Translations under genes and position numbers: made by a program
Shown here: positions 1-64,000 of the stretch, piece after piece
Layout of the letters: each line of letters begins with the position of its first letter
Numbering within the stretch: position 1 is the first letter of the stretch
Origin: an uncultured Pseudomonadota bacterium
GTDB taxonomy: Bacteria; Pseudomonadota; Alphaproteobacteria; RF32; CAG-239
Assembly (NCBI GenBank): GCA_949290295.1
Contig: CASERH010000001.1
Coordinates: forward strand, 67,969 to 131,968
Direction of reading: 5' to 3'
DNA: 64,000 nt
Notes under the pieces: model-generated
Databases searched by the model: none
What the model saw: only the letters and a program-made list of their open reading frames with translations
Told to the model about the DNA's origin: nothing

Positions 1-1286
1 CTGATGTCATCACATTAAAGAACTATTTTGAACAAGACGGCACCCTAAATGATGTTGGCGGCATAAAATACCTGGTAAAGCTGTCCGATTCTGCCACACC
101 GTTGACCAATGCAGAGTACTATGCCCAATTTATTTATGACAAATATCTACGACGTGAGTTAATAGCCACCGGTTTTGATATTGTCAACAACGCCACCAAA
201 GAAGACCTGGATTCTGATGCCTCCGAACAAATAGAAGAAGCCGAAAAACGCTTATTTGAGCTTTCCAACCAAGGAGATATCAACGGAGGCTTTGTAGATT
301 TTTCCCAAGCCCTGACCTCTTCTTTGACACACATCGAACAAGCCTATCAAAAAGATGGCAAGATCTCAGGTCTTCCCACCGCTCTGGATGCGCTAGACAA
401 TAAAACCGGTGGCCTAAACAATTCAGACTTAATCATCATCGCCGGTCGTCCGGCCATGGGAAAAACAGCTCTTGCCACCAACATTGCCTATAATGTTGCC
501 GAATATATGCTGCATGCTAAAGGTCTGGATGAAAAATCCAGAGGTGTTGCTTTCTTCTCACTGGAAATGTCGGCAGACCAATTGGCCTCTCGTATTCTTT
601 CAACCGTAACCCAAACCAACGGTCACAAAATGCGTACCGGCGAGTTGGATAACGCAGAATTCACCCGCATTGCCGCCGCTGTTAGAGAGTTAGAGAAGAT
701 TCCGCTCTATATTGATGACACACCGGGATTGAATATCAACACCATTCGCACCCGCGCCAGAAGACTAAAAAGAAACAAAGGCTTGGGTTGCATTGTTATT
801 GACTATATCCAATTGATTTCAGGCACCGGCTCCAAACGCTCTGAGGGCAACCGTGTTCAAGAACTTTCTGAGATTTCTCGTGGATTGAAAATTTTAGCCA
901 AAGAATTAAATCTTCCGGTAATTGCCCTATCTCAGCTAAACCGCGGTGTTGAACAAAGAGACGATAAACGCCCCGTTATGTCAGACCTGCGTGAATCTGG
1001 TTCTATTGAGCAAGACGCCGATATTGTTATGTTTGTTTATCGTGAAAACTACTACCTCCAAAATGAAGAGCCTCAACAAAAAGCCTCTGAAACACCGGAA
1101 CATTTGCAGAAACGTATGGAAGAATGGGAAGCCAGAAAACGCGCCACCCAAAATGTTGCCGAGGTCATCATTGGCAAACAGCGTCACGGCCCAACCGGAA
1201 CAGTTCAACTGTTCTGGAATGGAGATTACGCGCAATTTGGTAATTTGGCAAAAGAAGAATATTTGCCTGACAGAATAGGAGATTAG
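1..1286 (+). CDS. dnaB: Replicative DNA helicase DnaB, 5'-truncated by the window edge. The reading frame is open from position 3.
   Basis: Walker A (GRPAMGKTALA) and the DnaB C-terminal RecA-like domain (IIGKQRHGPTGTV) are present. The in-frame upstream peptide DVITLKNYFEQDGTLNDVGGIKYL matches the DnaB N-terminal/linker region. The ORF-track start is TTG at 102. Confidence 0.9.
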   Translation, partial: DVITLKNYFEQDGTLNDVGGIKYLVKLSDSATPLTNAEYYAQFIYDKYLRRELIATGFDIVNNATKEDLDSDASEQIEEAEKRLFELSNQGDINGGFVDFSQALTSSLTHIEQAYQKDGKISGLPTALDALDNKTGGLNNSDLIIIAGRPAMGKTALATNIAYNVAEYMLHAKGLDEKSRGVAFFSLEMSADQLASRILSTVTQTNGHKMRTGELDNAEFTRIAAAVRELEKIPLYIDDTPGLNINTIRTRARRLKRNKGLGCIVIDYIQLISGTGSKRSEGNRVQELSEISRGLKILAKELNLPVIALSQLNRGVEQRDDKRPVMSDLRESGSIEQDADIVMFVYRENYYLQNEEPQQKASETPEHLQKRMEEWEARKRATQNVAEVIIGKQRHGPTGTVQLFWNGDYAQFGNLAKEEYLPDRIGD

Positions 1287-1287
1287 A

Positions 1288-1506
1288 ATGCCTGTCAATT
1301 TTATGAGTGTTTTACTATATGTCTTAGCGGCAGCCCTGGGTATTGCCGCAGTTGTGACCTTAATTGCGTTGGGCGCTACCATTTTTGCGGTTGTGTTTAC
1401 CTACGTATTCATTCCGCTTTTTCTCATTGCGGGAATCCGTTGGTTATGGCTGAAATATCAACTCTCTAAAAGAGGAAAGATAGAATACTTCAAAGATGAT
1501 GAATAA
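1288..1506 (+). CDS. Small hydrophobic membrane protein of 72 aa
   Basis: Two predicted TM helices. It lies 1 nt after the dnaB stop. No family recognised. Confidence 0.35.
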   Translation: MPVNFMSVLLYVLAAALGIAAVVTLIALGATIFAVVFTYVFIPLFLIAGIRWLWLKYQLSKRGKIEYFKDDE

Positions 1507-1579
1507 AAAGCCTTCTTCATTTATCCTTAACGAATAAAATAATATAATGACAAAATAAATAATTCGGATATTTGATGAC

Positions 1580-2020
1580 ATGGCTCAAAAACCCTTCTGG
1601 AAAACAAAAAAGCTAAGTGAATATACACCTGAAGAATGGGAATCTATTTGCACCCATTGCGGTAGATGTTGCCTCATCAAGCTACAAGATGAGGATTCGA
1701 ATGAGGTTTATGAAACCGATGTCATTTGCCGTTATCACGATTGCCAAACGCACCTCTGCACAGAATACGCCGACCGCTGCAAGCTTGTACCCGCCTGCCT
1801 AAAACTCACTCCGGAAAATATTGGCAAGATTTCTTGGATTCCAGAAACCTGCGCCTACTATACTTTAGCCCGCACCGGAGATCTACCGGCTTGGCATCCT
1901 CTAAAAACAAAGAAACCTCTGCCCGAAGAACTCAAAGCCTCAAGCTCTGTTGTAAGTGAACTTTTGGTACCGGAAGATGAACTTGAAGACCATATTATAG
2001 AGGATGCAGACGATGACTGA
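1580..2020 (+). CDS. ycgN: UPF0260/YcgN-family cysteine-rich protein, copy 1
   Basis: Carries the pattern EW..C..CG.CC..K.......TCAY..L....LP.WHPL characteristic of E. coli YcgN. Confidence 0.7.
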   Translation: MAQKPFWKTKKLSEYTPEEWESICTHCGRCCLIKLQDEDSNEVYETDVICRYHDCQTHLCTEYADRCKLVPACLKLTPENIGKISWIPETCAYYTLARTGDLPAWHPLKTKKPLPEELKASSSVVSELLVPEDELEDHIIEDADDD

Positions 2021-2480
2021 TGATTGGCTGGATTCTCCCTTTGACCCAGAGCAACGCTACGAGCATTTAGAAGATGTTGAACCGGAGTTTTGGAAGAAGA
2101 AAAAGCTGGAAGATATGTCACCAAGAGAGTGGGAGCTTTTATGCGACGGTTGTGGCAAATGCTGCCTAAATAAACTTGAAATTCGCGGCCGCATCAAGTT
2201 CACTCGCACTGTATGCCGATTTTTAGATTGCCAATCTTGCCTCTGCAAAATATATGAACACCGTTTTAAAAAAGTGCCGGATTGTCGCAATATAGACTTG
2301 GCCGCCGTGAGAGAAAAGCCTCGCTGGTTGCCAAAGACTTGCGCCTATTGGCTTTTAGACAACGGCCAAGATTTGCCCGATTGGCACCCCTTAAAAATGT
2401 CTTTACGAAACCGAGAAGTTGTATCAGAAACCGGAGTAAATGACTATGAAGATTACATTGTTGACTGGCCGGACCTCTGA
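2004..2480 (+). CDS. ycgN: UPF0260/YcgN-family cysteine-rich protein, copy 2 (tandem paralog)
   Basis: Same Cys/His pattern as copy 1 (REWELLCDGCGKCCLNKL...KTCAYWLL...LPDWHPL). Overlaps copy 1 by 17 nt. Confidence 0.65.
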   Translation: MQTMTDDWLDSPFDPEQRYEHLEDVEPEFWKKKKLEDMSPREWELLCDGCGKCCLNKLEIRGRIKFTRTVCRFLDCQSCLCKIYEHRFKKVPDCRNIDLAAVREKPRWLPKTCAYWLLDNGQDLPDWHPLKMSLRNREVVSETGVNDYEDYIVDWPDL

Positions 2481-3153
2481 TATTGCAGAAGCTTTAGGGA
2501 TGGAGATAAAGATTATAAAATCTCCCTTAGCCAAACGCCTAACCCTAAGGATTGACGATAAAAATCATCTCCCGGTACTAACCATTCCCAAGTATTGCAC
2601 ATCTCGCAAAGCTATCAACTTTGTGGAAGAGCATCGCGACTGGATTCGCAATATGCTGGCCCGTTTACCCACAGCCGAAAAATTTGGAAACGGAGAAAGC
2701 ATCTCCATAATGGGAGAAAAAGTTATCATCACCCACCACCGCGGCCAAAGAGGAATAGCTCTCAAAGATGGCTTTTTGGTTGTTGGCGGCGAACCGGAAT
2801 TTTTACATCGTCGTGTAAGCGATTTTTTAAAAAAACTTGCCGCCAAAGAGCTGTCAAAACTTTCAATTGCCAAAGCCAAACAACTAGGCAAAACCGTTCA
2901 TCATATAAGCATTAAAGACACCAAATCCCGCTGGGGCAGCTGCTCCAGCAAAAACAATATCAACTATAATTGGCGGATAATTTTGGCTCCCAAACATGTC
3001 ATTGATTATCTCGTTTGCCACGAGGTTTCTCACCTCTTGCACCAAGATCATTCTGCAAACTTTTGGAATTGCGTTGCCACCCTTTGTCCTGATTACCAAG
3101 ATGGACGCCGCTGGTTAAAAGTAAAAGGCAAAGAGCTTTACCGCTACATTTAA
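2440..3153 (+). CDS. YgjP-like (DUF45/M48-related) zinc-dependent hydrolase
   Basis: WGSCS...N..NYNWRIILAP followed by HEVSHLLHQDHS (HExxH). Domain order is typical of YgjP/SprT-like proteins. Confidence 0.6.
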   Translation: MTMKITLLTGRTSDIAEALGMEIKIIKSPLAKRLTLRIDDKNHLPVLTIPKYCTSRKAINFVEEHRDWIRNMLARLPTAEKFGNGESISIMGEKVIITHHRGQRGIALKDGFLVVGGEPEFLHRRVSDFLKKLAAKELSKLSIAKAKQLGKTVHHISIKDTKSRWGSCSSKNNINYNWRIILAPKHVIDYLVCHEVSHLLHQDHSANFWNCVATLCPDYQDGRRWLKVKGKELYRYI

Positions 3154-3226
3154 TTTGCAAGTTGATTTTTAAAACTTGGTACCCTATATTTATCTTAGTA
3201 CAACATAACATAAAAAGGAAAACTGA

Positions 3227-3955
3227 ATGGAAAACAAATCATATTCACAAACAGCAGCCTCCGCCTCTATTAGTGAGGGTCTGCGCCAATATATGATAAA
3301 AGTTTATAACTTTATGGCGGCAGGATTGTGCCTCACCGCTTTGAGTGCCTATATTATTGGCAACACCTCTTTACTGGGACTGTTCTTTAACGTTAATCAG
3401 CTCGGCCAAGTTACAGGTATGTCTGGATTCGGCTGGTTAATGTTTATTGCTCCGCTGGTAATGGTTTTTGCCTTTGGATGGGTGCTAAATAGAGGAACAT
3501 CTGCTCAGGTTCAAGGCTTGTTTTGGGCCTATGCGGCAGTTATGGGAGCATCTCTGACGCCGATTCTCTTGGCTTATACCGGTGCCAGTGTTGCCAGGGT
3601 TTTCTTAATCACAGCCGGCACCTTTGGCGCCATGAGCCTCTATGGCTACACCACCAAAAAAGATTTAAGCGGTATGGGCTCTTTTTTAATGATGGGCTTG
3701 TTTGGCATCATCATTGCCATGATTGTTAACATCTTCATGAAAAGCCCCGGTGTTGACTATGCTATTTCCATTTTAGCCGTTGGCATCTTCGTTGGCCTGA
3801 CTGCTTATGATACTCAAAGAATCCGCGATATGTATTATGAAGGAGATAGTAGCGAGATAGCCACCAAAAAAGCTATTTCCGGTGCTTTGTCACTGTATCT
3901 TGACTTCATTAACATGTTCATTTACCTGTTGCGTTTCTTTGGAGATCGCAGATAA
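3227..3955 (+). CDS. Bax-inhibitor-1/YccA family inner membrane protein
   Basis: Seven hydrophobic segments. The N-terminal YMIKVYNFMAAGL and C-terminal DFINMFIYLLRFFG are typical of the BI-1/YccA family. Confidence 0.7.
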   Translation: MENKSYSQTAASASISEGLRQYMIKVYNFMAAGLCLTALSAYIIGNTSLLGLFFNVNQLGQVTGMSGFGWLMFIAPLVMVFAFGWVLNRGTSAQVQGLFWAYAAVMGASLTPILLAYTGASVARVFLITAGTFGAMSLYGYTTKKDLSGMGSFLMMGLFGIIIAMIVNIFMKSPGVDYAISILAVGIFVGLTAYDTQRIRDMYYEGDSSEIATKKAISGALSLYLDFINMFIYLLRFFGDRR

Positions 3956-3973
3956 ACGAATTTGAAGAAAAAA

Positions 3974-4004
3974 GATCCCGCCGATTTGGCGGGATTTTTT
4001 TATT
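3974..4004. terminator. Bidirectional Rho-independent terminator
   Basis: GATCCCGCC-gattt-GGCGGGAT hairpin flanked by an A-run and a T-run. It sits between convergent genes and overlaps the stop of the minus-strand gene. Confidence 0.7.
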
Positions 4005-5079
4005 TCTGAAACATAACTAAAGAACTTCCTTCTTGTTCTTGAGATTGTTTTAGAGCCTCTATGGCTTGTTCAATCAATTTTTTTGCCGACCGCGCCGGAT
4101 TAGGAAAGACGCTGGCGCCAACACTAACAGTTAGGTCGTGAGTCGTAAAATTATCGCTCACGCCTTCTCTAAGCAAGGCCATAAGTTTTTTTATCTCCAC
4201 ATCCAAATCATACCCGCTCATCAAATCAGGCATCAATATCCAAAAATGATATTTCAGCCCTCTGGCCACGGTATAATTTTTTTTCAAACTCAAAACCAAA
4301 GTGTTGGCAAGTTTTTTGATAACAAATTCTTCCAAATGAAGTTTTCTGAAAGATTCAATATTGTCAACATTAACCCCAACAACGGCAATCAAATCTTTCG
4401 GCAAACGAGAATCCTTATAATTCTCATTGTTAACAGCCATTTGAACCCTGTCTTCAAACAAGAAGAAATTTGGCAAACCTGTCAAATCGTCATATAAATT
4501 ATTGAAAAACGGTTTACTGCTTTTGTTTTGGTGATTTCCCACTAAAATAAAAGAAAAATGCTTAGTATCAGGCAAATAGATGGCCTGGAATTCAACCGGA
4601 ATAACTTTCCCCTTGAGAGAGCGTAATCTAATTTTTTGCTTTTGAGCAGAGGTCAGCATCTCGCCGATACTTGAGGTCATAAGATTCCAATCTTGCTTAT
4701 CAACAAACGAAAGGAAGGGCTCGCCCAAAGAAGACTTCATATCTTTGATGTCCAACATTTGCATTGCCGTAAAGTTAAAATAAACGGCTTTATCATCGCT
4801 GACCATAACAATCGGCCGCTCAGAGCTATTCATAACTAAGTTAACGATATCGTTAAGATTGACATCCAAATCTTGCCAAAAATACTTTTCCTTAATTTTT
4901 TTCTTTTGTTGTTTTGGCAACTCTGTTTGAGGGGGCTGAGCATTAAAATTTTCAAGGTCATTAAGAACAATGCCATACTGATCTGCCTTTTTGAGCAAGG
5001 CCAAATCAGCCTTTGCGGCAGAAACAAACCCTGCATGCCCCTCAAGATTTTCAATATTTAAAGAACTATCTTCACTCAT
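4000..5079 (-). CDS. Signalling protein with a degenerate GGDEF (diguanylate-cyclase-like) domain
   Basis: YDDLTGLPNFFLFEDRV is the GGDEF domain N-terminal signature, but no intact GG(D/E)EF motif is present. The N-terminal half looks like a PAS/sensor domain. Confidence 0.5.
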   Translation of the reverse strand: MSEDSSLNIENLEGHAGFVSAAKADLALLKKADQYGIVLNDLENFNAQPPQTELPKQQKKKIKEKYFWQDLDVNLNDIVNLVMNSSERPIVMVSDDKAVYFNFTAMQMLDIKDMKSSLGEPFLSFVDKQDWNLMTSSIGEMLTSAQKQKIRLRSLKGKVIPVEFQAIYLPDTKHFSFILVGNHQNKSSKPFFNNLYDDLTGLPNFFLFEDRVQMAVNNENYKDSRLPKDLIAVVGVNVDNIESFRKLHLEEFVIKKLANTLVLSLKKNYTVARGLKYHFWILMPDLMSGYDLDVEIKKLMALLREGVSDNFTTHDLTVSVGASVFPNPARSAKKLIEQAIEALKQSQEQEGSSLVMFQK

Positions 5080-5206
5080 CTTATTTATCTGTTTTTTTGT
5101 AGTTTAGAATCTATTTATCAAAAACACAATGCCAAAATCTTTGTATTTTTTTAATAATATTAGAATATACTCCGTTCATCTATGCAAAAAAAGAAAGAAT
5201 TCAACC

Positions 5207-7279
5207 ATGGCGGAAGAAGAAAACACCAAAGAAAATTCAGAAGAGTCTCTTTCTGCGGCGGCAGAAGAAGATGCTGTTTTGGCACCAGCGGAAACTTTAG
5301 ATAAAGATACACAAGAAAAAGCTGTTTCTGACAACACATATTTGGTAAAAGAACGTTTTGAAATTGACTATAGTCATCCTTTGCCGGAATTAAACGCCAA
5401 CGGGGCCAAGGCCTACATGGTCAAAGATAAAATAAATCCACAGCGTGAACTTTTTGCCCTTCTGTGCGACAACAACTTTCCGCCCAGACTTTCCATGTTG
5501 CCCTATTTGAAATCAATAGAACACCCGAATTTGCTAAATCTGGTGGATTACAGTGTTGTAGACTATAAGCCGGAAAAGACAATGAACATGGCATTAATAT
5601 ACAGTCGTCCGACCGGCCCAAAGGTCTCCCAGGCAATCCCAAAAGAAAAACCAAGCTTTGAAAAATTTAAATCCTTGGTACTGTCGTTAGTTTCCGGCTG
5701 TGAAGCTCTGAAAAACTACAATCTAACTCACCGAGCCATTCGCATGGACAACATCTTTTTTAAAGATGAGAAGGGCTCTGAACTCGTGTTAGGGGATTGC
5801 GCAGCATCATTTCCTGCCCTATACCAGCCTAATGCCTATGAAACCCAGGAGAGCCTATTATGCATACCCCAAGGACGCGGGCAAGGAAGCAGCGGTGACG
5901 ATGTTTACTCTGCCGGAGTTGTTTTATTAGGGCTTGCTTTAGGCCACGAAATTGCTCCCAAATGTTCGTGTCCGGAGTTACAGCGTCTAAAACTAAAAAA
6001 AGGTTCTTTGGCAACCCTTTCTGATGGAGAAAAAATTCCCGGTCAAATTATGCCTCTTTTGAAAGGAATGTTAGAAGACAGTATTGAAAGTCGTTGGAAC
6101 AGCTCGCAAATTTACAATTATCTTGACGGAAAGAATCCAACCTTTTCCTCTGAGCCAGGAGATCGCTCCATGAGAGCCTTAAGCATTGGCGGAGAAAAAT
6201 ATTACACGGCCAAATCCGTAGCTTTGGCAATATTGGAAAATCCGGCAGACGGCCTAAGTGTTATTAAAAGCGGCAAACTTTTGGAGTGGATAAAGAACGG
6301 CCTTGAAAACGAAAAACTCCACAATAAAATAGAACGATTAATCAACGCAGAGAAAGAAGGAGAATCAAACAGATTGCTTTTGCCGCAAATCTGCATTTAC
6401 TTAGACTATAGTTTGCCGATCAAGTGTGATACCATGTATGTTTTTCCGAGTGGTCTTCCCAAAGCCATATTCCATAGCTTAAAAACAGGTAGATCTTTGG
6501 AGCCCTTCCACCAAATTTTATCTGGAGATTTAATCAAAATCTGGTACCAAGAGCAACCCTATTTACACGCTCCTGCAAACAGTAATGAATTTAGAGTTTA
6601 TCTAAGCCGCAATGATTATGGTTATGGCATCGACCGTATCATTTATGATTTTGACGATGATTTGCCCTGTACCAGTCCCCTAATTGGCAAAGAGTTTGTA
6701 AACACCCCATCAAAATTATTAAAAGCTCTGGATTCGAACTATTCAGAAAACAAAGAAGACAAGCCATACGACAAAAATATCATAGCCTATCTGCGCAGCA
6801 AGATGGGCAAAAAAATAGATGGCATATTAACCGATATCAACGCCAATCAAGATGCCCTACAAATATCGGCTGTCATGAGATTGTATGCCAATATTCAAAA
6901 CAAAACAGGTCCGGTTCAACTTCTAAACCTGACCAAATGGTTGGTAAAAACTGCCAAGCCGATTATAATGAATTATCATAATACGAAATACCGTAAATAT
7001 TTGGAACAAGAGACCATAAAAATTTCCAAAAGCGGCAAAATTATAGAGCTTTACGAAATTCTTGAAAACGAGGAGGCTCAAAAGAAGGACCGAACGGAAT
7101 ACGCTTCTGTTTTGAAAAAAGTGAACATTTTGGTAACCGAACGCAACCGTATTTTGCAAGGGAGCCCGAAACTAGATGAAGAATCCAGAGAGCTGGCTAT
7201 AAAATTTGGCTCGATTCTTTCAATTTTAACCATGTTGAGTTCATTTATTCTCAGCATTATTTATTGGGTGTTTAAATGA
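5207..7279 (+). CDS. Eukaryotic-like Ser/Thr protein-kinase-fold protein (likely pseudokinase) with a C-terminal TM anchor
   Basis: HRAIRMDNIFF aligns to the HRDLKPENILL catalytic loop, with the catalytic Asp replaced by Ala. GDC replaces DFG. DDVYSAGVVLLGL matches subdomain IX (DxWSxG). The C-terminal FGSILSILTMLSSFILSIIYWVF is hydrophobic. The ORF track starts at 5129, but that N-terminus translates an AT-rich promoter, and MAEEEN at 5207 is more plausible. Confidence 0.55.
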   Translation: MAEEENTKENSEESLSAAAEEDAVLAPAETLDKDTQEKAVSDNTYLVKERFEIDYSHPLPELNANGAKAYMVKDKINPQRELFALLCDNNFPPRLSMLPYLKSIEHPNLLNLVDYSVVDYKPEKTMNMALIYSRPTGPKVSQAIPKEKPSFEKFKSLVLSLVSGCEALKNYNLTHRAIRMDNIFFKDEKGSELVLGDCAASFPALYQPNAYETQESLLCIPQGRGQGSSGDDVYSAGVVLLGLALGHEIAPKCSCPELQRLKLKKGSLATLSDGEKIPGQIMPLLKGMLEDSIESRWNSSQIYNYLDGKNPTFSSEPGDRSMRALSIGGEKYYTAKSVALAILENPADGLSVIKSGKLLEWIKNGLENEKLHNKIERLINAEKEGESNRLLLPQICIYLDYSLPIKCDTMYVFPSGLPKAIFHSLKTGRSLEPFHQILSGDLIKIWYQEQPYLHAPANSNEFRVYLSRNDYGYGIDRIIYDFDDDLPCTSPLIGKEFVNTPSKLLKALDSNYSENKEDKPYDKNIIAYLRSKMGKKIDGILTDINANQDALQISAVMRLYANIQNKTGPVQLLNLTKWLVKTAKPIIMNYHNTKYRKYLEQETIKISKSGKIIELYEILENEEAQKKDRTEYASVLKKVNILVTERNRILQGSPKLDEESRELAIKFGSILSILTMLSSFILSIIYWVFK

Positions 7280-7755
7280 TAAAACCATTAAGAACGCGCC
7301 AACCGGCTAAAGCGAAAATAAAGTTCAATCTTTTGCAAAAGATTCTACTTCTTTTGGGATTGGTTATTTTGGTAATAACGGCCTTACCGGCAGTTGTAAT
7401 CTTAATCATCGGACTGCTGCCGACAATCACAATTATCTTGATAGATTCAAAAAATACCAGCAAACTGACAATGGTAGGTTGTTTTAATTTGGCCGGAGTT
7501 TTTGTTTGCCTGATGAATATTTTTAATCAATTTAACCTTAATCATGCCATTACAATTCTTGGCAATGTTTTCAATATAATCATCATGCTGGGAGCCGCGG
7601 CTTTAGGAATGGTTCTATATTATGAGTTGCCAAATCTTTTTCTGTTCATCTCCAAGGCATCAGCCCAGAGACGCCTTCGCAACATTGACAACAAGCTCGA
7701 AAAAATTGCCGATGAGTGGGGGCAAGAATGTATTGCTGAAGTAAATCAAAAATAA
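7276..7755 (+). CDS. Polytopic membrane protein, translationally coupled to the kinase-like gene
   Basis: ATGA start/stop overlap with the upstream gene. At least four TM helices. No family recognised. Confidence 0.4.
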   Translation: MIKPLRTRQPAKAKIKFNLLQKILLLLGLVILVITALPAVVILIIGLLPTITIILIDSKNTSKLTMVGCFNLAGVFVCLMNIFNQFNLNHAITILGNVFNIIIMLGAAALGMVLYYELPNLFLFISKASAQRRLRNIDNKLEKIADEWGQECIAEVNQK

Positions 7756-7758
7756 ATC

Positions 7759-7789
7759 CAAAGCCGCGTTTTAAAACACGGCTTTTTCA
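7759..7789 (+). terminator. Rho-independent terminator
   Basis: AAGCCGCG-ttttaaaa-CACGGCTT hairpin followed by TTTTT. Confidence 0.55.
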
Positions 7790-7790
7790 A

Positions 7791-8669
7791 TTAAGATTTC
7801 ATGCCTTCAATTGTTTTGGCAATTTTTTTAATTGAATTCAATTCTATTTGCCGCACACGCTCTTTAGAAATATTATAAAGTTTGCTCAAATCATCAAGTG
7901 TCACAGCTTTCTCGAATAATCTGCGCTTAAATAAGATATCTCTTTCGCGTTTATTTAGGCACACAAGAGCCTTATTAAAAAGTTCACGGCGGTATTTCAT
8001 CGTTTCGGCATAAGCCAAAACCTCTTCTTGATTGGGCTTCGTATCAGCAATAAAATCCATCCATTCGCTACCACTATCAGAAGAAGCATCTATTTGAGTA
8101 TTAAGAGAGCCATCATGAGATTTAAGACGCATATTCATATCCGTCACATCTTGCACGCTGACATCCAAAGATTCGGCAATGCCATTTAACACCTTTGGAG
8201 AAAGCTCTCTGTCATCGGTAACATTGAGCTTATTTTTTATTTTTCGTAAATTAAAAAACAACTTTTTCTGTGCCGCGGTCGTCCCTATTTTAACCAACGA
8301 CCACGAGTTTAAGATATATTTTTGGATAGAAGCTTTAATCCACCACAAGGCATAAGTTGAAAATCTAAACCCCTTATCCGGTTCAAATTTTTCAATAGCA
8401 TAAAGAAGTCCGATGTTTCCCTCAGAAATCATCTCTGCTGCAGATAGGCCATAACCTCTGTATTTGGCAACAACTTTTACCACCAAGCGCAAATGAGAGG
8501 TGACCAAAACTTTAGCTATTTCCGGATTTTTTGTTTTCTGATATTGAACAGCCAGGTTGTATTCTTCATCCTGAGCCAAGATAGGATATTGCCTGATTTT
8601 TTGCAAATATCTGACCATGTTAAACTCTGGAGAAAAGTCCGCTCCACCAAGATTTTGGACATCATCCAT
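7791..8669 (-). CDS. rpoH: RNA polymerase sigma-32 heat-shock factor RpoH
   Basis: Sigma-70 family regions 2 and 4. The RpoH box QKKLFFNLRK is present. Confidence 0.85.
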   Translation of the reverse strand: MDDVQNLGGADFSPEFNMVRYLQKIRQYPILAQDEEYNLAVQYQKTKNPEIAKVLVTSHLRLVVKVVAKYRGYGLSAAEMISEGNIGLLYAIEKFEPDKGFRFSTYALWWIKASIQKYILNSWSLVKIGTTAAQKKLFFNLRKIKNKLNVTDDRELSPKVLNGIAESLDVSVQDVTDMNMRLKSHDGSLNTQIDASSDSGSEWMDFIADTKPNQEEVLAYAETMKYRRELFNKALVCLNKRERDILFKRRLFEKAVTLDDLSKLYNISKERVRQIELNSIKKIAKTIEGMKS

Positions 8670-8821
8670 GTTCGTTTCACTCCTGTTTAAGCATTCAGTC
8701 GTTCAACGTACGAGTTCTGGTCTCAAAAAAATCGACGCTTATAGGGTTGCGCTAAATTAGCAAAAGCGCAACCTATCCTTTAGTATGAGAAAGGTTGAAA
8801 AATTCCATTTTGAGTTGCTGT

Positions 8822-9793
8822 TTAGATATTTTCTAAAACACCCATCAATTGTTTGAAATCTGTTGGAAAATAAGATTCAAAAAACATTTGTTTTTGAGTT
8901 TTTGGATGAATAAAGCCGAGGCTTTTGGCGTGCAGGGCTTGCCTTGGAAAATTATTAATAAAATCTCTTTTATCTGAAGGAATGGCCTTATTCGTAATTT
9001 TTTTTGCTTTAACATAGAGCTGGTCACCCACAAGATTACAACCGATTCTGCTCATATGCACTCTGATTTGGTGGGTTCGTCCGGTTTCAAGGTTACATTT
9101 AACAAGAGAAGCAACATTCTTGTAATTTTTAATGGTTTGATAGTGTGTCACGGCATGTTTGCCATTTTTTTGCACAACGGCCATTTTCTTGCGATCATAA
9201 GGACTACGACCTATATCGGCGTCAATTATACCATTAAGCGGGTTAGGCACCCCAAAAACAACGGCAAAATAGGTTCTTTCAATAGAGTGTTCGGCAAACT
9301 GAGCGCACAAATGCTGATGCGCGGCATCATTTTTTGCCACCACCAAAAGACCTGAAGTATCTTTATCTATCCGATGCACAATTCCCGGACGTTTCACCCC
9401 GCCGATACCGGAGAGATCTTTGCAATGGTAGAGCAAGGCATTAACCAAGGTTTTATCTGGAGCTCCTGGAGCCGGATGAACGGTCATTCCGGCAGGTTTA
9501 TTAACCACGATAATGTCTTCGTCTTCATAGATGATATCAAGCGGGATATTTTGAGGTTGCGGTTCGGCATCAACTGCAGGAGGAACAAGAATTTGGTAGA
9601 TGTCACCTTCCTTTACCTTAAAAGAGTTATCTCCAATGGTGTCTTCGTCACAAGTAACATTACCCAAGGCAATAAGACGCTGCACTTGGGAGCGAGAAAC
9701 ATCAGGAAAACAATCGCTTAAAAACTTATCGATTCTTTTTCCCTTATAATCTTTATTAACCATTGGTGTGGTATAAATAACCGCATCAGACAT
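8822..9793 (-). CDS. rluD: 23S rRNA pseudouridine synthase, RluD/RluA family
   Basis: S4 domain at the N-terminus. Catalytic motif HRIDKDTSGLLVVAKN. Adjacent to rpoH, as in many alphaproteobacteria. Confidence 0.8.
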   Translation of the reverse strand: MSDAVIYTTPMVNKDYKGKRIDKFLSDCFPDVSRSQVQRLIALGNVTCDEDTIGDNSFKVKEGDIYQILVPPAVDAEPQPQNIPLDIIYEDEDIIVVNKPAGMTVHPAPGAPDKTLVNALLYHCKDLSGIGGVKRPGIVHRIDKDTSGLLVVAKNDAAHQHLCAQFAEHSIERTYFAVVFGVPNPLNGIIDADIGRSPYDRKKMAVVQKNGKHAVTHYQTIKNYKNVASLVKCNLETGRTHQIRVHMSRIGCNLVGDQLYVKAKKITNKAIPSDKRDFINNFPRQALHAKSLGFIHPKTQKQMFFESYFPTDFKQLMGVLENI

Positions 9794-9868
9794 AATTGAG
9801 GCCTAAAAAGTTAAAAACTTAAGGCTTATAATAGAGACAAAAAACAAACTTGCAAGCGAGATTTAGGC

Positions 9869-10144
9869 ATGGACAAACTCAAATTAATTAAAACTGTTGT
9901 TGTTATTTTAACTTTTTTATTGGTTTTTGGCATATTAACAGCACTGGGAAGTATTTACAAGAAAGTATCAGCACCGGCAAAAGAGATAGAAAACATTGAC
10001 CTCAAACAACCAACCGGCAGCAGCATAGAAGATTTTAAGGTAGAAAACGGCAAGCTCTATCTCCTAGTTAAGTATGGTGGCGAAAACGACCGTATTTTAA
10101 TCATAGAGCCCGGCAAAGCTCCTGCGGAAATAAAGATTAATTAA
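9869..10144 (+). CDS. Small single-pass membrane protein; first gene of the accessory operon
   Basis: N-terminal TM (VVVILTFLLVFGILTALG) and a beta-rich C-terminus. No family recognised. Confidence 0.35.
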   Translation: MDKLKLIKTVVVILTFLLVFGILTALGSIYKKVSAPAKEIENIDLKQPTGSSIEDFKVENGKLYLLVKYGGENDRILIIEPGKAPAEIKIN

Positions 10145-10156
10145 AAGGAGGATGAA

Positions 10157-11005
10157 ATGGCTGAAACAGATTCTCAAGATGAATTTGACCGTCTTTTAGA
10201 TGACTTCATCTCTCAGCAACTGGCTGATGCGGAAGACAACCTCACAGACCTCGCTGAGCTGAAAGAAACAGGCAAACCAGCGCCTCAATATCCGGAAGAT
10301 GAAGCCGAAACTATTCAAAAGCTCTACCAAGAAGAGCGCCAGCTATACGACGCCTACCACAATTTTCGCAACGCTATAACAGCTGTTGCCAAAAATGCCA
10401 ACATGGAACCGCCGCATTTTGAATTTGGTGCCAGATATATCTACCCACGCTTTCGCCCTTCCAGAACCAAACAACTCAACCAAGATATCTTCAGTGGTTG
10501 GGAGCTCTTGGCCATGGCGCAACCGGTCAGACTGTCATCTCTGCCGGCCAACGCCTCGGATGAGCAAATTTTAAATTTTGCCGAAAAAACAACCGATGAG
10601 AACTTGCAATGCGCTCTAATTTCTTATGTCGAAATCTTAATAGAGCTGGATGGTTGCGAAATTGCCTACAATATGCGCAAAGCCAAAGCCGAAAAGCGCA
10701 AAATAGAAAAAGAGATTTTTGAGGAACACCAACGCCGCAAAGAGCGGATGAAAAAGTATATTGAAGCCATCGAGGCACAGCATTTTCCGATAGATGCGGA
10801 AAGATTGGTCAACAACTTTTTCAAAAGCGTACGCAAAGATCCCGAAGGCGCACAAAAGATATTAGAAACGAATCCGGCCACCTTTGCGCCCATCCAGGTA
10901 GAAAAGATTCCGCCACGCTTTTTTGGGATGATAAAGCCCAAACCGGAAGACGGAATCAGAGTAAATAAAGAAATCGGAAAATTTTTGAAGAATTTGAAGG
11001 TCTAA
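10157..11005 (+). CDS. Hypothetical acidic cytoplasmic protein of 282 aa
   Basis: 13-nt spacing after the previous gene. Acidic N-terminus (DEFDRLLDDF) and a K/E-rich coiled region. No motif recognised. Confidence 0.35.
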   Translation: MAETDSQDEFDRLLDDFISQQLADAEDNLTDLAELKETGKPAPQYPEDEAETIQKLYQEERQLYDAYHNFRNAITAVAKNANMEPPHFEFGARYIYPRFRPSRTKQLNQDIFSGWELLAMAQPVRLSSLPANASDEQILNFAEKTTDENLQCALISYVEILIELDGCEIAYNMRKAKAEKRKIEKEIFEEHQRRKERMKKYIEAIEAQHFPIDAERLVNNFFKSVRKDPEGAQKILETNPATFAPIQVEKIPPRFFGMIKPKPEDGIRVNKEIGKFLKNLKV

Positions 11006-11083
11006 ATGGTACAAAAATATAGACAAAATTCAAATTTATGATAAGATATAGATAATATACTTTCACAAAGAAAGGAATTAACC

Positions 11084-12775
11084 ATGGCAAAAGAAACCTC
11101 CTCTCCACGCAAAGAAGCACAAGCAGCAGCCAACAGCGGTAGAAAAAGCGGAGAAGAAAACACAAGAACAACAAACAGAGCCCCAACGGAGGCAACCAGA
11201 CCTGTCACACCAACATCAGGGGCGGGAAGCACGCCTACCGGTAGTGGAGAAAGCGGCACAAGTAGCAGCCCCACCCCGCAGCAAAATGATGGAAATTCTG
11301 GGCAAAAACCCGTCACGGTTAATCAAGCAACTCCTCAACCCGATAAATCAACAGACCGAGAGTTTACCGCTGAAGATCTCTCCGATTATGTTGCCTCACT
11401 TGCCAAAAAAGACCCTAAAGAATTATCGGTTGAAGAATTAAATGTCCTCAAAGAAAACACCTCGGATCCTGAAGAAAGACAAAAATACGAGGATATGATA
11501 AACCAACGCAATCTTCCTGGAGACGGAAAGGCACCTGAAGCAGGAAAGATTGAAAAGACTGATGACCCTGATGATCCCAAAGAAGATGACGACAAATTTG
11601 ATATTCAACAAGGCGATTTCATTGAATTCTTAATGAAAGATGTAGTGTTGGCCGCAGCGGCTTGGGGAGGCAAGAAGGTTTCAGGCCAAGTTGGTCTTTG
11701 GACATACCGAGGTCTTTCTTGGGCATATCACAAAGTAGATGATAAACTCTATACTCCAGCTAAAAAAGAACTTGCGGAAGCCTGGGATAACCTAAAGAAA
11801 AACACCAAAGAGGCCTTCAGAACCGTAGAACAATACCAAGTAAAAGATACCTTAACTGGCGACAACAGCACCGTACAATTCACTCATGAAGTTTTAAAAG
11901 AGCACAACAAGGTTATTGACGATGCCTTAAAAAGTCCCAAAAGAATTGAAGCCTTTGGTCGTTTTGCCGCAGCCGTGGTCAATGGTAAGTTAAAGGAGGG
12001 AACTTACAATCAAAATGGCCATGCTGTTTGGTTTGATAAAGAAACCCGCACCACTATTCCGCTTGAAGGCAAAACAATGCAGGATCTCATTAAAATGGTG
12101 CAGGAAACATCTCAAGCCATAGACGCCTCAGACAGACCAGTCGGAGAAAAAACCGCCCTAAAAGACCTGGCAGCCAAAGACTTTTCGGTTATAGTCGGAA
12201 CCTACACCCTGCTTGAAGGCCAAAAAAACATCTTTATGTCCAACATGGCCACCGCCACACTTCTGCAAATGAAGGCGGAAAATAAAGATTATCAATACTC
12301 AAAAGAAGAGCTTGAGGCCATGAAAAATCGTGCCGCCATAACCTTTTTCACCGAGCTGAGAAAAATAAGAAACGGTCAAAGCCAGTTCAAAACGGTTGAG
12401 GAATTTTTGGAAGCCAGCGGCAAAGCTGTCCAAACAGCCTACAACAATGTTGAAAAAGGACGCTATGATGAAAAAGGCAAAATGCCGCCAGCTAATGCAG
12501 AGTTAGTCCTGCTCAACAACCTCAACACATTGCAACGCCAAGAAAATCCCCAGGACATGTTAGCAGAGGCCATGCTGTTTAGCGAGACAATGAGAAAGCT
12601 ACAAGAGCGCCACAATAACGTGATTGCCCAAGAGGAGGCCGCTCGCAATGCACGAACTGGTAGAGGTAGAGAAGACAGAAGAACAAACGGAGATAGAGGA
12701 AACAATGGCGGTAGAGAAACCGGTGGCGATAGAGGAACCGGCGGTGGCAGAAGAAACAGCGGAGGAAGAGATTAG
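11084..12775 (+). CDS. Hypothetical 563-aa protein with a disordered S/T/P/G-rich N-terminus and a C-terminal RGG/GGR repeat tail
   Basis: First 100 aa are low-complexity (TPTSGAGSTPTGSGESGTSSSPTP). C-terminus is RTGRGREDRRTNGDRGNNGGRETGGDRGTGGGRRNSGGRD. The middle is a globular helical domain. Confidence 0.4.
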   Translation: MAKETSSPRKEAQAAANSGRKSGEENTRTTNRAPTEATRPVTPTSGAGSTPTGSGESGTSSSPTPQQNDGNSGQKPVTVNQATPQPDKSTDREFTAEDLSDYVASLAKKDPKELSVEELNVLKENTSDPEERQKYEDMINQRNLPGDGKAPEAGKIEKTDDPDDPKEDDDKFDIQQGDFIEFLMKDVVLAAAAWGGKKVSGQVGLWTYRGLSWAYHKVDDKLYTPAKKELAEAWDNLKKNTKEAFRTVEQYQVKDTLTGDNSTVQFTHEVLKEHNKVIDDALKSPKRIEAFGRFAAAVVNGKLKEGTYNQNGHAVWFDKETRTTIPLEGKTMQDLIKMVQETSQAIDASDRPVGEKTALKDLAAKDFSVIVGTYTLLEGQKNIFMSNMATATLLQMKAENKDYQYSKEELEAMKNRAAITFFTELRKIRNGQSQFKTVEEFLEASGKAVQTAYNNVEKGRYDEKGKMPPANAELVLLNNLNTLQRQENPQDMLAEAMLFSETMRKLQERHNNVIAQEEAARNARTGRGREDRRTNGDRGNNGGRETGGDRGTGGGRRNSGGRD

Positions 12776-13263
12776 TGAAAAAAATCTACAAAATCTTTAG
12801 AACAAGCTTAATTGGAATACTCTGGACATACCTTTTCCTTATTGCCGCCAATTATACGATGTATCAGTTATGGAGTTTCAATTTCATGTCTGCCCGCAGT
12901 TGGCAAACAATTTCTCGTTTTTGGGAAAGCGGCGGAGTTATAAACACAACAGCAGACTACGTCTTTTTGCTAATGCTTTTTGCTCTGCCTTTTTTATGGA
13001 TTTGGGGCTGGATAAAAGCGCTAAAAATAGATTATTTGAGCATTTTTCTCTATCCAATTAATGCTTATAACCGCTACATCATCAACAAATATGGTCACGA
13101 TTCCTCAAGAATAGTTTTGAAGAATCTAAAATCCAGCCAAAAAATGATAGAAGAAATAAAAAGTCAGCTGGAATCCATAAAACCGGCAAAGACCAAAGAA
13201 GTTGGCAACATTCGTGCCGAGGTACAAAAACAACTAGAAAAATTAAATACCCCAAAACACTAA
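12775..13263 (+). CDS. Polytopic membrane protein, paralog A
   Basis: GTG start overlapping the previous stop (TAGTG). Its N-terminal 90 aa align to the N-terminus of the next gene (I..W..LFL...W.F....W....W.SG.VI....F.L....W..GW.AL). Confidence 0.45.
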   Translation: MKKIYKIFRTSLIGILWTYLFLIAANYTMYQLWSFNFMSARSWQTISRFWESGGVINTTADYVFLLMLFALPFLWIWGWIKALKIDYLSIFLYPINAYNRYIINKYGHDSSRIVLKNLKSSQKMIEEIKSQLESIKPAKTKEVGNIRAEVQKQLEKLNTPKH

Positions 13264-13322
13264 ACAGTTATTAACCAATTTTGTGCTAGAATACAAAATA
13301 AAAACGTTGGAGAGCCGAGTAT

Positions 13323-14585
13323 TTGAAACCGCTTTTAATTTTAATACGAATAGCCTTTGTAGGTATCTTCTGGAGCATTTTGTTTCTAGAAGGTATTCGT
13401 GTTATTATGCTGACCAACTGGCATTTTGATATTTTGCGCATAGATCACTGGCTGTATGCCTGGAATTTATGGCTTTCTGGCTGGGTCATTGATGACCCTA
13501 AAGAATGGGCCTTTATCCTGATAATCTTGACTTTTGTTCCTGTTTGGCTGACGGGCTGGACCGCCTTAAGCCTAATTCACTGGGGTAAAATTATAGCAAA
13601 CGTACTTGAGCTGCCAATCAAATTGTTCAATAAGTTATTTGAAAAACAAGTCAAAAAAATTGCCAATACAGCCAGTGTCAAGGTTGTAAAGAAAAAAAGG
13701 TCCTACAAAGAGATTCGCCCGCGCAGCATTCGTCCACCTCTGGAAGAAAGCGCCTACGCCCTGCCGGCAGACAAAAAGGCGGCTCTTTCCGGTATAGCTC
13801 CCAAGAGCATCCCCATTTCCAAGCCCGCCAATAACATCACCAAAGAGGTTGATGCGCCTGTTGAGTTTAGCCATTCTCTGTTTAAGTTCGATGACGACGA
13901 CAACAGCGGATTTGACTTTGATTTATTTGATGAAACTCCCAAAGAAGAGCCTGCAAAACAAGAGCCAACCCCAACAAAAGAATCCGCAAAACAAGAGAAC
14001 AAAGCTCCAAACACAAAAGCACAAAGGAATGACAATAAGGGCAAAGGTGGTCAAAAGAACATCTCCTCCCCCGCACCTCATGGCAGTACCAATTCAACCT
14101 TAGAGGTCCTGAAACAGAAAGGATATGAAGTCATCACGGGAGCCACCATAAAGAGCACGCTTATAGATTTTATAGGTGTTTCGGGCACTCAGATTTGCCT
14201 TTGCTTAAACGATAAAGAACCGGGAGATTGGTTGGCGGATGAAGAGCGTTTCAATGATGAAGAACCTCTGTGGTTTTCAGAAAGTTCGCACAGAATTTCT
14301 CCTGTCAGAAAAATAGATATTGCGCGTTTAATTTTAACGGATAAGCTAACCGAAGCCGAGATGTCTTTCAAGGTAGAAGCTTATGTTATTGAACAAATCG
14401 GCAATATAATCAACGCGGAGGATATGTTTGATATTTGGGATAATATGAACATTCATGTTACCAGAATTGACAGAGGAACCCCCAAAGAAATAAAGTTATT
14501 TAATAAAACACTGGAAGAAGCCGAAGGTAAAATTGATAAGGCTGATTTTGATAAAGTTAGAAAACTAATTCGCAGTATTGCATAA
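13323..14585 (+). CDS. Membrane protein, paralog B, with a low-complexity linker and a C-terminal cytoplasmic domain; candidate T4CP partner
   Basis: TTG start 13 nt after a GGAGAG RBS. TM N-domain homologous to paralog A. K/E/P-rich linker and D/F-rich acidic patch (FKFDDDDNSGFDFDLFDE). It sits immediately upstream of the T4CP. Confidence 0.45.
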   Translation: MKPLLILIRIAFVGIFWSILFLEGIRVIMLTNWHFDILRIDHWLYAWNLWLSGWVIDDPKEWAFILIILTFVPVWLTGWTALSLIHWGKIIANVLELPIKLFNKLFEKQVKKIANTASVKVVKKKRSYKEIRPRSIRPPLEESAYALPADKKAALSGIAPKSIPISKPANNITKEVDAPVEFSHSLFKFDDDDNSGFDFDLFDETPKEEPAKQEPTPTKESAKQENKAPNTKAQRNDNKGKGGQKNISSPAPHGSTNSTLEVLKQKGYEVITGATIKSTLIDFIGVSGTQICLCLNDKEPGDWLADEERFNDEEPLWFSESSHRISPVRKIDIARLILTDKLTEAEMSFKVEAYVIEQIGNIINAEDMFDIWDNMNIHVTRIDRGTPKEIKLFNKTLEEAEGKIDKADFDKVRKLIRSIA

Positions 14586-14598
14586 AAAAGAGGAATAA

Positions 14599-16866
14599 AT
14601 GGCAGTAGAGAAAAAAGGAGAAGAATGGGAAGAATATAACAGTGCCGTCCGCTGGATGGTAATAACGGTTATTATCTCCACTCTCATAACCATATTTTTA
14701 GCTTTGGTTTCAATGCCGTTAGGATACCTTATCGGCACGGGTATTTCAAAAGAAAGCTTAGGGGATGTTTCCCGCTTTTTTGACCTTGTATTCAATAAAC
14801 CTGGCTATCTTTATTCTCGCTATTGGAACTGGATAAAACAAGTTTTTAATTACCACGGTCCTTTTTCTGTAAGCCTGTGGATTCCTATTTTGCCCTTTAT
14901 CAGCCTCCCGGTTGGTTTAATTTTTGGGGTCATTACTAATCCATACAGATTCCAATCAAACATCCACGGCTCTGCCCGCTTGGCTACGGAAAAAGATATC
15001 AAAAAGATGGAACTGTTGGGATTCGATGGCTTTTGCCAAGTGGTTGGCAAATTCAACAATAAGCTTCTACTGTTGAAAGAAACGCTTTCCACGCTTTGTT
15101 GCGCACCTCCGGGAACCGGTAAAACAGCAGGAGTTGTTGTTCCGACAATTTTTCATTCACCGACCTTAAGCATCATCGTAAACGACCCCAAGCCGGAATT
15201 GTGTTTTCAAACATCCGGTGCCAGAGCCAAGGTTGGTCCTGTTTTTATCATCAACTGGGGTATGGAAGATAATCCTGCGGAAGGCATATACTACCCAAGT
15301 TGGAATCCTCTTTCTCCCGGTGCGGTACCGGCGCCTGGACCTTCCAGAGATATGTATGTAGATTCCATGTGCAAGGTTTTGGTAGAAGACCCCAAAGGAG
15401 GAGCAGACCCTCACTGGTCGACAACTGGTCGTGCGGCCCTAACCGGCTTTATCCACTTTATAGTTTCCAAGTGCGAAAAAGCAAGAGCTAATGACTACTT
15501 TATCGGCCGAGTTTATGAAGGCAAGTTAGACGAAGAAGATAAAAAGGTTCTGGAAGGCTACTATTTGGAAATGAATGATCCTGCAGCCGCCAGAGCTCTT
15601 CAAAATTTAAGAAACAATACCCTAAACATAGACAACTATTTACCGATTGGTACCTGGGCTTTGTTGCCGGAAAAATGGATTGGGCGAGAAGCCTGCATAG
15701 CCATGATTTTGGAGTGGATTACAGAGGCACAAATTAAACAATCTCAGGATATCAAACGCCGTATGGATGAAGGCGACCAAATGGCGGCCATGGCAGACCC
15801 CATGAGAGATTTGTTGGAGGAAGCTATTGAAGAGGCTCGTAAATTTGGCTACACGCAACGCTGTATCGTTGAGTTGAGCCAGTTAAGCTCTATGCCGGAT
15901 AAAGAAAGAGGCTCTGTTCTTTCAACCGCTTTTGCCGGCATCAACATCTTCAAAAACTCCGCCGTGGTAGCCCGTACAAGCTTCAGCGATTTGGCCTTCA
16001 AAGACTTGCGAGGACTAAAAGACCCCATTACCGGGGAATTTAAGCCTATTTCCGTTTATCTTTCGGTAAACCAAGTAGATGCCAGAGCTTTGAGTGTAAT
16101 TTCAGGAACATTCATTGACCTGATGTCCTCTTATCTGATAGCAAATCCACCCAAATTTAAGAATCCGACCGACGGTCAGATGGGTCCCTACTCCTGCCTA
16201 TTTGTACTAGACGAGTTTCCAACCATGCCCAAACTACGAGCCGTTATCGACGGGCCGGCAGTTGGACGTGGCCAAAAAGTATCATACTTGCTGATTGGCC
16301 AAGATTTGGGCCAAATATCCGGTAAATATGGTAAAGATGACCTCGAAACGGTTATCTCCACAACAGCCTGTAAGGTTATCTTGTCCCAAAACAACGAGCA
16401 AACAGCCCAACGTTTCTCAAAAATGATTGGCAACAAAACTGTCCAAACAACGTCTTACTCAAAGAACGAAGGTGGTTTTGGAAAGGGTGTAAACCCCTTC
16501 TCTAAAAACGTAAGCTACCAGTTACAAGGTGTTTCGGTTATATCTACAACACAACTATTAAGCTTGCCAATGCTAAAACAAGTTGTTTTGATGCAAAGTT
16601 ACATCGACAGGCCGATCATGGCAGATTCTCCTCGTTGGTACTTGGATAAAAAGATGAAGGCTCTGCGCAACCTTCCACCGGCACCAAATGTCCCAGACTG
16701 GATTGTTGCTCAAAGAGAAGACATTAATGATGATATGTTGGCCAAACTGGGTATAGACTATGATCCAAACGAAGATTTTGATGATTCCGAGTTTGCAGAA
16801 GATGAGGAGTATGATGAATCTTCTGAAGAAGCAGAAGACACCTCTACCGAGCAAGCCCCTCAATAG
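14599..16866 (+). CDS. Type IV secretion coupling protein (T4CP), VirD4/TraG/DotL family ATPase
   Basis: Two N-terminal TM helices. HGSARLATEKDIKKMELL matches the VirD4 HGSARWA box. Walker A is CCAPPGTGKTAGVVVPTI. FVLDEFPTMPKL is the Walker B box FLLDEF, and LLIGQDLGQI is the T4CP IGQ/Q motif. C-terminal acidic tail is DDSEFAEDEEYDESSEEAEDTSTEQ. Confidence 0.8.
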   Translation: MAVEKKGEEWEEYNSAVRWMVITVIISTLITIFLALVSMPLGYLIGTGISKESLGDVSRFFDLVFNKPGYLYSRYWNWIKQVFNYHGPFSVSLWIPILPFISLPVGLIFGVITNPYRFQSNIHGSARLATEKDIKKMELLGFDGFCQVVGKFNNKLLLLKETLSTLCCAPPGTGKTAGVVVPTIFHSPTLSIIVNDPKPELCFQTSGARAKVGPVFIINWGMEDNPAEGIYYPSWNPLSPGAVPAPGPSRDMYVDSMCKVLVEDPKGGADPHWSTTGRAALTGFIHFIVSKCEKARANDYFIGRVYEGKLDEEDKKVLEGYYLEMNDPAAARALQNLRNNTLNIDNYLPIGTWALLPEKWIGREACIAMILEWITEAQIKQSQDIKRRMDEGDQMAAMADPMRDLLEEAIEEARKFGYTQRCIVELSQLSSMPDKERGSVLSTAFAGINIFKNSAVVARTSFSDLAFKDLRGLKDPITGEFKPISVYLSVNQVDARALSVISGTFIDLMSSYLIANPPKFKNPTDGQMGPYSCLFVLDEFPTMPKLRAVIDGPAVGRGQKVSYLLIGQDLGQISGKYGKDDLETVISTTACKVILSQNNEQTAQRFSKMIGNKTVQTTSYSKNEGGFGKGVNPFSKNVSYQLQGVSVISTTQLLSLPMLKQVVLMQSYIDRPIMADSPRWYLDKKMKALRNLPPAPNVPDWIVAQREDINDDMLAKLGIDYDPNEDFDDSEFAEDEEYDESSEEAEDTSTEQAPQ

Positions 16867-16875
16867 GATTCAAAA

Positions 16876-17430
16876 ATGTGGGAGTGGTCCAAATCACGAA
16901 AAAAAAACATTCACGAAGGGTCTTTGAAAAACCGCTTTGAAGACCTTATCTCTCCACCCTCGGCATCACCTTCTGACATTGAAATACCATCTCCGGAGCA
17001 GATGAAGGAGCTTGTTCTGAGCGAAATAAAAAGAGAAAATCTCCTCAACATTGAACTAAAAAAATGCACTTATCATCCGCAAACATGGAATGAGATGACC
17101 AAAAGCTCAACACAATACCTAAGAATGAGAAAAACATTTCTTAAACTAATAGGATATTCTGCACAAGAAGATTGCAGAAAAATAGGATTTGATGAAGAAG
17201 ATATAGAGCTACTAAAGGAAAAAATATCTCCGGAAAACTATAACACCCACATAAAGATTCCGCTTGAATTTGGTGGAAAATTAGACATGGATAACCTTTG
17301 CCTGATAAAAACGCACCCTCTGCATGACCAAATTCACCACTTGATAGACATTCAAATCAGTTGTGGTTTTTTGCAAAAATATAAATTTATTTATATTCCT
17401 TGGTTTGAAGGAAAAATTTATCATGATTAA
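16876..17430 (+). CDS. HNH/colicin-E9-type DNase toxin domain protein
   Basis: The C-terminal THIKIPLEFGGKLDMDNLCLIKTHPLHDQIHH aligns with the colicin E9 DNase HNH motif [30 protein letters not shown]. It starts 10 nt after the T4CP stop. Confidence 0.65.
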   Translation: MWEWSKSRKKNIHEGSLKNRFEDLISPPSASPSDIEIPSPEQMKELVLSEIKRENLLNIELKKCTYHPQTWNEMTKSSTQYLRMRKTFLKLIGYSAQEDCRKIGFDEEDIELLKEKISPENYNTHIKIPLEFGGKLDMDNLCLIKTHPLHDQIHHLIDIQISCGFLQKYKFIYIPWFEGKIYHD

Positions 17431-17869
17431 TTCTTTACTATCTCAAGCTCAAAAAACAAAACACTTTATCAGTTTTTCACCTATGGAACCTGCTTCCATA
17501 GAGCAAACAAACCAAGAGCTCATAAGCTCAGGCACCCCGCCTCTCCCATCTGATTTTTGCGACTTTTTAAGCTTGTGCGACGGAATTTATTATGATGGAT
17601 TAGAACTTTTTGGCACCAAAGAACACCCTCGCCCAACCAAAGAATATATTTTTACAAATATAATAAAGGCCAACAAACCTTTTTCAGAATACAGTTTTTT
17701 CTCACAAAAACTCATCATCGGAGGCATGTCTGAAAACTTTATTATATACGATTCCAAAAACAAGCTGTTTGCAGTCATAGACAGAATAAACCTATGCTCC
17801 CAGATAGAATTTTCTTCTTTTGAGGAGCTGTTGTCTCACCTTTTGCGCCATTGCGAAATAGAGCTTTAA
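17423..17869 (+). CDS. SUKH (SMI1/KNR4) superfamily immunity protein
   Basis: [26 protein letters not shown] matches the SUKH-1 LP.dY..FL...NGG...l.lfG signature. The ATG at 17423 overlaps the toxin stop (ATGATTAA). The ORF-track start at 17363 is probably too far upstream. Confidence 0.6.
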
Positions 17870-18048
17870 TCAGAAGATGAATCCTCTTGATCTTCAAGTT
17901 GTCTCAAATCTTCCTCATCAATCTCCGTTGCCTCAAACCGATATTTCTCATTAAACCAATTACCAAGATCTATATCGGCACACCTTTTGCTGCAAAACGG
18001 ACGATATTTCATATCTGTCACTTCTTTTTTACAAATCGGGCATTTCAT
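17866..18048 (-). CDS. yacG: DNA gyrase inhibitor YacG (zinc finger)
   Basis: CPICKK...[12 protein letters not shown] pattern in a 60-aa protein with an acidic tail. Confidence 0.75.
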
Positions 18049-19202
18049 TTTTCAACTCTTCCACACCCCTTACAAGTTGGGCATTCCGCACTCAAAACAT
18101 CAAGCAGTGACGGCCGTCTTCTGGCCCGAGAAACCTCGACCAAACCGGCACGACTTAGTCCGTAAACAAACACTCTTGTTGTATCGTGATGCAGGTTTTC
18201 TTCCAAAACATCAATTGCGTTTTTAAGATATTTATATTCAGAAAATCCGGCAAAATCGATAACAATCTTGCCCGACAAATTACGAAGAATAATTTGTCTG
18301 GCAATCTCTTCCGCAGCCTCAATATTTAAGCGACCAAGGCTTCCTTGCCCGTCATCATCACCACTGTCAACATCTATTGCCACGCAAGCTCTGGTTTCCT
18401 CAATTGTGATTCTGCCACCGCTCTTAAGCTTTATTTCTTTTTGCAAAGCCTCTAAAATAGCATCCTCCAGGCCATATTCTTCAAAAGGATTGGCACTGTA
18501 TTTAACGTCAAAATCCTCCCCCAGAATTTTCTCAAGATTATGGTCATTTACCACAATGGTTTTAAGGGTTTCAACATGATGATTAATTGTTTCCATTAAA
18601 ATATTGTTGCGTTCCAACAGCAAAGTCGGCGCTTTTGATGTCTTTGCTTTCTGGCGAACGGCATCAAACTTATTGCGTAAAACTTCCATTTCTTCGACAA
18701 TACTATCCTGCTCCGCATAAACGGCTGATGTCCTGACAATCCATCCCTCCTGACCGGTTGTATTGTCTTGTACTGTCTTTTTCAGTTCTTCAGCTTTCAG
18801 TTTATCACTAATTTTGGAAGAAATTTCCACATTCATTCGATAAGGACAGTAGACCAAATTATGTCCGACAAATTGCAAAGAGCGCACCAATCTTGCGCCT
18901 TTTTCGGCTCTTTGTTCTTGAGCTACCTGCACTACAACTTCTTGCCCTTCGTTTGCATTCAGGTCATCTCTGCCATATTCCTCTGCATTAATAAAAGCTT
19001 CTCTCGCGTCTCCAATATTTACGAAATACCCCGTTTTACCGTTTGCAAGCTCTATTTTTTTAGTAATTCTGCCCAAATAGATATTTCCCTCCAAGGCCTT
19101 ACTAAGGTCAACAATTTCAAGCTTTTGCAAAATACCGTCAGCCAATCCGGCCACCCGAACAACATTATTTTTACTTTCATAAACCAGAGTATCAATCATC
19201 AT
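18045..19202 (-). CDS. rng: Ribonuclease G/E-family catalytic domain protein
   Basis: S1 domain, DNase-I-like core ([11 protein letters not shown]) and a C-terminal Zn-link CPTCKGCG. The protein stops shortly after the Zn-link, so it is shorter than canonical RNase G. Confidence 0.75.
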
Positions 19203-19217
19203 ATTTTTTCTCCCAAA

Positions 19218-19787
19218 CTATTTTATACCTGCACCCAAAAGCAAGTTGCGGGTTTCAAACAAAGGCAACCCCACAACGCCCGAATAAGAACCTATCATTT
19301 TGCGCACCAACGCCGCCAATCTTCCTTCTATCTTATAGCCAGCGGCGCCAACCCATTCTTTACTTTTCACATAATCCTCAATTTCATTTTCAGACATTTT
19401 TTTCATTAATATCCTGGTAGAATTAAGGCGTATTGAGGCCTTTCCTTGAGAATCAATAACGCAAACAGCGCTCAACACCTTATGAGCTTTTCCGGAAATA
19501 AGCCGCATAACCTTTGTTTGTTCCTCCTCGCTGTGGGCCTTTTGAATGATTTGAGACCCCACAACAATAATGGTATCACAAGCCAAAACAACTTCCCCTG
19601 GATGTTTTTTTGCAACACTTTGAGCTTTTTCCAAAGCCATTCTCTTAACATAAGCCGTTGGCTTTTCATTTTTTTTAGGAGTTTCATCAATATCTGCCGG
19701 TTCAATCAAAGAAGGCAACATTTCTATCTGCTCAAGCAACAGCTTGCGTTGCGGCGAACCGGAAGCCAAAATAAAATTCTTAGCCAT
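19218..19787 (-). CDS. maf: Maf-like nucleoside-triphosphate pyrophosphatase
   Basis: ILASGSPQRKLLL N-terminus and overall Maf-family similarity. Conserved next to rng and yacG. Confidence 0.8.
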   Translation of the reverse strand: MAKNFILASGSPQRKLLLEQIEMLPSLIEPADIDETPKKNEKPTAYVKRMALEKAQSVAKKHPGEVVLACDTIIVVGSQIIQKAHSEEEQTKVMRLISGKAHKVLSAVCVIDSQGKASIRLNSTRILMKKMSENEIEDYVKSKEWVGAAGYKIEGRLAALVRKMIGSYSGVVGLPLFETRNLLLGAGIK

Positions 19788-19853
19788 TCCACTAACCTCA
19801 ATTTAGGAATCTTAAAAAGCAAAAAAGCGCTTAAAAGACAAGCGCTTTTGGTT

Positions 19854-20282
19854 TTATTTTACATCATCGTCGTAGGTTTTTTCCATGCGCTCGTGGCGTT
19901 CCTGAGCTTCAACCGACAAAGTTGCCACCGGACGAACTTCCAAACGCTCGATTCCAATAGGATCCCCGGTTTCTTCACAATAGCCATAGACACCATCTTC
20001 GATTCTCTTTAAGGCTTCATCAATTTTAGAGATAAGCTTACGAGCTCTATCACGAGTGCGGAGTTCCAAAGCCTTATCAGCTTCCAAGGAAGCGCGATCA
20101 ATTTGATCTGGCTGATTAAGACCGCCTTCTTTTAAGTCATTAAGAGTGTCAGTAGCCTGCCCGATTAAAGATTTTTTCCAGTTAAGAAGCTTTTGGCGGA
20201 AATACTCCAACTGCATTTCATTCATATACTCTTCATCGGCAGAGGGTTTATAATCCGGGGGAAGAATGACTGTGTTTTCCAT
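19854..20282 (-). CDS. dksA: RNA polymerase-binding transcription factor DksA
   Basis: Coiled-coil N-terminus plus C-terminal GVYGYCEETGDPIGIERLEVRPVATL of the DksA/TraR family. Confidence 0.8.
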   Translation of the reverse strand: MENTVILPPDYKPSADEEYMNEMQLEYFRQKLLNWKKSLIGQATDTLNDLKEGGLNQPDQIDRASLEADKALELRTRDRARKLISKIDEALKRIEDGVYGYCEETGDPIGIERLEVRPVATLSVEAQERHERMEKTYDDDVK

Positions 20283-20394
20283 AAATTTAACTCCTTAACA
20301 TCAGAACATTTTTTAATTGTGATACATATAGCAGGTAAAATATAAAATTCCGTAAAAAAAGCAAGTAAAATTCACGTTTTATCACCTATTAGAG

Positions 20395-20817
20395 CTAAGA
20401 TGTGAGTTTGGCGAGTTCCACCTCCACCCTAAGTTCTATTTCGGCCATAATTTCTTGCAGTTTTGGGTCACTCGATTCTGCCTGATGTTCTTTAACCATT
20501 CTGGCTGTTTCGATTAATTTATCCTTAGACATATACCCAAGCAGTAAAGCATCTCTGATTTCCTCAAGTTTTTCCAGAAGAGAATAGCCTCTTTTAATGA
20601 GTTTTTTTCTGATTTCTCTTTCTTCTTCACTGCCCACCATTTGAGTGGCAAAGATGGCGTCTGTCACTGATATACCTGATGTTGGGCCAACTTGTTGGTT
20701 TTTTTTACTCATAGTTTCATTGAGATAAGCCGAAAAACTCTCTCCGCCGGATGCTTTTTTTATATTTTTTCCGGAACTGATATCGTTAGTTTTGTTTATA
20801 TCATTAACCTTAATCAA
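20395..20817 (-). CDS. Hypothetical 140-aa protein
   Basis: No confident family. The helical, charged C-terminus is faintly reminiscent of FlgM-like anti-sigma factors. Confidence 0.3.
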   Translation of the reverse strand: MIKVNDINKTNDISSGKNIKKASGGESFSAYLNETMSKKNQQVGPTSGISVTDAIFATQMVGSEEEREIRKKLIKRGYSLLEKLEEIRDALLLGYMSKDKLIETARMVKEHQAESSDPKLQEIMAEIELRVEVELAKLTS

Positions 20818-20829
20818 GCCACTTCTCCC

Positions 20830-21462
20830 CTACTGAAAAGTCCAAGTAATTACATTTTTCTCATCATCGGCGCAACTTTCAGATGCTTTGACAGGAGAAA
20901 TGGGTAAAGCATCAGCATCTCCGAACTTAACACCATTAATGGGCAATTTAAACGTATTGTTATTTATTTTAAGCTGAAAGAGATCTGCGCCATCGATGCC
21001 ACTCCAATTTATCTGGCTTAAATTCATGCATGTGCGCAAAGAAAGCTTATTAAAGGTGACATCAAAATAATCATCGCCCAAAGAGGAAGTTTCTATGATA
21101 ACTTCTCCGTTAAGCCTATGAACAATTTCTCCATTAACCAGCATCTGAGAAGGAATAAGTTGCTCTTCCTTCAATTTTTGCGGCGTCATTTCAGAAGAAG
21201 AAAGTTCTGCGTAATTACCTTCCAAGCGATAACGCGTTGCAATATTTTTTTGAATTTCTCTAATTTCGTTAACTACCATATTTTGCCTAAACATCTCATA
21301 CATATTACCCACAAGAGATATAGCAGCAACGGTCAACACTATCACAACAGATATTGCGGCAATAGCTTCCATCATGGTTGTCCCTTTTTGATCAGATTTA
21401 AGCATACAATCTCCTACCAGTTCTTTATCACTAAGGATATCATTAAAAGTTTCAGTAAACAA
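20830..21462 (-). CDS. Prepilin-type N-terminal cleavage/methylation domain protein (type IVb-like pilin or pseudopilin)
   Basis: A 27-aa leader ending in KG, then TTMMEAIAAISVVIVLTVAAISLVG with Glu at +5 and a hydrophobic helix. This is the class III signal peptide architecture with a long leader. Confidence 0.5.
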   Translation of the reverse strand: MFTETFNDILSDKELVGDCMLKSDQKGTTMMEAIAAISVVIVLTVAAISLVGNMYEMFRQNMVVNEIREIQKNIATRYRLEGNYAELSSSEMTPQKLKEEQLIPSQMLVNGEIVHRLNGEVIIETSSLGDDYFDVTFNKLSLRTCMNLSQINWSGIDGADLFQLKINNNTFKLPINGVKFGDADALPISPVKASESCADDEKNVITWTFQ

Positions 21463-21579
21463 TAATTTTGTAATATTAATTTACTTCCTTTTTTAAAAAA
21501 ATAAGTTATAGTAGTCACTGTCATAGATGCTTGGATCAAGTATCTTGAAACAGTTAAACTTTATAAAGGAATTTCTAAT

Positions 21580-22116
21580 ATGAAGAATACTATTGCTTTG
21601 ATGGCTGCTGTTTCTGCATTTGCATTTGCTGCCAATGCCAGCGCCTTAGAATACACCCCTTACGTAGCTGCTGATTACACCTACACAGATGTTCAAAATG
21701 CTGCCGAAGTACATGGTGGTAAAGTTTCTGTAGGTACCGACTACAACAAATATTTTGGTACTGAAATTTTCTACCAGCGCACAGGTTCTGACCGTGTTCA
21801 CGCGGCAGATGGCACTAACGAATATTCTCTCCAGAGCTATGGCTTGGATGTAAACGGTTATTTGCCTTTGGGTTGCGACCAAACCTTTGCTTTGGTTGGA
21901 ACAGCCGGTATTGCCAATATTGATCTTAAATACACCAACCCCGGCGAAACCCGCAAGACAGAAAACGGTTTAGGTTACCGCTTGGGTGCAGGTTTTGAAT
22001 ATGACCTCACAAGCAATGTCGCTGTCAGAGCAATGTATCGCTACACATTCACTGACAAACTTGGTGATTTAGACCACATGAACGAATATTCTTTGGGTGT
22101 TAAATACTCTTTCTAA
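21580..22116 (+). CDS. Outer-membrane beta-barrel protein (OmpA-like N-domain/OmpW-like small porin)
   Basis: Signal peptide ending ANASA. Alternating amphipathic beta strands. C-terminal aromatic residue (YSF). Confidence 0.6.
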   Translation: MKNTIALMAAVSAFAFAANASALEYTPYVAADYTYTDVQNAAEVHGGKVSVGTDYNKYFGTEIFYQRTGSDRVHAADGTNEYSLQSYGLDVNGYLPLGCDQTFALVGTAGIANIDLKYTNPGETRKTENGLGYRLGAGFEYDLTSNVAVRAMYRYTFTDKLGDLDHMNEYSLGVKYSF

Positions 22117-22133
22117 TAGACACTATTTGTTCA

Positions 22134-22169
22134 AGAAAAAAGGAAGGGATATATCCCTTCCTTTTTTCT
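22134..22169. terminator. Bidirectional Rho-independent terminator
   Basis: Perfect 9-bp stem AGGAAGGGA-tata-TCCCTTCCT flanked by an A7 run and a T6 run. Confidence 0.75.
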
Positions 22170-22245
22170 TGCAAAAAAGATATGGAAAAAAAATTCAAAC
22201 CATTTATATTATATTCAGAAAATATAAATAACAAGGTTCCGCACA

Positions 22246-22725
22246 ATGAAAAATATTTTATATTTTTGCCTACTGTTGTTAAGCTTGAGCGCCTGCTCTA
22301 AAACAGATGAGCAAAATCAAAACACCCCCGCCAAACCGGAGGCTTCTGCCGAAATAGACAGTGAAACGGTTTTTTCCTTTGATATTAATACTCTAAAACC
22401 CGGCTGTGATAATGAAAGCCAAATTGTTTGCGCCATCAATGCAAGCATTAAATGCACCATCAATCCATCTTTTGCCGAATGTGCAGAAATGAGAGCTTAC
22501 ATGCCAAATTTCATATTTATGGATGATGAAAGTCTGCAACGCCCCACATCTCAGTCATATAAGATAACCAAAATAAAACCTCTCCCTGATGGAACAGTGG
22601 AAGTTTACACTCAAAGCACCTGTAACGGCAATTGGTTTGGTCTGTGCAACGGCAATATCATCTACGTAATGGACTATCAAAACAATCGTTGGGTTGTAAA
22701 AGATTTATATGCCGTAGAAATCTAA
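22246..22725 (+). CDS. Lipoprotein of 159 aa
   Basis: Signal peptide with lipobox LSAC. Cys-rich mature part. No family. Confidence 0.45.
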   Translation: MKNILYFCLLLLSLSACSKTDEQNQNTPAKPEASAEIDSETVFSFDINTLKPGCDNESQIVCAINASIKCTINPSFAECAEMRAYMPNFIFMDDESLQRPTSQSYKITKIKPLPDGTVEVYTQSTCNGNWFGLCNGNIIYVMDYQNNRWVVKDLYAVEI

Positions 22726-23207
22726 TTTTCAGCTACAGATTTACTAAGAATATTCATAAAGGCTCGGCTTACCTGAGTTTCAGGACCGAGCTCTTTTTTT
22801 TGTACTTCAAACAGCTCATTTGAGTTCATTTGATTAAGGTCTGCTTTGAGAGAAGAATTAACGGGAATTTCCCCGCTACGATCGATATAGTTGATATCAC
22901 GATTATAATCATCAAACTTTTTTTGATAATCGGGAACAGCGATTTTTTCTGTTTTTTCCTCTATAAATTCCGATTTATCAACAGTGGCAACCATATTTTC
23001 CGACTTAGTATTAAGCATCTTTTTTTTTGGCAAAGGCGGTAACTTTTCAGGTTGATTAAATTGGACCTCCTTAGGCATAAAAAAATCAGGTTGAAGCTGT
23101 TTTCTGACATAGCGACCATAAGCAGTGACACTCACCCCGAGAGAAACTATCAACAAAAGGGCCCAAAGCGTAAATTTTTTATGCATAAAATAAACTCCAT
23201 CAACCAT
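22722..23207 (-). CDS. Membrane-anchored hypothetical protein of 161 aa
   Basis: N-terminal TM (WALLLIVSLGVSVTAYG). Remainder has no recognised family. Confidence 0.35.
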   Translation of the reverse strand: MVDGVYFMHKKFTLWALLLIVSLGVSVTAYGRYVRKQLQPDFFMPKEVQFNQPEKLPPLPKKKMLNTKSENMVATVDKSEFIEEKTEKIAVPDYQKKFDDYNRDINYIDRSGEIPVNSSLKADLNQMNSNELFEVQKKELGPETQVSRAFMNILSKSVAEN

Positions 23208-23238
23208 AATTTAACCAATCAATCCTATAGTAAAATAC

Positions 23239-23892
23239 ATGAAAAAGATTTTTTTTATATTAACATTCCTGATTTTTCCGACTTTGGCTTTTGGAGCCTG
23301 TCCGGAAATTACTTCTGCACCCAAAATAGAATTATACACTTCTTACGGAAAATTGAGATACGATTTCAGCCAAAACAACCAACAGATAACAAAATTAGCA
23401 GAAAAACAAGGAATTATAGAAAAAGGTCTTTTTGCCTCCGGGCTTTCCACAATCAATGTAAATATGGATATTACCCTAAAAACCGTAGGCGATATTATCG
23501 GCAAATATGACTTTTGTGTTTACCCCACAACCATAAAACTTTCTGTTTATTTCAGTGATCCCACCATTTATATCTCAAAACAACTTATTCCCAACAGTTG
23601 CGAATATAATGTTGTCTTGAGACATGAACAAACCCACCAACAAATAAATAAAGCAGCCTTGGACTATTTTCTTCCATTATTTGATGAAGCTGCAAAAAAA
23701 ATTGCACTCTCTATAAAACCGATAAATGTCAAATCTCTCTCAGAGATAGACAAAGCGTCTGCAGAGTTAACGGAAGAATATAACAAAAAACTCTCACCCT
23801 TGCTTGAATTTTTCAAACAAGAGTTATTAAAAGAGCAGTTAAAATTAGATAATCAAGCTAACTATCAGCATGAAAATATTCTATGCAGATAA
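23239..23892 (+). CDS. Secreted protein with an HExxH motif (putative Zn-metallopeptidase, DUF922-like)
   Basis: Signal peptide (FPTLAFGA) and VLRHEQTHQQ (HExxH). Confidence 0.4.
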   Translation: MKKIFFILTFLIFPTLAFGACPEITSAPKIELYTSYGKLRYDFSQNNQQITKLAEKQGIIEKGLFASGLSTINVNMDITLKTVGDIIGKYDFCVYPTTIKLSVYFSDPTIYISKQLIPNSCEYNVVLRHEQTHQQINKAALDYFLPLFDEAAKKIALSIKPINVKSLSEIDKASAELTEEYNKKLSPLLEFFKQELLKEQLKLDNQANYQHENILCR

Positions 23893-24561
23893 CTTTTTGG
23901 CATCTTTCAAAACAAAATCCAAAAAGCTCATTAAGCCTTTATAGGCATAATCAATGTAAGTTTTATCTTTGGCAGAATTATTGTGATAATAGATTCTAAC
24001 CGTTGTCATACCGGCTTCTTTAGCATACTCAAGGTTAGAATAACTGTCATCAACAAATACACAATCCTGAGGCCTAACACCAATCTTCTGGCAATAGCGA
24101 ATATAAACATCGGCGCTTTCGTTTTTCTTATAAACACCAAAATCTTCAACGGAATAATAGCGGTCTTTAAAAAATTCCCACAAACCCAAATGCTTGAGAA
24201 TTTTTTCAGAAGCATATCTGTCGCTGGCAGTAAACACATATTGCTCAGCGGGAACTTTTCTTAATTTTTCCAAAAGATTCTTATAAGGAACTATTTTTTC
24301 AACAGGTTTACGCCTATGATAAGCAATAAATAAGTCTCTGGGATCAATACCATAGTCTCTAAAGAATATTTCACCACCATCACGATAAATTTTAAAGGAT
24401 TCTGTTACTAATTTTTTAGTGGTATCAAAATCAAGCTTAAGTCCCAAATCTTCTATCAAAGCCTGGGCCATTGTAGTATCCAATAAATCGGCAAATTCTT
24501 CGGTTTTATTATACAGTGTATCATCCAAATCATAAATGATGATATTTTTACCAAAGACCAC
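23881..24561 (-). CDS. HAD-superfamily hydrolase (pyrimidine 5'-nucleotidase/YjjG-like)
   Basis: Motif I IIIYDLDDTLY. Motifs III/IV are K...FVDDS. Confidence 0.6.
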   Translation of the reverse strand: MVFGKNIIIYDLDDTLYNKTEEFADLLDTTMAQALIEDLGLKLDFDTTKKLVTESFKIYRDGGEIFFRDYGIDPRDLFIAYHRRKPVEKIVPYKNLLEKLRKVPAEQYVFTASDRYASEKILKHLGLWEFFKDRYYSVEDFGVYKKNESADVYIRYCQKIGVRPQDCVFVDDSYSNLEYAKEAGMTTVRIYYHNNSAKDKTYIDYAYKGLMSFLDFVLKDAKKLSA

Positions 24562-24696
24562 GATAATCTCCTTTTTTTATTTTACTCACAACCTTGGTAA
24601 TATTACCCAAATAGATAAATTCGTCAACAAAATACTTGAATAGCCGATATTCCTAAATATATCAAAAAAGTTCCAACAACCAACAGAGAGGAAGAA

Positions 24697-24987
24697 ATGA
24701 TAAAGAATATTTTTACATTAGCACTGGCGACAACATTTTTGAGTTGTTTTGAAGCCGCTGCACAAGATCAAACCCAAGCTGAAATCGGCAATCCAGGCTC
24801 TGCTAATATAATGATGGTAGAAGAAGGATACGTTGTGCAGACTGCCGCACCACAAGAAAATTCGGACAATCAAACATCTCTCAACATGCCAGACGATTCG
24901 GCAACTGTTATGGAACAAATTACCGGCACAGAAACTCCCAATAGTCTGGATATAGAAGAAGATGAAACAGTTATTCAGAACAACTAA
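24697..24987 (+). CDS. Small secreted acidic protein of 96 aa
   Basis: Signal peptide then low-complexity acidic sequence. Gene prediction is weak. Confidence 0.3.
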   Translation: MIKNIFTLALATTFLSCFEAAAQDQTQAEIGNPGSANIMMVEEGYVVQTAAPQENSDNQTSLNMPDDSATVMEQITGTETPNSLDIEEDETVIQNN

Positions 24988-24999
24988 AAACTGAGTAAT

Positions 25000-25040
25000 A
25001 AAGAGGCCGTTAGCTGTTCCAAACGGCCTCTTTTATTTTA
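25000..25040. terminator. Bidirectional terminator with an 11-bp perfect stem
   Basis: AAGAGGCCGTT-agctgttcc-AACGGCCTCTT followed by TTTATTTT. The dnaQ stop lies inside the stem. Confidence 0.7.
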
Positions 25041-25696
25041 CTTTGCAAAAAAGCATTATGAGCATTTATTTCATCTTCACTCAAAGCAAAATTTCTGGCC
25101 GGCCGCAAAGTTCTTTGTTGTTGAGTTGTCTCCATGTTTTTTTCAACTTTTGTTTTTTTAGAATCAAGCAACAAGCTTGGTTCTTTTCCACCCAAAAGTT
25201 CCAAATATACCTCAGACAGCAGCTGGGCATCAAGTAGTGCTCCGTGAAAAGTACGGCTGCTGTTATCAACCTCAAACCTTTTACACAAGGCATCCAAACT
25301 GCACCTGGCACCTGGAAACAGCAGTCTGGCAATTTCCAAGGTATCAACCACCCTGCTCCATTCAAATTCCGGCTTTCCTATTTGTTTCAGCTCATAATTC
25401 ACAAAATTAATATCAAAAGAGGCATTATGAGCAACCAAAGTAGCGTCACCCACAAAATCGAGCCAATCATCGGCAATTTTTTCAAAGGTAGGAAAATCTT
25501 TCAAAAAATCATAAGTTAATCCGTGAACTTTAACAACCTCTTCAGGCACATCTCTTTCCGGATTAATATATTGATGAAAAGTCACGCCGGTCGGCATATG
25601 ATTAATAAGCTCAACAGCGCCAATTTCAACCAATCTGTCACCCTTAGCATAGTCAAAACCCGTTGTTTCGGTATCAAACACAATTTCTCTTGTCAT
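25010..25696 (-). CDS. dnaQ: DNA polymerase III epsilon subunit (3'-5' exonuclease)
   Basis: Exo I motif VFDTETTG plus Exo II and III motifs. Confidence 0.85.
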   Translation of the reverse strand: MTREIVFDTETTGFDYAKGDRLVEIGAVELINHMPTGVTFHQYINPERDVPEEVVKVHGLTYDFLKDFPTFEKIADDWLDFVGDATLVAHNASFDINFVNYELKQIGKPEFEWSRVVDTLEIARLLFPGARCSLDALCKRFEVDNSSRTFHGALLDAQLLSEVYLELLGGKEPSLLLDSKKTKVEKNMETTQQQRTLRPARNFALSEDEINAHNAFLQSKIKEAVWNS

Positions 25697-26289
25697 AAAT
25701 TAGCTTCCAATCCTCTAATAATGTTAATAAGCTCAACCTTGAGCAAATTTTTAGGCTTATCGGTATTAATCACCACATCAGCCAACATTTTTTTATGTTC
25801 ATTACTCATTTGCACGTTATTTATCTTGTCAAAATCCTCGGCAGAAACATTATCTCTTTTCATGACACGTTGCTTTTGGATATTATAATCAACATCTGCC
25901 ACCAAAATCAAATCACAATATTTATCCCATCCCATTTCAAACAATAAAGCCACATCAATAAAAAATATATCAGAATAACAGGCGTTTTCTCTAATGACTT
26001 TTTTTAAATTTTCACGCAAAAAAGGATGAATAAGACTTTCTAAGAGTTTGAGTTTATCTTTATCATTAAAGACCAAATTGCGTAAAGCTCTTTTATCAGC
26101 CACTCCATTATGAACAGTTCCGGGAAAATGTTTTTCCAGTGTTTTTAAAAAATCCCGAGAAAAGTAGAGCCTCCTCACCCAACCGTCAATATCAAAAACG
26201 GTATACCCCAAAGAATTGGCAATTTTAGCCAAAGTAGTCTTTCCGCATCCGATAGAACCGGTAATAGCCACAAGCAACATAAAAAACAT
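25693..26289 (-). CDS. coaE: Dephospho-CoA kinase
   Basis: P-loop ITGSIGCGKTT. The coaE-dnaQ arrangement is conserved in alphaproteobacteria. Confidence 0.8.
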   Translation of the reverse strand: MFFMLLVAITGSIGCGKTTLAKIANSLGYTVFDIDGWVRRLYFSRDFLKTLEKHFPGTVHNGVADKRALRNLVFNDKDKLKLLESLIHPFLRENLKKVIRENACYSDIFFIDVALLFEMGWDKYCDLILVADVDYNIQKQRVMKRDNVSAEDFDKINNVQMSNEHKKMLADVVINTDKPKNLLKVELINIIRGLEANL

Positions 26290-26764
26290 CCTTTTATCAG
26301 AAGGTTAAACAAGTTATAAACAGAAGTCTCATTTTCTGTGCATAACTCACCCCTACCCTACCTTTTATAACTTTTTATCACCGTAAAGTAAAATTTAATC
26401 TCACAACTTACACACAGGCTTAAATTTGATTCACAAGATGTGGATAACAAAACTTACTAACAACCAACAAAAAATAAGCTTCACAACATTAGTCAATTGA
26501 AAAGACTAAAATCTTAATAAATTATTAACAAATTTCCTCAACTTTATTAACAAAGAGTTAAAATCTGAATAACTCAAAGATAAAAAAATAATCAACAACT
26601 CTCACAGGGATTCACAAACAACAAAAACATTTTAAAAATATATTATTGGCCCTGCGGGGCTGTTCATAAAAGTGCCTTATAATATTAATTGACAGAAGGT
26701 AAAAAAACTCTTATAAAAAAATCACAAATATCCCTCCTATTTAATCATTTCCAAAAAGGTTTCC
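26290..26764 (+). promoter_or_regulatory. Long AT-rich rho leader/promoter region with C/A-rich (T)TCACAA repeats and one consensus DnaA box
   Basis: TGTGGATAA at 26440-26448, which is the reverse complement of TTATCCACA. At least five copies of TCACAA/TCACAG. The 475-nt untranslated stretch upstream of rho is typical of rut-containing autoregulatory leaders. Confidence 0.4.
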
Positions 26765-28018
26765 ATGAATTTAAAAGATTTAAAACAAAAGTCTCCGACT
26801 GAGTTATTAACTCAGGCAGAGGATCTGGGCATAGAAGATGCATCTTCCATGCGTGTACAAGACTTGATGTTTGCTATTTTGAAAAAAGTAGCAGGCGAAG
26901 ATCAAACCATCAGCGGCGAAGGAACCATAGAGGTTATGCAAGATGGCTTTGGTTTTTTACGTTCAGCTCAATCAAATTACCTGGCCGGCCCGGATGATAT
27001 ATATGTATCTCCCGCCCAAGTAAAGAAATTTGGTTTAAGAACCGGAGACACGGTAGAAGGAGAGATAAGAGCGCCGAAAGACAATGAGCGCTACTTTGCT
27101 CTGGTAAAAGTAAATAAGATTAATTTTGAAGACCCCGAAAAATCAAAATTGAGAGTAAATTTCGATAACTTAACACCTTTGTACCCGACGGAAAAACTCA
27201 ATTTTGACATTATATGCGGAGAGAAAGATTACACCACAAGAGTCATTGACTTGATTGCTCCGCAGGGAAAAGGACAGAGAGGCTTGATTGTGGCTCCTCC
27301 TCGCACAGGTAAAACTGTAATGTTGCAAAACATTGCGCATGCCATAGCCACCAATCATCCTGAATGCTATTTAATGGTGTTGCTGATAGATGAGCGACCG
27401 GAAGAGGTAACTGATATGACCCGCTCTGTTAAAGGAGAGGTTATATCATCGACATTTGATGAGCCGGCCAGCCGCCATGTTCAGGTTGCAGAAATGGTGA
27501 TAGAAAAAGCCAAACGTCTGGTAGAAACCAAAAAAGACGTTGTTATTTTGCTGGATTCTATTACTCGTTTAGGCAGAGCCTATAATACCGTGATTCCTTC
27601 ATCAGGAAAGGTTTTAACCGGCGGTGTAGATGCCAATGCTCTGCAAAGACCAAAACGCCTGCTTGGTGCTGCCAGAAATGTTGAAGAAGGCGGGTCCTTA
27701 ACCATCATTGCCACGGCGTTGATAGATACCGGTTCTCGCATGGATGAGGTCATTTTTGAAGAATTTAAGGGAACGGGTAACTCAGAAATTATTCTTGATA
27801 GAAAACTAACAGATAAACGTTTATTCCCGACCATAGATATCACACGTTCCGGCACCAGAAAAGAAGAACTTTTGGTAGATAAAGAACGCTTAACCAAGAT
27901 GTGGGTTTTGCGCCGTGTCTTGATGCAAATGGGCATGACGGACGGCATGGAGTTCTTGCTTGATAAATTAAGGGTGAGCAAGGACAATAATGACTTCTTT
28001 GCCAATATGAATTCCTAA
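26765..28018 (+). CDS. rho: Transcription termination factor Rho
   Basis: N-terminal OB/RNA-binding domain. Walker [10 protein letters not shown] and R loops. Confidence 0.9.
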
Positions 28019-28021
28019 AAT

Positions 28022-28058
28022 AAAAACCCCTTTGAATAAAATCAAAGGGGTTTTTATT
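28022..28058. terminator. Bidirectional Rho-independent terminator
   Basis: AAACCCCTTT-gaataaaatc-AAAGGGGTTT followed by a T-run, between convergent genes. Confidence 0.7.
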
Positions 28059-28584
28059 ATAGTACGTAAGAAGCATCCCAAACTATAGAAATTAAGATCA
28101 TCATTACTAGCAAAACAACAAAGAATGTTCCGGACCAGCCATTGCAAATTGAGTCCTTATCCATTCCTATAATTTCTCCTTCATCAGTGATTGTTCCGCT
28201 CCAATAAACAGCAACATCATATTCTTTAAACCCTAAGAAATAGCTGATGGGCGGAGCCAACTTTTGAATAAGTATCATCACACAGCCGGCCAACAAGAAC
28301 CAATAGATACTCTTAAAAGCCGAAAGGATGAAAAGAGCAGCGGCAAACAAACCCCACATAGTTCTCAATAAGGCAGACTGAATAGGAACTCTTCCTCTTT
28401 TAAGATTAAAGAAGAAATAAACTCCCCAGAGCAAGCCGGTAATTTTGATAGCCAGATGTTTGGGAGACACAAGGCCGACAATGGTTGCAATTGCAAACAA
28501 GATAACAAAAGCAATCAACAAATAATAAGATTTTCTTTTCATAATGATAAGAATTATAGGGTTTTGATAGCTATATAGATACAA
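28057..28584 (-). CDS. Polytopic membrane protein of 175 aa
   Basis: Five to six TM helices. No family. Confidence 0.4.
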   Translation of the reverse strand: MYLYSYQNPIILIIMKRKSYYLLIAFVILFAIATIVGLVSPKHLAIKITGLLWGVYFFFNLKRGRVPIQSALLRTMWGLFAAALFILSAFKSIYWFLLAGCVMILIQKLAPPISYFLGFKEYDVAVYWSGTITDEGEIIGMDKDSICNGWSGTFFVVLLVMMILISIVWDASYVL

Positions 28585-29265
28585 CTAACCAACTAAATTT
28601 TCAATAAAATTTTTTATATCTGACATTTTATCAAAAATATTATTTATACGCATATTTTTAATGCGAGAGGTATAATCAGCTTTGTCATACAAGTCACTGC
28701 CGATAAAAGCAATGGGGATCATTTTGGCTTTTTGAGCCGCGGTGAGGCCGGCAATAGAATCTTCAACCACAATACAATTTTGCGGTTCAAACCCCATAGA
28801 TTCGGCAGCTAGCAAAAACAAATCAGGTTCTGGTTTGCCGTAAGCAACCATATCAGCAGTAAACACCTTTTGTGGCGGAAAATAATTTTCGATTCCGACC
28901 ATTTTAATTTTTTGCTCAGTTTTAGAAGCTATTCCGCCGGTAGCTATGCACTGCTCGATATAGGAAAGGTCAAAAATGTCTTTAATTCCTTCGGTCAAAG
29001 CAAAGCCTTTGAGCATTTTTTCCATATCAAGGCGCAAAGCTTCTTTCCAAAATTCTTCATCTGTTTTAATACCTAGTTTTAAGAGGACTTCTTGTTTGGT
29101 TTTATCGCTCATACCGCCCAAAAAATTGTTCACGGTATTCATATCCCAGTTAAGACCATAAACTTTGTTTAGGAGTTCCATTCTGGTTTGCAACCACAAT
29201 TTTTCGGTATCGGCAATAACGCCGTCAAAATCCCAAATAATAAGGAAATTAGATTTTTTATTCAT
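28585..29265 (-). CDS. HAD-superfamily hydrolase (beta-phosphoglucomutase/phosphatase family)
   Basis: Motif I LIIWDFDGVIADTE. Motif II is S/T, motifs III/IV are K...VVEDS. Confidence 0.6.
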   Translation of the reverse strand: MNKKSNFLIIWDFDGVIADTEKLWLQTRMELLNKVYGLNWDMNTVNNFLGGMSDKTKQEVLLKLGIKTDEEFWKEALRLDMEKMLKGFALTEGIKDIFDLSYIEQCIATGGIASKTEQKIKMVGIENYFPPQKVFTADMVAYGKPEPDLFLLAAESMGFEPQNCIVVEDSIAGLTAAQKAKMIPIAFIGSDLYDKADYTSRIKNMRINNIFDKMSDIKNFIENLVG

Positions 29266-29444
29266 ATATCAACTTTCGGTTTAAAAAAAAGTGAGTCCGT
29301 TAAAAGCCCGCAGAAAAGAATTTCAACCAGTTTATGATGAATTTATTAAGAAAGATTGAAAAACCTCTCCAGAGTCAAAAAAACGGCTTTTTGCTCTTGT
29401 CAGGGAGAAATAATGATTTTATAAACACAAAAGAGAGGTAAATT

Positions 29445-30788
29445 ATGGATAATCAAACAATATATGCTTTATCGACGGTTTTTGGAAAATCCGGTGTAGC
29501 GGTGATACGTATATCCGGAGATAAGGCCTTAGAAGCCGTTAAGGCAATGACCAATTTGGATGTTGAAAATATAAAACCAAGATATGCTTATTTTGCATCT
29601 TTGCATCATGCAAAAGATAAGAGGGAGTTAGATAAAGCCCTTTTATTGTACTTTAAGGCACCAAATTCTTTTAGCGGTGAAGATATCGTCGAATTTCAAA
29701 CTCACGGTTCCAGAGCCGTTATATCGTCAATCATGGATAGTTTATCTTGTATAGATGGTTTTAGATTAGCAGAGCCCGGAGAATTTTCCAAGAGAGCTTT
29801 CTATAACGGCAAAATGGATTTAACAGAGGCTGAAGGACTGGCAGATTTGATAGATGCCGAAACCTCCGAGCAGCAAAAATACGCCATAAGACAGATGGAA
29901 GGAGGTTTAAAGAATTTATATGAGGGATGGAGAGAAGGTTTATTAAAAATCCTTGCCCATTTAGAAGCTTATATAGATTTTCCTGAAGAAGAAATTCCTC
30001 AAAATATAATTTCTGATATGAAAAACACTGTATTTAAACTAAAACAAAACATCAAAGCACACTTGTCTGACAATTCAGCAGGGGAGAGGCTTAGAGAAGG
30101 CTTCAGGGTAGTTGTTATAGGTCCGCCAAACGCCGGAAAATCAAGCTTAATTAACACAATAGTCAAAAGAGAGGCTGTTATCGTGTCAGATATTGCCGGC
30201 ACCACCAGAGATGCCATAGATATTTATCTGGATTTAGGTGGATATCCCGTTGTATTCACAGATACGGCTGGTTTGAGAGAAACAGAGGAAATAATAGAGA
30301 AAAAAGGCATAGAAATAGCCCAAAGCAAAATAGCAGAAGCAGATTTGGTAATATGTTTGTTTGATGGATGTAAAGACTCTGTTCAACTGTTTGATAATAT
30401 TAAAAAATCATTTAAAGACAAAATGTTATTTGTAGCAAATAAAAGTGATAAATTAACATCTGAACAATGTTCAAAGATTAAAAAAGAAGGATGTTTGATT
30501 ATCTCTGCCAAAGATTATGAAAGTGTCAAAACGCTTCTTAACGCCATAGAAGATCGTATAAAATCTGTTTTCAGCTCAAGTTCCGGAGCCCTGATAACGC
30601 GCCGACGTTATAGAGAGGCCTTGCAAAAAACAGTAGAAAATTTGGAGCAGTTTAGTTTTGACAAAGAAATAGAGCTAACAGCGGAAGATATTCGCTTAGC
30701 AGCCAGAGAGCTTGGCAAAATCACCGGCAGAATAGAAGTAGAAGAAATATTAGATAAGATATTCGGCTCGTTTTGTATCGGAAAATAA
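29445..30788 (+). CDS. mnmE: tRNA modification GTPase MnmE
   Basis: G-domain GPPNAGKSSL, DTAG. C-terminal CIGK motif. Confidence 0.9.
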   Translation: MDNQTIYALSTVFGKSGVAVIRISGDKALEAVKAMTNLDVENIKPRYAYFASLHHAKDKRELDKALLLYFKAPNSFSGEDIVEFQTHGSRAVISSIMDSLSCIDGFRLAEPGEFSKRAFYNGKMDLTEAEGLADLIDAETSEQQKYAIRQMEGGLKNLYEGWREGLLKILAHLEAYIDFPEEEIPQNIISDMKNTVFKLKQNIKAHLSDNSAGERLREGFRVVVIGPPNAGKSSLINTIVKREAVIVSDIAGTTRDAIDIYLDLGGYPVVFTDTAGLRETEEIIEKKGIEIAQSKIAEADLVICLFDGCKDSVQLFDNIKKSFKDKMLFVANKSDKLTSEQCSKIKKEGCLIISAKDYESVKTLLNAIEDRIKSVFSSSSGALITRRRYREALQKTVENLEQFSFDKEIELTAEDIRLAARELGKITGRIEVEEILDKIFGSFCIGK

Positions 30789-30839
30789 TTTGACATTTAA
30801 GTGTTATATGGTTAGCTTTAGTCAAAACACTTAAATATT

Positions 30840-31214
30840 ATGCCTATGAAAAACGAATTATTGGAACAATTTCTTGCTGGTCAACCACAATATAATGTGG
30901 CAGAGCTTCAGGAGCAATTAAGCCGCTTTTATGACAGTAAAAAGATAGATGTATCTGACCTAAAAGAGGTTCTTAATTTTTTGGCCTCAGACCATAACGA
31001 CAAGAGTTATATCATGAAGATATATGACATAACCGGGAATTTTGAGCGCCAGGCTTATTTGTTAGATAAAGAGCGTCACGAAGGCAGATGGAGCTTTGAG
31101 CATATTGTTGTTTTTAACATTCTTGCCCATTGTGCACGCATAGAGCCGAGGCTGATTGTTGAAAAACTATCATATTTTCGTAAAATGCTCGAATATTTGA
31201 TAGGTAAGAAATAG
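30840..31214 (+). CDS. Hypothetical 124-aa protein inserted between mnmE and mnmG
   Basis: No family. Preceded by a 12-bp inverted repeat and followed by a terminator. Confidence 0.35.
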   Translation: MPMKNELLEQFLAGQPQYNVAELQEQLSRFYDSKKIDVSDLKEVLNFLASDHNDKSYIMKIYDITGNFERQAYLLDKERHEGRWSFEHIVVFNILAHCARIEPRLIVEKLSYFRKMLEYLIGKK

Positions 31215-31221
31215 CAAAGAA

Positions 31222-31259
31222 AAATCCGTTTCTCAAAAAAGAGAGGCGGATTTTTTTTA
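31222..31259 (+). terminator. Rho-independent terminator
   Basis: ATCCGTTTCTC-aaaaaa-GAGAGGCGGAT followed by T8. Confidence 0.6.
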
Positions 31260-31316
31260 TTGCAAAAAAGGAAAGGCTGTATTATAGCTTAGGCAATTGA
31301 AAAGAGGCAAAATTCT

Positions 31317-33167
31317 ATGACAAAAACAGAATATGATGTAATTGTTGTCGGTGGAGGCCATGCCGGATGTGAGGCCTGCGCAGCAGCAGCTCGTATGGGG
31401 GCTGATACCGCCTTGGTAACTCACAAGATTTCAACCATTGGCGAGATGTCCTGCAACCCGGCCATAGGTGGCCTCGGTAAAGGACATTTAGTAAGAGAGA
31501 TTGATGCGCTAGATGGATTGATGGGGCGTGTTATAGATAAAGCCGGCATACAATTTAGAATGCTCAATGCCTCAAAAGGTCCGGCAGTAAGGGGTCCCAG
31601 AGCTCAAGCAGACAGAGAGCTTTATAAAAAATATATGCTAGAGGCCCTAAGGGAGCAAAAAAATTTAGAGTTAGTAGAAGCCTCAGCAGAAGGTTTTATT
31701 GTTGAGAAAGGAAAAGTTTGCGGTGTAAAACTTGCAGACGGAAGAGAGCTGAGGGCCAAAGCGGTAGTATTGACCTCAGGTACTTTTTTGAACGGAATAA
31801 TGTTTATTGGCCACCAAACATATGTTGGGGGCAGGGTAAATGACATCAGCTGTACCGGTATAACACCGTATTTAAAGGATATGGGGCTAAAAGTAGGGCG
31901 CCTGAAGACAGGCACCCCTGCGAGGTTGAATGGTAAAACAATTAACTGGGATATTTTGGAATCCCAAGAGGGAGATAAAAATCCGCAAGCATTTTCTTTT
32001 TTGACTGAGAAGTTGAAAAACCCGCAGGTAAAATGCTACATCACGCACACAAATGAGAGAACGCACAAGATAATAAGAGATAATTTTTCGAAATGCGCAC
32101 TGTTTTCTGGGCTTATAACCGGCATCGGGCCAAGATATTGTCCTAGCATAGAAGATAAGCTGGTTAAATTTGCAGACCGCACCAGCCACCAAATATTTTT
32201 GGAACCGGAGGGGTTAAATACGGATGTTGTTTACCCAAACGGAATATCAACATCACTGCCGGCGGATGTTCAAGATCAGTTTATTCATACTATGGAGGGA
32301 TTGGAAAATGTAGAGATTTTGCGCCCGGCCTATGCCATAGAATATGACTATGTAGATCCGCAAGAATTAGATAGCAGATTGGCTGTAAAAAAGGTTCCGG
32401 GGCTATTTTTGGCTGGTCAGATTAATGGAACAACGGGCTATGAAGAGGCTGCCGCACAAGGTCTTTTGGCTGGAGTGAATGCCGCTTTATCTGCTTTGGA
32501 AAGAGATGATATTTTCACTGTAGACAGAGCCGAGGGCTATATGGGTGTGATGGTTGATGATTTAATCACCAAAGGGGTTGATGAGCCATACAGAATGTTT
32601 ACATCTCGTTCTGAATATAGATTGTTTTTAAGAGCCGATAACGCAGATCAGCGTTTGACAGAGAAGGGCTACAAAATAGGCTGTGTCGGGGAATATAGAT
32701 ACAGTGTATTTAAAGCCAAAGAGAAGGCTATAAATGACTTTAGAAAAGCAGCAGAGGCTGAAAATATTCTTCCTATTGAATTAGAAAAAAGAGGAGTAAA
32801 CATCAAACAAGACGGTGTCAGAAGAAGTACTTTTAATGTTATGTCTTATCACGATGTTTCACGTGAAACCATCAATAATATCTGGCCACAGTTCAAAAAT
32901 GTTGCGGATGATATTTATGAGCAAGTGGAGATAGAGGCGCGTTATTCTGGCTATATCAAACGCCAAATGGCGGATATAGAAGTTTTCAAAAAAGATGAAA
33001 ATTTGCGCTTAAAAGAAGACATAGATTATAGCAAAATAGGAGGTTTGTCGCGCGAGATGGTGGCAAAGCTTTCCAAAGTGCGCCCATCAACAATAGGAGA
33101 GGCCTCGAGAATTCCCGGTGTTACCCCTGCGGCAATCACAGCCATTTTGGGATATGTAAAAAAATGA
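31317..33167 (+). CDS. mnmG: tRNA uridine 5-carboxymethylaminomethyl modification enzyme MnmG (GidA)
   Basis: FAD-binding [13 protein letters not shown] and full-length GidA similarity. Confidence 0.9.
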
Positions 33168-33778
33168 TACCTTCTTTGCAAAAAGCCAAACAGCTATGGC
33201 AAGAGGGAATAGATTTTAGATTAAAACAACCCCACGATTGGCCCATTTATAAAGAATATGTTTTTCATACCACCAGCGTGGCAGAGTCAGCTCAAAAAAT
33301 AGCAGAAAAAACACCGTATTTAAACCCTGAAAAGGCGTATATTGTTGGCTTGTTGCATGATTATGGCAAAAAATACGATGAAAATTTGATTAGCAGATTT
33401 CATGCTCAAACAGGCTATGAAGAATTACTAAAATTAGGTTATAATGAATGTGCGCGTATTTGCTTGACTCATAGTTTTCCAAATAAAAATTTTAACAACA
33501 AGTATTATGCCTCATATCGGCCGGAATGGTTGAACTGGGCTCATCAAAAGTTGGATGAAATAGAAGAATATGATGATTATGACCGCTTAATACAGCTATG
33601 CGATATGTTTTTTGAGGGAATGTCCAAAGTCGGTTTTGAAGAACGCTTTGCCGGCATAAGAAAACGCTATGGTTTGAGTGAAGAACAAACGGTAGAACAA
33701 GAAAAATATACCAAGATGAACAAAGATTATTTTGATGAACTTTGCAAAAAAGATGTTTACAAGATATTAAATATATAG
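33164..33778 (+). CDS. HD-domain phosphohydrolase-like protein, paralog 1
   Basis: His...(~30 aa)...[10 protein letters not shown] motif. ATGA overlap with the mnmG stop. Confidence 0.5.
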
Positions 33779-33814
33779 CTGTTAGAATAGCTCCCCTAAA
33801 CAAGGGAGTCACAG

Positions 33815-34426
33815 ATGTTGCCGGATGAAGAAATAGTCAAAAAGCTTTTCGATTCTATTTGCGAAAAGACGAGAGAACCAAATATTGTAAGAGGGTGTGC
33901 GGCAGATGAATCTGTTCACCACTACATAGATGTTTCTCAGTGTGCAGAAAAGATAGCTATGCATTGTGGTTTAGATAGCCACAAGGCCAAAATTTTGGGG
34001 CTTTTTCATGACTATGGTGAATATATAGAAAGAACCGTTCCCGGCACTTTTCACGGCACAGCCGGTTATGATGAGATGATGATGCTTGGTTATGATGAAA
34101 TCGCCAGAGTGTGCCTAACTCACAGTTTTTGGGAAGGAGTGTACGACCCAGAGCATTTTTCTTATGATAAAAAAGAAGTTGCGCGAGCAGGGATGCTAAT
34201 ATCAAAAATGGAGTTGGATGACTATGACTATTTAATCCAACTAAGTGACATGCTTTGTTGCCACAGAACGTTTGTGAAACTGGAAGAAAGAATTGCTTAC
34301 ATTGTCAACAAATATAAAAGAAGCTCCAAAGAGGCAGAGAACATGAAAAAAGCGGCAGAAAAGTTAAAAGAACGATTTGATAAGCTTTGCAAGCAAGATA
34401 TTTATGAGCTGTTGGAGATAAAATAA
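33815..34426 (+). CDS. HD-domain phosphohydrolase-like protein, paralog 2
   Basis: GLFHDYGE and CLTHSF motifs shared with paralog 1. A tandem duplicate. Confidence 0.5.
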   Translation: MLPDEEIVKKLFDSICEKTREPNIVRGCAADESVHHYIDVSQCAEKIAMHCGLDSHKAKILGLFHDYGEYIERTVPGTFHGTAGYDEMMMLGYDEIARVCLTHSFWEGVYDPEHFSYDKKEVARAGMLISKMELDDYDYLIQLSDMLCCHRTFVKLEERIAYIVNKYKRSSKEAENMKKAAEKLKERFDKLCKQDIYELLEIK

Positions 34427-35232
34427 TGCAAGACTTTACCTATCACTCACATAATTCCAGCCAAGGAATAGCAGATGGGCACAATACCTGTGATGAGATG
34501 TTGTCAAGGGCTGAGGAAATAGGTTTTTCAGAGATTGGTGTTAGTAACCATTTTGTTTATCATCCCAATATTTCTGAAGAACATTCTATGTTTTTTAGTA
34601 ATCTCACAAAGGCTCTGGACTACGCCAAAAAGGATATTGAGCAGACAAAGGAAGCAGCCAGTCGCCACAAGATAAAAGTTTATGCAGGGTTTGAGGTTGA
34701 CTTTTTCCCATCAAAAATGTGGCGAAATGCATTTGAGAAGATGTTAAAAGAGGTAAAGCCGGATTATGTTATTGGTTCTAATCACAACGCCTTTAGCAAA
34801 GATGAGCAAAATATTTACAATATTTGGCGGCTAGGCGGAAAGCCGATAAAAGATGAAAGTATGAAAGAATATCTTAGAAATCATTGGCAAAACATCATAG
34901 ATTGCATAAATAGCGGCTATTTTGCTTTTATAGCTCATTTTGACTTAGCATCAAATTTAGGTCTCTGCACAGAATCGGAGTGGGATGATTGGAAGTGGAA
35001 AGTGATAGAGGCTTTTAAGCAAACAAAAACCCCATTTGAAATAAACACCAACGGCATCAGACGCTGTGGAATTCCAAGCCCAGATTGGTGGATTGTAAAG
35101 GAGCTGGTGAGGGCGGGGGTTCCGACTCTCATCAGTGATGATGCACACAATACTGATTGTTTAGGACAATACTTCGCCGAGGCAGAATCCACACTTGCAG
35201 AACTTGGCTGTAAAAAGAGATTTAAGTTTTGA
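34426..35232 (+). CDS. PHP-domain (polymerase/histidinol-phosphatase-like) metal-dependent phosphoesterase
   Basis: N-terminal YHSHNSSQGIADGH (the PHP HxH...DG motif). 1-nt stop/start overlap (TAATG) with the previous gene. Confidence 0.5.
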   Translation: MQDFTYHSHNSSQGIADGHNTCDEMLSRAEEIGFSEIGVSNHFVYHPNISEEHSMFFSNLTKALDYAKKDIEQTKEAASRHKIKVYAGFEVDFFPSKMWRNAFEKMLKEVKPDYVIGSNHNAFSKDEQNIYNIWRLGGKPIKDESMKEYLRNHWQNIIDCINSGYFAFIAHFDLASNLGLCTESEWDDWKWKVIEAFKQTKTPFEINTNGIRRCGIPSPDWWIVKELVRAGVPTLISDDAHNTDCLGQYFAEAESTLAELGCKKRFKF

Positions 35233-35359
35233 TAATTTGATTCAAAGAACAGTGTCTAACTAATTGAAATAAGAGTCTATTTTATAAGTGTCAGAATAAG
35301 GTGTTTATAACTCAATTTTTTATGTTTTAAATTTTTCATAAAAATTATAAAAATATCTT

Positions 35360-35986
35360 ATGAAAAATTTCTGCGAAAAATACAATGTTTCACGTGAAAC
35401 ATTTGACAAGTTAAAAACCTACCAAGAGCTTCTTTTGTCTTGGCAGCAAAAATTTAATTTGGTCGGTTCAGCCACACTGGAAGATGCCTGGAACCGTCAT
35501 TTTTTAGACTCTGTTCAGCTATTTTCTTTGATACCTGAAAGTGCCAAAGTTTTGTATGATTTTGGCTCTGGAGCTGGGTTTCCGGGAATGGTGCTGGCAA
35601 TTATGGCCAATGAAAAATTGCCGGATTTAGAAGTTAGTTTAGTTGAGAGCACAGGAAAGAAAACACTGTATTTAAACGAGGTTAAGGCGCAGACCAACAC
35701 AAAAGTAAATATCATAAGTGATAGAATCGAAAAAATTCCCACCCAAAAGGCTGATGTCATTACCTCAAGAGCCATGGCCTCATTAAATGAGTTGTTGGGT
35801 TATGCTCTTCGCTTTTGTAAGGAAGAAACAATTTGTATTTTTCCCAAAGGTAAAAAATATGCCGAGGAATTGGCAGAAGCTCACCGCCACTGGAAATTTA
35901 AGTGCCAAATTTTACCCAGTGAGCAAAGCCAAGAGGGAAGAATTTTAGTTATAACCAAGTTAAGCAAACTTAAAGGAGAAAAGTAG
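35360..35986 (+). CDS. rsmG: 16S rRNA m7G527 methyltransferase RsmG (GidB)
   Basis: SAM-binding DFGSGAGFPG and overall GidB similarity. The N-terminal VSRETFDKL is typical. Confidence 0.85.
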   Translation: MKNFCEKYNVSRETFDKLKTYQELLLSWQQKFNLVGSATLEDAWNRHFLDSVQLFSLIPESAKVLYDFGSGAGFPGMVLAIMANEKLPDLEVSLVESTGKKTLYLNEVKAQTNTKVNIISDRIEKIPTQKADVITSRAMASLNELLGYALRFCKEETICIFPKGKKYAEELAEAHRHWKFKCQILPSEQSQEGRILVITKLSKLKGEK

Positions 35987-36766
35987 ATGCCGAGAATTTT
36001 AGCTGTTGCCAACCGCAAGGGAGGAGTCGGAAAAACCACGACAACGGTCAATGTTGCCACAGCCATGGCCGCTGCCGGTAAAAAAGTTTTGGTGGTAGAT
36101 TTGGATCCTCAAGGCAACGCTTCAACTTCAATGGGAATAAATAAAAAAGGGCGCATGGCTTCAAGTTATGAAGTCTTGTTGGGCGAAAAAAGATTAACGG
36201 ATGCTGTTGTTTGGACAGAGATTCCCAATTTTTCGCTGGTTCCTTCTTCTCCTGACTTGGCCGGCGCGGAGGTTGAGCTGGTTGATATGAAAAACAGAGA
36301 GTTTGCTCTCAAAAAAGCTTTGAAAAGAGACGCGGTTAACTACGACTATATTTTGATAGATTGTCCCCCTTCATTGAGCTTGGTGACAATTAATGCGCTC
36401 GTTGCCGCAGATGCTGTTATTGTGCCGCTGCAATGTGAATTTTTGGCTCTAGAGGGCGTTACTGATCTAATTCGTAACATTAATCAAATAAAGAAGAAGT
36501 TTAATCCATCTTTGGCTTTGCATGGCGTTGTGCTGACAATGTATGACAAGCGCAACAATCTAAGCCAGATGGTAGAAGATGATGTCCGTCATTTCTTTGG
36601 CAAAAAGGTTTATAATACGGTTATTCCGCGGAATGTCAGAATTTCTGAAGCCCCCTCACACGGCAAGCCGGTATTGTTGTATGATTTCAAATGTCCGGGT
36701 TCTCAGGCCTATATCAGCCTCACCGGAGAAGTATTGAAGAGAGAAAAGGAATTAATTGCATGTTAG
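35987..36766 (+). CDS. parA: Chromosome partitioning ATPase ParA
   Basis: Deviant Walker A KGGVGKTT. Confidence 0.9.
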   Translation: MPRILAVANRKGGVGKTTTTVNVATAMAAAGKKVLVVDLDPQGNASTSMGINKKGRMASSYEVLLGEKRLTDAVVWTEIPNFSLVPSSPDLAGAEVELVDMKNREFALKKALKRDAVNYDYILIDCPPSLSLVTINALVAADAVIVPLQCEFLALEGVTDLIRNINQIKKKFNPSLALHGVVLTMYDKRNNLSQMVEDDVRHFFGKKVYNTVIPRNVRISEAPSHGKPVLLYDFKCPGSQAYISLTGEVLKREKELIAC

Positions 36767-37755
36767 ATAATGATTTAGATGAGCTGTTGAACGATGATTC
36801 TGTTCACACCAACCAGGCCTCTCACAAAAGAAAAAGTTTGGGAAGAGGGCTGGGCGCTCTACTGGGCGATGATTTGGAAACCGAAATCAACACAGAAATA
36901 AAACCAACTGACAGCATAAGTGTTGATGATATTATTCCAGGAAAATATCAGCCGCGCACGGAGTTTGATAAGGAAGCTCTGCAATCCTTGGCAGATTCAA
37001 TCAAAGAAAAGGGCGTCTTACAACCTCTTTTGGTACGCCACCAAGGAGATAAATATGAACTGATAGCCGGAGAACGCCGTTGGCGGGCGGCAAAAATAGC
37101 CGGATTACAAGAGGTTCCGGTTGTTATCAAAGATTTGAATGATCAAGAGGTTTTAGAGGCTGCTCTGGTTGAAAACATCTTGCGTGAGAATTTATCAGCC
37201 ATAGAAGAGGCAGAAGGTTACCAGCGGCTTATAAATGAGTTTGCCCATACCCAAGAGGCGTTGTCTCAGATTGTGGGTAAATCTCGCAGCCATATAGCTA
37301 ATACTTTGCGCCTGTTGTCTTTACCGGCAGATGTTCAGGAGTTTGTAAAAGAAGGCAAACTCTCCGCCGGCCATGCCAGAGCTCTGGTTGGGCTGGAAAA
37401 CGCGAGTTCTTTAGCCAAACAGATAATAGCCAAAGATCTTAATGTTCGCCAGGTAGAAGATTTGGTTTCGCGCCAAAAAGCTCCCAAACCGGCTAAGGAA
37501 AAAACAGAAAGAAATTCTGATATTGCCGACATAGAAAGACAACTCGTAAAAAGCTTGGGCCTAAGAATTAAGATTAGCCCCAACAAACAAGGAGGCGGCA
37601 AAGTGGTTCTGCAGTATTCATCGGTAGCAGAGTTAGATATGATTATAGAGACATTGGAGCAAAAACGCCGCGGGGAAACTTCTCAGAACACTGTATTTAA
37701 AGCTGAGGAGCCTGTAGCATCAAACGATAAATTTTCAATAAAAATTGTAGACTAA
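36760..37755 (+). CDS. parB: Chromosome partitioning protein ParB
   Basis: ParB box GERRWRAA and HTH. The ATG at 36760 overlaps the parA stop. The ORF-track start at 36691 is probably upstream of the true start. Confidence 0.85.
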   Translation: MLDNDLDELLNDDSVHTNQASHKRKSLGRGLGALLGDDLETEINTEIKPTDSISVDDIIPGKYQPRTEFDKEALQSLADSIKEKGVLQPLLVRHQGDKYELIAGERRWRAAKIAGLQEVPVVIKDLNDQEVLEAALVENILRENLSAIEEAEGYQRLINEFAHTQEALSQIVGKSRSHIANTLRLLSLPADVQEFVKEGKLSAGHARALVGLENASSLAKQIIAKDLNVRQVEDLVSRQKAPKPAKEKTERNSDIADIERQLVKSLGLRIKISPNKQGGGKVVLQYSSVAELDMIIETLEQKRRGETSQNTVFKAEEPVASNDKFSIKIVD

Positions 37756-37767
37756 GGACAAACTAAA

Positions 37768-38004
37768 ATGACTATACTAGATAAGATGTTGGAAAACTGT
37801 GAAAAAGCAGGCTACGCCACAACCAAGAACGTAAAAAAAATAGCTAATGCTAAACAAGTTATGTTTGGCGAGGCCGAGTGGCAGCGCTGTCCATGTGACG
37901 GCAACAATCCGGCGCGTTACTGCATATCAGAGACCTGCCGACAGGATATAGAAAGAGACGGTGAGTGCCATTGCCACTGTTATTGCAAAAAAGACATTGC
38001 TTGA
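37768..38004 (+). CDS. Small cysteine-rich protein of 78 aa
   Basis: CPCDGNN...C..ETC......GECHCHCYC metal-binding pattern. No family. Confidence 0.35.
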   Translation: MTILDKMLENCEKAGYATTKNVKKIANAKQVMFGEAEWQRCPCDGNNPARYCISETCRQDIERDGECHCHCYCKKDIA

Positions 38005-38009
38005 GAAAA

Positions 38010-38042
38010 AGAAAGCCCCGTTTCCTGCGGGGTTTCTTTTTA
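38010..38042 (+). terminator. Rho-independent terminator
   Basis: GAAAGCCCCG-tttcct-GCGGGGTTTC followed by TTTT. Confidence 0.6.
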
Positions 38043-38148
38043 AGGGAATATTTACCAAAAAAGGTTATTGTAACAAAAAAAGATTTGATTAAATAAGCAC
38101 ATATATGCTTTAATTGTAACAGCTAAAACAAACCGATAGGGGCTTACC

Positions 38149-39162
38149 ATGGTTTTCTTAAAAAGAGTATTGTTGGGATTAGGTGCTTTATTTTTGATTT
38201 TTCTGGGCGGAGCAGGAACTAGGAGCAACAGTGTATTTGTCCAAGGCGGCGGTTTTTTGGGGCTTATCATTGGGCTGGTTGTTTTATACATTTTTGCCAA
38301 GATGGCTTGGCGGGCCATGGGGTGTCTGCCTTCATTATTTTTAATTGCCGCAATAATTGTCTTTATTCTTTACGCCATAGGAGCCTTTAGTGACGGTTTG
38401 GGCGGTGTCGGCAAGAATGTAAAAAGCTTTTTAGGGCAGGGTATGGCATCATCTCAAAGCAGCATGGCTTCTGCAAAGATCAACCTGCTGGATGAAGAGG
38501 AGTTTGATGTGCCGATTTCAGAAAGTTTCTCTCCGGCAGCTGAAGAAGAAATAGTGATTGAAGAACAGGTAGCACAGCCGCAACAACCGCAACAGGTTCA
38601 AGAGGAAAGCTTTTTTGATAAATTGTTTGGAGGCTCTTCATCAAACAATCAGGCAGCAACATTCAACCCAAAAAATTATCCGGCCATTTACTCAACCGCT
38701 AAAGTTATAAGCGGTGATACCCTAGTTATAAGCGGTCATTACTTTCGGCTTTTCGGTATAGATGCGCCTGAAAACAACCAAACCTGCGCGGATGGAAATG
38801 GTCGTCCATACCATTGTGGACAGCAGGCAGCGGCATGGTTGAAGAGTTGGTTGCAAGATAATGAGTTAGAGTGCCGGGTTATTCAAAGAGATACAAGTGG
38901 CAACATGGTAGGCGTTTGCTCACTGGGAGCCTATGATATTGGTGCGGCTTTGGTAAATGCCGGATGGGCTGTTGTTTACAGCAAACATACAGATATCTAT
39001 ACACCCTACCAGACACAAGCCCAAAATAATGGTAGAGGTTTGTGGCAGGGAGAGTTTTACATGCCCTGGGATTGGCGCAAAATTCAGGCTCGCAAACCCA
39101 AAATCAAGGTGATAAACCAAAAACCCAAACGCAAAAGAACATTAATAAATCCGCTAGGCTAA
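38149..39162 (+). CDS. Membrane-anchored staphylococcal-nuclease (SNase/thermonuclease)-like nuclease
   Basis: N-terminal TM helices and a Q/P-rich linker. The C-terminal domain has GDT...RLFGIDAPE...G.......D.YGR...GLW SNase signatures. Confidence 0.6.
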   Translation: MVFLKRVLLGLGALFLIFLGGAGTRSNSVFVQGGGFLGLIIGLVVLYIFAKMAWRAMGCLPSLFLIAAIIVFILYAIGAFSDGLGGVGKNVKSFLGQGMASSQSSMASAKINLLDEEEFDVPISESFSPAAEEEIVIEEQVAQPQQPQQVQEESFFDKLFGGSSSNNQAATFNPKNYPAIYSTAKVISGDTLVISGHYFRLFGIDAPENNQTCADGNGRPYHCGQQAAAWLKSWLQDNELECRVIQRDTSGNMVGVCSLGAYDIGAALVNAGWAVVYSKHTDIYTPYQTQAQNNGRGLWQGEFYMPWDWRKIQARKPKIKVINQKPKRKRTLINPLG

Positions 39163-39163
39163 T

Positions 39164-39637
39164 ATGGACCATAAAATAGAAATAAATTTGCCAACACAAG
39201 AAGATACCAAAAGAATAGGAAGAAAACTTGCTCATATTGCTCGCAAAGGAGATGTTTTTGCGCTATATGGAACACTTGGCATGGGCAAAAGTGTGCTGGC
39301 CAGAGCTTTTGTACAGGAGTTGTGCGGACAAGGAGAAGTTCCGAGCCCGACATTTACTCTGCTGCAAACCTATGACGCTCCGGAATTTGAAATTTATCAT
39401 TTTGATTTATACCGCCTAAAATCGGCAGAAGAGATTTTTGAAATTGGGGTTGAGGAGGCTTTGTATTCAGGTGTGAGCCTGATAGAATGGCCCGAAAGAA
39501 TGACTGCTTACCTGCCGCGAGATATCTTCAGGCTGGAAATCACTCCGTTAGGGGAGGGGCGGAAGTTAACCATAGAAACACGTTCAGATGAAAAACATTC
39601 GCGCTTATCCGCATTGGAGATAAAAAATGAGAGCTAA
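39164..39637 (+). CDS. tsaE: tRNA threonylcarbamoyladenosine biosynthesis ATPase TsaE (YjeE)
   Basis: GTLGMGKSVLARA P-loop. Size typical of the family. Confidence 0.75.
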   Translation: MDHKIEINLPTQEDTKRIGRKLAHIARKGDVFALYGTLGMGKSVLARAFVQELCGQGEVPSPTFTLLQTYDAPEFEIYHFDLYRLKSAEEIFEIGVEEALYSGVSLIEWPERMTAYLPRDIFRLEITPLGEGRKLTIETRSDEKHSRLSALEIKNES

Positions 39638-40043
39638 CGTGCACGCTTCTTGTGTGGAGTGTAACAAAAAAGGTGTTTTAATCTACGGCCCCTCAGGGAG
39701 CGGCAAATCAGATCTTGCTTTGCGGTTAATTATGGAAAATGGCGCCAAGCTTGTAGCAGATGATAGAGTGAATTTACAAGTGTTAAAAGGCAAGATAAAG
39801 GCAACAGCACCGACAATTCTAAAAGGGCTTTTGGAGGTAAGAGGGGTCGGTATAGTGAAATTTTCCTCCGTTAATGCAGATTTGTTCTTAGCAATCAGGC
39901 TGGTTGAAAAAAGAGAGTTGGTTGAGCGTTTTCCGGAAAGCGATACCTATGAATTTAGCGGGGTGAGAATTCCGCAAATCAGCCTTTATGCTTTTGACGC
40001 CTCAACCCCGGCAAAAATTTTGGCGGCCTTGACAATGCTGTGA
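39627..40043 (+). CDS. hprK: HPr kinase/phosphorylase C-terminal-domain-only protein
   Basis: P-loop GPSGSGKSDLAL followed by LLEVRGVGIV. The truncated HprK form typical of alphaproteobacteria. Confidence 0.7.
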   Translation: MRANVHASCVECNKKGVLIYGPSGSGKSDLALRLIMENGAKLVADDRVNLQVLKGKIKATAPTILKGLLEVRGVGIVKFSSVNADLFLAIRLVEKRELVERFPESDTYEFSGVRIPQISLYAFDASTPAKILAALTML

Positions 40044-40124
40044 GGAACAAACTCTTAGCGGTTGATTCTTTGTAATCTTGGTTCTAAAATAAGGCAAATT
40101 TAATTCTGTTTAGAGAGAAACAAT

Positions 40125-40916
40125 ATGTGTCTGAAATCAATTGAGAATTTTTTGCGGCGGCAGGGCCAGCCGCTGGTTAAGTTTTTCTCCAGCTTGGGAG
40201 AATTTTCACTTTTTGTTGCTCAGGCAGTTTATAACTGCTTCACGCCGCCGGTATATTGGCGTAATTTGTGGCGCCAGATTGTGGATATGGGCTTTTATTC
40301 GCTGCCGGTTGTGGGTTTGACCACAATCTTTGCCGGAATGGTCATTGCTCTGCAGAGCTATTCAGGTTTTATGCGTTTTGGCGCTGAGGGTGCGGTTGCT
40401 TCTGTTGTGCTGATTTCCGTAACCAGAGAGTTGGCGCCGGTTTTGTCAGCCTTAATGGTTGCCGGTCGTATAGGCGCGGCCATGGCGGCAGAAATTGGCA
40501 CCATGCGTGTGACCGAACAAATAGATGCTCTAGTCACCTTGTCAACCAATCCTTTTAAGTATTTGGTTACACCAAGAATTTGGGCGGGGCTGATTGTTAT
40601 GCCTCTGTTGGTGCTGTTGGGCGATGTAATCGGTATTTTTGGCGGCTACGTTGTTGGTGTTTACAAGCTTGGTTTCAACCCTGCCAACTACGTCAACTCA
40701 ACTTTGCAGAATTTGCAGGCCATAGATATCACCACCGGTTTGGTAAAAGCGGCGGTGTTTGGATTTATCATTTCCATCATGGGCTGCTACAACGGCTATA
40801 AATCAAAAGGCGGTGCCCAAGGTGTAGGTACGGCCACCACCAATGCGGTTGTTTCCGCTTCTATTTTGATTTTGATTTTCAACTATGTCATTACCGAGCT
40901 GTTTTTCTCAAAATAG
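40125..40916 (+). CDS. mlaE: Phospholipid ABC transporter permease MlaE
   Basis: MlaE/YrbE polytopic permease signature. Confidence 0.8.
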   Translation: MCLKSIENFLRRQGQPLVKFFSSLGEFSLFVAQAVYNCFTPPVYWRNLWRQIVDMGFYSLPVVGLTTIFAGMVIALQSYSGFMRFGAEGAVASVVLISVTRELAPVLSALMVAGRIGAAMAAEIGTMRVTEQIDALVTLSTNPFKYLVTPRIWAGLIVMPLLVLLGDVIGIFGGYVVGVYKLGFNPANYVNSTLQNLQAIDITTGLVKAAVFGFIISIMGCYNGYKSKGGAQGVGTATTNAVVSASILILIFNYVITELFFSK

Positions 40917-40934
40917 TTTTATGGAGAATAAGAG

Positions 40935-41699
40935 ATGAGTGAAACCAAAATAAAAATAACCAATCTTCATAAAGCTTTCGGAAAAAAAGTTGTTCTTTCC
41001 GGGGTAGACCTAGAGATAGCCAAGGGAGAATCTTTGGTTGTAATCGGCGGTTCAGGTACCGGAAAATCGGTTTTGATTAAGTGTATACAAGGACTTTTGG
41101 TGCCAGATGAAGGGTCAATCTTGGTAGATGACCAAGAGGTTGTCGGGATAGACGAGGAAGAAAAAGAGGCTCTGCACTCCAAAATGGGCATGCTTTTTCA
41201 GGGCGGCGCATTATTTGACAGCTTGAGCGTGTGGGAAAACGTAGCGTTTGACTTGCTTGAAAATCGGGGCATGAACAAAAAAGATGCCAAGAACGAAGCT
41301 ATAAGAGTTTTGCGCTCGGTCGGTTTGGCACCGGATGTCGCAGACCTGTCGCCATCGGAATTATCCGGCGGTATGCAAAAACGCGTAGGCCTGGCCAGAG
41401 CCATAGCCTCTAAGCCGGAGATAATCTTTTTTGATGAACCCACCACGGGGCTGGACCCGATAATGTCAGACGTTATTAATGACCTGATTATTGAGTCGGT
41501 AAAAGGCTTGGGAGCAACAGCCTTGACGATTACGCACGATATGACCTCGGCTCGTAAAATTGCTGACAGAATAGCCATGCTGTACCAGGGCAAGATAGTA
41601 TGGCAAGGCACGGTCAAAGAGATGGATAAGACTGATAATCCATATGTGCGCCAGTTTATCAACGGCAGTTCGCAAGGCCCGATAAAAGTGGAGGTTTAG
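40935..41699 (+). CDS. mlaF: Phospholipid ABC transporter ATP-binding protein MlaF
   Basis: Walker A GGSGTGKS, signature LSGGMQKR, Walker B IIFFDEPT. Confidence 0.85.
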   Translation: MSETKIKITNLHKAFGKKVVLSGVDLEIAKGESLVVIGGSGTGKSVLIKCIQGLLVPDEGSILVDDQEVVGIDEEEKEALHSKMGMLFQGGALFDSLSVWENVAFDLLENRGMNKKDAKNEAIRVLRSVGLAPDVADLSPSELSGGMQKRVGLARAIASKPEIIFFDEPTTGLDPIMSDVINDLIIESVKGLGATALTITHDMTSARKIADRIAMLYQGKIVWQGTVKEMDKTDNPYVRQFINGSSQGPIKVEV

Positions 41700-41702
41700 G
41701 CT

Positions 41703-43076
41703 TTGGCAAAAAAAGACAATAAGCAATATGTTTGCCAGAACTGCGGTGCGGTTTATCCGAAATGGCAGGGCAAATGCGATGCGTGTGGGGAGTGGAACTG
41801 TATAGAAGAGGAGATGCTTGGCGGAGAAGGTTTTTCAAACTTTAATCCGAAGAAATCAAAAGGGCATATGATAGAATTTGTGCCCCTAAGCGGTGCGCAA
41901 GAGCATTTGAGCCGACTCAGCACCGGGATTAAGGAATTAGACCGTGTCTCCGGCGGTGGTTTGGTAGCAGGCTCGGTCATTTTGGTTGGCGGCGACCCCG
42001 GTATCGGCAAATCCACGCTCTTGTTGCAGGCTTGTGCCAAGATAGCGGATTCCCCGAGCGGAAAAGAAGTTTATTACATATCCGGAGAAGAGGCGATAGA
42101 CCAGGTTAGACTGAGAGCCAAAAGATTGGGCCTGGAACAATCGCCGGTTAAATTGGCCAGCTCCACCGAGATAAAAGACATAGTCACCACACTTGAGAAA
42201 TCAAATGCCGCGGTAGTGGTAATAGATTCGATTCAGACCATGTATTTGGACGAGGTTGAATCAACCCCCGGCAGTGTTACCCAAGTCAGAGCCTGCAGCT
42301 ATGAGCTGATAAAACTTGCAAAAAGAAAAGGCTTTACATTGTTTTTGGTGGGCCACGTTACTAAGCAGGGAGCCATAGCCGGCCCCAGGGTGCTTGAGCA
42401 TATGGTTGATACGGTTTTGTATTTTGAAGGCGAGAGAGGGCACCATTTCAGAATTCTGCGGGCGGTAAAGAACCGCTACGGCGCCACAGATGAGATCGGC
42501 GTTTTTGAGATGCAGGATCAAGGCTTGGTAGAGGTTGAAAACCCCTCGGCTTTGTTTCTGGCAGAGCGCCAGGGGAACATATCGGGCTCCTGCGTTTTTG
42601 CCGGAGTAGAGGGCTCAAGACCGGTGTTGGTGGAGATTCAGGCGCTAGTCAGTCCCACCAGTTATGCCAGCCCCAAAAGAGCCGTTGTCGGTTGGGATTC
42701 CAACCGCTTATCCATGGTTTTAGCGGTATTAGAGGCTCGTTGTGGCATGAACTTAAGCTCGCAGGATATATATCTGAATATTGCGGGTGGCTTAAAGATA
42801 TCGGAGCCAGCGGCAGATTTGGCGGTAGCGATGGCGGTGATATCATCACTCACCAACAAACCCCTGCCGGCAGATATGGTCGTCTTTGGCGAGATAGGGC
42901 TCTCCGGCGAGATAAGGGCTGTTTCGCAACCGTCGTTGAGGCTGAAAGAAGCCAATAAGTTGGGTTTTGCCAGCGCCATTACCCCTCCGACCCACGCCAA
43001 AGAAAAGAAATCAAGAGTGGATATTAACATTTATGAGATCGGCAACGTTCAGCGACTGATAAACTGGTTTAATTAG
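41703..43076 (+). CDS. radA: DNA repair protein RadA/Sms
   Basis: N-terminal C4 zinc finger (CQNCG...CDACGEW), RecA-like GDPGIGKSTLLLQ, KNRYG motif and a Lon-like C-domain. TTG start. Confidence 0.9.
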   Translation: MAKKDNKQYVCQNCGAVYPKWQGKCDACGEWNCIEEEMLGGEGFSNFNPKKSKGHMIEFVPLSGAQEHLSRLSTGIKELDRVSGGGLVAGSVILVGGDPGIGKSTLLLQACAKIADSPSGKEVYYISGEEAIDQVRLRAKRLGLEQSPVKLASSTEIKDIVTTLEKSNAAVVVIDSIQTMYLDEVESTPGSVTQVRACSYELIKLAKRKGFTLFLVGHVTKQGAIAGPRVLEHMVDTVLYFEGERGHHFRILRAVKNRYGATDEIGVFEMQDQGLVEVENPSALFLAERQGNISGSCVFAGVEGSRPVLVEIQALVSPTSYASPKRAVVGWDSNRLSMVLAVLEARCGMNLSSQDIYLNIAGGLKISEPAADLAVAMAVISSLTNKPLPADMVVFGEIGLSGEIRAVSQPSLRLKEANKLGFASAITPPTHAKEKKSRVDINIYEIGNVQRLINWFN

Positions 43077-43089
43077 AAGGGAAAAAAGA

Positions 43090-43818
43090 ATGTCTTCATT
43101 AAATAATCTGGACATTATCATATTGATTGTGGTTGCCATTTCGGCGCTGATAGCCTTATCCAGAGGATTGGTAAAAGAGGTCTTATCCATCATCGGATGG
43201 GTTTTGGCCACTTTTGCCATCATATATGTTTTGCCAATGGTAATGCCCTTTGCCAAAAGCTACATTTCCAATGGTTATATTGCCGGAGCGGTATCGGCTT
43301 TATGCATATTGATATTGTTTTTCATTATTTGGATATATGCAACAGCCGGGGTTGTTGGCAAGATTCGTTCAAGCAAGTTAAACGGCATGGACAGAATGTT
43401 GGGCCTGTTTTTTGGCATTGCCAGAGCGTGCTTGTTGGTAATATTGTTTTATATTTTGGTAAGTTGGATGATTCCGCCCGAGAAACAATCAGAAACCCTA
43501 ACGGAATCAAGATATTTTCAACTAGCCGGTAAATTTGCGGCACCTTTGGAGGAGATGATCCCAGAAGAAACCTTAAAGCTGATAAAAGAGAAGACTCAAG
43601 GTATGAGTGATGAAGAAACGGTTGAAGAAGAACCGGAAACTGTTGAGGAAGAAGCAAGCGATTCAGATACCGAAGAGTTGTTTGAAAAATTAGCGCAACC
43701 GCAAATCAAAAAAGCCATAAAGAAGAAAAAGAATTTGGTAGGCATAAAAGAAGGGTTTGAGGGCTACAAAGAGTCAGAAAGAGACAATTTGGATAGGCTG
43801 ATTGAGAATGTGGAATAA
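43090..43818 (+). CDS. cvpA: CvpA-family membrane protein
   Basis: Four TM helices, an acidic C-terminal tail, and the conserved position after radA. Confidence 0.7.
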   Translation: MSSLNNLDIIILIVVAISALIALSRGLVKEVLSIIGWVLATFAIIYVLPMVMPFAKSYISNGYIAGAVSALCILILFFIIWIYATAGVVGKIRSSKLNGMDRMLGLFFGIARACLLVILFYILVSWMIPPEKQSETLTESRYFQLAGKFAAPLEEMIPEETLKLIKEKTQGMSDEETVEEEPETVEEEASDSDTEELFEKLAQPQIKKAIKKKKNLVGIKEGFEGYKESERDNLDRLIENVE

Positions 43819-44010
43819 GCCAAGCGCCGAATAATTTTAATTGTAATTTAAGCAAAATGTTTTAATATTGGCTCTGCAGGTGCGAGTTGCGCCTGCGGAG
43901 TGTCACAGCTCCTCTCAAGAAAAAGAACAACTCCTTTTATGGGGAGCCGGGGGTATAAGCATACTTGTATGTCGAAGAACCCGGACTGTTCTTGAGCAGT
44001 TGTGAACTCC

Positions 44011-44045
44011 CCGCCTTTTTTTTGCTAAAAAGGCGGTTTTGTTTT
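44011..44045 (+). terminator. Strong Rho-independent terminator, possibly the 3' end of a small RNA
   Basis: CCGCCTTTTT-tttgct-AAAAAGGCGG 10-bp stem followed by TTTTGTTTT. It lies about 190 nt downstream of the cvpA stop. Confidence 0.6.
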
Positions 44046-44071
44046 AAGTAGCAAAATAAAGGAGTTTCAAA

Positions 44072-44305
44072 ATGAGAAATAAGGAAATAAAAGAGTTAAT
44101 ACGCCTGCAGGGCAGCCTAGCCCAACAGCTTCACCAAATCCGCAGCTCCAAGCAGCTGAGCATGGAAAGAGTCTGTGCCGAAACCGGTGTCCCAATGTAT
44201 ATTTTAGATAATTTGGAGCTAGGCCGCGGCGGCATAAATATGGGCGCAGTCTATGCCCTGGCCAAATACTATGGCAAAAAAGTCCGGATTTTGTTGCAGG
44301 ATTAA
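44072..44305 (+). CDS. XRE-family helix-turn-helix transcriptional regulator of 77 aa
   Basis: The HTH core is MERVCAETGVPMYILDNLELGRGG. Confidence 0.55.
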   Translation: MRNKEIKELIRLQGSLAQQLHQIRSSKQLSMERVCAETGVPMYILDNLELGRGGINMGAVYALAKYYGKKVRILLQD

Positions 44306-44312
44306 AAAGAAT

Positions 44313-44346
44313 TTCCGAACCCTGAGAAATTTATCAGGGTTCGGAA
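44313..44346. terminator. Bidirectional terminator with a perfect 13-bp inverted repeat
   Basis: TTCCGAACCCTGA-gaaattta-TCAGGGTTCGGAA between convergent genes. Confidence 0.7.
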
Positions 44347-44940
44347 TTACAAAGCTTTTCTAGAGTTAAGAGCCAGTTGTAAGGTGCCTTCATCCATGTA
44401 ATCAAGCTCGGCTCCCATGGGAATTCCTTGCGCAAGGGTTGTTATCTTAACATTAAAGTCCTTAAGGCGGGAAGAAAGGTAGTGAGCGGTGATTTGCCCA
44501 TCCACAGTTGCTGGCAGAGCCAAAACAACCTCCTGCACGCCCTCAGAAGCGATTCTTTTAAGAAGAGGTTCAATATTCAAGTCTTCAGGCACAACCCCCT
44601 CCAGAGCCGATAAAACGCCTCCCAGCACGTGATATTTTCCCTTAAATTGGGATACACGCTCCATTGCCCACAAATCAGCCACATCTTGCACCACGCAAAG
44701 AATTTTAGAATCTCTGGTTGTTGATGAACAAACCGAGCAGGGTGAAACCGTATCAAAATTACCGCAAATTTCACAAGTTTGAATATTTGTTGCCACCTCG
44801 TTTAAGGCCTCAATCAACGGCAAAAGAGATGTTTCTTTTTTCTTAAGCAGATGTAGGACGATTCTTCTGGCCGAGCGTGTACCCAAAGAGGGCAGTTTGG
44901 CAATTTGCTTAACCAGTTTTTCAATTTCGTTTCCGGCCAT
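44347..44940 (-). CDS. recR: Recombination protein RecR
   Basis: C4 zinc finger CEICGNFDTVSPCSVC and a Toprim domain. Confidence 0.9.
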   Translation of the reverse strand: MAGNEIEKLVKQIAKLPSLGTRSARRIVLHLLKKKETSLLPLIEALNEVATNIQTCEICGNFDTVSPCSVCSSTTRDSKILCVVQDVADLWAMERVSQFKGKYHVLGGVLSALEGVVPEDLNIEPLLKRIASEGVQEVVLALPATVDGQITAHYLSSRLKDFNVKITTLAQGIPMGAELDYMDEGTLQLALNSRKAL

Positions 44941-44971
44941 TATCTTTCTCTTTTTTACCAGAAATAAAACG

Positions 44972-45292
44972 CTAGAACGGAAGTTTCAAACCGCCGAGGT
45001 TAAGCCCGCCGCTCAAGGCATTCATGCTGTCTTGCATTTTGGCATCAACCTTGTTTTTGGCATCGTTATAGGCCGCCACAATCAAATCTTCCAAAACTTC
45101 CACATCCTGAGGATCAACAAGGCTGTTGTCAAGAGAGAGCTTTTTCATCTCAAATTTGCCGTTTAAGGTAACCTTAACCATTCCGCCGCCGGAAGACCCT
45201 TCAACTTCTTCCTGCGCGAGTTTGGCTTGCTCTTCTTCCATTTTCTTTTGCATCATTTGTGCTTGTTTCATAATGCCTTGAATATTCATCAT
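44972..45292 (-). CDS. ybaB: Nucleoid-associated protein YbaB/EbfC
   Basis: Family signature (MMQKKMEE...GGGMVKVTLNG). Conserved between dnaX and recR. Confidence 0.85.
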   Translation of the reverse strand: MMNIQGIMKQAQMMQKKMEEEQAKLAQEEVEGSSGGGMVKVTLNGKFEMKKLSLDNSLVDPQDVEVLEDLIVAAYNDAKNKVDAKMQDSMNALSGGLNLGGLKLPF

Positions 45293-45294
45293 TT

Positions 45295-47037
45295 TTACAA
45301 ATCCTCATCAAAATAGTTATCATTGTCTTCATAGCTGTTAAACGAGCTTGCCGCTTCTTCAGGCTCCTCCTCTTCGGTTGAGCTGATTTTGCGTGTCAGG
45401 GTTTCAATTTTAGAACCCTTAAATTCAGCCAAAATAGCCTTAACCAGCGGCAGGTCGGAAACACTTTTTTTGTTGGCGTTGTCGGCGGCTTCTTCTTTGT
45501 CAGCAATCGTTTCGCCCAAATACCCTCGCAAAACCTCAATATCCCACTTGCTTCCGGTTGCTTCAATCAAGACATGTTGCAAATTGAGTAAAAAATCGTT
45601 GTTGATTTTATCAGAAATGGTAATTTTCATCTTGCTCGGAGCAAATTCGCTAAAAGAGATATCGTGCTTAAAGGTATAAGCCAGCAAAACTTTTTTAGAG
45701 CTTTCAAGATAAGCGGCCAATTCCTCCGGGGTGTTAAAAACCAAGCCCTTTCCTTCAGAAGAAACCTCTGTTGGCACGACAGAAGGAGCTGCAACAACAG
45801 ACTGAGCCTGTTCCGACTTAGGTGTAACAGTGATAGCGGGAGCTAATTCAGATTTTTTTTTTACGTCGTTGAGAATTTCAAGCGGCGTTGGCAAGCTGGC
45901 AGAATATGCAATCCGGATGAGTATCATCTCAAGCGCGTCTATCTGGACCGGCGCCAAAGAAAGTTCAGATAGGCCTTTAATCATCATTTGCCAGATTTTA
46001 GAAAGAATGGCAATCGGAGCATTTGGCGCCACTCTGGCACAAAACTCCTTTTCGCTTTCAGAAAGGCTATCATCATTGGCAAAGGCCGGAATAATCTTAA
46101 CCTTGGCCAGCAAATGGGTGATATTAATCAAATCTTGCAAAACAGTTAAGGGAGTGGCACCGTTTTTATACATTTCTGCCAAATTCTGCACTGCCAAATT
46201 CTGCACTACGGCGTCAACCTTGCCGGCCAAAAGCTTTTCAAACAAATCAAAAGTTTGGGAGCGGTCTGCAAGACCGATCATGTTTTTGACAACATCGGTT
46301 TTAACTGCGCCGCCGCCTAAAGATATTGCCTGATCCAAAAGGGACAAGCCATCACGGCAAGAGCCGTCGGCGGCTTTGGCTATAAGGTGCAAAGCCTCGT
46401 CTTCGGCGCTCAAGCCTTCTTTGGCAATAATATTTTTAAAGTGAGTAACTAGGGTATCAATAGTCAACCGCTGCAAGTCAAATCTTTGGCAGCGAGATAA
46501 AACGGTGATGGGCACTTTGCGAATTTCGGTTGTGGCAAAGATAAATATAACATGAGAAGGCGGCTCTTCCAAAGTCTTAAGCAAGGCGTTAAACGCACTT
46601 TTTGAAAGCATATGCACTTCGTCGATGATGTATATTTTGTAGCGGGCATTAGTTGGTTTGTAGCGCACACCGTCTAAGATTTCGCGCACATCGTCAACAC
46701 CGGTTCTGGATGCGGCATCGAGCTCCAAAACATCAATATGTCTGGACTCAGAGATTGCACGGCAGTTTTCGCAAATACCGCAAGGGTTGATTGTCGGTCC
46801 GCCATGGCCGTCTTTACCTGTGCAGTTAAGCGCTTTGGCAATAATTCTGGCGGTGGTGGTTTTCCCCACACCGCGGATTCCGGTTAGGATATATGCATGG
46901 TGAAGTCGATTGTTTTTTATGGCGTTGGTAAGGGTTTGCACCAAAGCATCTTGCCCCAAAAGCTCATTAAAATTCTGGGGGCGATATTTGCGGGCTAAAA
47001 CCACATAGTTTTCTTTATTTTGAGTATCTTCAGCCAT
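45295..47037 (-). CDS. dnaX: DNA polymerase III subunit tau (DnaX); contains a candidate A10 slippery site for gamma production
   Basis: AAA+ GIRGVGKTTTARI, SRC box, Zn-binding CGICENC. The start at MAEDTQ (47037) is chosen because the ORF-track start (47088) overlaps ffs. Confidence 0.85.
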   Translation of the reverse strand: MAEDTQNKENYVVLARKYRPQNFNELLGQDALVQTLTNAIKNNRLHHAYILTGIRGVGKTTTARIIAKALNCTGKDGHGGPTINPCGICENCRAISESRHIDVLELDAASRTGVDDVREILDGVRYKPTNARYKIYIIDEVHMLSKSAFNALLKTLEEPPSHVIFIFATTEIRKVPITVLSRCQRFDLQRLTIDTLVTHFKNIIAKEGLSAEDEALHLIAKAADGSCRDGLSLLDQAISLGGGAVKTDVVKNMIGLADRSQTFDLFEKLLAGKVDAVVQNLAVQNLAEMYKNGATPLTVLQDLINITHLLAKVKIIPAFANDDSLSESEKEFCARVAPNAPIAILSKIWQMMIKGLSELSLAPVQIDALEMILIRIAYSASLPTPLEILNDVKKKSELAPAITVTPKSEQAQSVVAAPSVVPTEVSSEGKGLVFNTPEELAAYLESSKKVLLAYTFKHDISFSEFAPSKMKITISDKINNDFLLNLQHVLIEATGSKWDIEVLRGYLGETIADKEEAADNANKKSVSDLPLVKAILAEFKGSKIETLTRKISSTEEEEPEEAASSFNSYEDNDNYFDEDL

Positions 47038-47061
47038 AAAAACTTCAATCAAGAAAGAGTT

Positions 47062-47156
47062 CAAAAAGTGGAGAGCAAGCGACCTCAACCGGATTCGTTA
47101 CGGCTGCTTCCTTCCGGACCTGACCGGGTTGGCGAAAGGTCAACCCGCCGCTCTCC
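47062..47156 (-). ncRNA. ffs: Signal recognition particle RNA (4.5S RNA, ffs)
   Basis: The minus-strand sequence contains GGUCAGGUCCGGAAGGAAGCAGCC, the conserved domain IV. The terminal helix is 5'-GGAGAGCGG...CGCUUGCUCUCC-3'. It is immediately upstream of dnaX, the conserved ffs-dnaX-ybaB-recR arrangement. Confidence 0.85.
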
Positions 47157-47204
47157 TTTGGTATAGTTAGCAGATTGACGTTAATTTTCAAGTAAAATTT
47201 AGCT

Positions 47205-48653
47205 TTATTCTCCGCTTAAAACACCATTTTCTTGCGGCAACAAAGAGCCATAGATGGCAATCTGGGCGGCCTGCGGATCTTTGCCGAAAATCTTGGGCGC
47301 GCTGAAGTTGTAAGAGACATCGACGGGGTCCAAATGCTGCGAAGATCCATCATCGTCAAAGCGTCTTGGTCCGGCATCAACCACCACATCGCCGTCAGAA
47401 CGAATTTCCACAATATCAAGACTGTGCTGGTTGGTTCCATCCTCAAAAAATCTAAAAGCTCCGTTAATTCCGCTGTAGCCGTCAACACTGGTGATTACCT
47501 GGTTGATGTTTTCGGGGCCTTTACGAGAGATTTCATTAGCCAAAGCAACAGCATCATAAGCAAAGGAATAAAGACTGCTGGGGCGCTCGTTGAAGATTTG
47601 GTAATACTTGCCGGCAAAATAGTTTGAATGAGCTCTTGAAATAGCCGGATACCAACTTTTTTGCATTACGCTTTCTTTGTTAAAGCGTCCGTTTTCCCAA
47701 ACAGAAGTACCAAGGAATTGGACATCCGGATAAGCTGCATCATAGTAAGCAAACATAGAGATGGCAGAAGTTAGCTTAGCTCCGCTTTCAGGAATCAAGA
47801 GCGTGTCAAACCCAAGATCTCCGATACCTTCTTTGGTTTTTAGGGTTGCAAGCTCGCGGGCTGCTTGAGCATCACCGGCATCAGCTCTCGCCTTTAAGCT
47901 TGCCTTAAGGCGCACTACCTGAGCATGTCTTTCGCCATAGTTGGTCATGTCTTTGGCAATGGCAGAAAAATCGGAATTTTGTGGTTGATAATACCCGATA
48001 ACAGTAACAACCATGCCGTTTTTCTGGGCGGATTTAACCGCGGCTTTTGCCACCGCATTTCCGGTTGAGTTGTCTGGGATAAGCAGTGCAAGGCGTTTGC
48101 GCCCCTGAGCGGCGGCATAAGAAACCACGCGGTTAACTTGTTCTTCAATCAACAAGCCCATGGTATAAACGGTTGGCTGCAAAACCTCCTGAGCGGTAGA
48201 AAAAGCAATAACAGGGATTCCCTGGTAAATTGTCTCACCGGCAATAGCTTGTACCTCAGAGCTCATCAAGGGGCCGATAATCAAATTTGAGCGTTGACGG
48301 ATGGCGTTTTCGGCAGCAATTCTGGCACCGCTCGGTGTGCTTTGGGTATCATAATATTGCAAGATAAGGTTGGGGTTATTGATATCTTCCAAAGCAATCA
48401 TGGAAGCATTTTTAAGCCCTTGCCCATGTGTGGCGGCTTTCCCGCTCAAAGGCAGCAACACACCGACCCTAAAACTTGCGGCGTCAGTGATGTTTATCTC
48501 AGAAATATCAGTATTAAAATCATCGATTCCGCCGCGCTCCAAGACCGGGGCTTTAGGAGAGGTAGAGCAGGCAACCAGACCTAAGCAGAGCAGAATTAAA
48601 TTAAGTTTTTTTAGCACTTGCAATTTATCCCAAAATATAAAACAATCTTTCAT
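47205..48653 (-). CDS. LpoA-like/periplasmic-binding-protein-fold lipoprotein (Leu/Ile/Val-binding family)
   Basis: Lipobox LVAC and a type I PBP fold. Divergent from rsmI with yraN nearby, as in the E. coli yraL-yraM(lpoA)-yraN locus. Confidence 0.5.
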   Translation of the reverse strand: MKDCFIFWDKLQVLKKLNLILLCLGLVACSTSPKAPVLERGGIDDFNTDISEINITDAASFRVGVLLPLSGKAATHGQGLKNASMIALEDINNPNLILQYYDTQSTPSGARIAAENAIRQRSNLIIGPLMSSEVQAIAGETIYQGIPVIAFSTAQEVLQPTVYTMGLLIEEQVNRVVSYAAAQGRKRLALLIPDNSTGNAVAKAAVKSAQKNGMVVTVIGYYQPQNSDFSAIAKDMTNYGERHAQVVRLKASLKARADAGDAQAARELATLKTKEGIGDLGFDTLLIPESGAKLTSAISMFAYYDAAYPDVQFLGTSVWENGRFNKESVMQKSWYPAISRAHSNYFAGKYYQIFNERPSSLYSFAYDAVALANEISRKGPENINQVITSVDGYSGINGAFRFFEDGTNQHSLDIVEIRSDGDVVVDAGPRRFDDDGSSQHLDPVDVSYNFSAPKIFGKDPQAAQIAIYGSLLPQENGVLSGE

Positions 48654-48694
48654 AAGTTGTAACGGATATTTTACTTAATGTAAAGAGAGGTCTT

Positions 48695-49531
48695 TTGAAA
48701 AACGGCATATACATTGTTGCCACACCCATAGGCAATCTCAAAGATATTTCCGAGCGCGCCAAGGAGGTGTTGAGTGCGGCAGATATCATTGCCTGTGAAG
48801 ATACAAGAGTGGCAAGAAAATTGTTTTCACTTTTAGGGTTACCGGCTCACAAAGAGTTTATCCGACTAGAGGATCACAATGAGGCCGAGCAAACAGAGAT
48901 GTTGGTATCAGAGGCGCAAAAAGGCAAAATCATTGCTCAAATCAGCGATGCCGGCAGTCCGCTGATTTCAGATCCCGGCTACAAACTTATCCACCGTTGC
49001 CGAGAGGTGGGGGTAGATGTTTTCGCGATTCCCGGAGCTTGCGCGCTAATCTGTGCTTTGCAATTATCCGGACTGCCCACTAATAGTTTTATGTTTGCCG
49101 GTTTTATTCCCAACAAAGAAAAAGCCCGCAAAGATTTGTTTAATAAGCTGAACGACATAGACACCACGCTTATTTTTTACGAAACCGCCAACCGCATAGT
49201 CAAAACTTTGGAGGTGGCCGCAGAGGTTTTTGGTGACAGAGAATTAGCGGTGGCAAGAGAGATTACCAAGGTCTATGAGGAATGTGTTAACGGTACAGCT
49301 CGAGAGTTGCTTGCTCACTTTGCAGCCAAAGAGCCTAAAGGAGAAATGGTGCTGATGGTTTCTCCGCCGCCGGAAGATATAAAAACAGCAGGTTTGGATA
49401 TTGAAGAGTTGCTGAAAGAACAAATGAAAAAAGAAACCCTGAAAACCGCGGTAAAGAACATTGTCGAGGCCTATGGGTTAAATAAGAATGAAGTTTACAA
49501 CCTTGCGCTGAAATTAAAAAACAATGAATAA
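48695..49531 (+). CDS. rsmI: 16S rRNA (cytidine1402-2'-O)-methyltransferase RsmI
   Basis: Tetrapyrrole-methylase fold, LYIVATPIGNLKDIS. Confidence 0.8.
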   Translation: MKNGIYIVATPIGNLKDISERAKEVLSAADIIACEDTRVARKLFSLLGLPAHKEFIRLEDHNEAEQTEMLVSEAQKGKIIAQISDAGSPLISDPGYKLIHRCREVGVDVFAIPGACALICALQLSGLPTNSFMFAGFIPNKEKARKDLFNKLNDIDTTLIFYETANRIVKTLEVAAEVFGDRELAVAREITKVYEECVNGTARELLAHFAAKEPKGEMVLMVSPPPEDIKTAGLDIEELLKEQMKKETLKTAVKNIVEAYGLNKNEVYNLALKLKNNE

Positions 49532-49874
49532 CTACTATTTCGGACATTTTGCGGAAGACGTTGCTTTATGGTACTTGCGCCTAAAAGGTTATCGTAAGGT
49601 TGCCAAGAACTACGTTACCGGCCGCGGCACCGGCGCCGGAGAGGTGGATTTGATTGTAAAAAGGGGTAAAACCCTTGTCTTTGTAGAGGTCAAAAAAAGA
49701 ACCTCAATAGAAAATGCCGCCTATGCTATTGAAGCGCGCCAACAAAAGCGGATTCGCCAGGCCGCAAAAGCTTTTTTGGCGGCTAATGAAAAATACAGAG
49801 GATATGATATCCGCTTTGATGCGGTTTTAGTCACATGGCCTTTTTCTGTTTGCCATCTTGAAAACGCGTTTTAG
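49524..49874 (+). CDS. yraN: UPF0102/YraN family endonuclease-like protein
   Basis: GE.DLI....LVFVEVK.R motif. Confidence 0.75.
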   Translation: MNNYYFGHFAEDVALWYLRLKGYRKVAKNYVTGRGTGAGEVDLIVKRGKTLVFVEVKKRTSIENAAYAIEARQQKRIRQAAKAFLAANEKYRGYDIRFDAVLVTWPFSVCHLENAF

Positions 49875-49877
49875 TTT

Positions 49878-50939
49878 TTAAGATTTTTTTGATTTAAGCT
49901 GTCCGCAGGCGGCCAAAATATCTTGCCCTCTGGCCACGCGGATAGGAGCTTCATAGCCGGCATCTTCAAGGATTTTAGAAAAAGCCTTAACCTTGTTTCC
50001 GGAGCTTGGTTGAAAGTCACAACCCGGCCATGGATTAAAGGGAATGAGATTAAATTTGGCGCCGAGCTTAAATTTTTTCATGAGCGCGATTAAGGCTCTG
50101 GCATCTTCAGGTGAGTCATTAAAATCTTTAAGCATCAGGTATTCAAACGTCACATAGCGCCCGGGGCTCATGAGGCGTTGATACTCGACACAGCCGGCCA
50201 AAACCTCTTCAATCGGGTAGCGGTCGTTAATCGGCATAATCTGTGAGCGTTTCTCGTTGTTTGGCGCATGGAGGCTGATAGCTAATTTGCAGCCAAGTTC
50301 GGTCGCCACCAACGGAATTTTGGGAGCAATTCCGGAGGTTGAAAGAGTAATTTTGCGCTTAGATATAGCGATTCCATCTCCGTCAGAAAGGATTTTTAAG
50401 GCCTTAAAAACATTTTCAGGATTGTGCAAAGGCTCACCCATTCCCATCACGACGATATTAGAAAGATAGCGAGTTTCATTAACCGGAGAAGGCCACTCAC
50501 CGTAAGCATCACGGGCGACCATAAATTGGGAGACAATTTCCCCGGCGGTTAGGTTTCGGGTAATTTTTTGGCTCCCGGTATGGCAAAATTTGCACCCAAC
50601 AGCGCAGCCAACTTGAGTGGATATACAAACGGCACCGCGGTCATCTTCGGGAATATAAACAGTCTCGATTCTCTGCCCGTCGGCAAATTCCAACAGCCAT
50701 TTGTGGGTTTTATCTTTAGAAATTTGTTCGGTAACGATTTTAGGACGAGAAATGGAAAAGCAAGAGGCAAGCTTTTGGCGCAAATCCTTGGAAAGATTGG
50801 TCATCTTTTCAAAGTCGGTTTCGCCGCGAAAATAAATCCATTGCCAAAGTTGCTTAGCGCGGAAAGGTTTTTCTCCGATTTTGGCAATTTGCTCGGCCAA
50901 TTCTTCTTTAGAGAGGCCGACAAGCTCAATTTTTTCCAT
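49878..50939 (-). CDS. rlmN: Dual-specificity RNA methyltransferase RlmN (radical SAM)
   Basis: CAVGCKFCHTG (CxxxCxxC) and the C-terminal Cys. Confidence 0.85.
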   Translation of the reverse strand: MEKIELVGLSKEELAEQIAKIGEKPFRAKQLWQWIYFRGETDFEKMTNLSKDLRQKLASCFSISRPKIVTEQISKDKTHKWLLEFADGQRIETVYIPEDDRGAVCISTQVGCAVGCKFCHTGSQKITRNLTAGEIVSQFMVARDAYGEWPSPVNETRYLSNIVVMGMGEPLHNPENVFKALKILSDGDGIAISKRKITLSTSGIAPKIPLVATELGCKLAISLHAPNNEKRSQIMPINDRYPIEEVLAGCVEYQRLMSPGRYVTFEYLMLKDFNDSPEDARALIALMKKFKLGAKFNLIPFNPWPGCDFQPSSGNKVKAFSKILEDAGYEAPIRVARGQDILAACGQLKSKKS

Positions 50940-50941
50940 GT

Positions 50942-51454
50942 CTACTTAACCTTGCACTTATTGGAGATTGCTCTGTAGGCGCTGGAGAAACCGGAAAGAG
51001 AGTATGTGTCTTTTGTTTTTGTCCCTCTGGAAGATGTTCCATGTACAACCATACGGCTGCCTCTCTTCATGGCGGCCACAATCTCTTTGTCTGTTTTTTC
51101 GCTGGTGGCCCAAGCTTTATCTCCGCTGGTGAAAAGGTTTTCAAATGTTTTTGCGCCGATTTTCACGGTAACTTTTGTGCCGCTTTTGTAGGTATATCCG
51201 GCATTAAAGTTAACCACGTCAAAGCTTTTCTCGTTGGGGCGGTGGGTAACCACGGCATAGATATCGCCGCGTTTGGTGTATTTACCCTCATCTTTTTTGG
51301 GTGTTGAGGCCATATAGCAAACGGGTCCGGCACTATCACGGTAGTAATAAGCGACCCAATCACCATACTCTCCCAAGACTTGCGGAGCTGCAGCCAGAGC
51401 AGAAGAAATATTAAAAACAAGAGCTAATGCAATAAAAAATAAAAACTTTTTCAT
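50942..51454 (-). CDS. ialB: Invasion-associated locus B (IalB) family periplasmic protein
   Basis: Signal peptide and the W.......G...CY / GYTYKSG....I pattern of the IalB family. Confidence 0.65.
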   Translation of the reverse strand: MKKFLFFIALALVFNISSALAAAPQVLGEYGDWVAYYYRDSAGPVCYMASTPKKDEGKYTKRGDIYAVVTHRPNEKSFDVVNFNAGYTYKSGTKVTVKIGAKTFENLFTSGDKAWATSEKTDKEIVAAMKRGSRMVVHGTSSRGTKTKDTYSLSGFSSAYRAISNKCKVK

Positions 51455-51549
51455 CCTAAACTACCCACAATTTTCGTTAAAATTAACATAATAATAATTG
51501 AAAAATATATAAAAACTGTTAATTTCAAGAAAAATTTTAGGAAAGATGC

Positions 51550-52776
51550 ATGATACGCGATAATTACCTTGATATAAATAAACTTGTAAAAAACAAAAAA
51601 ATCTTCCGGTTGTTTAAGGTTGTTGAAAAACACGGAGGCGTTGTCCGCTTTGTTGGCGGCGCCGTGCGCGATGCCCTAAAGGGGATAGAAGGCTCAGACT
51701 TGGATTTTGCCACCAACCTTTCGCCTGATGAGTTGGTAGAGGCCTGCACAGAAGAAGGACTAAAGACCGTTGCCATCGGAATAAAATACGGAACCGTCGG
51801 AGTAATGATAGACGATTCTCTGGTAGAGGTGACCTCTCTGCGCAAGGATATAAAAACAGATGGTCGTCATGCAGAAGTTGAGTTTACGGATAATTGGGAG
51901 GAAGATGCCTCTCGCCGTGACTTGACCATAAACGCCGTTTACGCCGATGAGAAAGGTAATGTTTTTGACTACTACAACGGCATAGACGATTTGGAAAAAG
52001 GGGTGGTTCGTTTTATTGGCTCAGCCACTCAAAGAGTAAAAGAAGACTATTTACGTATTTTGCGTTTTTTCCGATTCTATTCAATGTTTGGTGTTGGTGA
52101 GCCCGACAGGAAGGCGGTTGAGGCCTGCGCGGAAAACGCCGAAAACTTAAAAAATCTGCCTATGGAGCGGATAAAAGATGAGATGTTGAAAATCTTGCTG
52201 ACCAAGAATGCGGTAAAAACCATAGAGACAATGCAAGAAAACAACATCATGAGTTATATCATGCCGCAGGCCAAATACCTAGACAGTCTTGATTTTATAA
52301 AAAAACTGGTAAACGGAAGAGTGTTAGCCAACAAGGCTTTGCTTTACTTGTTCACGATGTATCAACCCGATGTTCCGTTTGCGGAGAATTTGGCACAGAG
52401 GCTGAAGTTTAGTAAGAAAGAACGCCAAAAATTTGTAAGCTGGGCACAAGAAGGTGTTACTCTAAATCAGCTTTTGGATGATAAAAGCAGACTGCATTTG
52501 GCCTATGAATATGGCAAAGAGTTTTGCTTGGAGAAACTGCTTTTAATCACGGCGCGCAACAAAGAACCTCTGCCCAATTTTTGGGGGCTGTATGACGCAA
52601 TAGAGCATATGGAGGTTCCCACATTTCCTCTGCGAGGCCAAGATTTGGTGGATAGGGGCGTAGAAACAGCTCAAATCGGTAGAATTCTCAAAGAAAGAGA
52701 GCAAGCCTGGATAAACAGCGGCTTCAGATTAAGCAAAGAAGAGCTTCTGGAACCAAAATACAATAAGGTTTCTTAA
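51550..52776 (+). CDS. cca: CCA-adding tRNA nucleotidyltransferase/poly(A) polymerase family protein
   Basis: GGAVRD...G....DLDFAT (Pol-beta NT motif) and RDLTINA. Confidence 0.75.
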   Translation: MIRDNYLDINKLVKNKKIFRLFKVVEKHGGVVRFVGGAVRDALKGIEGSDLDFATNLSPDELVEACTEEGLKTVAIGIKYGTVGVMIDDSLVEVTSLRKDIKTDGRHAEVEFTDNWEEDASRRDLTINAVYADEKGNVFDYYNGIDDLEKGVVRFIGSATQRVKEDYLRILRFFRFYSMFGVGEPDRKAVEACAENAENLKNLPMERIKDEMLKILLTKNAVKTIETMQENNIMSYIMPQAKYLDSLDFIKKLVNGRVLANKALLYLFTMYQPDVPFAENLAQRLKFSKKERQKFVSWAQEGVTLNQLLDDKSRLHLAYEYGKEFCLEKLLLITARNKEPLPNFWGLYDAIEHMEVPTFPLRGQDLVDRGVETAQIGRILKEREQAWINSGFRLSKEELLEPKYNKVS

Positions 52777-52825
52777 AAAAGAAAAGCCGCTCATTAATGA
52801 GCGGCTTTTAATTGTGCAAAACAGA

Positions 52826-53600
52826 CTAGAAAATGTACTTCTTGCAAATTTCATAGTCTTCCGGAGTATTAATATCAGCCGGAGCATTTTTGTTAAGACG
52901 GATGTCGCCAACCAATTTAGCTCTGATTTCCATACCATTTTCAAGGGCACGGAGTTGCTCCAAGGATTCGCGCTGTTCCAACACACTAGGCGGCAAAGCA
53001 ACCATTTTATGCAAAGACGCGGCCTTAAAGACATAAATCCCGATATGGTGGTAAAGATCTTGGTTTTTGCATTTTTCCGGGTTGCGGGGTGAAGGGAGCC
53101 GTTGCTCTGGTAAAGTAAAGACAACGAGCCTCATCCTCACCGGGCTTTAGGCCCATGATGATTTTAACTACGGCAGGATTTGTTTTATCTTCTTCGCTTT
53201 TAATAACCATACCGCAGGTGGCAATATCACAGCCCGTGCGCTCAACCATTTCGATTAAGGGCAGGTTGACTTTAGGGTCGACATTGAGGTTGTCGCCCTG
53301 AAAATCGACCACAATATCATATTTGCTGCCATCGGGATCAAGAACTTTAAGTGCGGCGGCGATTCTGTCGGTGCCGGAAGGCAAGTTGGGGTCTGTCAAA
53401 ACGGCTGTTACACCGATTTTTTGGCATTCATCAACAATAGCCTGGTCGCCGGCGGCAACAGCAATGTCTGTATCAATGGCAGCCTTAACGTTTTCACAAA
53501 CGCGTTGAATAATAGATTTTCCGTTTACATCCAAGAGAGGTTTGTTAGGCAAACGAGTGGCAGCCATACGCACCGGCATCAAAGTAATTACTCTGCTCAT
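52826..53600 (-). pseudogene. kdsB: 3-deoxy-manno-octulosonate cytidylyltransferase KdsB, split by a 1-nt frameshift
   Basis: N-terminal 191-aa ORF (53025-53600: ITLMPVRMAATRLPNKPL...ALYFTRATAPF) and C-terminal 104-aa ORF (52826-53140: HHIGIYVFKAASL...SVLEQRESLEQLRALENG). Both align collinearly to KdsB in different frames, overlapping at about 53085-53105 near C4/A5 homopolymers. Confidence 0.7.
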
Positions 53601-53613
53601 GTTTTTCTGTCCT

Positions 53614-54050
53614 TTATTGGTTAAATTCAGGGTTAGTTTTGGTTTGTAAAAAAGCGTTTTTGATTTTTAAGATGATATCCTCTTTCAGCTGAGGAGAATA
53701 GGGTTTAGAGGCGTTGTTCCAAACAGTTCCTGGCCAGTCTGGGTCGCCTTTTTTGCGGCACAAAACATGAACATGGAGCTGCGGCGTCATATTGCCGATC
53801 ATAGCCACATTGGTTTGATCAGGAGAAAAGAGATTATTCATAACTTTTTCCGCCAAAGCAATTTCTCTCATCAATTGCAAGCGCTCATCCATAGTAAGAT
53901 TCAGCATGTTTTTAACATTTGCTTTGCGGGGAACAAGGAATATCCAAGGATAGTATTGATTATCTTCAAACAAGACCGAGCAAAGCTTGAGGTCAAGGAT
54001 AAAATCCTTTTGCGCTAAGGCCGGAACCAATTTAAATTCTTCACTCATCA
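53614..54050 (-). CDS. HIT-family (histidine triad) nucleotide hydrolase
   Basis: PQLHVHVLCR is the HxHxHxx triad. The start at MSEEFKL is chosen because the longer ORF-track N-terminus is not supported. Confidence 0.65.
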
Positions 54051-54052
54051 AA

Positions 54053-54739
54053 TTATCCTTGTGTTGTATTTTCAAGCAGCCAATCTTTGACCTGCGGAAC
54101 AGTTTTAACTTCCGGAATCCAAGAAAGTTCCGGCGGCAAATCAGTGGTAAAAGGGCAGCGCATCCGCAAAGGGTGAGCCCCGACATTGATAGCTGCATAT
54201 TGGTTGTAAATACGGTCATCCACGAGCAGAGTTTCTTCTGCCGCAAGACCGTATTTTTCAAAACATTTTTTGAGCATGTCCTCTTTAGCGGTATCATGCA
54301 TAAATTTTCCGTGCTGCACACATTCAATGGTCAGAAAATCGGTTACTTCGGCAAGCAGGGTGTTCAAGAGTTTCTTCTTTGTTTCCACATCAAAAGTGGC
54401 AGACATAGTAAACTGGCGATATCCAAGTTGGTTGAGTTCTTTTAAGGTGTCAACCACGCCATCATACAGCGGCCGATTGCTAAAAAAGCTAAAATCTGCA
54501 CAAAAATCTTTATCCATCTGCACACCAAGAGCAGGATGCGTTTTGAGCTCTAAAGCTCCATATTTAGGGTCGATAGGCAAAACTTTAGGAAGGTCCTCCC
54601 ATTTGAGGTCTTTGTAAGATTCCGCATATTTAGGGTGTTTGGTCAGAAAGTTAAAATAGGCAAAATTGAGATTAGCCAAAACGCCGTCCACATCCCAAAA
54701 AATATTTTTTATTATCAGTTTAGTCATCAAAATCTCCAA
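54053..54739 (-). CDS. HAD-superfamily hydrolase (nucleotidase-like)
   Basis: Motif I IFWDVDGVLAN. The C-terminal half carries motifs III/IV (LLVDD). Confidence 0.5.
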   Translation of the reverse strand: MEILMTKLIIKNIFWDVDGVLANLNFAYFNFLTKHPKYAESYKDLKWEDLPKVLPIDPKYGALELKTHPALGVQMDKDFCADFSFFSNRPLYDGVVDTLKELNQLGYRQFTMSATFDVETKKKLLNTLLAEVTDFLTIECVQHGKFMHDTAKEDMLKKCFEKYGLAAEETLLVDDRIYNQYAAINVGAHPLRMRCPFTTDLPPELSWIPEVKTVPQVKDWLLENTTQG

Positions 54740-54845
54740 GTGCTCTCAGGGTGTCACAAAAACAAATTAATGTCAATCACGGAAGATGAGAGTAGAGCAA
54801 TAAAAAATCCGCCTACAAGAGGCGGATTTTTTGAAAATAGGGTGA

Positions 54846-55778
54846 CTATTTAAAGGTCCAACCAAGCTCGCAACCTTGTTCGGCACATTCTTGGCAGTTG
54901 CGTGCCCGCTTAAAGTTATAAACAATTTCAAGCAAATTGTTTCCCCAATCTTGTTCAGACAGAGTTTCACAAGCATCTTGTGGAACATCAGAATAAACGA
55001 TAAGGAAGAACTTTCCTGCACCAAACAGAGAAATGTTTCCGCCAAATGGGTTAACCAAATATTCTTCACCAATCATATCATCAGGAATAAAGCCTGCTTC
55101 AACGGCAAGAGCTGGAGAAAGAGCATCATAAGAAGGTTGATTGGCAAAAAGAACGCGGATATTTGCCTGCAACATAGCAATTTGATCAATAGTTTGGTTA
55201 ATTTTGTACTTTCCGGTAGCCTTTGAGTATCCGGCAATAATGGCAACACTCAGGATAAGGGCAAAAATAATACCAAAATAAGCAACAATAAACCATTTAC
55301 TTTTCTTAACATAAACCTCTTCTTCATTCACAGGTTCTCCATATTTGGTGTTATCGGAGCTTTTTTTGCAAGTCAAATAAAGGAGATAAAGAGAGTACAA
55401 AAAGGTCGCCAAAGCCATAAGAACATACAAAACAGTAAAGGCAATGATCTCATCTCCAGCATAAGTGTTGATGGCACCGCAAACAGCAGTAAGAATGAAG
55501 AGGAGAATGGAGAGCCAAAACCACCAAAAGCTCTTGCCAACATCGTGCAGTCTACGGGAAGTGAAAGCCAGAGATGGAAAAAGGGTGGCCAAAGTATAAA
55601 GTCCGCTTAAAACCGAAGCAGGATTCCACAGTGCGGCAAAGATAGACAATACAGCAGCGATAGTAAAATCAATCAGTCTAAACCCCCAAAAATCATAACG
55701 GGTAGCGCGTCCAGAAAATTTGAAATAATTTGTAAAGGCGCTAACATAAGCGTCAAAAATATTTTTAGATTTTTCCAT
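54846..55778 (-). CDS. DUF805-domain inner membrane protein with a Cys-containing C-terminal domain
   Basis: FKFSGRATRYDFWGF is the DUF805/YhaH signature. Four TM helices and a C-terminal soluble domain with five Cys. Confidence 0.5.
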   Translation of the reverse strand: MEKSKNIFDAYVSAFTNYFKFSGRATRYDFWGFRLIDFTIAAVLSIFAALWNPASVLSGLYTLATLFPSLAFTSRRLHDVGKSFWWFWLSILLFILTAVCGAINTYAGDEIIAFTVLYVLMALATFLYSLYLLYLTCKKSSDNTKYGEPVNEEEVYVKKSKWFIVAYFGIIFALILSVAIIAGYSKATGKYKINQTIDQIAMLQANIRVLFANQPSYDALSPALAVEAGFIPDDMIGEEYLVNPFGGNISLFGAGKFFLIVYSDVPQDACETLSEQDWGNNLLEIVYNFKRARNCQECAEQGCELGWTFK

Positions 55779-55861
55779 GAGATAATCCCTCGTAAAAGTT
55801 GATAAGATAGGGGTAAGATAGAATAAAAGATTACTAAAGTAAAGAGAATAAAATAAAAAAC

Positions 55862-55892
55862 CGCGTCCAAAAATCAGACTGCGGTTTTTTGT
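55862..55892. terminator. Hairpin terminator downstream of the tRNA-Ala genes
   Basis: AACCGC-N16-GCGGTT with T-runs on both strands. Confidence 0.45.
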
Positions 55893-55968
55893 TGGTGGAG
55901 GTAAGGAGGATCGAACTCCTGACCTAATGATTGCGAACCATTCGCTCTCCCAACTGAGCTATACCCCC
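55893..55968 (-). tRNA. tRNA-Ala (anticodon CGC), CCA encoded
   Basis: Cloverleaf GGGGGUA...UACCUCC with G3:U70. Anticodon loop is UUCGCAA, T-arm GGTTCGATCC. Confidence 0.85.
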
Positions 55969-56008
55969 GTTAGAAACAAAGCCCACTTTTTTAGTGGGCT
56001 TTTGGAAT

Positions 56009-56084
<76 letters not shown>

Positions 56085-56252
56085 ATGTTGCAACAAAATA
56101 ATAGGTCGAGCGCTCATTCAAGCGCCTTGGGTGCCTATCCTCGCTGCGGTTGCTGTCGCTTCCCTGGCTTGGCAAGGCAGCCAAGATGTTGCAGACGAAA
56201 AGCACCCGTTGGGGTTCTTTTCGCTTAGCCATCCCAGCTGAGCTATAACCCC
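56085..56252 (-). pseudogene. 5' fragment of tRNA-Ala (21 nt) followed by about 145 nt of structured non-tRNA sequence
   Basis: GGGGTTATAGCTCAGCTGGGA (minus strand, 56252 to 56232) is identical to the 5' end of the adjacent tRNA-Ala(GGC). There is no T-arm or 3' acceptor afterwards. Several local hairpins follow (GCGAAAAG...CTTTTCGT; CTTGGC-tgcctt-GCCAAG). Confidence 0.5.
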
Positions 56253-56374
56253 AAGGTCAAGGCGACTATATGAAAACAAAAATAAAATGTCAATCTTTTT
56301 TTAGATTAAATATTGCGTGTTGTAAAAAAATGTGGTAACAAGCCAACATCTAGACCTATAAAAAATAAATTATT

Positions 56375-56962
56375 ATGAAAAACATGAAAATTATCATCGC
56401 CATATGTGGCAAGCCCGGGAGCGGTAAAAGTGTTTTGTTGGAAGCTATTTTGTTGGAGCTGCTTAAATGGTTCGGCATTATGGAAAAAGACATTAATGTC
56501 GTCTTGGTTGGAGAGCTTCTTAAAAGAGAGGTTGAGAACCAAACCCCGCTCGGAGTAAAGATTAAGGAACAGTTTGAAAAAGATGAGTTGGTTCCTCAGG
56601 AATTGATAGACCCCTTCATTCATGACTACCTGAAAAGACACCCGGCAGAAATCACCATCATTGATGGCTATCCGCGGAGTGTCGGTAGCGTTCTCTATAT
56701 GCAAGAGAAGATGTCTGAGGAATATTCTCTGGCCTTCATTAAGTCTTCGGTGCCCGATGATGTGGCCGCCGCCAGGCTGAAAGCCCGAAAAGAGAACAAA
56801 ATCTACGAGAGGCTGCAGGAATATCACGAGGTTGTGTCTCCTGCATGGAATGAGATTGTTTCCATGGCGCCCAACAACAGCTATGTTGTCAATGGCCCGG
56901 ATGACTTTGACCGCGTAATCCGCCGGATTTTGCGCCACATTCTGGTGAACGCAATGCAATAA
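56375..56962 (+). CDS. Adenylate-kinase-family nucleoside monophosphate kinase paralog
   Basis: P-loop IAICGKPGSGKS and IIDGYPRSVGSV (compare Adk LLDGFPRT). The LID is short. Confidence 0.5.
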   Translation: MKNMKIIIAICGKPGSGKSVLLEAILLELLKWFGIMEKDINVVLVGELLKREVENQTPLGVKIKEQFEKDELVPQELIDPFIHDYLKRHPAEITIIDGYPRSVGSVLYMQEKMSEEYSLAFIKSSVPDDVAAARLKARKENKIYERLQEYHEVVSPAWNEIVSMAPNNSYVVNGPDDFDRVIRRILRHILVNAMQ

Positions 56963-56967
56963 ACAAG

Positions 56968-56996
56968 AAGCCGCCCCACGGGGCGGTTTTTTGTTT
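56968..56996. terminator. Rho-independent terminator
   Basis: GCCGCCCC-acg-GGGCGG followed by TTTTTTGTTTT. Confidence 0.7.
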
Positions 56997-57466
56997 TAAG
57001 AATCACCGTAATATCTCTTTCTGAAGCCGCTTTTGCAGCCCAAGCCCCAACTCATATGCAACTGCTGTTCTTTAGTTGAGGGGTCCGTTTGCTCGGCAAT
57101 GATTTTAAAGTTGTTTTGCTGATAGAATGCGATAGCCGACGGATTTTTGGTAAACACATTAAGGCTCAAAAGCGGATATCTGCGCTGAGTAAAGCGCAGC
57201 AATTTTGAGCCGATTTTTTTATTTTGAAATTTAGGAGCAACAAACAAAGCGCCAATGTGTTTTTTATCCAAGATACTGATAAACCCTTTGATTTTATGCT
57301 TATCTTCAAACACAAATGTTTCGGCATAAGGCAAATAGTTGGCCTTGACGGAGGAAAGCATTTTTTGCCAGTAATCAGCCTCGACAAAACCATGAGAAAT
57401 CAGAGATGCCTCAAGCCAAATATCCAAAACTTTGGTTATGTCAGTGTCTTTTATTTTTCGAATCAT
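56996..57466 (-). CDS. GNAT-family N-acetyltransferase
   Basis: Acetyl-CoA-binding motif A region (GALFVAPKFQNKKIGSKLL). Confidence 0.65.
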   Translation of the reverse strand: MIRKIKDTDITKVLDIWLEASLISHGFVEADYWQKMLSSVKANYLPYAETFVFEDKHKIKGFISILDKKHIGALFVAPKFQNKKIGSKLLRFTQRRYPLLSLNVFTKNPSAIAFYQQNNFKIIAEQTDPSTKEQQLHMSWGLGCKSGFRKRYYGDS

Positions 57467-59454
57467 CAGATATCCAAATCATCGACAAATTTTGCACGTT
57501 CAATAATGAATTTGAAACGAGTTTCAGGATTTTTACCCATCAACCGCTCAACCAAGCGCCTGGTTTCAAAAGCTTCTTCCTTGCCTTCTTCTGTGTTGGT
57601 TGAAGGTATTCTAACCTGCAAAAGCAGACGATTTTTCTTATCCATGGTTGTCTCTTTGAGCTGCTGAGCACTCATTTCGCCAAGACCTTTAAAGCGGCTG
57701 ATTTCGGGCTTTTGGTTGCCTTTAACAACCTTGGCAAGGATTTTATCTTTATCATCATCGTCCAAAGCATAGTAATTTTTGCCACCGACAGCAATCTTAT
57801 ACAAAGGTGGTGTGGCGATAAACAGATGCCCGTTTTCAATAAGCTTTGGCATTTGCTGATAGAAAAATGTCATCAGCAGTGAGGCAATGTGGGCGCCGTC
57901 CACATCAGCATCGGTCATGATGATGATTTTTTCATATCTTAAATTTTCTTCTTTGTAATTTTCCTTGACGCCGCAACCAAGAGCCTCACACATATCTTTG
58001 ATTTCTTGGTTTTGCAAAATTTTATCCAAAGAGGCGCTGGCTACATTGAGGATTTTTCCGCGCAAGGGAAGAATGGCTTGAGTAAAGCGGTCGCGTCCCT
58101 GTTTGGCAGAACCACCGGCGGAATCTCCCTCAACGATAAATATCTCGGTTCCCTCTGCAGCTGCCTGCGAACAGTCAGCCAATTTTCCAGGTAAACGCAG
58201 GCGCTTGGTAGGGGTTTTTCTGGTCTGAGCTTTTTCTTCTTTTTTCTTTTTTCTGGCCTCAGCTCTGTCAATCACATATTCCAAAAGGGCAGTTGCGTTT
58301 TCGGGGTCAGAAGAAAGCCAATGGTCAAAAGTGTCCTTTACCGCCGATTCCACCAGGCGGATAGCTTTGGTAGAGGTCAATTTATCTTTAGTTTGGCCTT
58401 GAAATTGCGGGTCACGGATAAAGACCGAGAGCATAATGCAGGCATCGCTCAAGAAATCTTCTGCAGTGACAGAGGCGGCTTTTTTGATATTAGCCATTTC
58501 GGCATATTCTTTGAGGCCGCGGATAAGAGCGGTTTTAAAGCCGATTTCATGTGTACCGCCCTGGGGAGTAATAACGGTGTTGCAATAGGAGTTGCAAAAG
58601 CCATTTTCATCTTCCGGCCAGGTTATAGCCCATTCAACTTTTCCCTCATCATTTGCAAGCTCAGCCTCACCAAAGAAGGGCTTGCGGTTAATGGTTCCTT
58701 TTGAGCCGATTTGGTAATTTAAGAAATCGAGAACACCGTTAGGAAAACAAAGCTCTGCCTCAACAGGAGTAGCTTCTCCTTCACCCAAAACCTCAGACGC
58801 GCATTTCCAATTGATGTGAATTCCCTTAAACAAAAAAGCTTTGGAACGAGCCATTCGATAGATTCGATTCGGCGAAAGGTTAGAATTAACACCAAAAATT
58901 TCCGGATCTGGTTTGAAAGTGATGGACGTGCCTCTGCGGTTAGGTGCATTGCCGACCAACTCCAACGGTCCCATCGGATAGCCTCGGGAATATTCTTGCC
59001 GGTAAAGCTTTTTGTCTCTGGCGATTTCGACGGTGAGCTTTTCTGATAAGGCATTCACAACGGAAAGTCCCACACCATGCAAACCGCCAGATACCTTATA
59101 TGCATTGCCGCCAAATTTTCCTCCCGAGTGTAGCACTGTCATGATAACTTCAAGAGCGGATTTTCCCGGGTATTTAGGGTGTGGATCAACAGGGATTCCT
59201 CGGCCGTTATCAATAATGGTAACGGAGTAATCGGCATTCATAGTCACATCAATTCTGTTGGCAAAACCGGCCACAGCCTCATCCATGGAGTTGTCTAAAA
59301 TCTCAGCCACCAGGTGGTGGAGGGCGGTTTCATCGGTTCCGCCGATATACATACCAGGGCGGTGGCGTACCGGTTCCAGGCCTTCCAAGACCTCAATGCT
59401 GCTGGCGCTGTAATCACTGGCCACCGGGGCGGTTGCTTCAAACAAATCAGGCAT
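57466..59454 (-). CDS. parE: Type IIA topoisomerase B subunit, ParE-like (topoisomerase IV subunit B), or a short GyrB
   Basis: GHKL ATPase (ILDNSMDEA, GLHGVG), Toprim EGDSAGGS, and PLRGKILNV. It lacks the roughly 170-aa proteobacterial GyrB insertion, hence ParE. The start at MPDLFE is more plausible than the ORF-track start. Confidence 0.7.
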   Translation of the reverse strand: MPDLFEATAPVASDYSASSIEVLEGLEPVRHRPGMYIGGTDETALHHLVAEILDNSMDEAVAGFANRIDVTMNADYSVTIIDNGRGIPVDPHPKYPGKSALEVIMTVLHSGGKFGGNAYKVSGGLHGVGLSVVNALSEKLTVEIARDKKLYRQEYSRGYPMGPLELVGNAPNRRGTSITFKPDPEIFGVNSNLSPNRIYRMARSKAFLFKGIHINWKCASEVLGEGEATPVEAELCFPNGVLDFLNYQIGSKGTINRKPFFGEAELANDEGKVEWAITWPEDENGFCNSYCNTVITPQGGTHEIGFKTALIRGLKEYAEMANIKKAASVTAEDFLSDACIMLSVFIRDPQFQGQTKDKLTSTKAIRLVESAVKDTFDHWLSSDPENATALLEYVIDRAEARKKKKEEKAQTRKTPTKRLRLPGKLADCSQAAAEGTEIFIVEGDSAGGSAKQGRDRFTQAILPLRGKILNVASASLDKILQNQEIKDMCEALGCGVKENYKEENLRYEKIIIMTDADVDGAHIASLLMTFFYQQMPKLIENGHLFIATPPLYKIAVGGKNYYALDDDDKDKILAKVVKGNQKPEISRFKGLGEMSAQQLKETTMDKKNRLLLQVRIPSTNTEEGKEEAFETRRLVERLMGKNPETRFKFIIERAKFVDDLDI

Positions 59455-59624
59455 TATCATCCTCAAAACAAAAAAAATCACAATTTATGCCAAAGTATAC
59501 CAAATTTTGGCTCAAAACAAGCACAATTTCAAGGCTTTTCACAAAAAACAGCAGGTGTTGACAAATACAAAAAAGCAAGATAGTTTGCCACCATTAGAAA
59601 CTATTACTTAAAACTTATTTTAAC

Positions 59625-60038
59625 ATGAAAAGGAAATCTCAAATTTCTCGCAACAATCTGTTGTGGATGCTCCTTAATGCTTTTGTAGCATTTTCTGTTT
59701 TGCTGGTTGTTTACTGGGATTGTGGATTCGCTAACCCGAATTATGGTGCGGCGGTTTTGACCGTGGTGCTTTATTTTGGTCTGTTAGGGTCACATCTTTC
59801 AATCAATTGGCTGGGAAGCACACGGCTGATATCTTTTTGCAGCGCGCTGTTGGTTGCCATAATGTCTGCCTTCAGTATGGGCGCATGGGTTTGGGCTGTT
59901 GCAGGCGCAATAGTGTGTATTTACGAGTTTGGGGTTGCCAAAAACGTTTGGATACTGGCGGTGTTGGACTTGCTTTTCACGGCTATTATTGCAGGCGTTT
60001 TGTGTGGCTTGTTTTATCTGCTTTTTTGGCTTTTCTAG
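59625..60038 (+). CDS. Membrane protein of 137 aa
   Basis: Four hydrophobic helices. No family. Confidence 0.35.
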   Translation: MKRKSQISRNNLLWMLLNAFVAFSVLLVVYWDCGFANPNYGAAVLTVVLYFGLLGSHLSINWLGSTRLISFCSALLVAIMSAFSMGAWVWAVAGAIVCIYEFGVAKNVWILAVLDLLFTAIIAGVLCGLFYLLFWLF

Positions 60039-60280
60039 CGAGAAAACCAGTAGAACTCAAAAGCGTCGAGAATATCGACGCTTTTTTTGTGCGGTTTAGT
60101 CAAAAAAATACTTGCCAAAATAATAATTTAAGTATAGAAAAGCACACGGATTGGCAATGGTGCCGATTCATAATTCACACGCAGATTTTGGCGGGATGTT
60201 TTTTGATGTTTCGCTCCGGTGCCTTGGAAAGAAGGCTCAAGAGGATCTGCGGAGGTTTAACCGGAAAAGGATAAGAAATA

Positions 60281-61087
60281 ATGACCCTTCCTACATTTAC
60301 AATGCGTCAGATGATTGAAGCTGGCGTTCACTTCGGTCACCACGCTCGTCGTTGGAACCCGAAGATGGCTCCGTATATTTACGGCAAAAAAGACAATATT
60401 CACATTATTGACTTGCAAAAGACCTACCCGATGCTGTACACAGCTTTGGCCACCACTCGTGAGATTGCTGCCAACGGCGGTAAGGTATTGTTTGTAGCCA
60501 CCAAACGTCAGGCTCAAGACATCATCAAAGAAAATGCCGAGAGATGCGGCCAATACTATGTTAACCAACGTTGGTTGGGCGGAATGCTGACCAACTGGAA
60601 AACCGTTCATAAATCAATTTCTCGCCTTGTTAAATTAAACGAGATGGCCGAGAAGAATGAATATGAAGGCTACACCAAGAAAGAGCAACTGAATCTCAAA
60701 AAAGAGCAAGAGAAACTCAACAAAGAGCTTGGTGGAATCATGAACATGGGTGGCCAGCCGGATTTGGTATTTGTAATTGATACCTGCAAAGAATCTTTGG
60801 CTATCAAAGAGGCCAAAAAGCTCGGTATTCCTGTCATTGGCATTTGCGATACTAACGCAGATCCGGAGGCAGTGGATTTACCGGTTCCCGGTAATGATGA
60901 TGCCATTCGCGCCATTCAGTTTTATTCTGAATTGGTTTCTGCAGCTGTATTGGACGGTATGTCCGCTCAAATTGCAGCTCAGGGCGTAAAGGTTGATGAA
61001 ATGGTTGAGAAAGAGGAAGCTGAGGCCAAAAAGCCTGCTCGCAAGAGAGCTTCCAAGAAGGCCGCTGCTGAGGCAAGTGCCGAATAG
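60281..61087 (+). CDS. rpsB: 30S ribosomal protein S2
   Basis: [11 protein letters not shown]-terminus. Full-length S2 with a C-terminal K/E tail. Confidence 0.95.
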
Positions 61088-61188
61088 TTCTAAACCAGAT
61101 TAGAAATATTATCACACAAGCGGCGGTATTGGCATTTGATAAAGATGCAAATATCGCCGCAAATTAATCACAAAAGAAGGAACAAAAG

Positions 61189-62115
61189 ATGACAGAAATT
61201 ACAGCCGCAAAAGTAAAAGAGCTGAGAGAGAGCACCGGTGCCGGTATGCTGGATTGCAAAAAGGCTTTGGTAGAAGCCAACGGAAACATGGATGAAGCTG
61301 TTGATTGGCTGCGCAAAAAAGGATTGGCTACTGCCGCCAAAAAAGCAAGCCGTATTGCAGCCGAAGGTTTGGTTTCTGTTTATGTTGAAGGAAACAGAGG
61401 AGCTATCGCCGAGGTAAACTCAGAAACAGACTTTGTTGCCAAGAATGATATCTTCCAAGAATATGTTACTGATGCCGCGATTGTTGCTTTGAAGAGCGCC
61501 GGCGAGATTTGCGATATGAAGTCTTTCCACTGCCCGAAATGCGGTAAAACTTTTGAAGAACGTTTGACAGATATGATTGCCAAAATTGGCGAGAACATGA
61601 CCTTGCGCCGTGCCGCCGTATTGGATGTAAACGAAGGCGTTGTTGCCTCCTATATCCACAATGCTGCCGGCAGCAATATTGGTAAAATCGGTGTTTTGGT
61701 AGCCTTAGAGTCCAAGGCAGACAAAGCCAAATTGCAAGAGTTGGGCAAGCATATTGCTATGCACGTTGCCGCATCTGCACCTCTGTTTTTAAACATTGAG
61801 AGTGTTGATCCGGCAGCTGTTGCTCACGAAAAAGCGATTTTCACCGAGCAAGCCAAAGCATCAGGCAAACCGGATAATATCATTGAGAAGATGGTAGAAG
61901 GTCGGATTCGCAAGTACTATGAAGAAGTTGTTCTTGAAGAGCAGGCTTATATCATGGATCCAGACAAGAAAGTAAAGCAGGTTGTTGCCGATGCAGCCAA
62001 AGAGCTTGGTGCAGACATCAAGATAACCGGCTTTGTTCGTTTCAAGCTGGGTGAAGGCTTGCAGAAAAAAGAGGAAGACTTTGCCGCAGAGGTTGCTTCT
62101 CAGCTGAAGAAGTAA
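61189..62115 (+). CDS. tsf: Elongation factor Ts
   Basis: UBA-like N-terminus KELRE.TGAGMLDCKKAL. The rpsB-tsf order is conserved. Confidence 0.95.
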   Translation: MTEITAAKVKELRESTGAGMLDCKKALVEANGNMDEAVDWLRKKGLATAAKKASRIAAEGLVSVYVEGNRGAIAEVNSETDFVAKNDIFQEYVTDAAIVALKSAGEICDMKSFHCPKCGKTFEERLTDMIAKIGENMTLRRAAVLDVNEGVVASYIHNAAGSNIGKIGVLVALESKADKAKLQELGKHIAMHVAASAPLFLNIESVDPAAVAHEKAIFTEQAKASGKPDNIIEKMVEGRIRKYYEEVVLEEQAYIMDPDKKVKQVVADAAKELGADIKITGFVRFKLGEGLQKKEEDFAAEVASQLKK

Positions 62116-62136
62116 TTTTCTGGAATAGATATAACA

Positions 62137-62165
62137 AGAAAGGCACCATTTCGGTGCCTTTTTTA
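62137..62165. terminator. Bidirectional Rho-independent terminator
   Basis: AAGGCACC-atttc-GGTGCCTT followed by TTTTT, between tsf and a convergent gene. Confidence 0.75.
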
Positions 62166-62723
62166 CTATCGTTCATAAGAGTCTCTGGAACGCAAATGTC
62201 CTTCCATCATTCTCTGTCGCTGCTGTTGCAGTTCATATTCTTTGCGGTGCTGTTCTCTTTTTTTCTCTTCCTCGGGCGTTTCGCGGTAATTAGCCTTAAC
62301 TTCTCGCAGGGCAAGTAAACGCTTTAATATCTGGCTTTGAGAAAGGCCCTGAGTATTGCTCTTAAGAAAAGCATTAATTGTCTCAGGAGTTAAAACCTCT
62401 TCAAGATTTTTTAGGTTAAGAAGAGATTTGTCAGCCATGATTTTGTTTAGTTCAACATTTAAGGCTTCATCAAAATCTGTATCATCATTGTCATCAAGGC
62501 TTTCTTTAAGAATTTTAACCAAGAAGCCTTTAAAAAGCTTGTTTACCAGCTTAATAAAATTGCGATTAGTCACGGTTTCATTACCGGAAGCATTCATCAA
62601 AGCAAAGAGGAGAAGATTTTTAACATATTTTTTTTGAGCAGAAGAGAGGTGGAGATTTCCCTTAATTCCTTGTTTGGCGGCACTTAAGACCAAGCTTCGT
62701 TCTTTTGCAAATTTCTCTGCCAT
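62166..62723 (-). CDS. Hypothetical helical protein of about 185 aa
   Basis: No family. The start at 62723 is chosen to avoid a 62-nt overlap with rppH. Confidence 0.35.
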   Translation of the reverse strand: MAEKFAKERSLVLSAAKQGIKGNLHLSSAQKKYVKNLLLFALMNASGNETVTNRNFIKLVNKLFKGFLVKILKESLDDNDDTDFDEALNVELNKIMADKSLLNLKNLEEVLTPETINAFLKSNTQGLSQSQILKRLLALREVKANYRETPEEEKKREQHRKEYELQQQRQRMMEGHLRSRDSYER

Positions 62724-62727
62724 GGTT

Positions 62728-63216
62728 TTATCTTTCTTGGTAATTTTGGATATATGGAGCAAAGGCTTGAGCCACTTTTGAATAAACATCTTTTTTGAAG
62801 CTGATGATTTTCAGGGGAGCTTCGGAAATATCACCCCATTCAAAGGCCTTAAATTCAATTTCCTGGGGATGGGTAAGAAAGTCAATTTCCTTATCGTCAC
62901 CATAAAAATAAAATAAGAACCAATGTTGTTCCTGCCCGACAAAAGGAGAACCTCTTCTTTGTTGTCTGGCTACAATATCTGGTGGAAAGTCATAACGCAA
63001 AGGCTGTGGCAGTTTTGCTACAAGTTTGACCGAAGATAAATTTGTCTCCTCTTTGAGCTCTCTAAAAGCAGCAGCGAGAGGGGTTTCATTTGCATCAATT
63101 CCGCCTTGAGGAAATTGCCATTGCAAATCAAAGCAGTCAGCTCTGGCACACATTAAGACTTTTTTAGCGGCATTGAAAACAACAATACCGACATTCGGGC
63201 GATATTTTGACATCAT
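62728..63216 (-). CDS. rppH: NUDIX hydrolase RppH/IalA-like (RNA pyrophosphohydrolase)
   Basis: Nudix box GGIDANETPLAAAFRELKEETNL. Confidence 0.8.
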   Translation of the reverse strand: MMSKYRPNVGIVVFNAAKKVLMCARADCFDLQWQFPQGGIDANETPLAAAFRELKEETNLSSVKLVAKLPQPLRYDFPPDIVARQQRRGSPFVGQEQHWFLFYFYGDDKEIDFLTHPQEIEFKAFEWGDISEAPLKIISFKKDVYSKVAQAFAPYIQNYQER

Positions 63217-64000
63217 TCCATCACCAAATTAGATATAGGAACTAAAGCAAAAGGCTTGGTTAATTCCATGTTCTTTGCTTCTTCATAAGACACTTGCGGA
63301 GAAAAGCTCTTAATCCACTTATAAGCTTCAATAATTGCAATGGGTTTAGGGTCAATAACGACGACAACTTGCCCCTTGCTGAAAGCGATTTCTTCAGCCT
63401 TTTTGAAAGCCTTATCAATGGAGTTTCTTCTAAAATCAGAGTCAATAACAATATCAGCCTTTCTTCTGGCCAAGCCTTCAATCTTAATTTGCTCCACTCC
63501 ATCGCCATGAGTAGCATCAATCAGCATCAGGCCTCGGTTTTTGAGCTCCGTAAAAAGTTTGGTTAAGAGCTCTTTGTTGCTCTCGTCGGCCACACCATCG
63601 TTGACAACCACTCCGCCAATGGGAGCATTAACGGAAAGAGAACGTTTTAGACGCTGGAGAGCTTCATCTTGGCTAATTGTCAGACTCATAGACATTGGCC
63701 CACTGTCAGATTTTAAGAAATCTTTTGAAGACAAAAGCAAGTCAATATAAGTTTCATGACCAAACTGTCGGGCGGAAGTAATTTTTTTCTCAGCATCTGT
63801 TGCATAGGGAGATAAAGATATAGAAACCTCTGAATTTAATCCTTTAGCAACTTTATCCAATGAAAGGGGATCAAAACCAAGTCCTTTAATAATTAGTGCC
63901 ACTTTTTTAAAGTTTGGCAAAGTACTGACGCTCTCACCATATTCATTCCAGGGCTTGCGACCATCTGTAGCAATTTTGGGCAGAACAAACACGCCATCCT
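63213..64000 (-). CDS. Divergent polysaccharide deacetylase (YibQ/DUF610) family protein, 5'-truncated at the window edge
   Basis: VALIIKGLG...GVVVNDG motifs. The ORF is still open at 64000. Confidence 0.55.
   Translation of the reverse strand, partial: DGVFVLPKIATDGRKPWNEYGESVSTLPNFKKVALIIKGLGFDPLSLDKVAKGLNSEVSISLSPYATDAEKKITSARQFGHETYIDLLLSSKDFLKSDSGPMSMSLTISQDEALQRLKRSLSVNAPIGGVVVNDGVADESNKELLTKLFTELKNRGLMLIDATHGDGVEQIKIEGLARRKADIVIDSDFRRNSIDKAFKKAEEIAFSKGQVVVVIDPKPIAIIEAYKWIKSFSPQVSYEEAKNMELTKPFALVPISNLVME

Follow-up and report, generated by a model that had tools for sequence, protein, structure and literature searches.

Membrane-anchored pseudokinases are a known kind of bacterial protein, and to our knowledge bacterial pseudokinases have hardly been studied by experiment. 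In pseudokinases of the HER3 and JAK JH2 type, the catalytic Asp is substituted and the His and Asn of the catalytic loop and the acid of the DFG motif are kept; these proteins also keep the β3 Lys and bind ATP. By sequence, a pseudokinase is a kinase fold without at least one of the β3 Lys, the HRD Asp, and the DFG Asp (PMC12599244). A 2025 atlas by O'Boyle et al. describes seven bacterial pseudokinase families, all of unknown function (bioRxiv 10.1101/2025.01.12.632604; PMC12599244), and the DYD and DLHK families retain the HRD Asp (PMC12599244). Membrane pseudokinases of the YukC/EssB type act as scaffolds (PMC12599244).

Here we describe a pseudokinase gene and its partner gene in a 64-kb stretch of DNA (the window) from an uncultured alphaproteobacterium. 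The pseudokinase gene (5207..7279, + strand) encodes 690 aa according to the open reading frame list and 232 full-length homologues of 660–716 aa. The open reading frame in the list is 5129..7279 (+; 716 aa), but the homologues start with MAEEE and do not use the ATG at 5129; therefore, 5207 is the true start. An acidic N-terminal tail (aa 1–43; 5207..5335, +) is predicted to be disordered. Its pLDDT in the AF2 model is below 50 over aa 1–39, its length varies from ca. 20 to ca. 130 aa among the aligned family members, and its dN/dS is 0.15–0.6 compared with ca. 0.02–0.04 in the remainder of the protein. The tail is followed by a catalytically degenerate Hanks-type protein-kinase-like domain (aa ~44–310; 5336..6136, +), assigned with Pfam, hhalign, and Foldseek, and by a C-terminal extension (aa ~310–690). 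The extension contains a conserved, mostly helical domain predicted to be cytoplasmic (aa ~320–660; 6164..7186, +), supported by profile search and dN/dS, and a putative transmembrane (TM) tail anchor (aa ~667–688; 7205..7270, +), supported by hydropathy and the AF2 helix.

Sequence profiles and the structural model indicate a kinase fold of the Hanks type over aa ~44–310. Pfam Pkinase (PF00069) matched aa 100–304 with an E-value of 1.2e-6, and the score of 28.5 bits falls just short of the gathering cut-off of 31.7 bits; the same model matched 20 of 27 diverse family members (E ≤ 0.01), the best with an E-value of 2.7e-11. The kinase region also matched the PADLOC MkoA model (E 1.5e-11). hhalign of the family profile against Mycobacterium tuberculosis PknB gave a probability of 96.4% and an E-value of 1.1e-9, with HRAI aligned to HRDV. 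The full-length AF2 model (pLDDT 85.8, pTM 0.80) gave at least 1,999 Foldseek matches in the PDB (best E 6.5e-10), and all 50 of the PDB matches listed were protein kinases, the highest TM-score, with normalisation to the target, being 0.76. Profile and structure comparison thus both place the domain in the bilobal kinase fold. An earlier note, made from the letters of the window, had recognised a kinase fold by the motifs HRAIRMDN, GDC, and DVYSAGVVL in a reading frame starting at 5207, and all of these were found in place. The motif matches are not coincidental, as Pfam, PADLOC, hhalign, and the Foldseek comparison that the note had proposed all give the kinase fold.

To follow the catalytic residues, we used an alignment of 355 family members (189 near and 166 distant). 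The catalytic loop HRAIRMDN (aa 175–182; 5729..5752, +) has Ala in place of the HRD Asp and retains Arg179 and Asn182. Across the family, position 177, the site of the HRD Asp, is Ala, Ser, Asn, or Gly (Asp in 2/355), the loop consensus is H-R/G-(A/S/N/G)-I-R-x-x-N, and Asn182 is retained in 352 of the 355 members. GDC (aa 196–198; 5792..5800, +) stands in the place of DFG and keeps the acidic residue. Gly196 is present in 351/355 members; position 197, equated with the DFG Asp by spacing and alignment, is Asp in all 189 near members and Asp or Glu in 161 of the 166 distant ones. The subdomain IX motif DVYSAGVVL (aa 232–240; 5900..5926, +) aligns to DVYSLGCVL of PknB in hhalign, and Asp232 is conserved in 354/355 members. 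His175, Asn182, Gly196, Glu212, Asp232, and Arg296 are kept across the 355 members. On the other hand, the β3 strand reads FALLC and not VAIK, the β3 Lys being replaced throughout the alignment by Ile, Val, or Leu, apart from a few Ala, Phe, Met, or gaps. The glycine-rich loop GxGxxG is missing: the β1–β2 loop is PELNANGAKAY, and no Gly in it is conserved in the broad family. No αC Glu is conserved in the family either.

Of the features of a competent kinase, the β3 Lys, the HRD Asp, and the glycine-rich loop are therefore absent, while the metal-binding DFG Asp (Asp197; Asp or Glu in the family) and the catalytic-loop Asn (Asn182) appear to be present. Two of the three triad residues are lost in about 99% of the 355 members, and the family is a pseudokinase family by the sequence definition. 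The earlier reading of a kinase fold with a dead catalytic loop holds, with HRA in the window and Asp almost eliminated from the family; the missing Asp, however, was an incomplete account of the degeneration, as the β3 Lys and the glycine-rich loop are gone as well. From sequence alone we infer that the domain is catalytically inactive. The label 'serine/threonine protein kinase', under which the family appears in databases, is probably misleading. Hardly any variation is seen at Asn182, at the acidic DFG site, or at the basic residue that takes the place of the catalytic-loop Lys, which would be unexpected for a pure scaffold; their conservation would fit binding of a nucleotide or metal, or a non-canonical reaction.

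The same residues bear on whether the protein might be an active enzyme with non-canonical chemistry and a substrate close to the membrane, which might be the partner. We regard this as unlikely, and we likewise consider improbable the forms that it could take, namely an atypical kinase with relocated catalytic residues (WNK-like) or a kinase-fold transferase of nucleotidyl groups or amino acids, with SelO-type AMPylation or SidJ-type glutamylation as models. The β3-Lys site is hydrophobic across the 355 members except for a few gaps, the glycine-rich loop and a conserved αC Glu are both missing, and the catalytic base is lost in 353 of 355. An alternative N-lobe Lys conserved in the broad family was not found; position 48, Lys in the window protein, is Lys in 45 of the 166 distant members. 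SelO itself retains the β3 Lys, which is lost in the present family. An active enzyme would nevertheless account for the metal-binding Asn182, for the DFG position that is always or nearly always acidic, for Arg179 at the position of the catalytic-loop Lys of Ser/Thr kinases, and for the nearly invariant Arg94, Gln207, and Arg224-Gly225 (GRGxG) near the substrate-binding region, and some bacterial 'pseudokinases' do have alternative catalytic functions (2025 review, PMC12599244).

Comparison with the described systems sets the family apart from each of them. Some distant members read HGN or HRN exactly, as HER3 and JAK JH2 do, but the family lacks the β3 Lys and the glycine-rich loop, and there is no evolutionary link to these proteins beyond the common fold. 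The protein resembles PknB in its homologous bilobal fold (Foldseek matches 6i2p and 4eqm, TM 0.70–0.74) and in the N-terminal, cytoplasmic position of the kinase domain. It differs from PknB in the absence of the β3 Lys, the glycine-rich loop, and the HRD Asp, in having two residues after the TM helix instead of an extracytoplasmic sensor domain, in a family-specific cytoplasmic domain of 350 aa that separates the kinase fold from the anchor, and in its obligate small membrane partner gene. Like the present family, the GLW family is proteobacterial, has a hydrophobic β3-Lys site, and carries a TM region C-terminal to the pseudokinase domain (PMC12599244). However, GLW members have GLW for HRD and have lost the DFG Asp in 100%, whereas His, Arg, and Asn of the loop and Asp or Glu at the DFG position are kept here; β3 reads FAL(I/V/L)C here and LLLL/W in the GLW family. 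By published motifs, the basis of this comparison, the protein is not a GLW member (PMC12599244; bioRxiv 10.1101/2025.01.12.632604). Published descriptions also separate it from ActPs1-3, CP1, DYD, and DLHK, which are defined by their own motifs and by taxonomy (Actinobacteria; cyanobacteria/proteobacteria) (PMC12599244 Table 1): the present family is alphaproteobacterial, has lost the HRD Asp, and retains the catalytic-loop Asn. YukC/EssB shares with it a membrane-anchored cytoplasmic pseudokinase domain, which has a structural role there, as the scaffold of a membrane complex (PMC12599244), and is the best analogy for a possible mode of action. In YukC/EssB the TM helix leads into an extracellular domain, and the genes belong to T7SSb clusters of Firmicutes; in contrast, our protein has no extracytoplasmic domain, its operon contains no secretion genes, and its conserved neighbours are housekeeping genes.

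No other part of the protein is as conserved as the C-terminal domain, which has a dN/dS of 0.015 compared with 0.038 for the kinase-like domain; that of the partner is 0.022. Strong purifying selection acts on all three parts, and therefore the pseudokinase gene is not decaying. Trp361, Pro404, Trp446, Gly472, Gly474, Arg477, Tyr480, Cys488, Ser490, Asp522, Gln564, and Asp628 are invariant in 27 diverse members. The domain had no match in Pfam and none in the PDB by sequence, and Foldseek gave no relative (best E 1.2 against the PDB and 0.9 against BFVD). At its end, the hydropathy profile of the protein has a single segment above threshold (aa 663–690 of 690, peak 2.13), in agreement with the earlier description of a C-terminal extension ending in a TM helix, and the AF2 model has a continuous helix over aa 654–689. 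The segment is rich in Ser, Thr, and small residues, and the protein ends two residues after the TM helix. All members of the family that were aligned share a hydrophobic C-terminus. By hydropathy, the protein has one TM helix within the last ~30 residues and neither an N-terminal signal nor another TM helix, as is characteristic of a tail anchor. The last helix is thus the predicted membrane anchor of the pseudokinase.

The partner gene (7276..7755, +; 159 aa) encodes a membrane protein, and its start overlaps the stop of the pseudokinase gene in an ATGA at 7276–7279. The partner has a 37-residue hydrophobic stretch split by a nearly invariant Pro38 and two more hydrophobic segments, which would fit about four TM helices. 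Its N-terminus is basic, and its predicted cytoplasmic C-terminal helix ends in an EWG motif. Gly46, Pro49, Asn71, Gly74, Ala108, Gly111, and Trp148 are invariant, and blastp of the window partner against distant partners gave E-values of 1e-8 to 7e-19. No relative was found in Pfam or the PDB, the profile search against the PDB giving nothing better than E 0.05. An Oxa1/EMC3/TMCO1-like insertase (PF01956) was also considered for the partner; it matched 1 of 33 homologues with an E-value of 2.7e-5, below the cut-off, which we ascribe to chance, and the window partner had no PF01956 match.

A partner homologue lies directly downstream of the pseudokinase gene in 86 of 87 loci. The two genes overlap in 75 of the 86 related loci, by 4 nt in 58 and by 1 nt in 17 (gaps of −4 and −1 nt). 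Just behind the partner gene, between it and the convergent rpoH, a terminator scan found a G+C-rich hairpin with an 11-pair stem (7760..7785, no strand assigned; AAAGCCGCGTTTTAAAACACGGCTTTTT), which is probably a bidirectional terminator closing the operon. By this arrangement the two genes form an operon. The overlap with a gene for a protein of about four TM helices had been pointed out in the earlier note, and its proposal of co-transcription of the pseudokinase gene with that of a small membrane protein with several TM helices is borne out by the ATGA, the recurrent overlaps, and the hairpin after the second gene. It is from gene order and overlap alone that we infer a physical interaction of the two proteins; the mirror-tree partial r was 0.45 for kinase and partner and 0.43 for kinase and the unrelated neighbouring gene rluD, which is no signal beyond the shared phylogeny.

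A profile search with the C-terminal domain found at least 1,178 representatives (E ≤ 1e-3; 50% identity clusters), in which the domain occupies the same position in proteins of 650–790 aa; nearly all clusters have the same architecture. The family is thus much wider than first supposed. The closest relatives come from metagenome-assembled genomes of uncultured Alphaproteobacteria of the gut and rumen lumen. Rhodospirillales from soil also have the pair, as does Azospirillum, which is free-living and in culture and whose chromids carrying the pair were found by tblastn of PLSDB; the genome scan was made with peptide patterns typical of the gut clade alone. Further word-indexed homologue searches contributed little, their candidates being few or mostly from the gut clade. 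The gene is single-copy. In the window its neighbours are a GGDEF gene, rpoH, and rluD, and in soil Rhodospirillales and Azospirillum the pair has the housekeeping neighbours hisZ, purA, rpoH, and rluD. The upstream neighbour in the gut clade is the GGDEF gene, and the other members have hisZ-purA there; downstream, rpoH, tad genes, or an SDR gene follow, depending on the locus. The pairing persists though the flanking genes change. The GGDEF neighbour was rejected as a universal third component, as its adjacency to the pair is confined to the gut clade and its place is taken by hisZ-purA in distant members. The two genes look like an old core module of Rhodospirillales-type Alphaproteobacteria passed on by vertical descent, and not like a clade-specific effector. 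In the literature, we found no described alphaproteobacterial Hanks-type pseudokinase, no Azospirillum kinase adjoining rpoH or purA, and no function for the pair.

The conserved position between purA and rpoH could be taken to mean that the pair, tethered to the membrane, regulates RpoH, the heat-shock sigma factor, or senses purine nucleotides, a reading to which we give little credence. The window and 58 of 80 gut-clade loci have a convergent rpoH right after the pair, and so do a soil alphaproteobacterium (24% identity) and Azospirillum thermophilum; in 6/6 distant loci examined, hisZ-purA immediately precedes the pair on the same strand (gaps of 58–151 nt). However, rpoH is not downstream in three further loci (L083, L085, and L086) and 22 gut-clade loci, and being convergent it is not co-transcribed with the pair. 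purA is absent from the whole window, and in A. lipoferum 4B purA and rpoH are both missing within 6 kb of the pair. Adjacency to housekeeping genes across related orders may be mere inherited gene order.

Finally, it is very improbable that the protein is a host-interaction effector, as the framing of the earlier note in terms of intracellular bacteria had implied, or an anti-phage defence kinase: members occur in gut and rumen lumen genomes, soil Rhodospirillales, and cultured, free-living Azospirillum, which makes an effector unlikely; the tail anchor would keep the protein in the membrane of the cell that makes it; single copy, housekeeping synteny, vertical inheritance across orders, and strong purifying selection on pseudokinase and partner argue against both roles; and the matches to MkoA, PADLOC mad6 (E 1.3e-4) and PD-T4-6 (E 4e-4), and NCBIfam MADS6 (NF047741; E 3e-6) span only the generic kinase region (aa ~101–317) of far longer models (MkoA 41 bits at 62–285 of 1,112 positions; NF047741 26 bits against a cut-off of 460), with no helicase, nuclease, or methylase partner nearby. 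Membership in the Mokosh (MkoA), MADS (mad6), and PD-T4-6 systems was accordingly rejected, the match being to the kinase segment only and the system genes being absent.

We consider it reasonably probable that the protein is a non-catalytic, tail-anchored pseudokinase scaffold that forms a membrane complex with the partner. The translationally coupled two-gene operon would then encode an inner-membrane complex, in which the pseudokinase would consist, in order, of the disordered acidic tail, the kinase fold, the 350-aa helical domain, and a single terminal TM helix. The helical domain may pack against the kinase fold to give one cytoplasmic module, and the pTM of the full-length model is consistent with such a fixed arrangement of the two domains. 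The partner, with about four TM helices, would probably have an N-in and C-in topology. The tail anchor, rich in small residues, could pack on the partner TM helices with their invariant Gly, Pro, and Asn, and the cytoplasmic C-terminal helix of the partner, with its invariant Trp, could dock on the cytoplasmic module. The kinase-like domain would act non-catalytically as a membrane-tethered scaffold or a ligand-gated switch, and the cleft residues Arg179, Asn182, and Asp/Glu197 would hold a ligand or peptide instead of transferring phosphate.

These results overturn no established idea, and the family matches none of the seven atlas families by motif. It is large (at least 1,178 clusters), old, and always (86/87 loci) found with the same small membrane protein, and both the 350-aa domain and the partner are without annotation in Pfam, the PDB, or the literature. 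A bolder proposal, that the pair is an ancient, unrecognised alphaproteobacterial membrane signalling module whose cleft binds a nucleotide or second messenger, which controls a core process, and whose C-terminal domain is a new fold, seems to us rather doubtful; if true, the module might, for example, sequester RpoH at the membrane and release it, or couple purine status (purA) to envelope stress. The family occurs in abundant uncultured gut Alphaproteobacteria and also in cultured Azospirillum, which offers tractable hosts, and it provides a concrete entry point to the non-catalytic function of the kinase fold at the bacterial membrane.

The pseudokinase gene (gene 1) occupies an ORF at 5129..7279 on the forward strand. 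Because MAEEE opens the homologues and matches the ATG at 5207, the start chosen in the earlier note is correct, and the product from it is 690 aa (residue numbers below refer to this protein). The gene 1 stop codon overlaps the start codon of the partner gene (gene 2; 7276..7755, forward strand; 159 aa) in an ATGA at 7276-7279. An 11-bp G+C-rich hairpin (7760-7785) follows gene 2 directly before the convergent rpoH (7791-8669, reverse strand), and a GGDEF-domain gene (4000-5079, reverse strand) lies upstream, divergent from gene 1. The ATGA junction, the hairpin before the convergent rpoH, and the divergent GGDEF gene indicate that the two genes form a discrete operon, and the ATGA and the hairpin agree with the co-transcription proposed in the earlier note.

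In the 359-aa product of the GGDEF-domain gene, a PAS-like N-terminal region is combined with a GGDEF domain that is degenerate: GLKYHF replaces the signature, and an RxxD I-site is not evident. The degenerate GLKYxF motif was present in nearly all of the 79 GGDEF neighbours compared (the window and 78 loci of the gut clade, the near relatives in gut or rumen MAGs). Of the 80 gut-clade loci, 78 have this gene adjoining the pseudokinase operon, whereas distant Alphaproteobacteria do not have it there. Therefore, two 'dead enzymes' stand back to back in the gut clade.

The motifs noticed from the sequence were all found in the gene 1 product: HRAIRMDN at aa 175-182, GDC at 196-198, and DVYSAGVVL at 232-240. 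Residues 100-304 matched Pfam Pkinase with an E value of 1.2e-6 (28.5 bits, just below the gathering score of 31.7 bits), and the E value for the kinase segment of PADLOC's MkoA model was 1.5e-11. phmmer against PDB sequences gave weak matches only, to CDK6 and GSK3. PknB of M. tuberculosis aligned with the profile of 84 family members with a probability of 96.4% (E 1.1e-9); the segments paired, family first, were HRAI/HRDV, RMDN/KPAN, YET-E/APE region, DVYS/DVYS, and ESRW/ENRY. An AlphaFold2 model built from the 84-member alignment (mean pLDDT 85.8, pTM 0.80) gave at least 1,999 Foldseek matches in PDB at E <= 0.001, the best with 6.5e-10; the 50 matches listed were all protein kinases (including WNK, PAK1, CDPK, and PknB), with target-normalised TM-scores up to 0.76. 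The gene 1 product thus has a kinase fold, as the earlier note had claimed.

In the window protein, the HRD Asp is replaced by Ala, the beta3 strand (FALLC) carries a hydrophobic residue at the Lys position of VAIK, and the beta1-beta2 loop is without GxGxxG. In an alignment of 355 family members (189 near relatives plus 166 distant ones), the HRD Asp position was occupied by A, S, N, or G, with Asp in only two members, and the beta3 Lys position by I, V, or L, apart from a few A/F/M residues or gaps. H175, N182 (352/355), G196, acidic 197 (D/E), E212, D232, and R296 were nearly invariant. By the sequence definition of a pseudokinase, the gene 1 product is predicted to be dead, and the losses go beyond the missing Asp on which the original reading relied. 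The family has preserved its fold and some of the cleft; the Lys that anchors ATP and the catalytic base had been lost before it diversified. Compared with L001, the locus of the closest relative, the kinase-like domain had a dN/dS of 0.038, against 0.015 in the C-terminal domain and 0.022 in the partner, values that are rough because dS exceeds 1. Purifying selection is strong, and gene 1 encodes a functional protein rather than being a decaying gene.

The N-terminal 39 residues are acidic, variable in length across the family, and predicted from the AlphaFold2 model to be disordered. The best conserved region is a mostly helical domain at aa ~320-660, whose invariants among 27 diverse members include W361, P404, W446, G472, G474, R477, Y480, C488, S490, D522, Q564, and D628; it had no match in Pfam or among PDB sequences. 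The only hydrophobic segment (aa 663-690) is at the extreme C-terminus, where a terminal TM helix had been proposed; the protein is therefore predicted to be tail-anchored, essentially without an extracytoplasmic part.

The 159-aa partner has a basic N-terminus, a 37-residue hydrophobic stretch, probably a helical hairpin, with a break at a nearly invariant Pro, two further hydrophobic segments, and a C-terminal basic amphipathic helix with EWG. The hydropathy fits the four TM helices first suggested, and the positive-inside rule would place both termini in the cytoplasm. No relative of the partner was found in Pfam or PDB. An EMC3/TMCO1 identity was rejected, since only one of 33 homologues matched.

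A GTDB scan with peptide patterns specific to the gut clade found relatives in 98 species, and all 80 loci retrieved were from uncultured gut or rumen Alphaproteobacteria. The order GGDEF (reverse), pseudokinase, partner (both forward) was kept in 78-79 of these, and rpoH and rluD lay downstream in ~60. Beside rluD are a 91-aa DUF6476 ORF and another of 282 aa without Pfam match (9869-11005, forward strand); both were kept in ~61 of 80 related loci, and a DUF6476-like ORF is also beside rluD in L084, a distant Rhodospirillales locus.

A profile of the C-terminal domain only, searched against 1.84 billion representative proteins, matched at least 1,178 clusters at E <= 1e-3 (981 at E <= 1e-10). 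Nearly all were 650-790 aa with the domain at a constant position, and the architecture as a whole therefore constitutes a large family. The few names given for sources were 'protein kinase family protein [Alphaproteobacteria bacterium]' and 'putative serine/threonine protein kinase [Rhodospirillales bacterium]'. In all five distant members on long contigs (21-30% identity), hisZ-purA precede the pseudokinase and a homologous partner of 152-172 aa follows it (blastp with the window partner, E 1e-8 to 7e-19). In one of the distant loci only, L083, a tad/flp pilus cluster (8771-14118; TadE, TadE, TadG, Flp, prepilin peptidase, RcpC/CpaB, and secretin) directly follows the pair, probably by coincidence. 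A PLSDB tblastn search showed that five cultured Azospirillum species carry the gene, annotated 'serine/threonine protein kinase', on chromids. A. thermophilum (motifs HGAIRPTN and LGEC) has the order hisZ, purA, pseudokinase, 155-aa hypothetical, rpoH (reverse), rluD (reverse); A. lipoferum 4B retains the pair with neither purA nor rpoH nearby. The partner was directly downstream of the pseudokinase in 86 of 87 loci, with a gap of -4 nt in 58, -1 nt in 17, and <=30 nt in 85. The sole constant association is the pair itself. Its wide vertical distribution beside housekeeping genes, including in Rhodospirillales and cultured Azospirillum, does not support the earlier framing around intracellular bacteria and host interaction.

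The pseudokinase and its partner, a conserved polytopic membrane protein, are an obligate and translationally coupled pair. Mirror-tree partial r was 0.45 for pseudokinase-partner versus 0.43 for pseudokinase-rluD, giving no co-evolution signal above the common phylogeny. We infer that the two proteins would form a stoichiometric inner-membrane complex, in which the tail anchor, rich in Ser/Thr/Ala/Gly, would pack against the partner TM helices (invariant residues G46, P49, N71, G74, A108, and G111) and the partner cytoplasmic helix (invariant W148) may touch the cytoplasmic module of the pseudokinase. The near invariance of N182, D/E197, and R179 suggests that the cleft still binds something; these residues also speak for a non-canonical enzymatic activity of the kinase-like domain, which we nevertheless consider unlikely. 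More probably, the domain acts non-catalytically, as a scaffold or ligand-gated switch.

Elsewhere in the window, two adjacent, slightly overlapping ORFs (1580-2480, forward strand; 146 and 158 aa) each carry PF03692, a putative metal-chelating domain with CxxCxxCC, and resemble a tandem duplication. A gene for DnaB helicase (102-1286) lies upstream of them, and one for a YgjP-like metallopeptidase (2440-3153) downstream. A same-strand run at 11084-16866 (forward) comprises ORFs of 563 aa (weak protelomerase TelK_N match, E 4e-4), 162 and 420 aa (no Pfam match), and 755 aa (VirD4/TraG-type type IV secretion coupling protein, PF02534, E 1.9e-55), and may be a conjugative or T4SS element; AT skew is unusually high (0.18-0.29) at 10-14 kb. 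GC skew changes from ~-0.3 at 25.5-26.5 kb to ~+0.2 past 29.5 kb, and ~26000-30000 holds the cumulative skew minimum and the lowest GC content (0.33-0.36). One perfect DnaA box (TTATCCACA; 26439-26447, reverse strand) and a one-mismatch box at 26337 were found, with counts over the whole window not above chance; this region could be a replication origin or a mere switch in gene strand. RNA features were a small SRP RNA (47064-47159, reverse), two tRNA-Ala genes in tandem, with CGC and GGC as anticodons (55893-56084, reverse), and an rpsB leader element (60176-60281, forward; RF01815, 43.9 bits, just over threshold).

Membrane anchoring of a kinase-fold protein is in itself ordinary. Matches to the defence kinases MkoA, mad6, and PD-T4-6 were limited to the generic kinase segment. 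A 2025 atlas/review lists seven bacterial pseudokinase families, ActPs1-3, GLW, CP1, DYD, and DLHK (PMC12599244). GLW is the nearest by published description, being proteobacterial with a hydrophobic beta3 and a C-terminal TM region; however, a GLW motif replaces HRD and the DFG Asp is lost there (PMC12599244), whereas the window family retains H-R/G-x-I-R-x-x-N as well as an acidic residue at the DFG position and is set apart by these published motifs. The best functional analogy is YukC/EssB of T7SSb, which are membrane pseudokinase scaffolds (PMC12599244), but topology, taxonomy, and gene context all differ. Literature searches did not find a description of the window family. Judged against the published motifs and descriptions, these proteins appear to form a family of tail-anchored pseudokinases that is new, large, alphaproteobacterial, and distinct from the atlas families; its C-terminal domain is uncharacterised, and its small membrane partner is obligate. 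The family is more useful because it is present in genetically tractable Azospirillum.

What the first reader, a model, noticed from the sequence alone, without database searches (positions are those of the whole stretch)
9869..17869. Eight-gene accessory operon built around an orphan VirD4-like coupling protein, ending in a DNase toxin and immunity pair
Eight tightly packed, same-strand genes lie between rluD and yacG, with stop/start overlaps and 10-13-nt spacers. They are a small TM protein, an acidic protein, a 563-aa RGG-tailed protein, two paralogous polytopic membrane proteins, a T4CP with an acidic C-tail, an HNH DNase and a SUKH immunity protein. The T4CP has the VirD4 HGSAR box, Walker A/B (LDEF) and the IGQDLGQI motif. 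No VirB/Tra/Dot structural genes are present anywhere in the 64 kb. A coupling protein directly linked to a nuclease effector with its own immunity gene suggests a contact-dependent or T4SS-delivered interbacterial toxin module, or a remnant of an ICE/RAGE-type element. Either would be unusual in an endosymbiont-like genome.
Basis: partly seen in the sequence, partly recalled or inferred. Interest (0 to 1): 0.85.

Follow-up and report, generated by a model that had tools for sequence, protein, structure and literature searches.

The report
Conserved coupling-protein operon, gut Alphaproteobacteria
This is not a stray mobile-element remnant: it is a vertically inherited, strongly conserved operon of abundant gut Alphaproteobacteria, in which a type IV secretion coupling ATPase sits beside a previously undescribed membrane partner and, in many species, a nuclease toxin with its antidote.

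Summary
The eight ORFs exist as described. The 755-aa protein is a true VirD4/TraG coupling protein (T4CP; Pfam PF02534, E 1.9e-55). The 64-kb window is oriC-proximal housekeeping DNA with no VirB, Tra or Dot genes.

The interpretation needs revising.
- The organism is a gut alphaproteobacterium of the 'Azospirillum sp. CAG:260' group, not an endosymbiont.
- The locus is core, not accessory. Genes 1-6 sit beside rluD in 65 of the 80 species-representative loci fetched. The T4CP (median 83% identity) is more conserved than RpoH, RluD or RNase G.
- There are no att repeats, integrase or relaxase, and ORF5 has no plasmid or phage homologue.
- The oldest unit is ORF5 plus the T4CP. ORF5 has a two-helix membrane anchor and a restriction-endonuclease-like domain, and belongs to no Pfam family.
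- That unit is often followed by the HNH-like protein and a SUKH/YrhA protein. This pair is ancestral and repeatedly lost.
- The T4CP is probably not an orphan. A sister clade has virB8-virB8-virB9-virB10-virB11 about 6 kb from the same module, arranged like the Rickettsiales rvh system.

Best reading: this is the coupling-complex locus of a dispersed chromosomal type IV secretion system (T4SS), with one nuclease effector and its immunity protein. Whether the window's own genome has the channel genes is untested.

The parts
9869..10144 (+). ORF1, 91 aa. Small protein with one N-terminal membrane segment; weak DUF6476 similarity.
   Evidence: ORF. DUF6476 at 20.6 bits, below the gathering score of 24. 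The precomputed hit on an orthologue is also weak; one hydrophobic segment. Present beside rluD in 69 of the 80 loci. Absent upstream of the module in distant lineages.
10157..11005 (+). ORF2, 282 aa. Acidic cytoplasmic protein. Conserved N-terminal DDEFDxLLDDFI motif, variable acidic linker, conserved helical C-terminal part.
   Evidence: alignment A4. No family in Pfam, NCBIfam, PADLOC or PHROGs. Conserved at 41-98% identity in the window's clade and at 36-42% in the sister clade.
11084..12775 (+). ORF3, 563 aa. Hypervariable, largely low-complexity or coiled protein. Only a GDFIEF motif and the hydrophobic helix after it are conserved; the RGG tail is species-specific.
   Evidence: A 437-755 aa ORF always fills this position. 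Identity is only 23-77% or undetectable. Conservation map.
12775..13263 (+). ORF4, 162 aa. Two-helix membrane protein, a paralogue of the ORF5 N-terminus that has lost the C-terminal domain.
   Evidence: 25% identity, E 8e-12; two hydrophobic segments. By my reading of the sequence, the sister-clade equivalent (371 aa, or 350 aa as called in L174) still carries a C-terminal domain like that of ORF5.
13323..14585 (+). ORF5, 420 aa. Two-helix membrane anchor, basic KKKSYKEIRPR motif, acidic-aromatic FDFDLFDE motif, variable linker, then a nearly invariant cytoplasmic domain of restriction-endonuclease-like (PD-(D/E)xK) fold. It is the constant partner of the T4CP.
14599..16866 (+). VirD4/TraG-family type IV coupling protein, 755 aa. 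Two N-terminal membrane segments, Walker A PPGTGKT, Walker B LDEF, acidic-aromatic C-terminal tail.
   Evidence: Median identity to orthologues is 83%. The nearest plasmid T4CPs are 34-35% identical and are the last gene of complete or near-complete virB clusters (virB2-B11 in Erythrobacter, virB8-B11 annotated in Microvirga).
16876..17430 (+). ORF7, 184 aa. Putative HNH (His-Me finger, colicin-DNase-like) nuclease with an invariant N-terminal MWEWS motif. Likely toxin or effector.
17423..17869 (+). ORF8, 148 aa from the ATG at 17423. SUKH-superfamily, YrhA-family protein; putative cognate immunity protein or inhibitor.
   Evidence: NCBIfam NF038335: 70.4 bits against a cutoff of 55. Pfam SMI1_KNR4 E 0.02, below the gathering score. 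Co-occurs with ORF7 in every locus complete enough to judge (26 loci of the first set).

Best explanation
The operon is the substrate-recruitment ('coupling complex') locus of a chromosomal, vertically inherited VirB/VirD4-type T4SS. The channel genes lie elsewhere in the genome, as in the Rickettsiales rvh 'archipelago'.

Proposed mechanism:
- The T4CP hexamer sits in the inner membrane.
- ORF5, anchored by two helices, places an endonuclease-fold domain with an invariant acidic loop next to the ATPase. It acts as a fixed auxiliary subunit.
- In this clade a truncated paralogue (ORF4), an acidic cytoplasmic protein (ORF2), a small one-span membrane protein (ORF1) and a fast-evolving protein (ORF3, an adaptor or a substrate) were added.
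- ORF7 is an HNH nuclease kept inactive in the producer by the SUKH protein ORF8. The T4CP recruits it for export, most plausibly as an antibacterial effector.

Shown: family membership of the T4CP, conservation and synteny, the ORF5-T4CP pairing, the fold-level assignments, and VirB8-B11 genes next to the module in a sister clade.

Inferred: physical interaction between the proteins, export of ORF7, its target, and the presence of channel genes in this particular genome.
For: - The T4CP passes Pfam gathering scores with intact motifs.
- Genes 1-6 are syntenic beside rluD in 65 of the 80 species-representative loci; the other loci are cut short or were not fully detected. The T4CP has 83% median identity, against RpoH 79%, RluD 67% and RNase G 58%.
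- ORF5 followed by the T4CP is found in at least six further lineages, in different housekeeping contexts. There the T4CP is 55-63% and ORF5 28-32% identical. Four of the five contexts read in detail also carry homologues of ORF7 and ORF8.
- Sister-clade contigs L103 and L174 carry virB8b, a 66-aa ORF, virB8a, virB9 (CagX), a 2205-aa protein with a VirB10/TrbI domain, and virB11. This cluster lies about 6 kb from the ORF4-like, ORF5-like, T4CP and ORF7-like genes, has uniform GC, and has no T4CP of its own.
- That VirB9 is 31-35% identical, and the window's T4CP about 35% identical, to the proteins of the same Erythrobacter and Microvirga virB/D4 clusters.
- Nuclease-inhibitor pairing: ORF8 is in the YrhA/SUKH family and ORF7 has an HNH pattern and fold.
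- T4SS-delivered nuclease effectors with immunity proteins are known (S. maltophilia TfdA, PMC11253643).
- T4CPs that work with auxiliary subunits are established (PMC12857230).
- Dispersed, duplicated rvh genes, including a virB8a-virB7-virB8b-virB9-virB10-virB11 islet, are described in PMC2653234.
Against: - No VirB gene lies in the 64-kb window, nor within 10 kb of the T4CP in any other locus. About 170 loci and 2.9 Mb were searched.
- The rest of this genome could not be searched.
- VirB4, VirB6 and VirB2 were not seen even in the sister clade.
- Many species keep a highly conserved T4CP without ORF7 and ORF8. The nuclease therefore cannot be the reason the T4CP is conserved.
- ORF5 shows no similarity to DotM or any other known T4CP partner.
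- ORF7 in this clade lacks the basic C-terminal tail seen in distant homologues.
Confidence: 0.55

Rival explanations
1. The T4CP is a true orphan. Together with ORF5 (and ORF4) it forms a self-contained inner-membrane translocase or DNA-processing machine that works without a VirB channel. It would move or process DNA (an endonuclease-fold domain, an HNH nuclease and a DNA-pumping ATPase), or export ORF7 only as far as the periplasm.
For: - ORF5 and the T4CP form an invariant pair in varied housekeeping contexts, with VirB genes nearby in only one lineage.
- Two nuclease-type folds sit beside a DNA translocase.
- The T4CP is as conserved as core housekeeping proteins.
- ORF5 homologues are absent from plasmids and phages.
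- Some distant ORF5-like genes stand alone.
Against: - The sister clade has a VirB8-B11 cluster with no T4CP of its own, 6 kb from this module.
- To my knowledge no T4CP has been shown to act without a channel in a Gram-negative envelope.
- The canonical (D/E)xK lysine is missing from the ORF5 domain and the residues at 297-299 vary in distant homologues, so nuclease activity is doubtful.
Confidence: 0.2
2. A DNA-transfer (conjugation-like) function. ORF5 would be a membrane-tethered nickase analogous to the restriction-endonuclease-fold MOBC relaxases, paired with its own T4CP as in CloDF13 MobB/MobC, and would mobilise chromosomal DNA through a T4SS.
For: - ORF5 has a PD-(D/E)xK-like fold.
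- MOBC relaxases (TraX of pAD1, MobC of CloDF13) belong to that superfamily (PMC12857230).
- The gene sits immediately beside the T4CP in all lineages.
Against: - No sequence similarity to any known family.
- The catalytic lysine is not conserved.
- A membrane-anchored relaxase is unprecedented.
- No oriT-like repeats were seen.
- The same domain also occurs in TPR-Roc-COR-TIR and AAA+ proteins unrelated to conjugation.
Confidence: 0.1
3. A conflict or defence module: a T4CP-like ATPase that senses incoming DNA at the membrane and triggers the nuclease effectors, with the SUKH protein as inhibitor.
For: - An HNH plus SUKH pair is typical of conflict systems (PMC3113570).
- The ORF5 domain recurs in TIR- and AAA+-containing giant proteins.
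- ORF3 is hypervariable.
Against: - No PADLOC hit for any of the eight proteins, apart from two marginal hits on ORF3 (E 8e-4 and 0.016).
- Fixed core location, universal presence and very slow evolution of the T4CP are unlike defence islands.
- The T4CP has all the hallmarks of a functional VirD4.
Confidence: 0.08
4. One reading: a decayed ICE/RAGE-type mobile element, or a recently inserted accessory island between rluD and yacG.
For: - A T4CP without neighbouring VirB genes superficially resembles a decayed element.
- ORF7 and ORF8 are patchily distributed and have lower GC (0.356 for 17-18 kb).
Against: - Genes 1-6 are present beside rluD in 65 of the 80 species-representative loci, and in the rest wherever the sequence reaches.
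- Strong purifying selection acts on the T4CP.
- No direct repeats, integrase or relaxase, and the only tRNAs are 38 kb away.
- GC of the operon (0.36-0.47) lies within the window's range of 0.33-0.51.
- ORF5 has no plasmid or phage homologue.
- ORF7 and ORF8 follow the T4CP, not yacG, and are found in deep lineages.
Confidence: 0.03

Closest known systems
Rickettsiales vir homolog (rvh) T4SS 'archipelago' (PMC2653234)
   Same: Chromosomal, vertically inherited and highly conserved, with T4SS genes dispersed among housekeeping genes. The sister-clade cluster virB8, small ORF, virB8, virB9, virB10, virB11 mirrors rvh islet C (virB8a-virB7-virB8b-virB9b-virB10-virB11), including the duplicated VirB8.
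   Different: In rvh, virD4 directly follows virB11; here the T4CP is detached and always preceded by ORF5. The organisms are extracellular gut bacteria. VirB10 is a 2205-aa giant with YD repeats and VirB9 carries a SPOR domain. All proteins score far below the NCBIfam equivalog cutoffs. The channel genes were not shown in the window's own genome.
Legionella Dot/Icm coupling complex (DotL with DotM, DotN, DotY, DotZ and IcmSW; PMC12857230)
   Same: A T4CP that works with a membrane-anchored partner and small acidic adaptors, and that has a C-terminal extension. From my own knowledge, the partner gene dotM (icmP) lies immediately upstream of dotL (icmO), which matches the order here.
   Different: ORF5 has no sequence or fold similarity to DotM. 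The T4CP here is of the VirD4/TraG type (PF02534).
Bacteria-killing T4SSs of Xanthomonadales and the S. maltophilia nuclease effector TfdA (PMC11253643; PMC13600162)
   Same: VirD4-dependent delivery of toxic effectors, each paired with an immunity protein. A nuclease effector is documented.
   Different: From my own knowledge, those effectors carry a C-terminal XVIPCD recognition domain and virD4 lies within the virB locus. ORF7 matches no Pfam family. The immunity protein here is a cytoplasmic SUKH type. The toxin is one conserved family, not a diverse arsenal.
Colicin and pyocin HNH DNases with their immunity proteins; SUKH immunity proteins of polymorphic toxin systems (PMC3113570)
   Same: The H-N-H metal-finger pattern aligns with pyocin AP41 and colicin E7/E9 DNase domains. 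An immunity-like gene lies immediately downstream and overlaps.
   Different: No receptor-binding or translocation domains and no polymorphic C-terminal cassettes. The family is restricted to this lineage (40 clusters). The immunity protein is SUKH/YrhA, not Im-type.
CloDF13 MobB (T4CP) with MobC, and pAD1 TraX (MOBC relaxases of PD-(D/E)XK fold; PMC12857230)
   Same: MOBC relaxases are restriction-endonuclease-fold proteins that act in T4SS-mediated transfer. From my own knowledge, CloDF13 also encodes its own T4CP (MobB) beside MobC.
   Different: Those are plasmid-borne and soluble with proven active sites. ORF5 is chromosomal and membrane-anchored, lacks the canonical lysine and shows no detectable sequence homology.

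Membership tests
Type IV coupling protein (VirD4/TraG, PF02534) | Profile match above the curated threshold | tested here: met
   PF02534 at 189 bits (gathering score 20.1), PF12696 at 81 bits, PF10412 at 62 bits. All NCBIfam equivalog models score far below their cutoffs, so this is a divergent subfamily.
Type IV coupling protein (VirD4/TraG, PF02534) | Walker A and B nucleotide-binding motifs and an N-terminal membrane anchor | tested here: met
   PPGTGKT and LDEF are readable in the translation and invariant across deep lineages. Two hydrophobic segments at residues 15-50 and 89-115.
Type IV coupling protein (VirD4/TraG, PF02534) | Encoded in a genome with a cognate VirB4-containing channel | tested here: inconclusive
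   None in the 64-kb window. VirB8 (two copies), VirB9, VirB10 and VirB11 lie next to the module in a sister clade. VirB4 was not seen anywhere.
HNH / His-Me finger nuclease (colicin-DNase type), for ORF7 | Beta-beta-alpha metal finger with catalytic His, Asn and His residues | tested here: met
   H125, N140, H150 and H154 are invariant in 20 and in 33 sequences. The model places them on strand 122-126, strand 141-145 and helix 149-162.
HNH / His-Me finger nuclease (colicin-DNase type), for ORF7 | Significant profile or fold match to known members | tested here: inconclusive
HNH / His-Me finger nuclease (colicin-DNase type), for ORF7 | Nuclease activity and toxicity | not testable with these tools
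   Requires expression and DNase assays.
SUKH / YrhA immunity proteins, for ORF8 | Profile match above the curated threshold | tested here: met
   NCBIfam NF038335 (YrhA family) at 70.4 bits against a cutoff of 55. Pfam SMI1_KNR4 reaches only 16 bits against a gathering score of 25.4.
SUKH / YrhA immunity proteins, for ORF8 | Lies immediately downstream of, and co-inherited with, a toxin gene | tested here: met
   Overlaps ORF7 by 8 nt. The two genes are present or absent together in every locus complete enough to judge, including distant lineages.
PD-(D/E)xK restriction-endonuclease-like fold, for the ORF5 C-terminal domain | Alpha-beta-beta-beta-alpha-beta core | tested here: met
PD-(D/E)xK restriction-endonuclease-like fold, for the ORF5 C-terminal domain | Catalytic D...(D/E)xK triad | tested here: not met
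   D282 is invariant. The position after strand 3 reads D297-K/R-E299 in this clade and varies in distant homologues. No conserved lysine lies two residues after an acidic residue. It may be an inactive or non-canonical variant.
Dot/Icm-type coupling complex (DotM-like partner) | Homology of the upstream membrane partner to DotM | tested here: not met
Integrative conjugative or mobilisable element (ICE, IME, RAGE) | Integrase or relaxase, att repeats, variable presence among relatives | tested here: not met
   No such families in or around the operon. No flanking direct repeats. The only tRNAs are at 55.9 kb. The locus is present in all 80 species-representative loci.
rvh-like dispersed chromosomal T4SS | VirB genes in separate chromosomal islets, with duplicated VirB8 | tested here: inconclusive
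   Met in the sister clade (L103 and L174). Could not be tested for the window's genome.
Known anti-phage defence systems (PADLOC) | Match of any component to a defence-system model | tested here: not met
   Seven of the eight proteins have no hit, and ORF3 has only two marginal hits (4TM effector E 8e-4, Cas1g E 0.016). The neighbouring kinase-like ORF matches generic kinase models.

The most novel reading that the evidence does not exclude
In the window's clade the T4CP has been domesticated. With ORF5 (and ORF4) it forms a channel-independent inner-membrane machine, the first T4CP shown to work without a type IV secretion channel. It would handle DNA or export the nuclease, and would be conserved as a near-housekeeping function in very abundant human gut bacteria.
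Probability: 0.2. Interest if true: 0.85.

Novelty: new variant of a known kind. Interest (0 to 1): 0.6.

Why it matters
These Alphaproteobacteria are among the commonest uncultured Proteobacteria of human and animal guts. One T4CP variant alone is indexed in 7040 assembly blocks. Nothing about their secretion systems turned up in the literature searched.

The locus points to three things:
- A dispersed, rvh-like chromosomal T4SS outside the Rickettsiales.
- A new, large and unannotated protein family (ORF5: more than 1000 sequences, no Pfam model) that is the fixed partner of a T4CP. This would be a new kind of coupling-complex subunit, built on an endonuclease fold.
- A candidate T4SS-delivered HNH toxin with a SUKH immunity protein. 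That would add contact-dependent killing by a T4SS to the weapons known in the gut.

If the channel proves to be absent, the case becomes more unusual still.

Tried and rejected
- FtsK replacement: rejected. A normal FtsK lies on the same contig as an ORF5-T4CP pair (L092).
- Defence system: the only PADLOC hits to the eight proteins are two marginal ones on ORF3.
- Phage or plasmid origin: ORF5 has no tblastn hit in either collection. The PHROGs hits for ORF7 are to families of unknown function.
- DotM-like partner: no sequence or fold match.
- Link between the T4CP's acidic tail and the presence of ORF7 and ORF8: none within the clade, with 16.1 against 14.1 acidic residues in the last 35. 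Only the distant L092, which lacks the pair, has lost the tail.
- Att-like repeats around the operon: none.
- Internal terminators and promoters: not above shuffled expectation.
- Literature searches for RF32 or CAG-239 secretion systems and for orphan T4CPs found nothing relevant.
It was reached through an exact-cluster look-up instead.
Full report
**What is in the window**

ORF listing confirms eight consecutive plus-strand ORFs between rluD (8822-9793, minus strand) and yacG (17866-18048, minus strand):

| Gene | Coordinates | Length |
|---|---|---|
| ORF1 | 9869-10144 | 91 aa |
| ORF2 | 10157-11005 | 282 aa |
| ORF3 | 11084-12775 | 563 aa |
| ORF4 | 12775-13263 | 162 aa |
| ORF5 | 13323-14585 | 420 aa |
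| T4CP | 14599-16866 | 755 aa |
| ORF7 | 16876-17430 | 184 aa |
| ORF8 | 17423-17869 | 148 aa |

- Junctions are tight: spacers of 12, 13 and 9 nt and overlaps of 1 and 8 nt. Two gaps are larger, at 78 and 59 nt.
- The 755-aa protein matches T4SS-DNA_transf (E 1.9e-55), TraG-D_C and TrwB_AAD_bind above the Pfam thresholds. It stays far below every NCBIfam equivalog cutoff, so it is a divergent VirD4-type T4CP.
- The HGSAR, PPGTGKT, LDEF and IGQDLGQI motifs are present. Hydropathy gives two N-terminal membrane segments.
- ORF4 and the ORF5 N-terminus are paralogues (E 8e-12), each with two membrane segments.
- ORF8 passes the NCBIfam YrhA-family (SUKH) cutoff.
- The rest of the window is oriC-proximal housekeeping: dnaB, rho, mnmE, mnmG, rsmG, parA, parB, radA, dnaX, a GyrB/ParE-type topoisomerase subunit, tsf. 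No VirB, Tra or Dot family was found.
- GC of the operon is unremarkable for the window. No direct repeats flank it.

**Whose genome it is**

The T4CP has homologues at 82-96% identity in more than 100 protein clusters. Sources name these 'Azospirillum sp. CAG:260' or '47_25', or uncultured Alphaproteobacteria. A scan of species-representative genomes found 179 carriers. All 80 fetched are gut, rumen or faecal metagenome-assembled genomes. One variant is indexed in 7040 assembly blocks and sits in the same eight-gene operon on a 2.04-Mb contig. Flagellar (FliX) and type IVb pilin-like genes lie nearby. The genome is not that of an endosymbiont.

**Core, not accessory**

- tblastn of the window's proteins against the 80 loci shows ORF1, ORF2, an ORF3-sized gene, ORF4, ORF5 and the T4CP in the same order beside rluD and rpoH, wherever the contig reaches far enough (65 loci show the full set).
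- Median identities to the window:

| Protein | Median identity |
|---|---|
| DksA | 89% |
| T4CP | 83% |
| YacG | 81% |
| RpoH | 79% |
| RluD | 67% |
| ORF5 | 61% |
| RNase G | 58% |
| ORF2 | 51% |
| ORF1 | 49% |
| ORF4 | 41% |
| ORF3 | 32% where detectable |

- The loci were chosen through the T4CP, which biases this comparison somewhat. The ranking within each genome still stands.
- ORF7 and ORF8 occur in 26 of the 80 loci. Where they are absent, the T4CP is the last gene and the downstream genes differ by lineage. The pair therefore travels with the T4CP, not with yacG.

**The individual proteins**

*ORF5*
- Alignments A2 and A3 show a two-helix anchor, an invariant KKKSYKEIRPR motif, an acidic-aromatic HSLFxFD...DFDFDLFDE motif and a variable charged linker.
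- The roughly 165-aa C-terminal domain is nearly invariant, including the stretch GDWLADEERFNDEEPLWFSESSHRISPVR.
- AlphaFold2 models that domain mostly at pLDDT 80-90, with alpha-beta-beta-beta-alpha-beta-alpha-beta order.
- The canonical (D/E)xK lysine is not conserved, so catalysis is uncertain.
- The family has 1061 members with no Pfam domain and 373 representative clusters.
- The domain also occurs inside TPR-Roc-COR-TIR giants and N-terminal to AAA+ ATPases.
- No plasmid or phage record encodes it.

*ORF7*
- Twenty orthologues share the invariant pattern PEN..H.K.P..FGG....N..L...P.H...H.
- The profile hits only the pyocin AP41 DNase, exactly on its HNH motif, at E 0.18.
- The model (pLDDT 85.6) has the expected beta-beta-alpha element.
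- I treat ORF7 as a probable HNH nuclease, not a proven one.

*ORF3*
- It is hypervariable. Only a GDFIEF motif and the hydrophobic helix after it are conserved, and the RGG tail is species-specific.

*ORF2*
- It has a conserved acidic-aromatic N-terminal motif and a conserved C-terminal part, and belongs to no known family.

**Deeper lineages**

- Contexts of distant ORF5 homologues and a metagenome scan with a T4CP alignment show ORF5-like followed by the T4CP as an invariant pair. There the T4CP is 55-63% and ORF5 28-32% identical to the window's.
- The pair sits among different housekeeping genes in each lineage.
- It is usually followed by a longer ORF7 homologue (230-349 aa) and an ORF8 homologue. 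In three of the four, the longer ORF7 forms keep an N-terminal MWDWS-type motif (MIWDWT in one) and a second WEWQ motif; the fourth (L093) lacks both. All four have the HNH domain and a basic C-terminal tail ending in ...MPGR, ...MMGR or ...GRSANI.
- The four-gene unit is therefore ancestral, and ORF7 and ORF8 have been lost repeatedly.
- ORF1 was not detected outside the window's clade. ORF2 is shared with the sister clade.
- By my reading of the sequence, the sister clade's ORF4 equivalent still carries an ORF5-like C-terminal domain.
- Two still more distant ORF5-like genes stand alone.
- FtsK is present beside one such pair, which rules out a simple FtsK substitution.

**Is the T4CP an orphan?**

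- The nearest plasmid T4CPs (34-35% identity; Erythrobacter, Microvirga and Sphingosinicella megaplasmids) in the two records inspected (Erythrobacter, Microvirga) end complete or near-complete virB clusters (virB2-B11 in Erythrobacter, virB8-B11 annotated in Microvirga).
- I used those VirB proteins as tblastn queries against all 2.9 Mb of fetched loci plus the window. One locus answered. L103, from a 53%-GC sister clade whose T4CP is 62% identical, carries VirB9 (CagX, with a SPOR domain) and two VirB8 genes about 6 kb from the module.
- Extending that contig gave virB8b, a 66-aa ORF, virB8a, virB9, a 2205-aa YD-repeat protein ending in a VirB10/TrbI domain, and virB11. flaF follows.
- This cluster has no T4CP of its own. 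It is transcribed divergently from the ORF4-like, ORF5-like, T4CP and ORF7-like genes.
- The order closely matches rvh islet C of Rickettsia, virB8a-virB7-virB8b-virB9b-virB10-virB11-virD4 (PMC2653234).
- That VirB9 is 31-35% identical to the VirB9 of the same two plasmid systems, and the window's T4CP is about 35% identical to their T4CPs, which fits common ancestry.
- I could not search the remainder of the window's genome, and VirB4, VirB6 and VirB2 were not seen anywhere.

**Synthesis**

The best-supported model, at about 0.55, is a coupling-complex locus of a dispersed chromosomal VirB/D4 T4SS.
- The T4CP and its fixed auxiliary subunit ORF5 form the conserved core.
- ORF1 to ORF4 are additions of this and the sister clade (ORF1 detected only in the window's clade), acting as adaptors, a scaffold or a substrate.
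- ORF7 and ORF8 are an HNH effector and its SUKH immunity protein.
- This is comparable in logic to the Dot/Icm coupling complex and to T4SS-delivered toxins such as S. maltophilia TfdA (PMC12857230, PMC11253643).
- The T4CP stays highly conserved where ORF7 and ORF8 are lost, so the nuclease is one cargo and not the purpose of the system.

The main rival, at about 0.2, is a channel-independent machine built from the T4CP and ORF5. Relaxase-like, defence and mobile-element readings are less likely, for the reasons given under each.

**Verdict**

It is a new variant of a known kind, of moderate to high interest.

Noticed in passing
window 5129-7279 (+) and 7276-7755 (+): A 716-aa kinase-like protein (Pkinase at 28.5 bits, below the gathering score; one C-terminal membrane segment) overlaps a 159-aa multi-span membrane protein. 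Both are syntenic upstream of rpoH, rluD and the operon in most loci of the clade, at 40-96% identity, but are absent from distant lineages.
   Followed up: partly
window 20830-21462 (-) and 54846-55778 (-): Two type IVb pilin-like genes with PilS_N and bundlin similarity. The second is fused to DUF805. They are scattered among housekeeping genes with no pilus assembly genes nearby.
   Followed up: no
L174 11521-18138 and L174 10001-11524 (same as L103 875-2398): In the sister clade the VirB10/TrbI domain sits at the end of a 2205-aa protein with YD and RHS-type repeats, and VirB9 carries a C-terminal SPOR (peptidoglycan-binding) domain. Both are unusual for T4SS core components.
   Followed up: partly
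P0368, P0390, P0426, P0428 (representative-library hits): The ORF5 C-terminal domain also occurs inside 1500-aa TPR-[domain]-Roc-COR-TIR proteins and N-terminal to AAA+ ATPases. It looks like an unannotated mobile domain used in conflict-type architectures.
   Followed up: partly
window 10157-10230 (ORF2 N-terminus), about 13860-13930 (ORF5 linker), about 16740-16866 (T4CP tail): Similar acidic-aromatic short motifs recur in three proteins of the operon: DDEFDxLLDDFI, FDFDLFDE and DFDDSEFAEDEEYDE. They may be docking motifs for a common, possibly basic, partner.
   Followed up: no
window 11084-12775 and orthologues: ORF3 is hypervariable in both sequence and length (437-755 aa) between otherwise well-conserved neighbours. 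This pattern is typical of surface-exposed or secreted proteins under diversifying selection.
   Followed up: partly
L085 13294-13860 (-): One strain has an extra 188-aa gene with a weak HNH_3 hit inserted just downstream of the ORF8 homologue. It is absent from otherwise identical loci L083 and L084.
   Followed up: no
L008 3620-8225: This locus shows an apparent duplication of the ORF2 and ORF3 segment: two 533-aa ORFs and a second 282-aa ORF. It could be real or an assembly artefact.
   Followed up: no
window 38149-39162 (+): A 337-aa protein with a staphylococcal-nuclease domain lies downstream of parB, separate from the operon.
   Followed up: no
window 17001-18000: The ORF7 and ORF8 segment has lower GC (0.356) than the T4CP gene (0.435-0.465), although the pair is ancestral to the module.
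   Followed up: no

Follow-up and report, generated by a model that had tools for sequence, protein, structure and literature searches.

A gene for a small predicted nuclease directly follows the gene for a VirD4-type type IV coupling protein (T4CP) in an uncultured alphaproteobacterium (RF32; CAG-239), and its 3′ end overlaps the gene for a putative immunity protein. We analyzed this locus within a 64,000-nt stretch, hereafter the window (assembly GCA_949290295.1, contig CASERH010000001.1, 67,969–131,968; Table 1). An earlier sequence-only reading of this DNA had described the 184-aa toxin ORF as lying immediately behind a T4CP gene and the immunity ATG as overlapping the toxin stop codon, and both descriptions were borne out. 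The spacer between the TAG stop of the T4CP gene and the toxin ATG is 9 nt, and the T4CP is identified by PF02534 (E 1.9e-55) as well as by TraG-D_C and TrwB_AAD_bind in Pfam. The overlap of exactly 8 nt between the toxin and immunity genes recurs in 36 of 56 orthologous pairs. In the window the T4CP and toxin genes are in the same frame (TAG plus three codons). A fusion of the two by stop-codon read-through was considered and rejected, because the T4CP–toxin spacers of the orthologs are mostly not multiples of three. A promoter and terminator scan of the operon was uninformative, with counts within ~2 SD of the shuffled expectation.

Table 1 Features of the toxin–immunity locus, in coordinates of the 64,000-nt window
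Feature	Position	Strand	Description
Clade-A operon accessory genes p282 / p563 / p162	10157..13263 (10157-11005 / 11084-12775 / 12775-13263)	+	
p420	13323..14585	+	Membrane protein, 420 aa; acidic disordered linker; C-terminal PD-(D/E)xK-like domain
VirD4-type T4CP	14599..16866	+	755 aa; acidic C-terminal tail
Toxin gene (ORF A)	16876..17430	+	184 aa: N-terminal tag, disordered linker, predicted YhhZ-type HNH (His-Me finger) nuclease domain
N-terminal tag MWEWS	16876..16890	+	Family pattern M[WFL][DE]W[STA]
Disordered linker of varying length	16891..16989	+	Toxin residues 6-38
Toxin ββα-metal core	17230..17361	+	PENYNTH(125)IKIP..FGG..N(140)..H(150)...H(154)
Immunity gene (ORF B)	17423..17869	+	148-aa putative immunity protein, YrhA family (SUKH-type); ATG start at 17423
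Toxin-stop / immunity-start overlap	17423..17430	+	8 nt, within ATGATTAA

We assigned the toxin to a family by profile comparison. With hhalign, its residues 56–182 matched the C-terminal nuclease domain of E. coli YhhZ (residues 257–381; 96.9%, E 1.5e-10), with 29% identity over 122 columns. YhhZ-type HNH nucleases form group 32 of the His-Me finger classification (PMC5714182), and this group is, as judged from these alignments, the toxin's nearest family. Scans of the toxin against Pfam, NCBIfam and PADLOC matched nothing (in Pfam, no family at E<=1), the curated HNH model PF01844 and its relatives included; remoter relatives of the toxin score 17–22 bits against PF01844 (cut-off 21.4). The 37 toxin orthologs gave only noise in Pfam, namely one Tox-HNH-HHH match (E 0.3) and no other HNH model. 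PDB sequence searches with the single toxin sequence and with a narrow profile returned only pyocin AP41, at sub-significant values (E 0.46 and 0.068). Significance was reached only with a broader family profile (A5), which matched solved HNH domains at E 3.6e-6 to 9.4e-4 and aligned the core stretch to the HNH domains of Cas8f (3.6e-6) and a group II intron maturase (4.3e-5) and to pyocin AP41 (9.4e-4). By these profiles, the likeness of the toxin to HNH proteins exceeds chance, and the 184-aa protein is an HNH (His-Me finger) nuclease with predicted activity.

The structural model and the conservation pattern point to the same active site. In the AF2 model, residues 40–184 are folded (pLDDT >90) and residues 1–38 are disordered. 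The folded part shows the ββα-metal topology, with the catalytic His closing β1 (strands 122–126 and 141–145; helix 149–162), and H125, N140, H150 and H154 make up the H...N...H/N motif of the HNH superfamily. None of P119, E120, N121, N123, H125, K127, P129, N140, H150 or H154 varies among the 57 species (57/57), even though the toxins diverge down to 30% identity. The sequence-only reading had the protein end in a colicin-E9-like motif. Residues 124–155 are indeed as quoted, THIKIPLEFGGKLDMDNLCLIKTHPLHDQIHH, but another 29 residues precede the C-terminus, and the toxin does not belong to the colicin-E9/Colicin-DNase family. Unlike colicins E9 and E7 and pyocins S2 and AP41, the toxin has no Pfam HNH or Colicin-DNase (PF12639) match, as is true of its 37 orthologs, carries T124-H125 in place of the HH doublet, lacks receptor-binding and translocation domains, and is paired with a SUKH/YrhA protein rather than a four-helix Im protein. 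The first residue of the doublet is T, V or I within the clade. The first His, a metal ligand in colicin DNases, is present in most of the wider toxin family.

The 148-aa partner, which contains the SUKH/SMI1-KNR4 signature quoted in the sequence-only reading, passed the NCBIfam model NF038335 (YrhA family) over residues 17–144, with 70.7 bits against a cut-off of 55, and aligned to E. coli YrhA in hhalign (96.0%, E 4.1e-9). Its score against Pfam SMI1_KNR4 (SUKH-1, PF09346) was 16.3 bits, under the cut-off of 25.4 (E 0.015); the profile match to the solved structure 2icg was weak (E 0.047), and a PDB sequence search with the protein gave nothing significant. Thus, the direct profile search suggested in the sequence-only reading as a check failed for the toxin and was sub-threshold for the Pfam SUKH family, but NCBIfam and the deeper profile comparisons restored both assignments, an HNH nuclease domain and a SUKH-type partner. 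The immunity gene adjoins the toxin gene in 56 of 57 species, and the divergence of the two proteins is correlated (r=0.91). From these sequence relationships, the partner appears to be a SUKH-type (YrhA family) immunity protein that would neutralize the toxin.

Since hhalign matched the toxin to YhhZ and the partner to YrhA, both genes are homologous to the YhhZ/YrhA pair, in which the toxin gene likewise comes first and the stop and start codons overlap. The two systems differ in how the nuclease is equipped for delivery. YhhZ has an N-terminal Hcp domain (PF05638) for type VI secretion, whereas the window toxin has a short tag and a linker and follows a VirD4 gene; it contains no Hcp domain, only 55 residues preceding its nuclease domain. 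T6SS delivery has been demonstrated for an Hcp-ET1 'HNH-DNase' (review, PMC6730261). YhhZ also has the HH doublet but lacks the final His (equivalent to H154), the reverse of the window toxin.

We found 472 relatives of the toxin at E<1e-3, often as the C-termini of toxin scaffolds; elsewhere the domain is carried on RHS, PAAR, MuF, PT-HINT and LXG scaffolds, and also on Hcp. The locus resembles the SUKH-linked polymorphic toxins on the first five of these scaffolds in having the same domain at the C-terminus and the immunity gene immediately downstream, yet it is not the 'classic polymorphic' arrangement named in the sequence-only reading. The window toxin has no recognized trafficking domain in Pfam, and 57 species share the locus as a single-copy ortholog, part of a conserved operon in a housekeeping neighborhood, with no cassette array or orphan immunity genes. 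The T4CP–toxin–immunity arrangement is kept in nearly all of these related species, and the module (p420, VirD4, toxin and immunity genes) passes by vertical inheritance in Alphaproteobacteria of gut and rumen. Records of a single ortholog cluster already cover 644 contigs. A remoter standalone homolog (P0087) sits among unrelated housekeeping genes, with neither a T4CP nor a recognizable SUKH gene; linkage to VirD4 is therefore a particular feature of this alphaproteobacterial lineage.

The closest plasmid relatives of the T4CP (~35% identity) are VirD4 genes that end virB4-B8-B9-B10-B11 clusters. The Walker A motif PPGTGKT is intact in 45 of 45 T4CP orthologs, and median identity between species is 82%. 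Given this strong purifying selection and the intact Walker motifs, the T4CP is no remnant undergoing decay. Toxin and partner, in contrast to the conserved operon machinery, evolve fast, as antagonistic pairs habitually do. No homologs of VirB4, B8, B9, B10 or B11 were found in the 64-kb window, nor within ±10 kb of the locus in 56 of 57 species. The L055 lineage provides the sole locus with a VirB8-like gene, and there VirB6-like genes, which are tandem, large paralogs, also lie near the module. Because these homologs are absent from the window and from 56 of 57 loci, an export channel is assumed rather than seen.

The gene directly 5′ of the T4CP gene is always p420, and every lineage has a nuclease-fold protein encoded on each side of the T4CP. 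A structure predicted on database homologs of p420 shows no clear (D/E)xK motif, and its best-conserved segment is a loop modeled with low confidence; the catalytic competence of p420 is putative. The matches listed in a wide homolog search with p420 were all close orthologs and added nothing on distant relatives. By cross-hits, p162 is a paralog of the N-terminal TM domain of p420. The order of p282, p563 and p162 is conserved in the tag-bearing species, and the three genes are absent from the tag-less clade. None of them had family matches, although the tail of p563 is RGG-rich, which suggests nucleic-acid binding. PDB sequence searches with the T4CP and with p420 gave nothing significant, and the operon contains no recognizable relaxase. 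Exact-protein look-ups for the remainder of the window yielded little annotation. PADLOC had no matches for p282, p162, p420 or the T4CP; two weak matches of p563 (E 8.4e-4 and 0.016) were treated as noise, and a known defense system was rejected.

The N-terminal region of the toxin, for which the sequence-only reading had allowed roughly 100 aa, is an extension of only ~40–55 aa, including the five-residue tag, as judged from the AF2 disorder (residues 1–38) and the start of the YhhZ alignment at residue 56. The tag is invariant in a 37-sequence alignment (A1) and is kept on toxins whose linkers range from ~30 to ~250 aa, and an MW[DE]W tag occurs on no other ORF in ~1.1 Mb of examined sequence. 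The linker columns of the same alignment are variable and rich in gaps, and pLDDT is <50 at residues 1–17 and 24–33. The tag co-occurs with p282 and with the acidic VirD4 tail, whose net charge is −10 to −20 in the tag-bearing clade. This co-occurrence is phylogenetically confounded, because it reflects just two or three clade-level events.

We propose that the toxin is a VirD4-dependent DNase effector with a cognate immunity protein and a client of the adjacent VirD4, a reading to which we assign a probability of roughly one half. A secreted weapon is a probable role for the toxin because the arrangement is conserved in nearly all 57 species. The toxin–immunity pair is the final part of an operon comprising p420, VirD4, toxin and immunity genes. 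The toxin would act as a metal-dependent HNH DNase of the YhhZ type, with H125 as the general base, N140 holding the ββ hairpin, and H150 and H154 binding the metal, and the co-translated YrhA/SUKH-type protein would bind and neutralize it in the cytoplasm of the producer. The tag and flexible linker may dock the toxin to the coupling complex, through the acidic VirD4 tail and/or p282/p162; toxins of one clade have a C-terminal extension in place of the tag. For export, the toxin would use a VirB-type channel whose genes lie elsewhere in the genome, and once exported it would degrade the DNA of a neighboring cell. The sequences establish that both proteins have the stated homologies, that the active site is invariant, that the genes overlap and that linkage to VirD4 is conserved; DNase activity, neutralization by the partner, dependence on VirD4, what the tag does and which cell is the target are our inferences.

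Precedents for such an effector are the X-Tfe proteins, T4SS effectors of Xanthomonadales that kill bacteria. TfdA (a GHH nuclease) and LtdD (HNH/EndoVII) are VirD4-dependent DNases of the HNH superfamily, to which the window toxin also belongs by its predicted fold, and the toxicity of TfdA was assayed together with an adjacent gene, 20840. These effectors are large (899 aa in TfdA), with the nuclease domain at the N-terminus and recognition by way of a C-terminal XVIPCD, whereas the window toxin has 184 aa and a C-terminal nuclease domain; an XVIPCD (~120 aa) cannot be present because the toxin stops 2 residues past the nuclease fold. The X-Tfe systems occur in Gammaproteobacteria with a contiguous virB cluster, as opposed to an alphaproteobacterial locus without adjacent virB genes. 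The window toxin belongs to another HNH family, has a SUKH immunity partner and is encoded immediately after virD4.

Several observations run counter to an effector: no VirB4, B8, B9, B10 or B11 homolog lies nearby in 56 of 57 species, an N-terminal tag is unprecedented among known T4SS signals, the co-occurrence of tag, acidic tail and p282 is phylogenetically confounded, the toxin–immunity pair is detached in six species, the first doublet His is replaced by T, V or I, and p420 could point to DNA processing. In the six species, housekeeping genes surround the tagged toxin and immunity genes, and no T4CP gene occurs within 10 kb. Together with the absence of nearby channel genes, this would suit a purely intracellular toxin–immunity module of the addiction or abortive type, in which an unstable or titratable SUKH protein checks the nuclease, and the locus is stabilized or the cell is killed under stress or infection. 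Such TA-like coupling also agrees with the overlap of the genes and with the toxin coming first. In that case VirD4 would be linked to the pair only by history, for instance as what is left of an integrated conjugative element. We consider this unlikely. The domain family otherwise sits on secreted-toxin scaffolds (Hcp, RHS, PAAR, MuF and LXG), it is hard to see what a cytoplasmic TA pair would gain from a conserved tag on a disordered linker that varies, the T4CP is strongly purified by selection with its Walker motifs intact, and no PADLOC defense model fits the operon proteins.

If the toxin is delivered by VirD4 and a T4SS, its target might be eukaryotic (gut protists, fungi or host epithelium), with the SUKH protein guarding only against self-intoxication. 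The tandem large VirB6-like paralogs of L055 recall Rickettsiales-type host-directed T4SSs, and the effector is conserved lineage-wide rather than being strain-variable. Moreover, LtdD, a T4SS-delivered HNH effector, is selectively antifungal (PMC13600162). Nothing at the locus identifies a eukaryotic target, however, and the organisms are known as MAGs only. HNH toxins linked to SUKH immunity are typically interbacterial weapons, and we regard a eukaryotic target as quite improbable.

Still more doubtful is the notion of a machine for DNA transfer or release powered by VirD4, in which the HNH protein, possibly with p420, nicks or cuts the DNA pumped by the ATPase and the SUKH protein is a regulator. 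The two nuclease-fold proteins that flank the T4CP in every lineage, the operon's want of a recognizable relaxase and the RGG-rich tail of p563 would all suit such a machine. By contrast, the toxin–partner pair as a whole is homologous to the effector–immunity pair YhhZ/YrhA and evolves fast while the machinery is conserved, p420, for which catalysis is putative, shows no clear (D/E)xK motif, and we know of no HNH enzyme that serves as a relaxase surrogate. A catalytically dead HNH-fold protein that serves the coupling complex as an adaptor or structural subunit, as the lost first doublet His and the small size and tight coupling to the T4CP might suggest, is very improbable given that all 57 species keep H125, N140, H150, H154 and the PEN-N motif unchanged and that a dedicated immunity gene is retained everywhere.

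For the predicted VirD4-dependent effector, the means of recognition would itself be new. The T4SS signals known so far lie at the C-terminus (XVIPCD, charged tails), and to our knowledge an N-terminal tag is without precedent in this role. Speculatively, and with low confidence, the tag, the acidic VirD4 tail LGIDYDPNEDFDDSEF and p282/p162/p420 might together make up a way, new for a type IV coupling protein, of recognizing substrates by their N-terminus; if so, the locus would encode a previously unrecognized contact-dependent DNase weapon with a scattered VirB-type T4SS, conserved throughout an uncultured lineage of Alphaproteobacteria from the human gut and the rumen.

Most descriptions of interbacterial killing by T4SSs come from Xanthomonadales, whose effectors are found by their C-terminal XVIPCD domain. 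The present locus suggests that common uncultured gut Alphaproteobacteria carry a predicted VirD4-coupled DNase that is invisible to XVIPCD-based screens. Should export fail to be confirmed, the genes would represent an ordinary HNH/SUKH toxin–immunity pair in an unusual, conserved neighborhood. Confirmation of tag recognition would widen the rules for T4SS substrate recognition and provide a means of detecting further effectors in these genomes, and the system, if confirmed, would add a further mechanism of antagonism to models of gut community ecology.

The putative toxin gene lies directly behind the gene for a VirD4-type coupling protein (T4CP), whose Walker A (PPGTGKT) and Walker B (LDEF) motifs are both intact, and is followed by an overlapping gene for the candidate immunity protein. 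The sequence-only reading had described a colicin-E9-like HNH DNase with a SUKH immunity protein behind a coupling protein; the motifs that it quoted and the overlap of toxin stop and immunity start are present in the window, and domain matches identify the upstream gene as a T4CP (see table). Upstream the module is flanked by rluD and rpoH and downstream, on the opposite strand, by yacG, rng, maf, dksA and fliX; these housekeeping surroundings place the locus on the chromosome. In the window the T4CP and toxin genes share a reading frame (16864-16878), with TAG plus three codons between them; a read-through fusion of the two was rejected, since the orthologs do not keep this frame relationship. 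Many of the species keep the genes for a kinase-like and a four-TM protein as a pair upstream of rpoH, and a type IVb pilin-like gene lies downstream of the dksA-maf-rng block.

Features of the toxin locus and its surroundings in the window (p-numbers name operon proteins by length in amino acids)
Feature	Length (aa)	Position	Strand	Remarks
Protein-kinase-like protein	716	5129-7279	+	weak Pkinase match; PADLOC MkoA-like, 1.4e-11
Four-TM protein	159	7276-7755	+	overlaps kinase-like gene
p282	282	10157-11005
p563	563	11084-12775	+	soluble; S/T/P/G-rich N-terminus, RGG-rich C-terminal tail
p162	162	12775-13263	+
p420	420	13323-14585	+	membrane protein
T4CP	755	14599-16866	+	PF02534 1.9e-55; TraG-D_C; TrwB_AAD_bind
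Toxin	184	16876-17430	+	ATG 9 nt past T4CP stop
Immunity protein	148	17423-17869	+	ATG at 17423, overlapping toxin stop within ATGATTAA
yacG		17866-18048	-	convergent; overlaps immunity gene end by 4 nt (17866-17869)
Type IVb pilin-like gene beside fliX		20830-21462 and 20395-20817	-	weak PilS/bundlin matches, on orthologs

Direct scans of the toxin with Pfam, NCBIfam and PADLOC gave no family match, and Pfam HNH models matched none of its 37 aligned orthologs, barring one Tox-HNH-HHH hit at E 0.3, so that the proposed HNH assignment failed by direct profile search. Deeper comparisons upheld it. The ortholog alignment (41-92% identity) contains an invariant PEN-N-H-K-P..FGG..N..H...H pattern and, in hhalign, aligned toxin residues 56-182 with residues 257-381 of E. 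coli K-12 YhhZ (96.9% probability, E 1.5e-10), a protein annotated as 'putative endonuclease' with an Hcp domain at its N-terminus. YhhZ defines group 32 of the His-Me finger classification (PMC5714182). An exhaustive HMM search returned 472 relatives of the toxin domain at E<1e-3, many of them longer proteins with the domain at the C-terminus; N-terminally, the long ones sampled carried MuF_C, Mu portal, PT-TG, PT-HINT, RHS or PAAR-like parts, and they matched PF01844 near threshold. For relatives on plasmids the annotation is LXG T7SS toxin. The broader family alignment, with the consensus G..P.G.NVHHK.P...GG.N.F.NL.LI...P.H..IH, gave significant matches to the solved HNH domains of Cas8f-HNH (3.6e-6), a group II intron maturase (4.3e-5) and the pyocin AP41 DNase (9.4e-4). 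In the AlphaFold model, confident over residues 40-184 (pLDDT above 90), the topology is β(122-126)-β(141-145)-α(149-162), with H125, N140, H150 and H154 at the expected positions; these residues, together with PEN-N, K127 and P129, are invariant in 57/57 species at overall identities down to 30%. On these sequence and model comparisons, the protein is a YhhZ-type nuclease toxin domain of the HNH/His-Me finger superfamily. The colicin-type part of the earlier claim fell, because no colicin-DNase model matched, the HH doublet is T/V/I-H in this clade and the immunity protein is of another class.

The 148-aa protein matched the YrhA family model NF038335 over residues 17-144 (70.7 bits, cut-off 55), and a profile of 41 immunity sequences aligned with the intact part of E. 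coli YrhA (96.0% probability, E 4.1e-9). The proposed SUKH assignment thus stands through YrhA, although Pfam SMI1_KNR4 (SUKH-1) stayed below threshold (E 0.015). The only PDB match of the profile was Lin2918 (2icg; E 0.047), a SUKH-1 structure. In E. coli, yhhZ precedes yrhA and the two overlap by 4 nt; the window pair has the same order and the same kind of overlap. Since the toxin resembles YhhZ and the immunity protein YrhA, both window genes are homologous to both members of that pair. We hold with considerable confidence that the two ORFs are toxin and immunity protein.

With one genome taken per species, the toxin was present in 57 species, represented by 'Alphaproteobacteria' MAGs from gut, rumen or caecum, among them CAG:495 and Ca. 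Scatocola. A 3-kb contig with the pair (JAISFX010000123.1) was binned in a 'Lactobacillus sp.' MAG, probably in error, given that all other occurrences are in Alphaproteobacteria. The immunity gene adjoins the toxin gene in 56 species, the remaining locus ending inside the toxin gene, and the T4CP lies directly upstream in 49, two further loci being too short to tell. The order rpoH, rluD, DUF6476, p282, p563, p162, p420, T4CP, toxin, immunity, yacG, rng, maf is colinear between the window and species with toxins of just 51% identity. The module of a distant clade (L051-L064) is reduced to p420, T4CP, toxin and immunity amid other housekeeping genes; in six species the pair sits amid lepA, an ABC-F gene, dacA, mipZ and pgm, and no T4CP was found within 10 kb of it. 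Two more lineages, with toxins of 418 and 433 aa, again have T4CP, toxin and SUKH in this order. Only one locus (L034) has a 3-kb T4CP-toxin spacer, which holds two Cys-rich proteins (504 and 273 aa; 7436-9793, +) with apparent N-terminal signal sequences. Compared with the window, the T4CP has a median identity of 82%, the toxin of 46% and the immunity protein of 35.5%, and the divergence of the latter two is correlated (r=0.91). Judged by these sequences, the pattern is that of an antagonistic pair co-evolving fast beside a conserved machine, not that of a cassette-swapping polymorphic locus.

The N-terminal region, which the sequence-only reading had put at roughly 100 aa, is shorter: only residues 1-38 are predicted to be disordered. 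Its first five residues, MWEWS, are invariant among the 37 orthologs and follow the pattern M[WFL][DE]W[STA] across species, with linkers from ~30 aa up to ~250 aa that are Q/P-rich (L055, L070, L071). The tag was found on no other ORF in the ~1.1 Mb of sequence searched. Toxins of a tag-less clade of 12 species (L051-L064) have a conserved ~40-aa C-terminal extension (...GSGGKGKHDRSVFAGYSESAF...MPGR), and those of L055, L062 and L070 combine tag and extension. An Arg-rich C-terminal tail (...GR or ...RR) is also seen in many of the distant standalone homologs. In tag-bearing species the C-terminal tail of VirD4 is strongly acidic (LGIDYDPNEDFDDSEF; net charge -10 to -20 over 35 residues), and p282 and p162 co-occur with the tag; the tag-less clade has a short VirD4 tail (-4 to -7) and lacks p282 and p162. 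An exception is L062, whose toxin is tagged although its T4CP has no acidic tail. Overall the distribution is compatible with the coupling complex recognising the tag, but as evidence it is weak, since no more than two or three evolutionary events underlie it.

Among plasmid proteins the T4CP comes closest (~35% identity, E about 1e-102) to the products of virD4 genes ending canonical virB4-B8-B9-B10-B11 clusters on alphaproteobacterial megaplasmids. Homologs of virB4, B8, B9, B10 and B11 were absent from the window and from 56 of the 57 species loci. At the UBA3864 locus (L055), the module is immediately adjoined by two tandem VirB6/TrbL-like genes (3-3126, -), with a VirB8-like gene (14963-15718, -; PF04335, 1.7e-08) some 4 kb downstream of it; among the loci searched, no other lineage had T4SS channel components close to the module. 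This locus suggests a VirB-type system scattered in the genome. Among the operon partners, p162 looks like a p420 paralog minus the C-terminal domain, because the two have an N-terminal TM domain in common; the p162-like gene of L055 encodes 345 aa and resembles p420. p563 is recognisable in the closest species only, a non-homologous gene occupying its slot elsewhere, and in L013 the p282-p563-p162 block is tandemly duplicated upstream of p420 (~3456-6461). Known defence-system models gave no convincing match to the operon proteins.

Sequence comparison thus shows a conserved operon in which a VirD4 ATPase gene precedes that for an HNH toxin domain, whose active site is invariant, and the toxin gene in turn overlaps a YrhA/SUKH gene. 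We propose that the toxin would be co-produced with its immunity protein and kept inactive, recruited to VirD4 by the N-terminal tag, or by the C-terminal extension in the tag-less clade, and exported through a VirB-type channel to cut up DNA inside a target cell. To this model of a toxin/immunity pair with VirD4-dependent export we assign a probability of about 0.5. That the pair is instead an intracellular addiction or abortive module is unlikely, and a eukaryotic rather than bacterial target, a variant of the export model, is a little less likely still. p420, encoded next to the T4CP on its upstream side at every locus that extends far enough, could share a DNA-processing role with the nuclease, which we consider improbable. 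A dead enzyme is barely credible; the YhhZ-type domain is very probably active as a nuclease.

HNH toxins with SUKH immunity are already well known, and there are now precedents for the delivery of HNH-superfamily DNases by a T4SS: TfdA and LtdD both travel through VirD4-dependent T4SSs. Where an HNH toxin domain is fused to Hcp, the resulting DNase is delivered by the T6SS (PMC6730261). What is new is a YhhZ-type toxin domain without any known trafficking domain, bearing instead a minimal N-terminal tag; the inclusion in the module of p420, an uncharacterised membrane protein with a PD-(D/E)xK-like domain; and the position of the toxin immediately behind virD4 in a vertically inherited module, an arrangement kept, without an adjacent virB cluster, across a lineage of uncultured gut Alphaproteobacteria.
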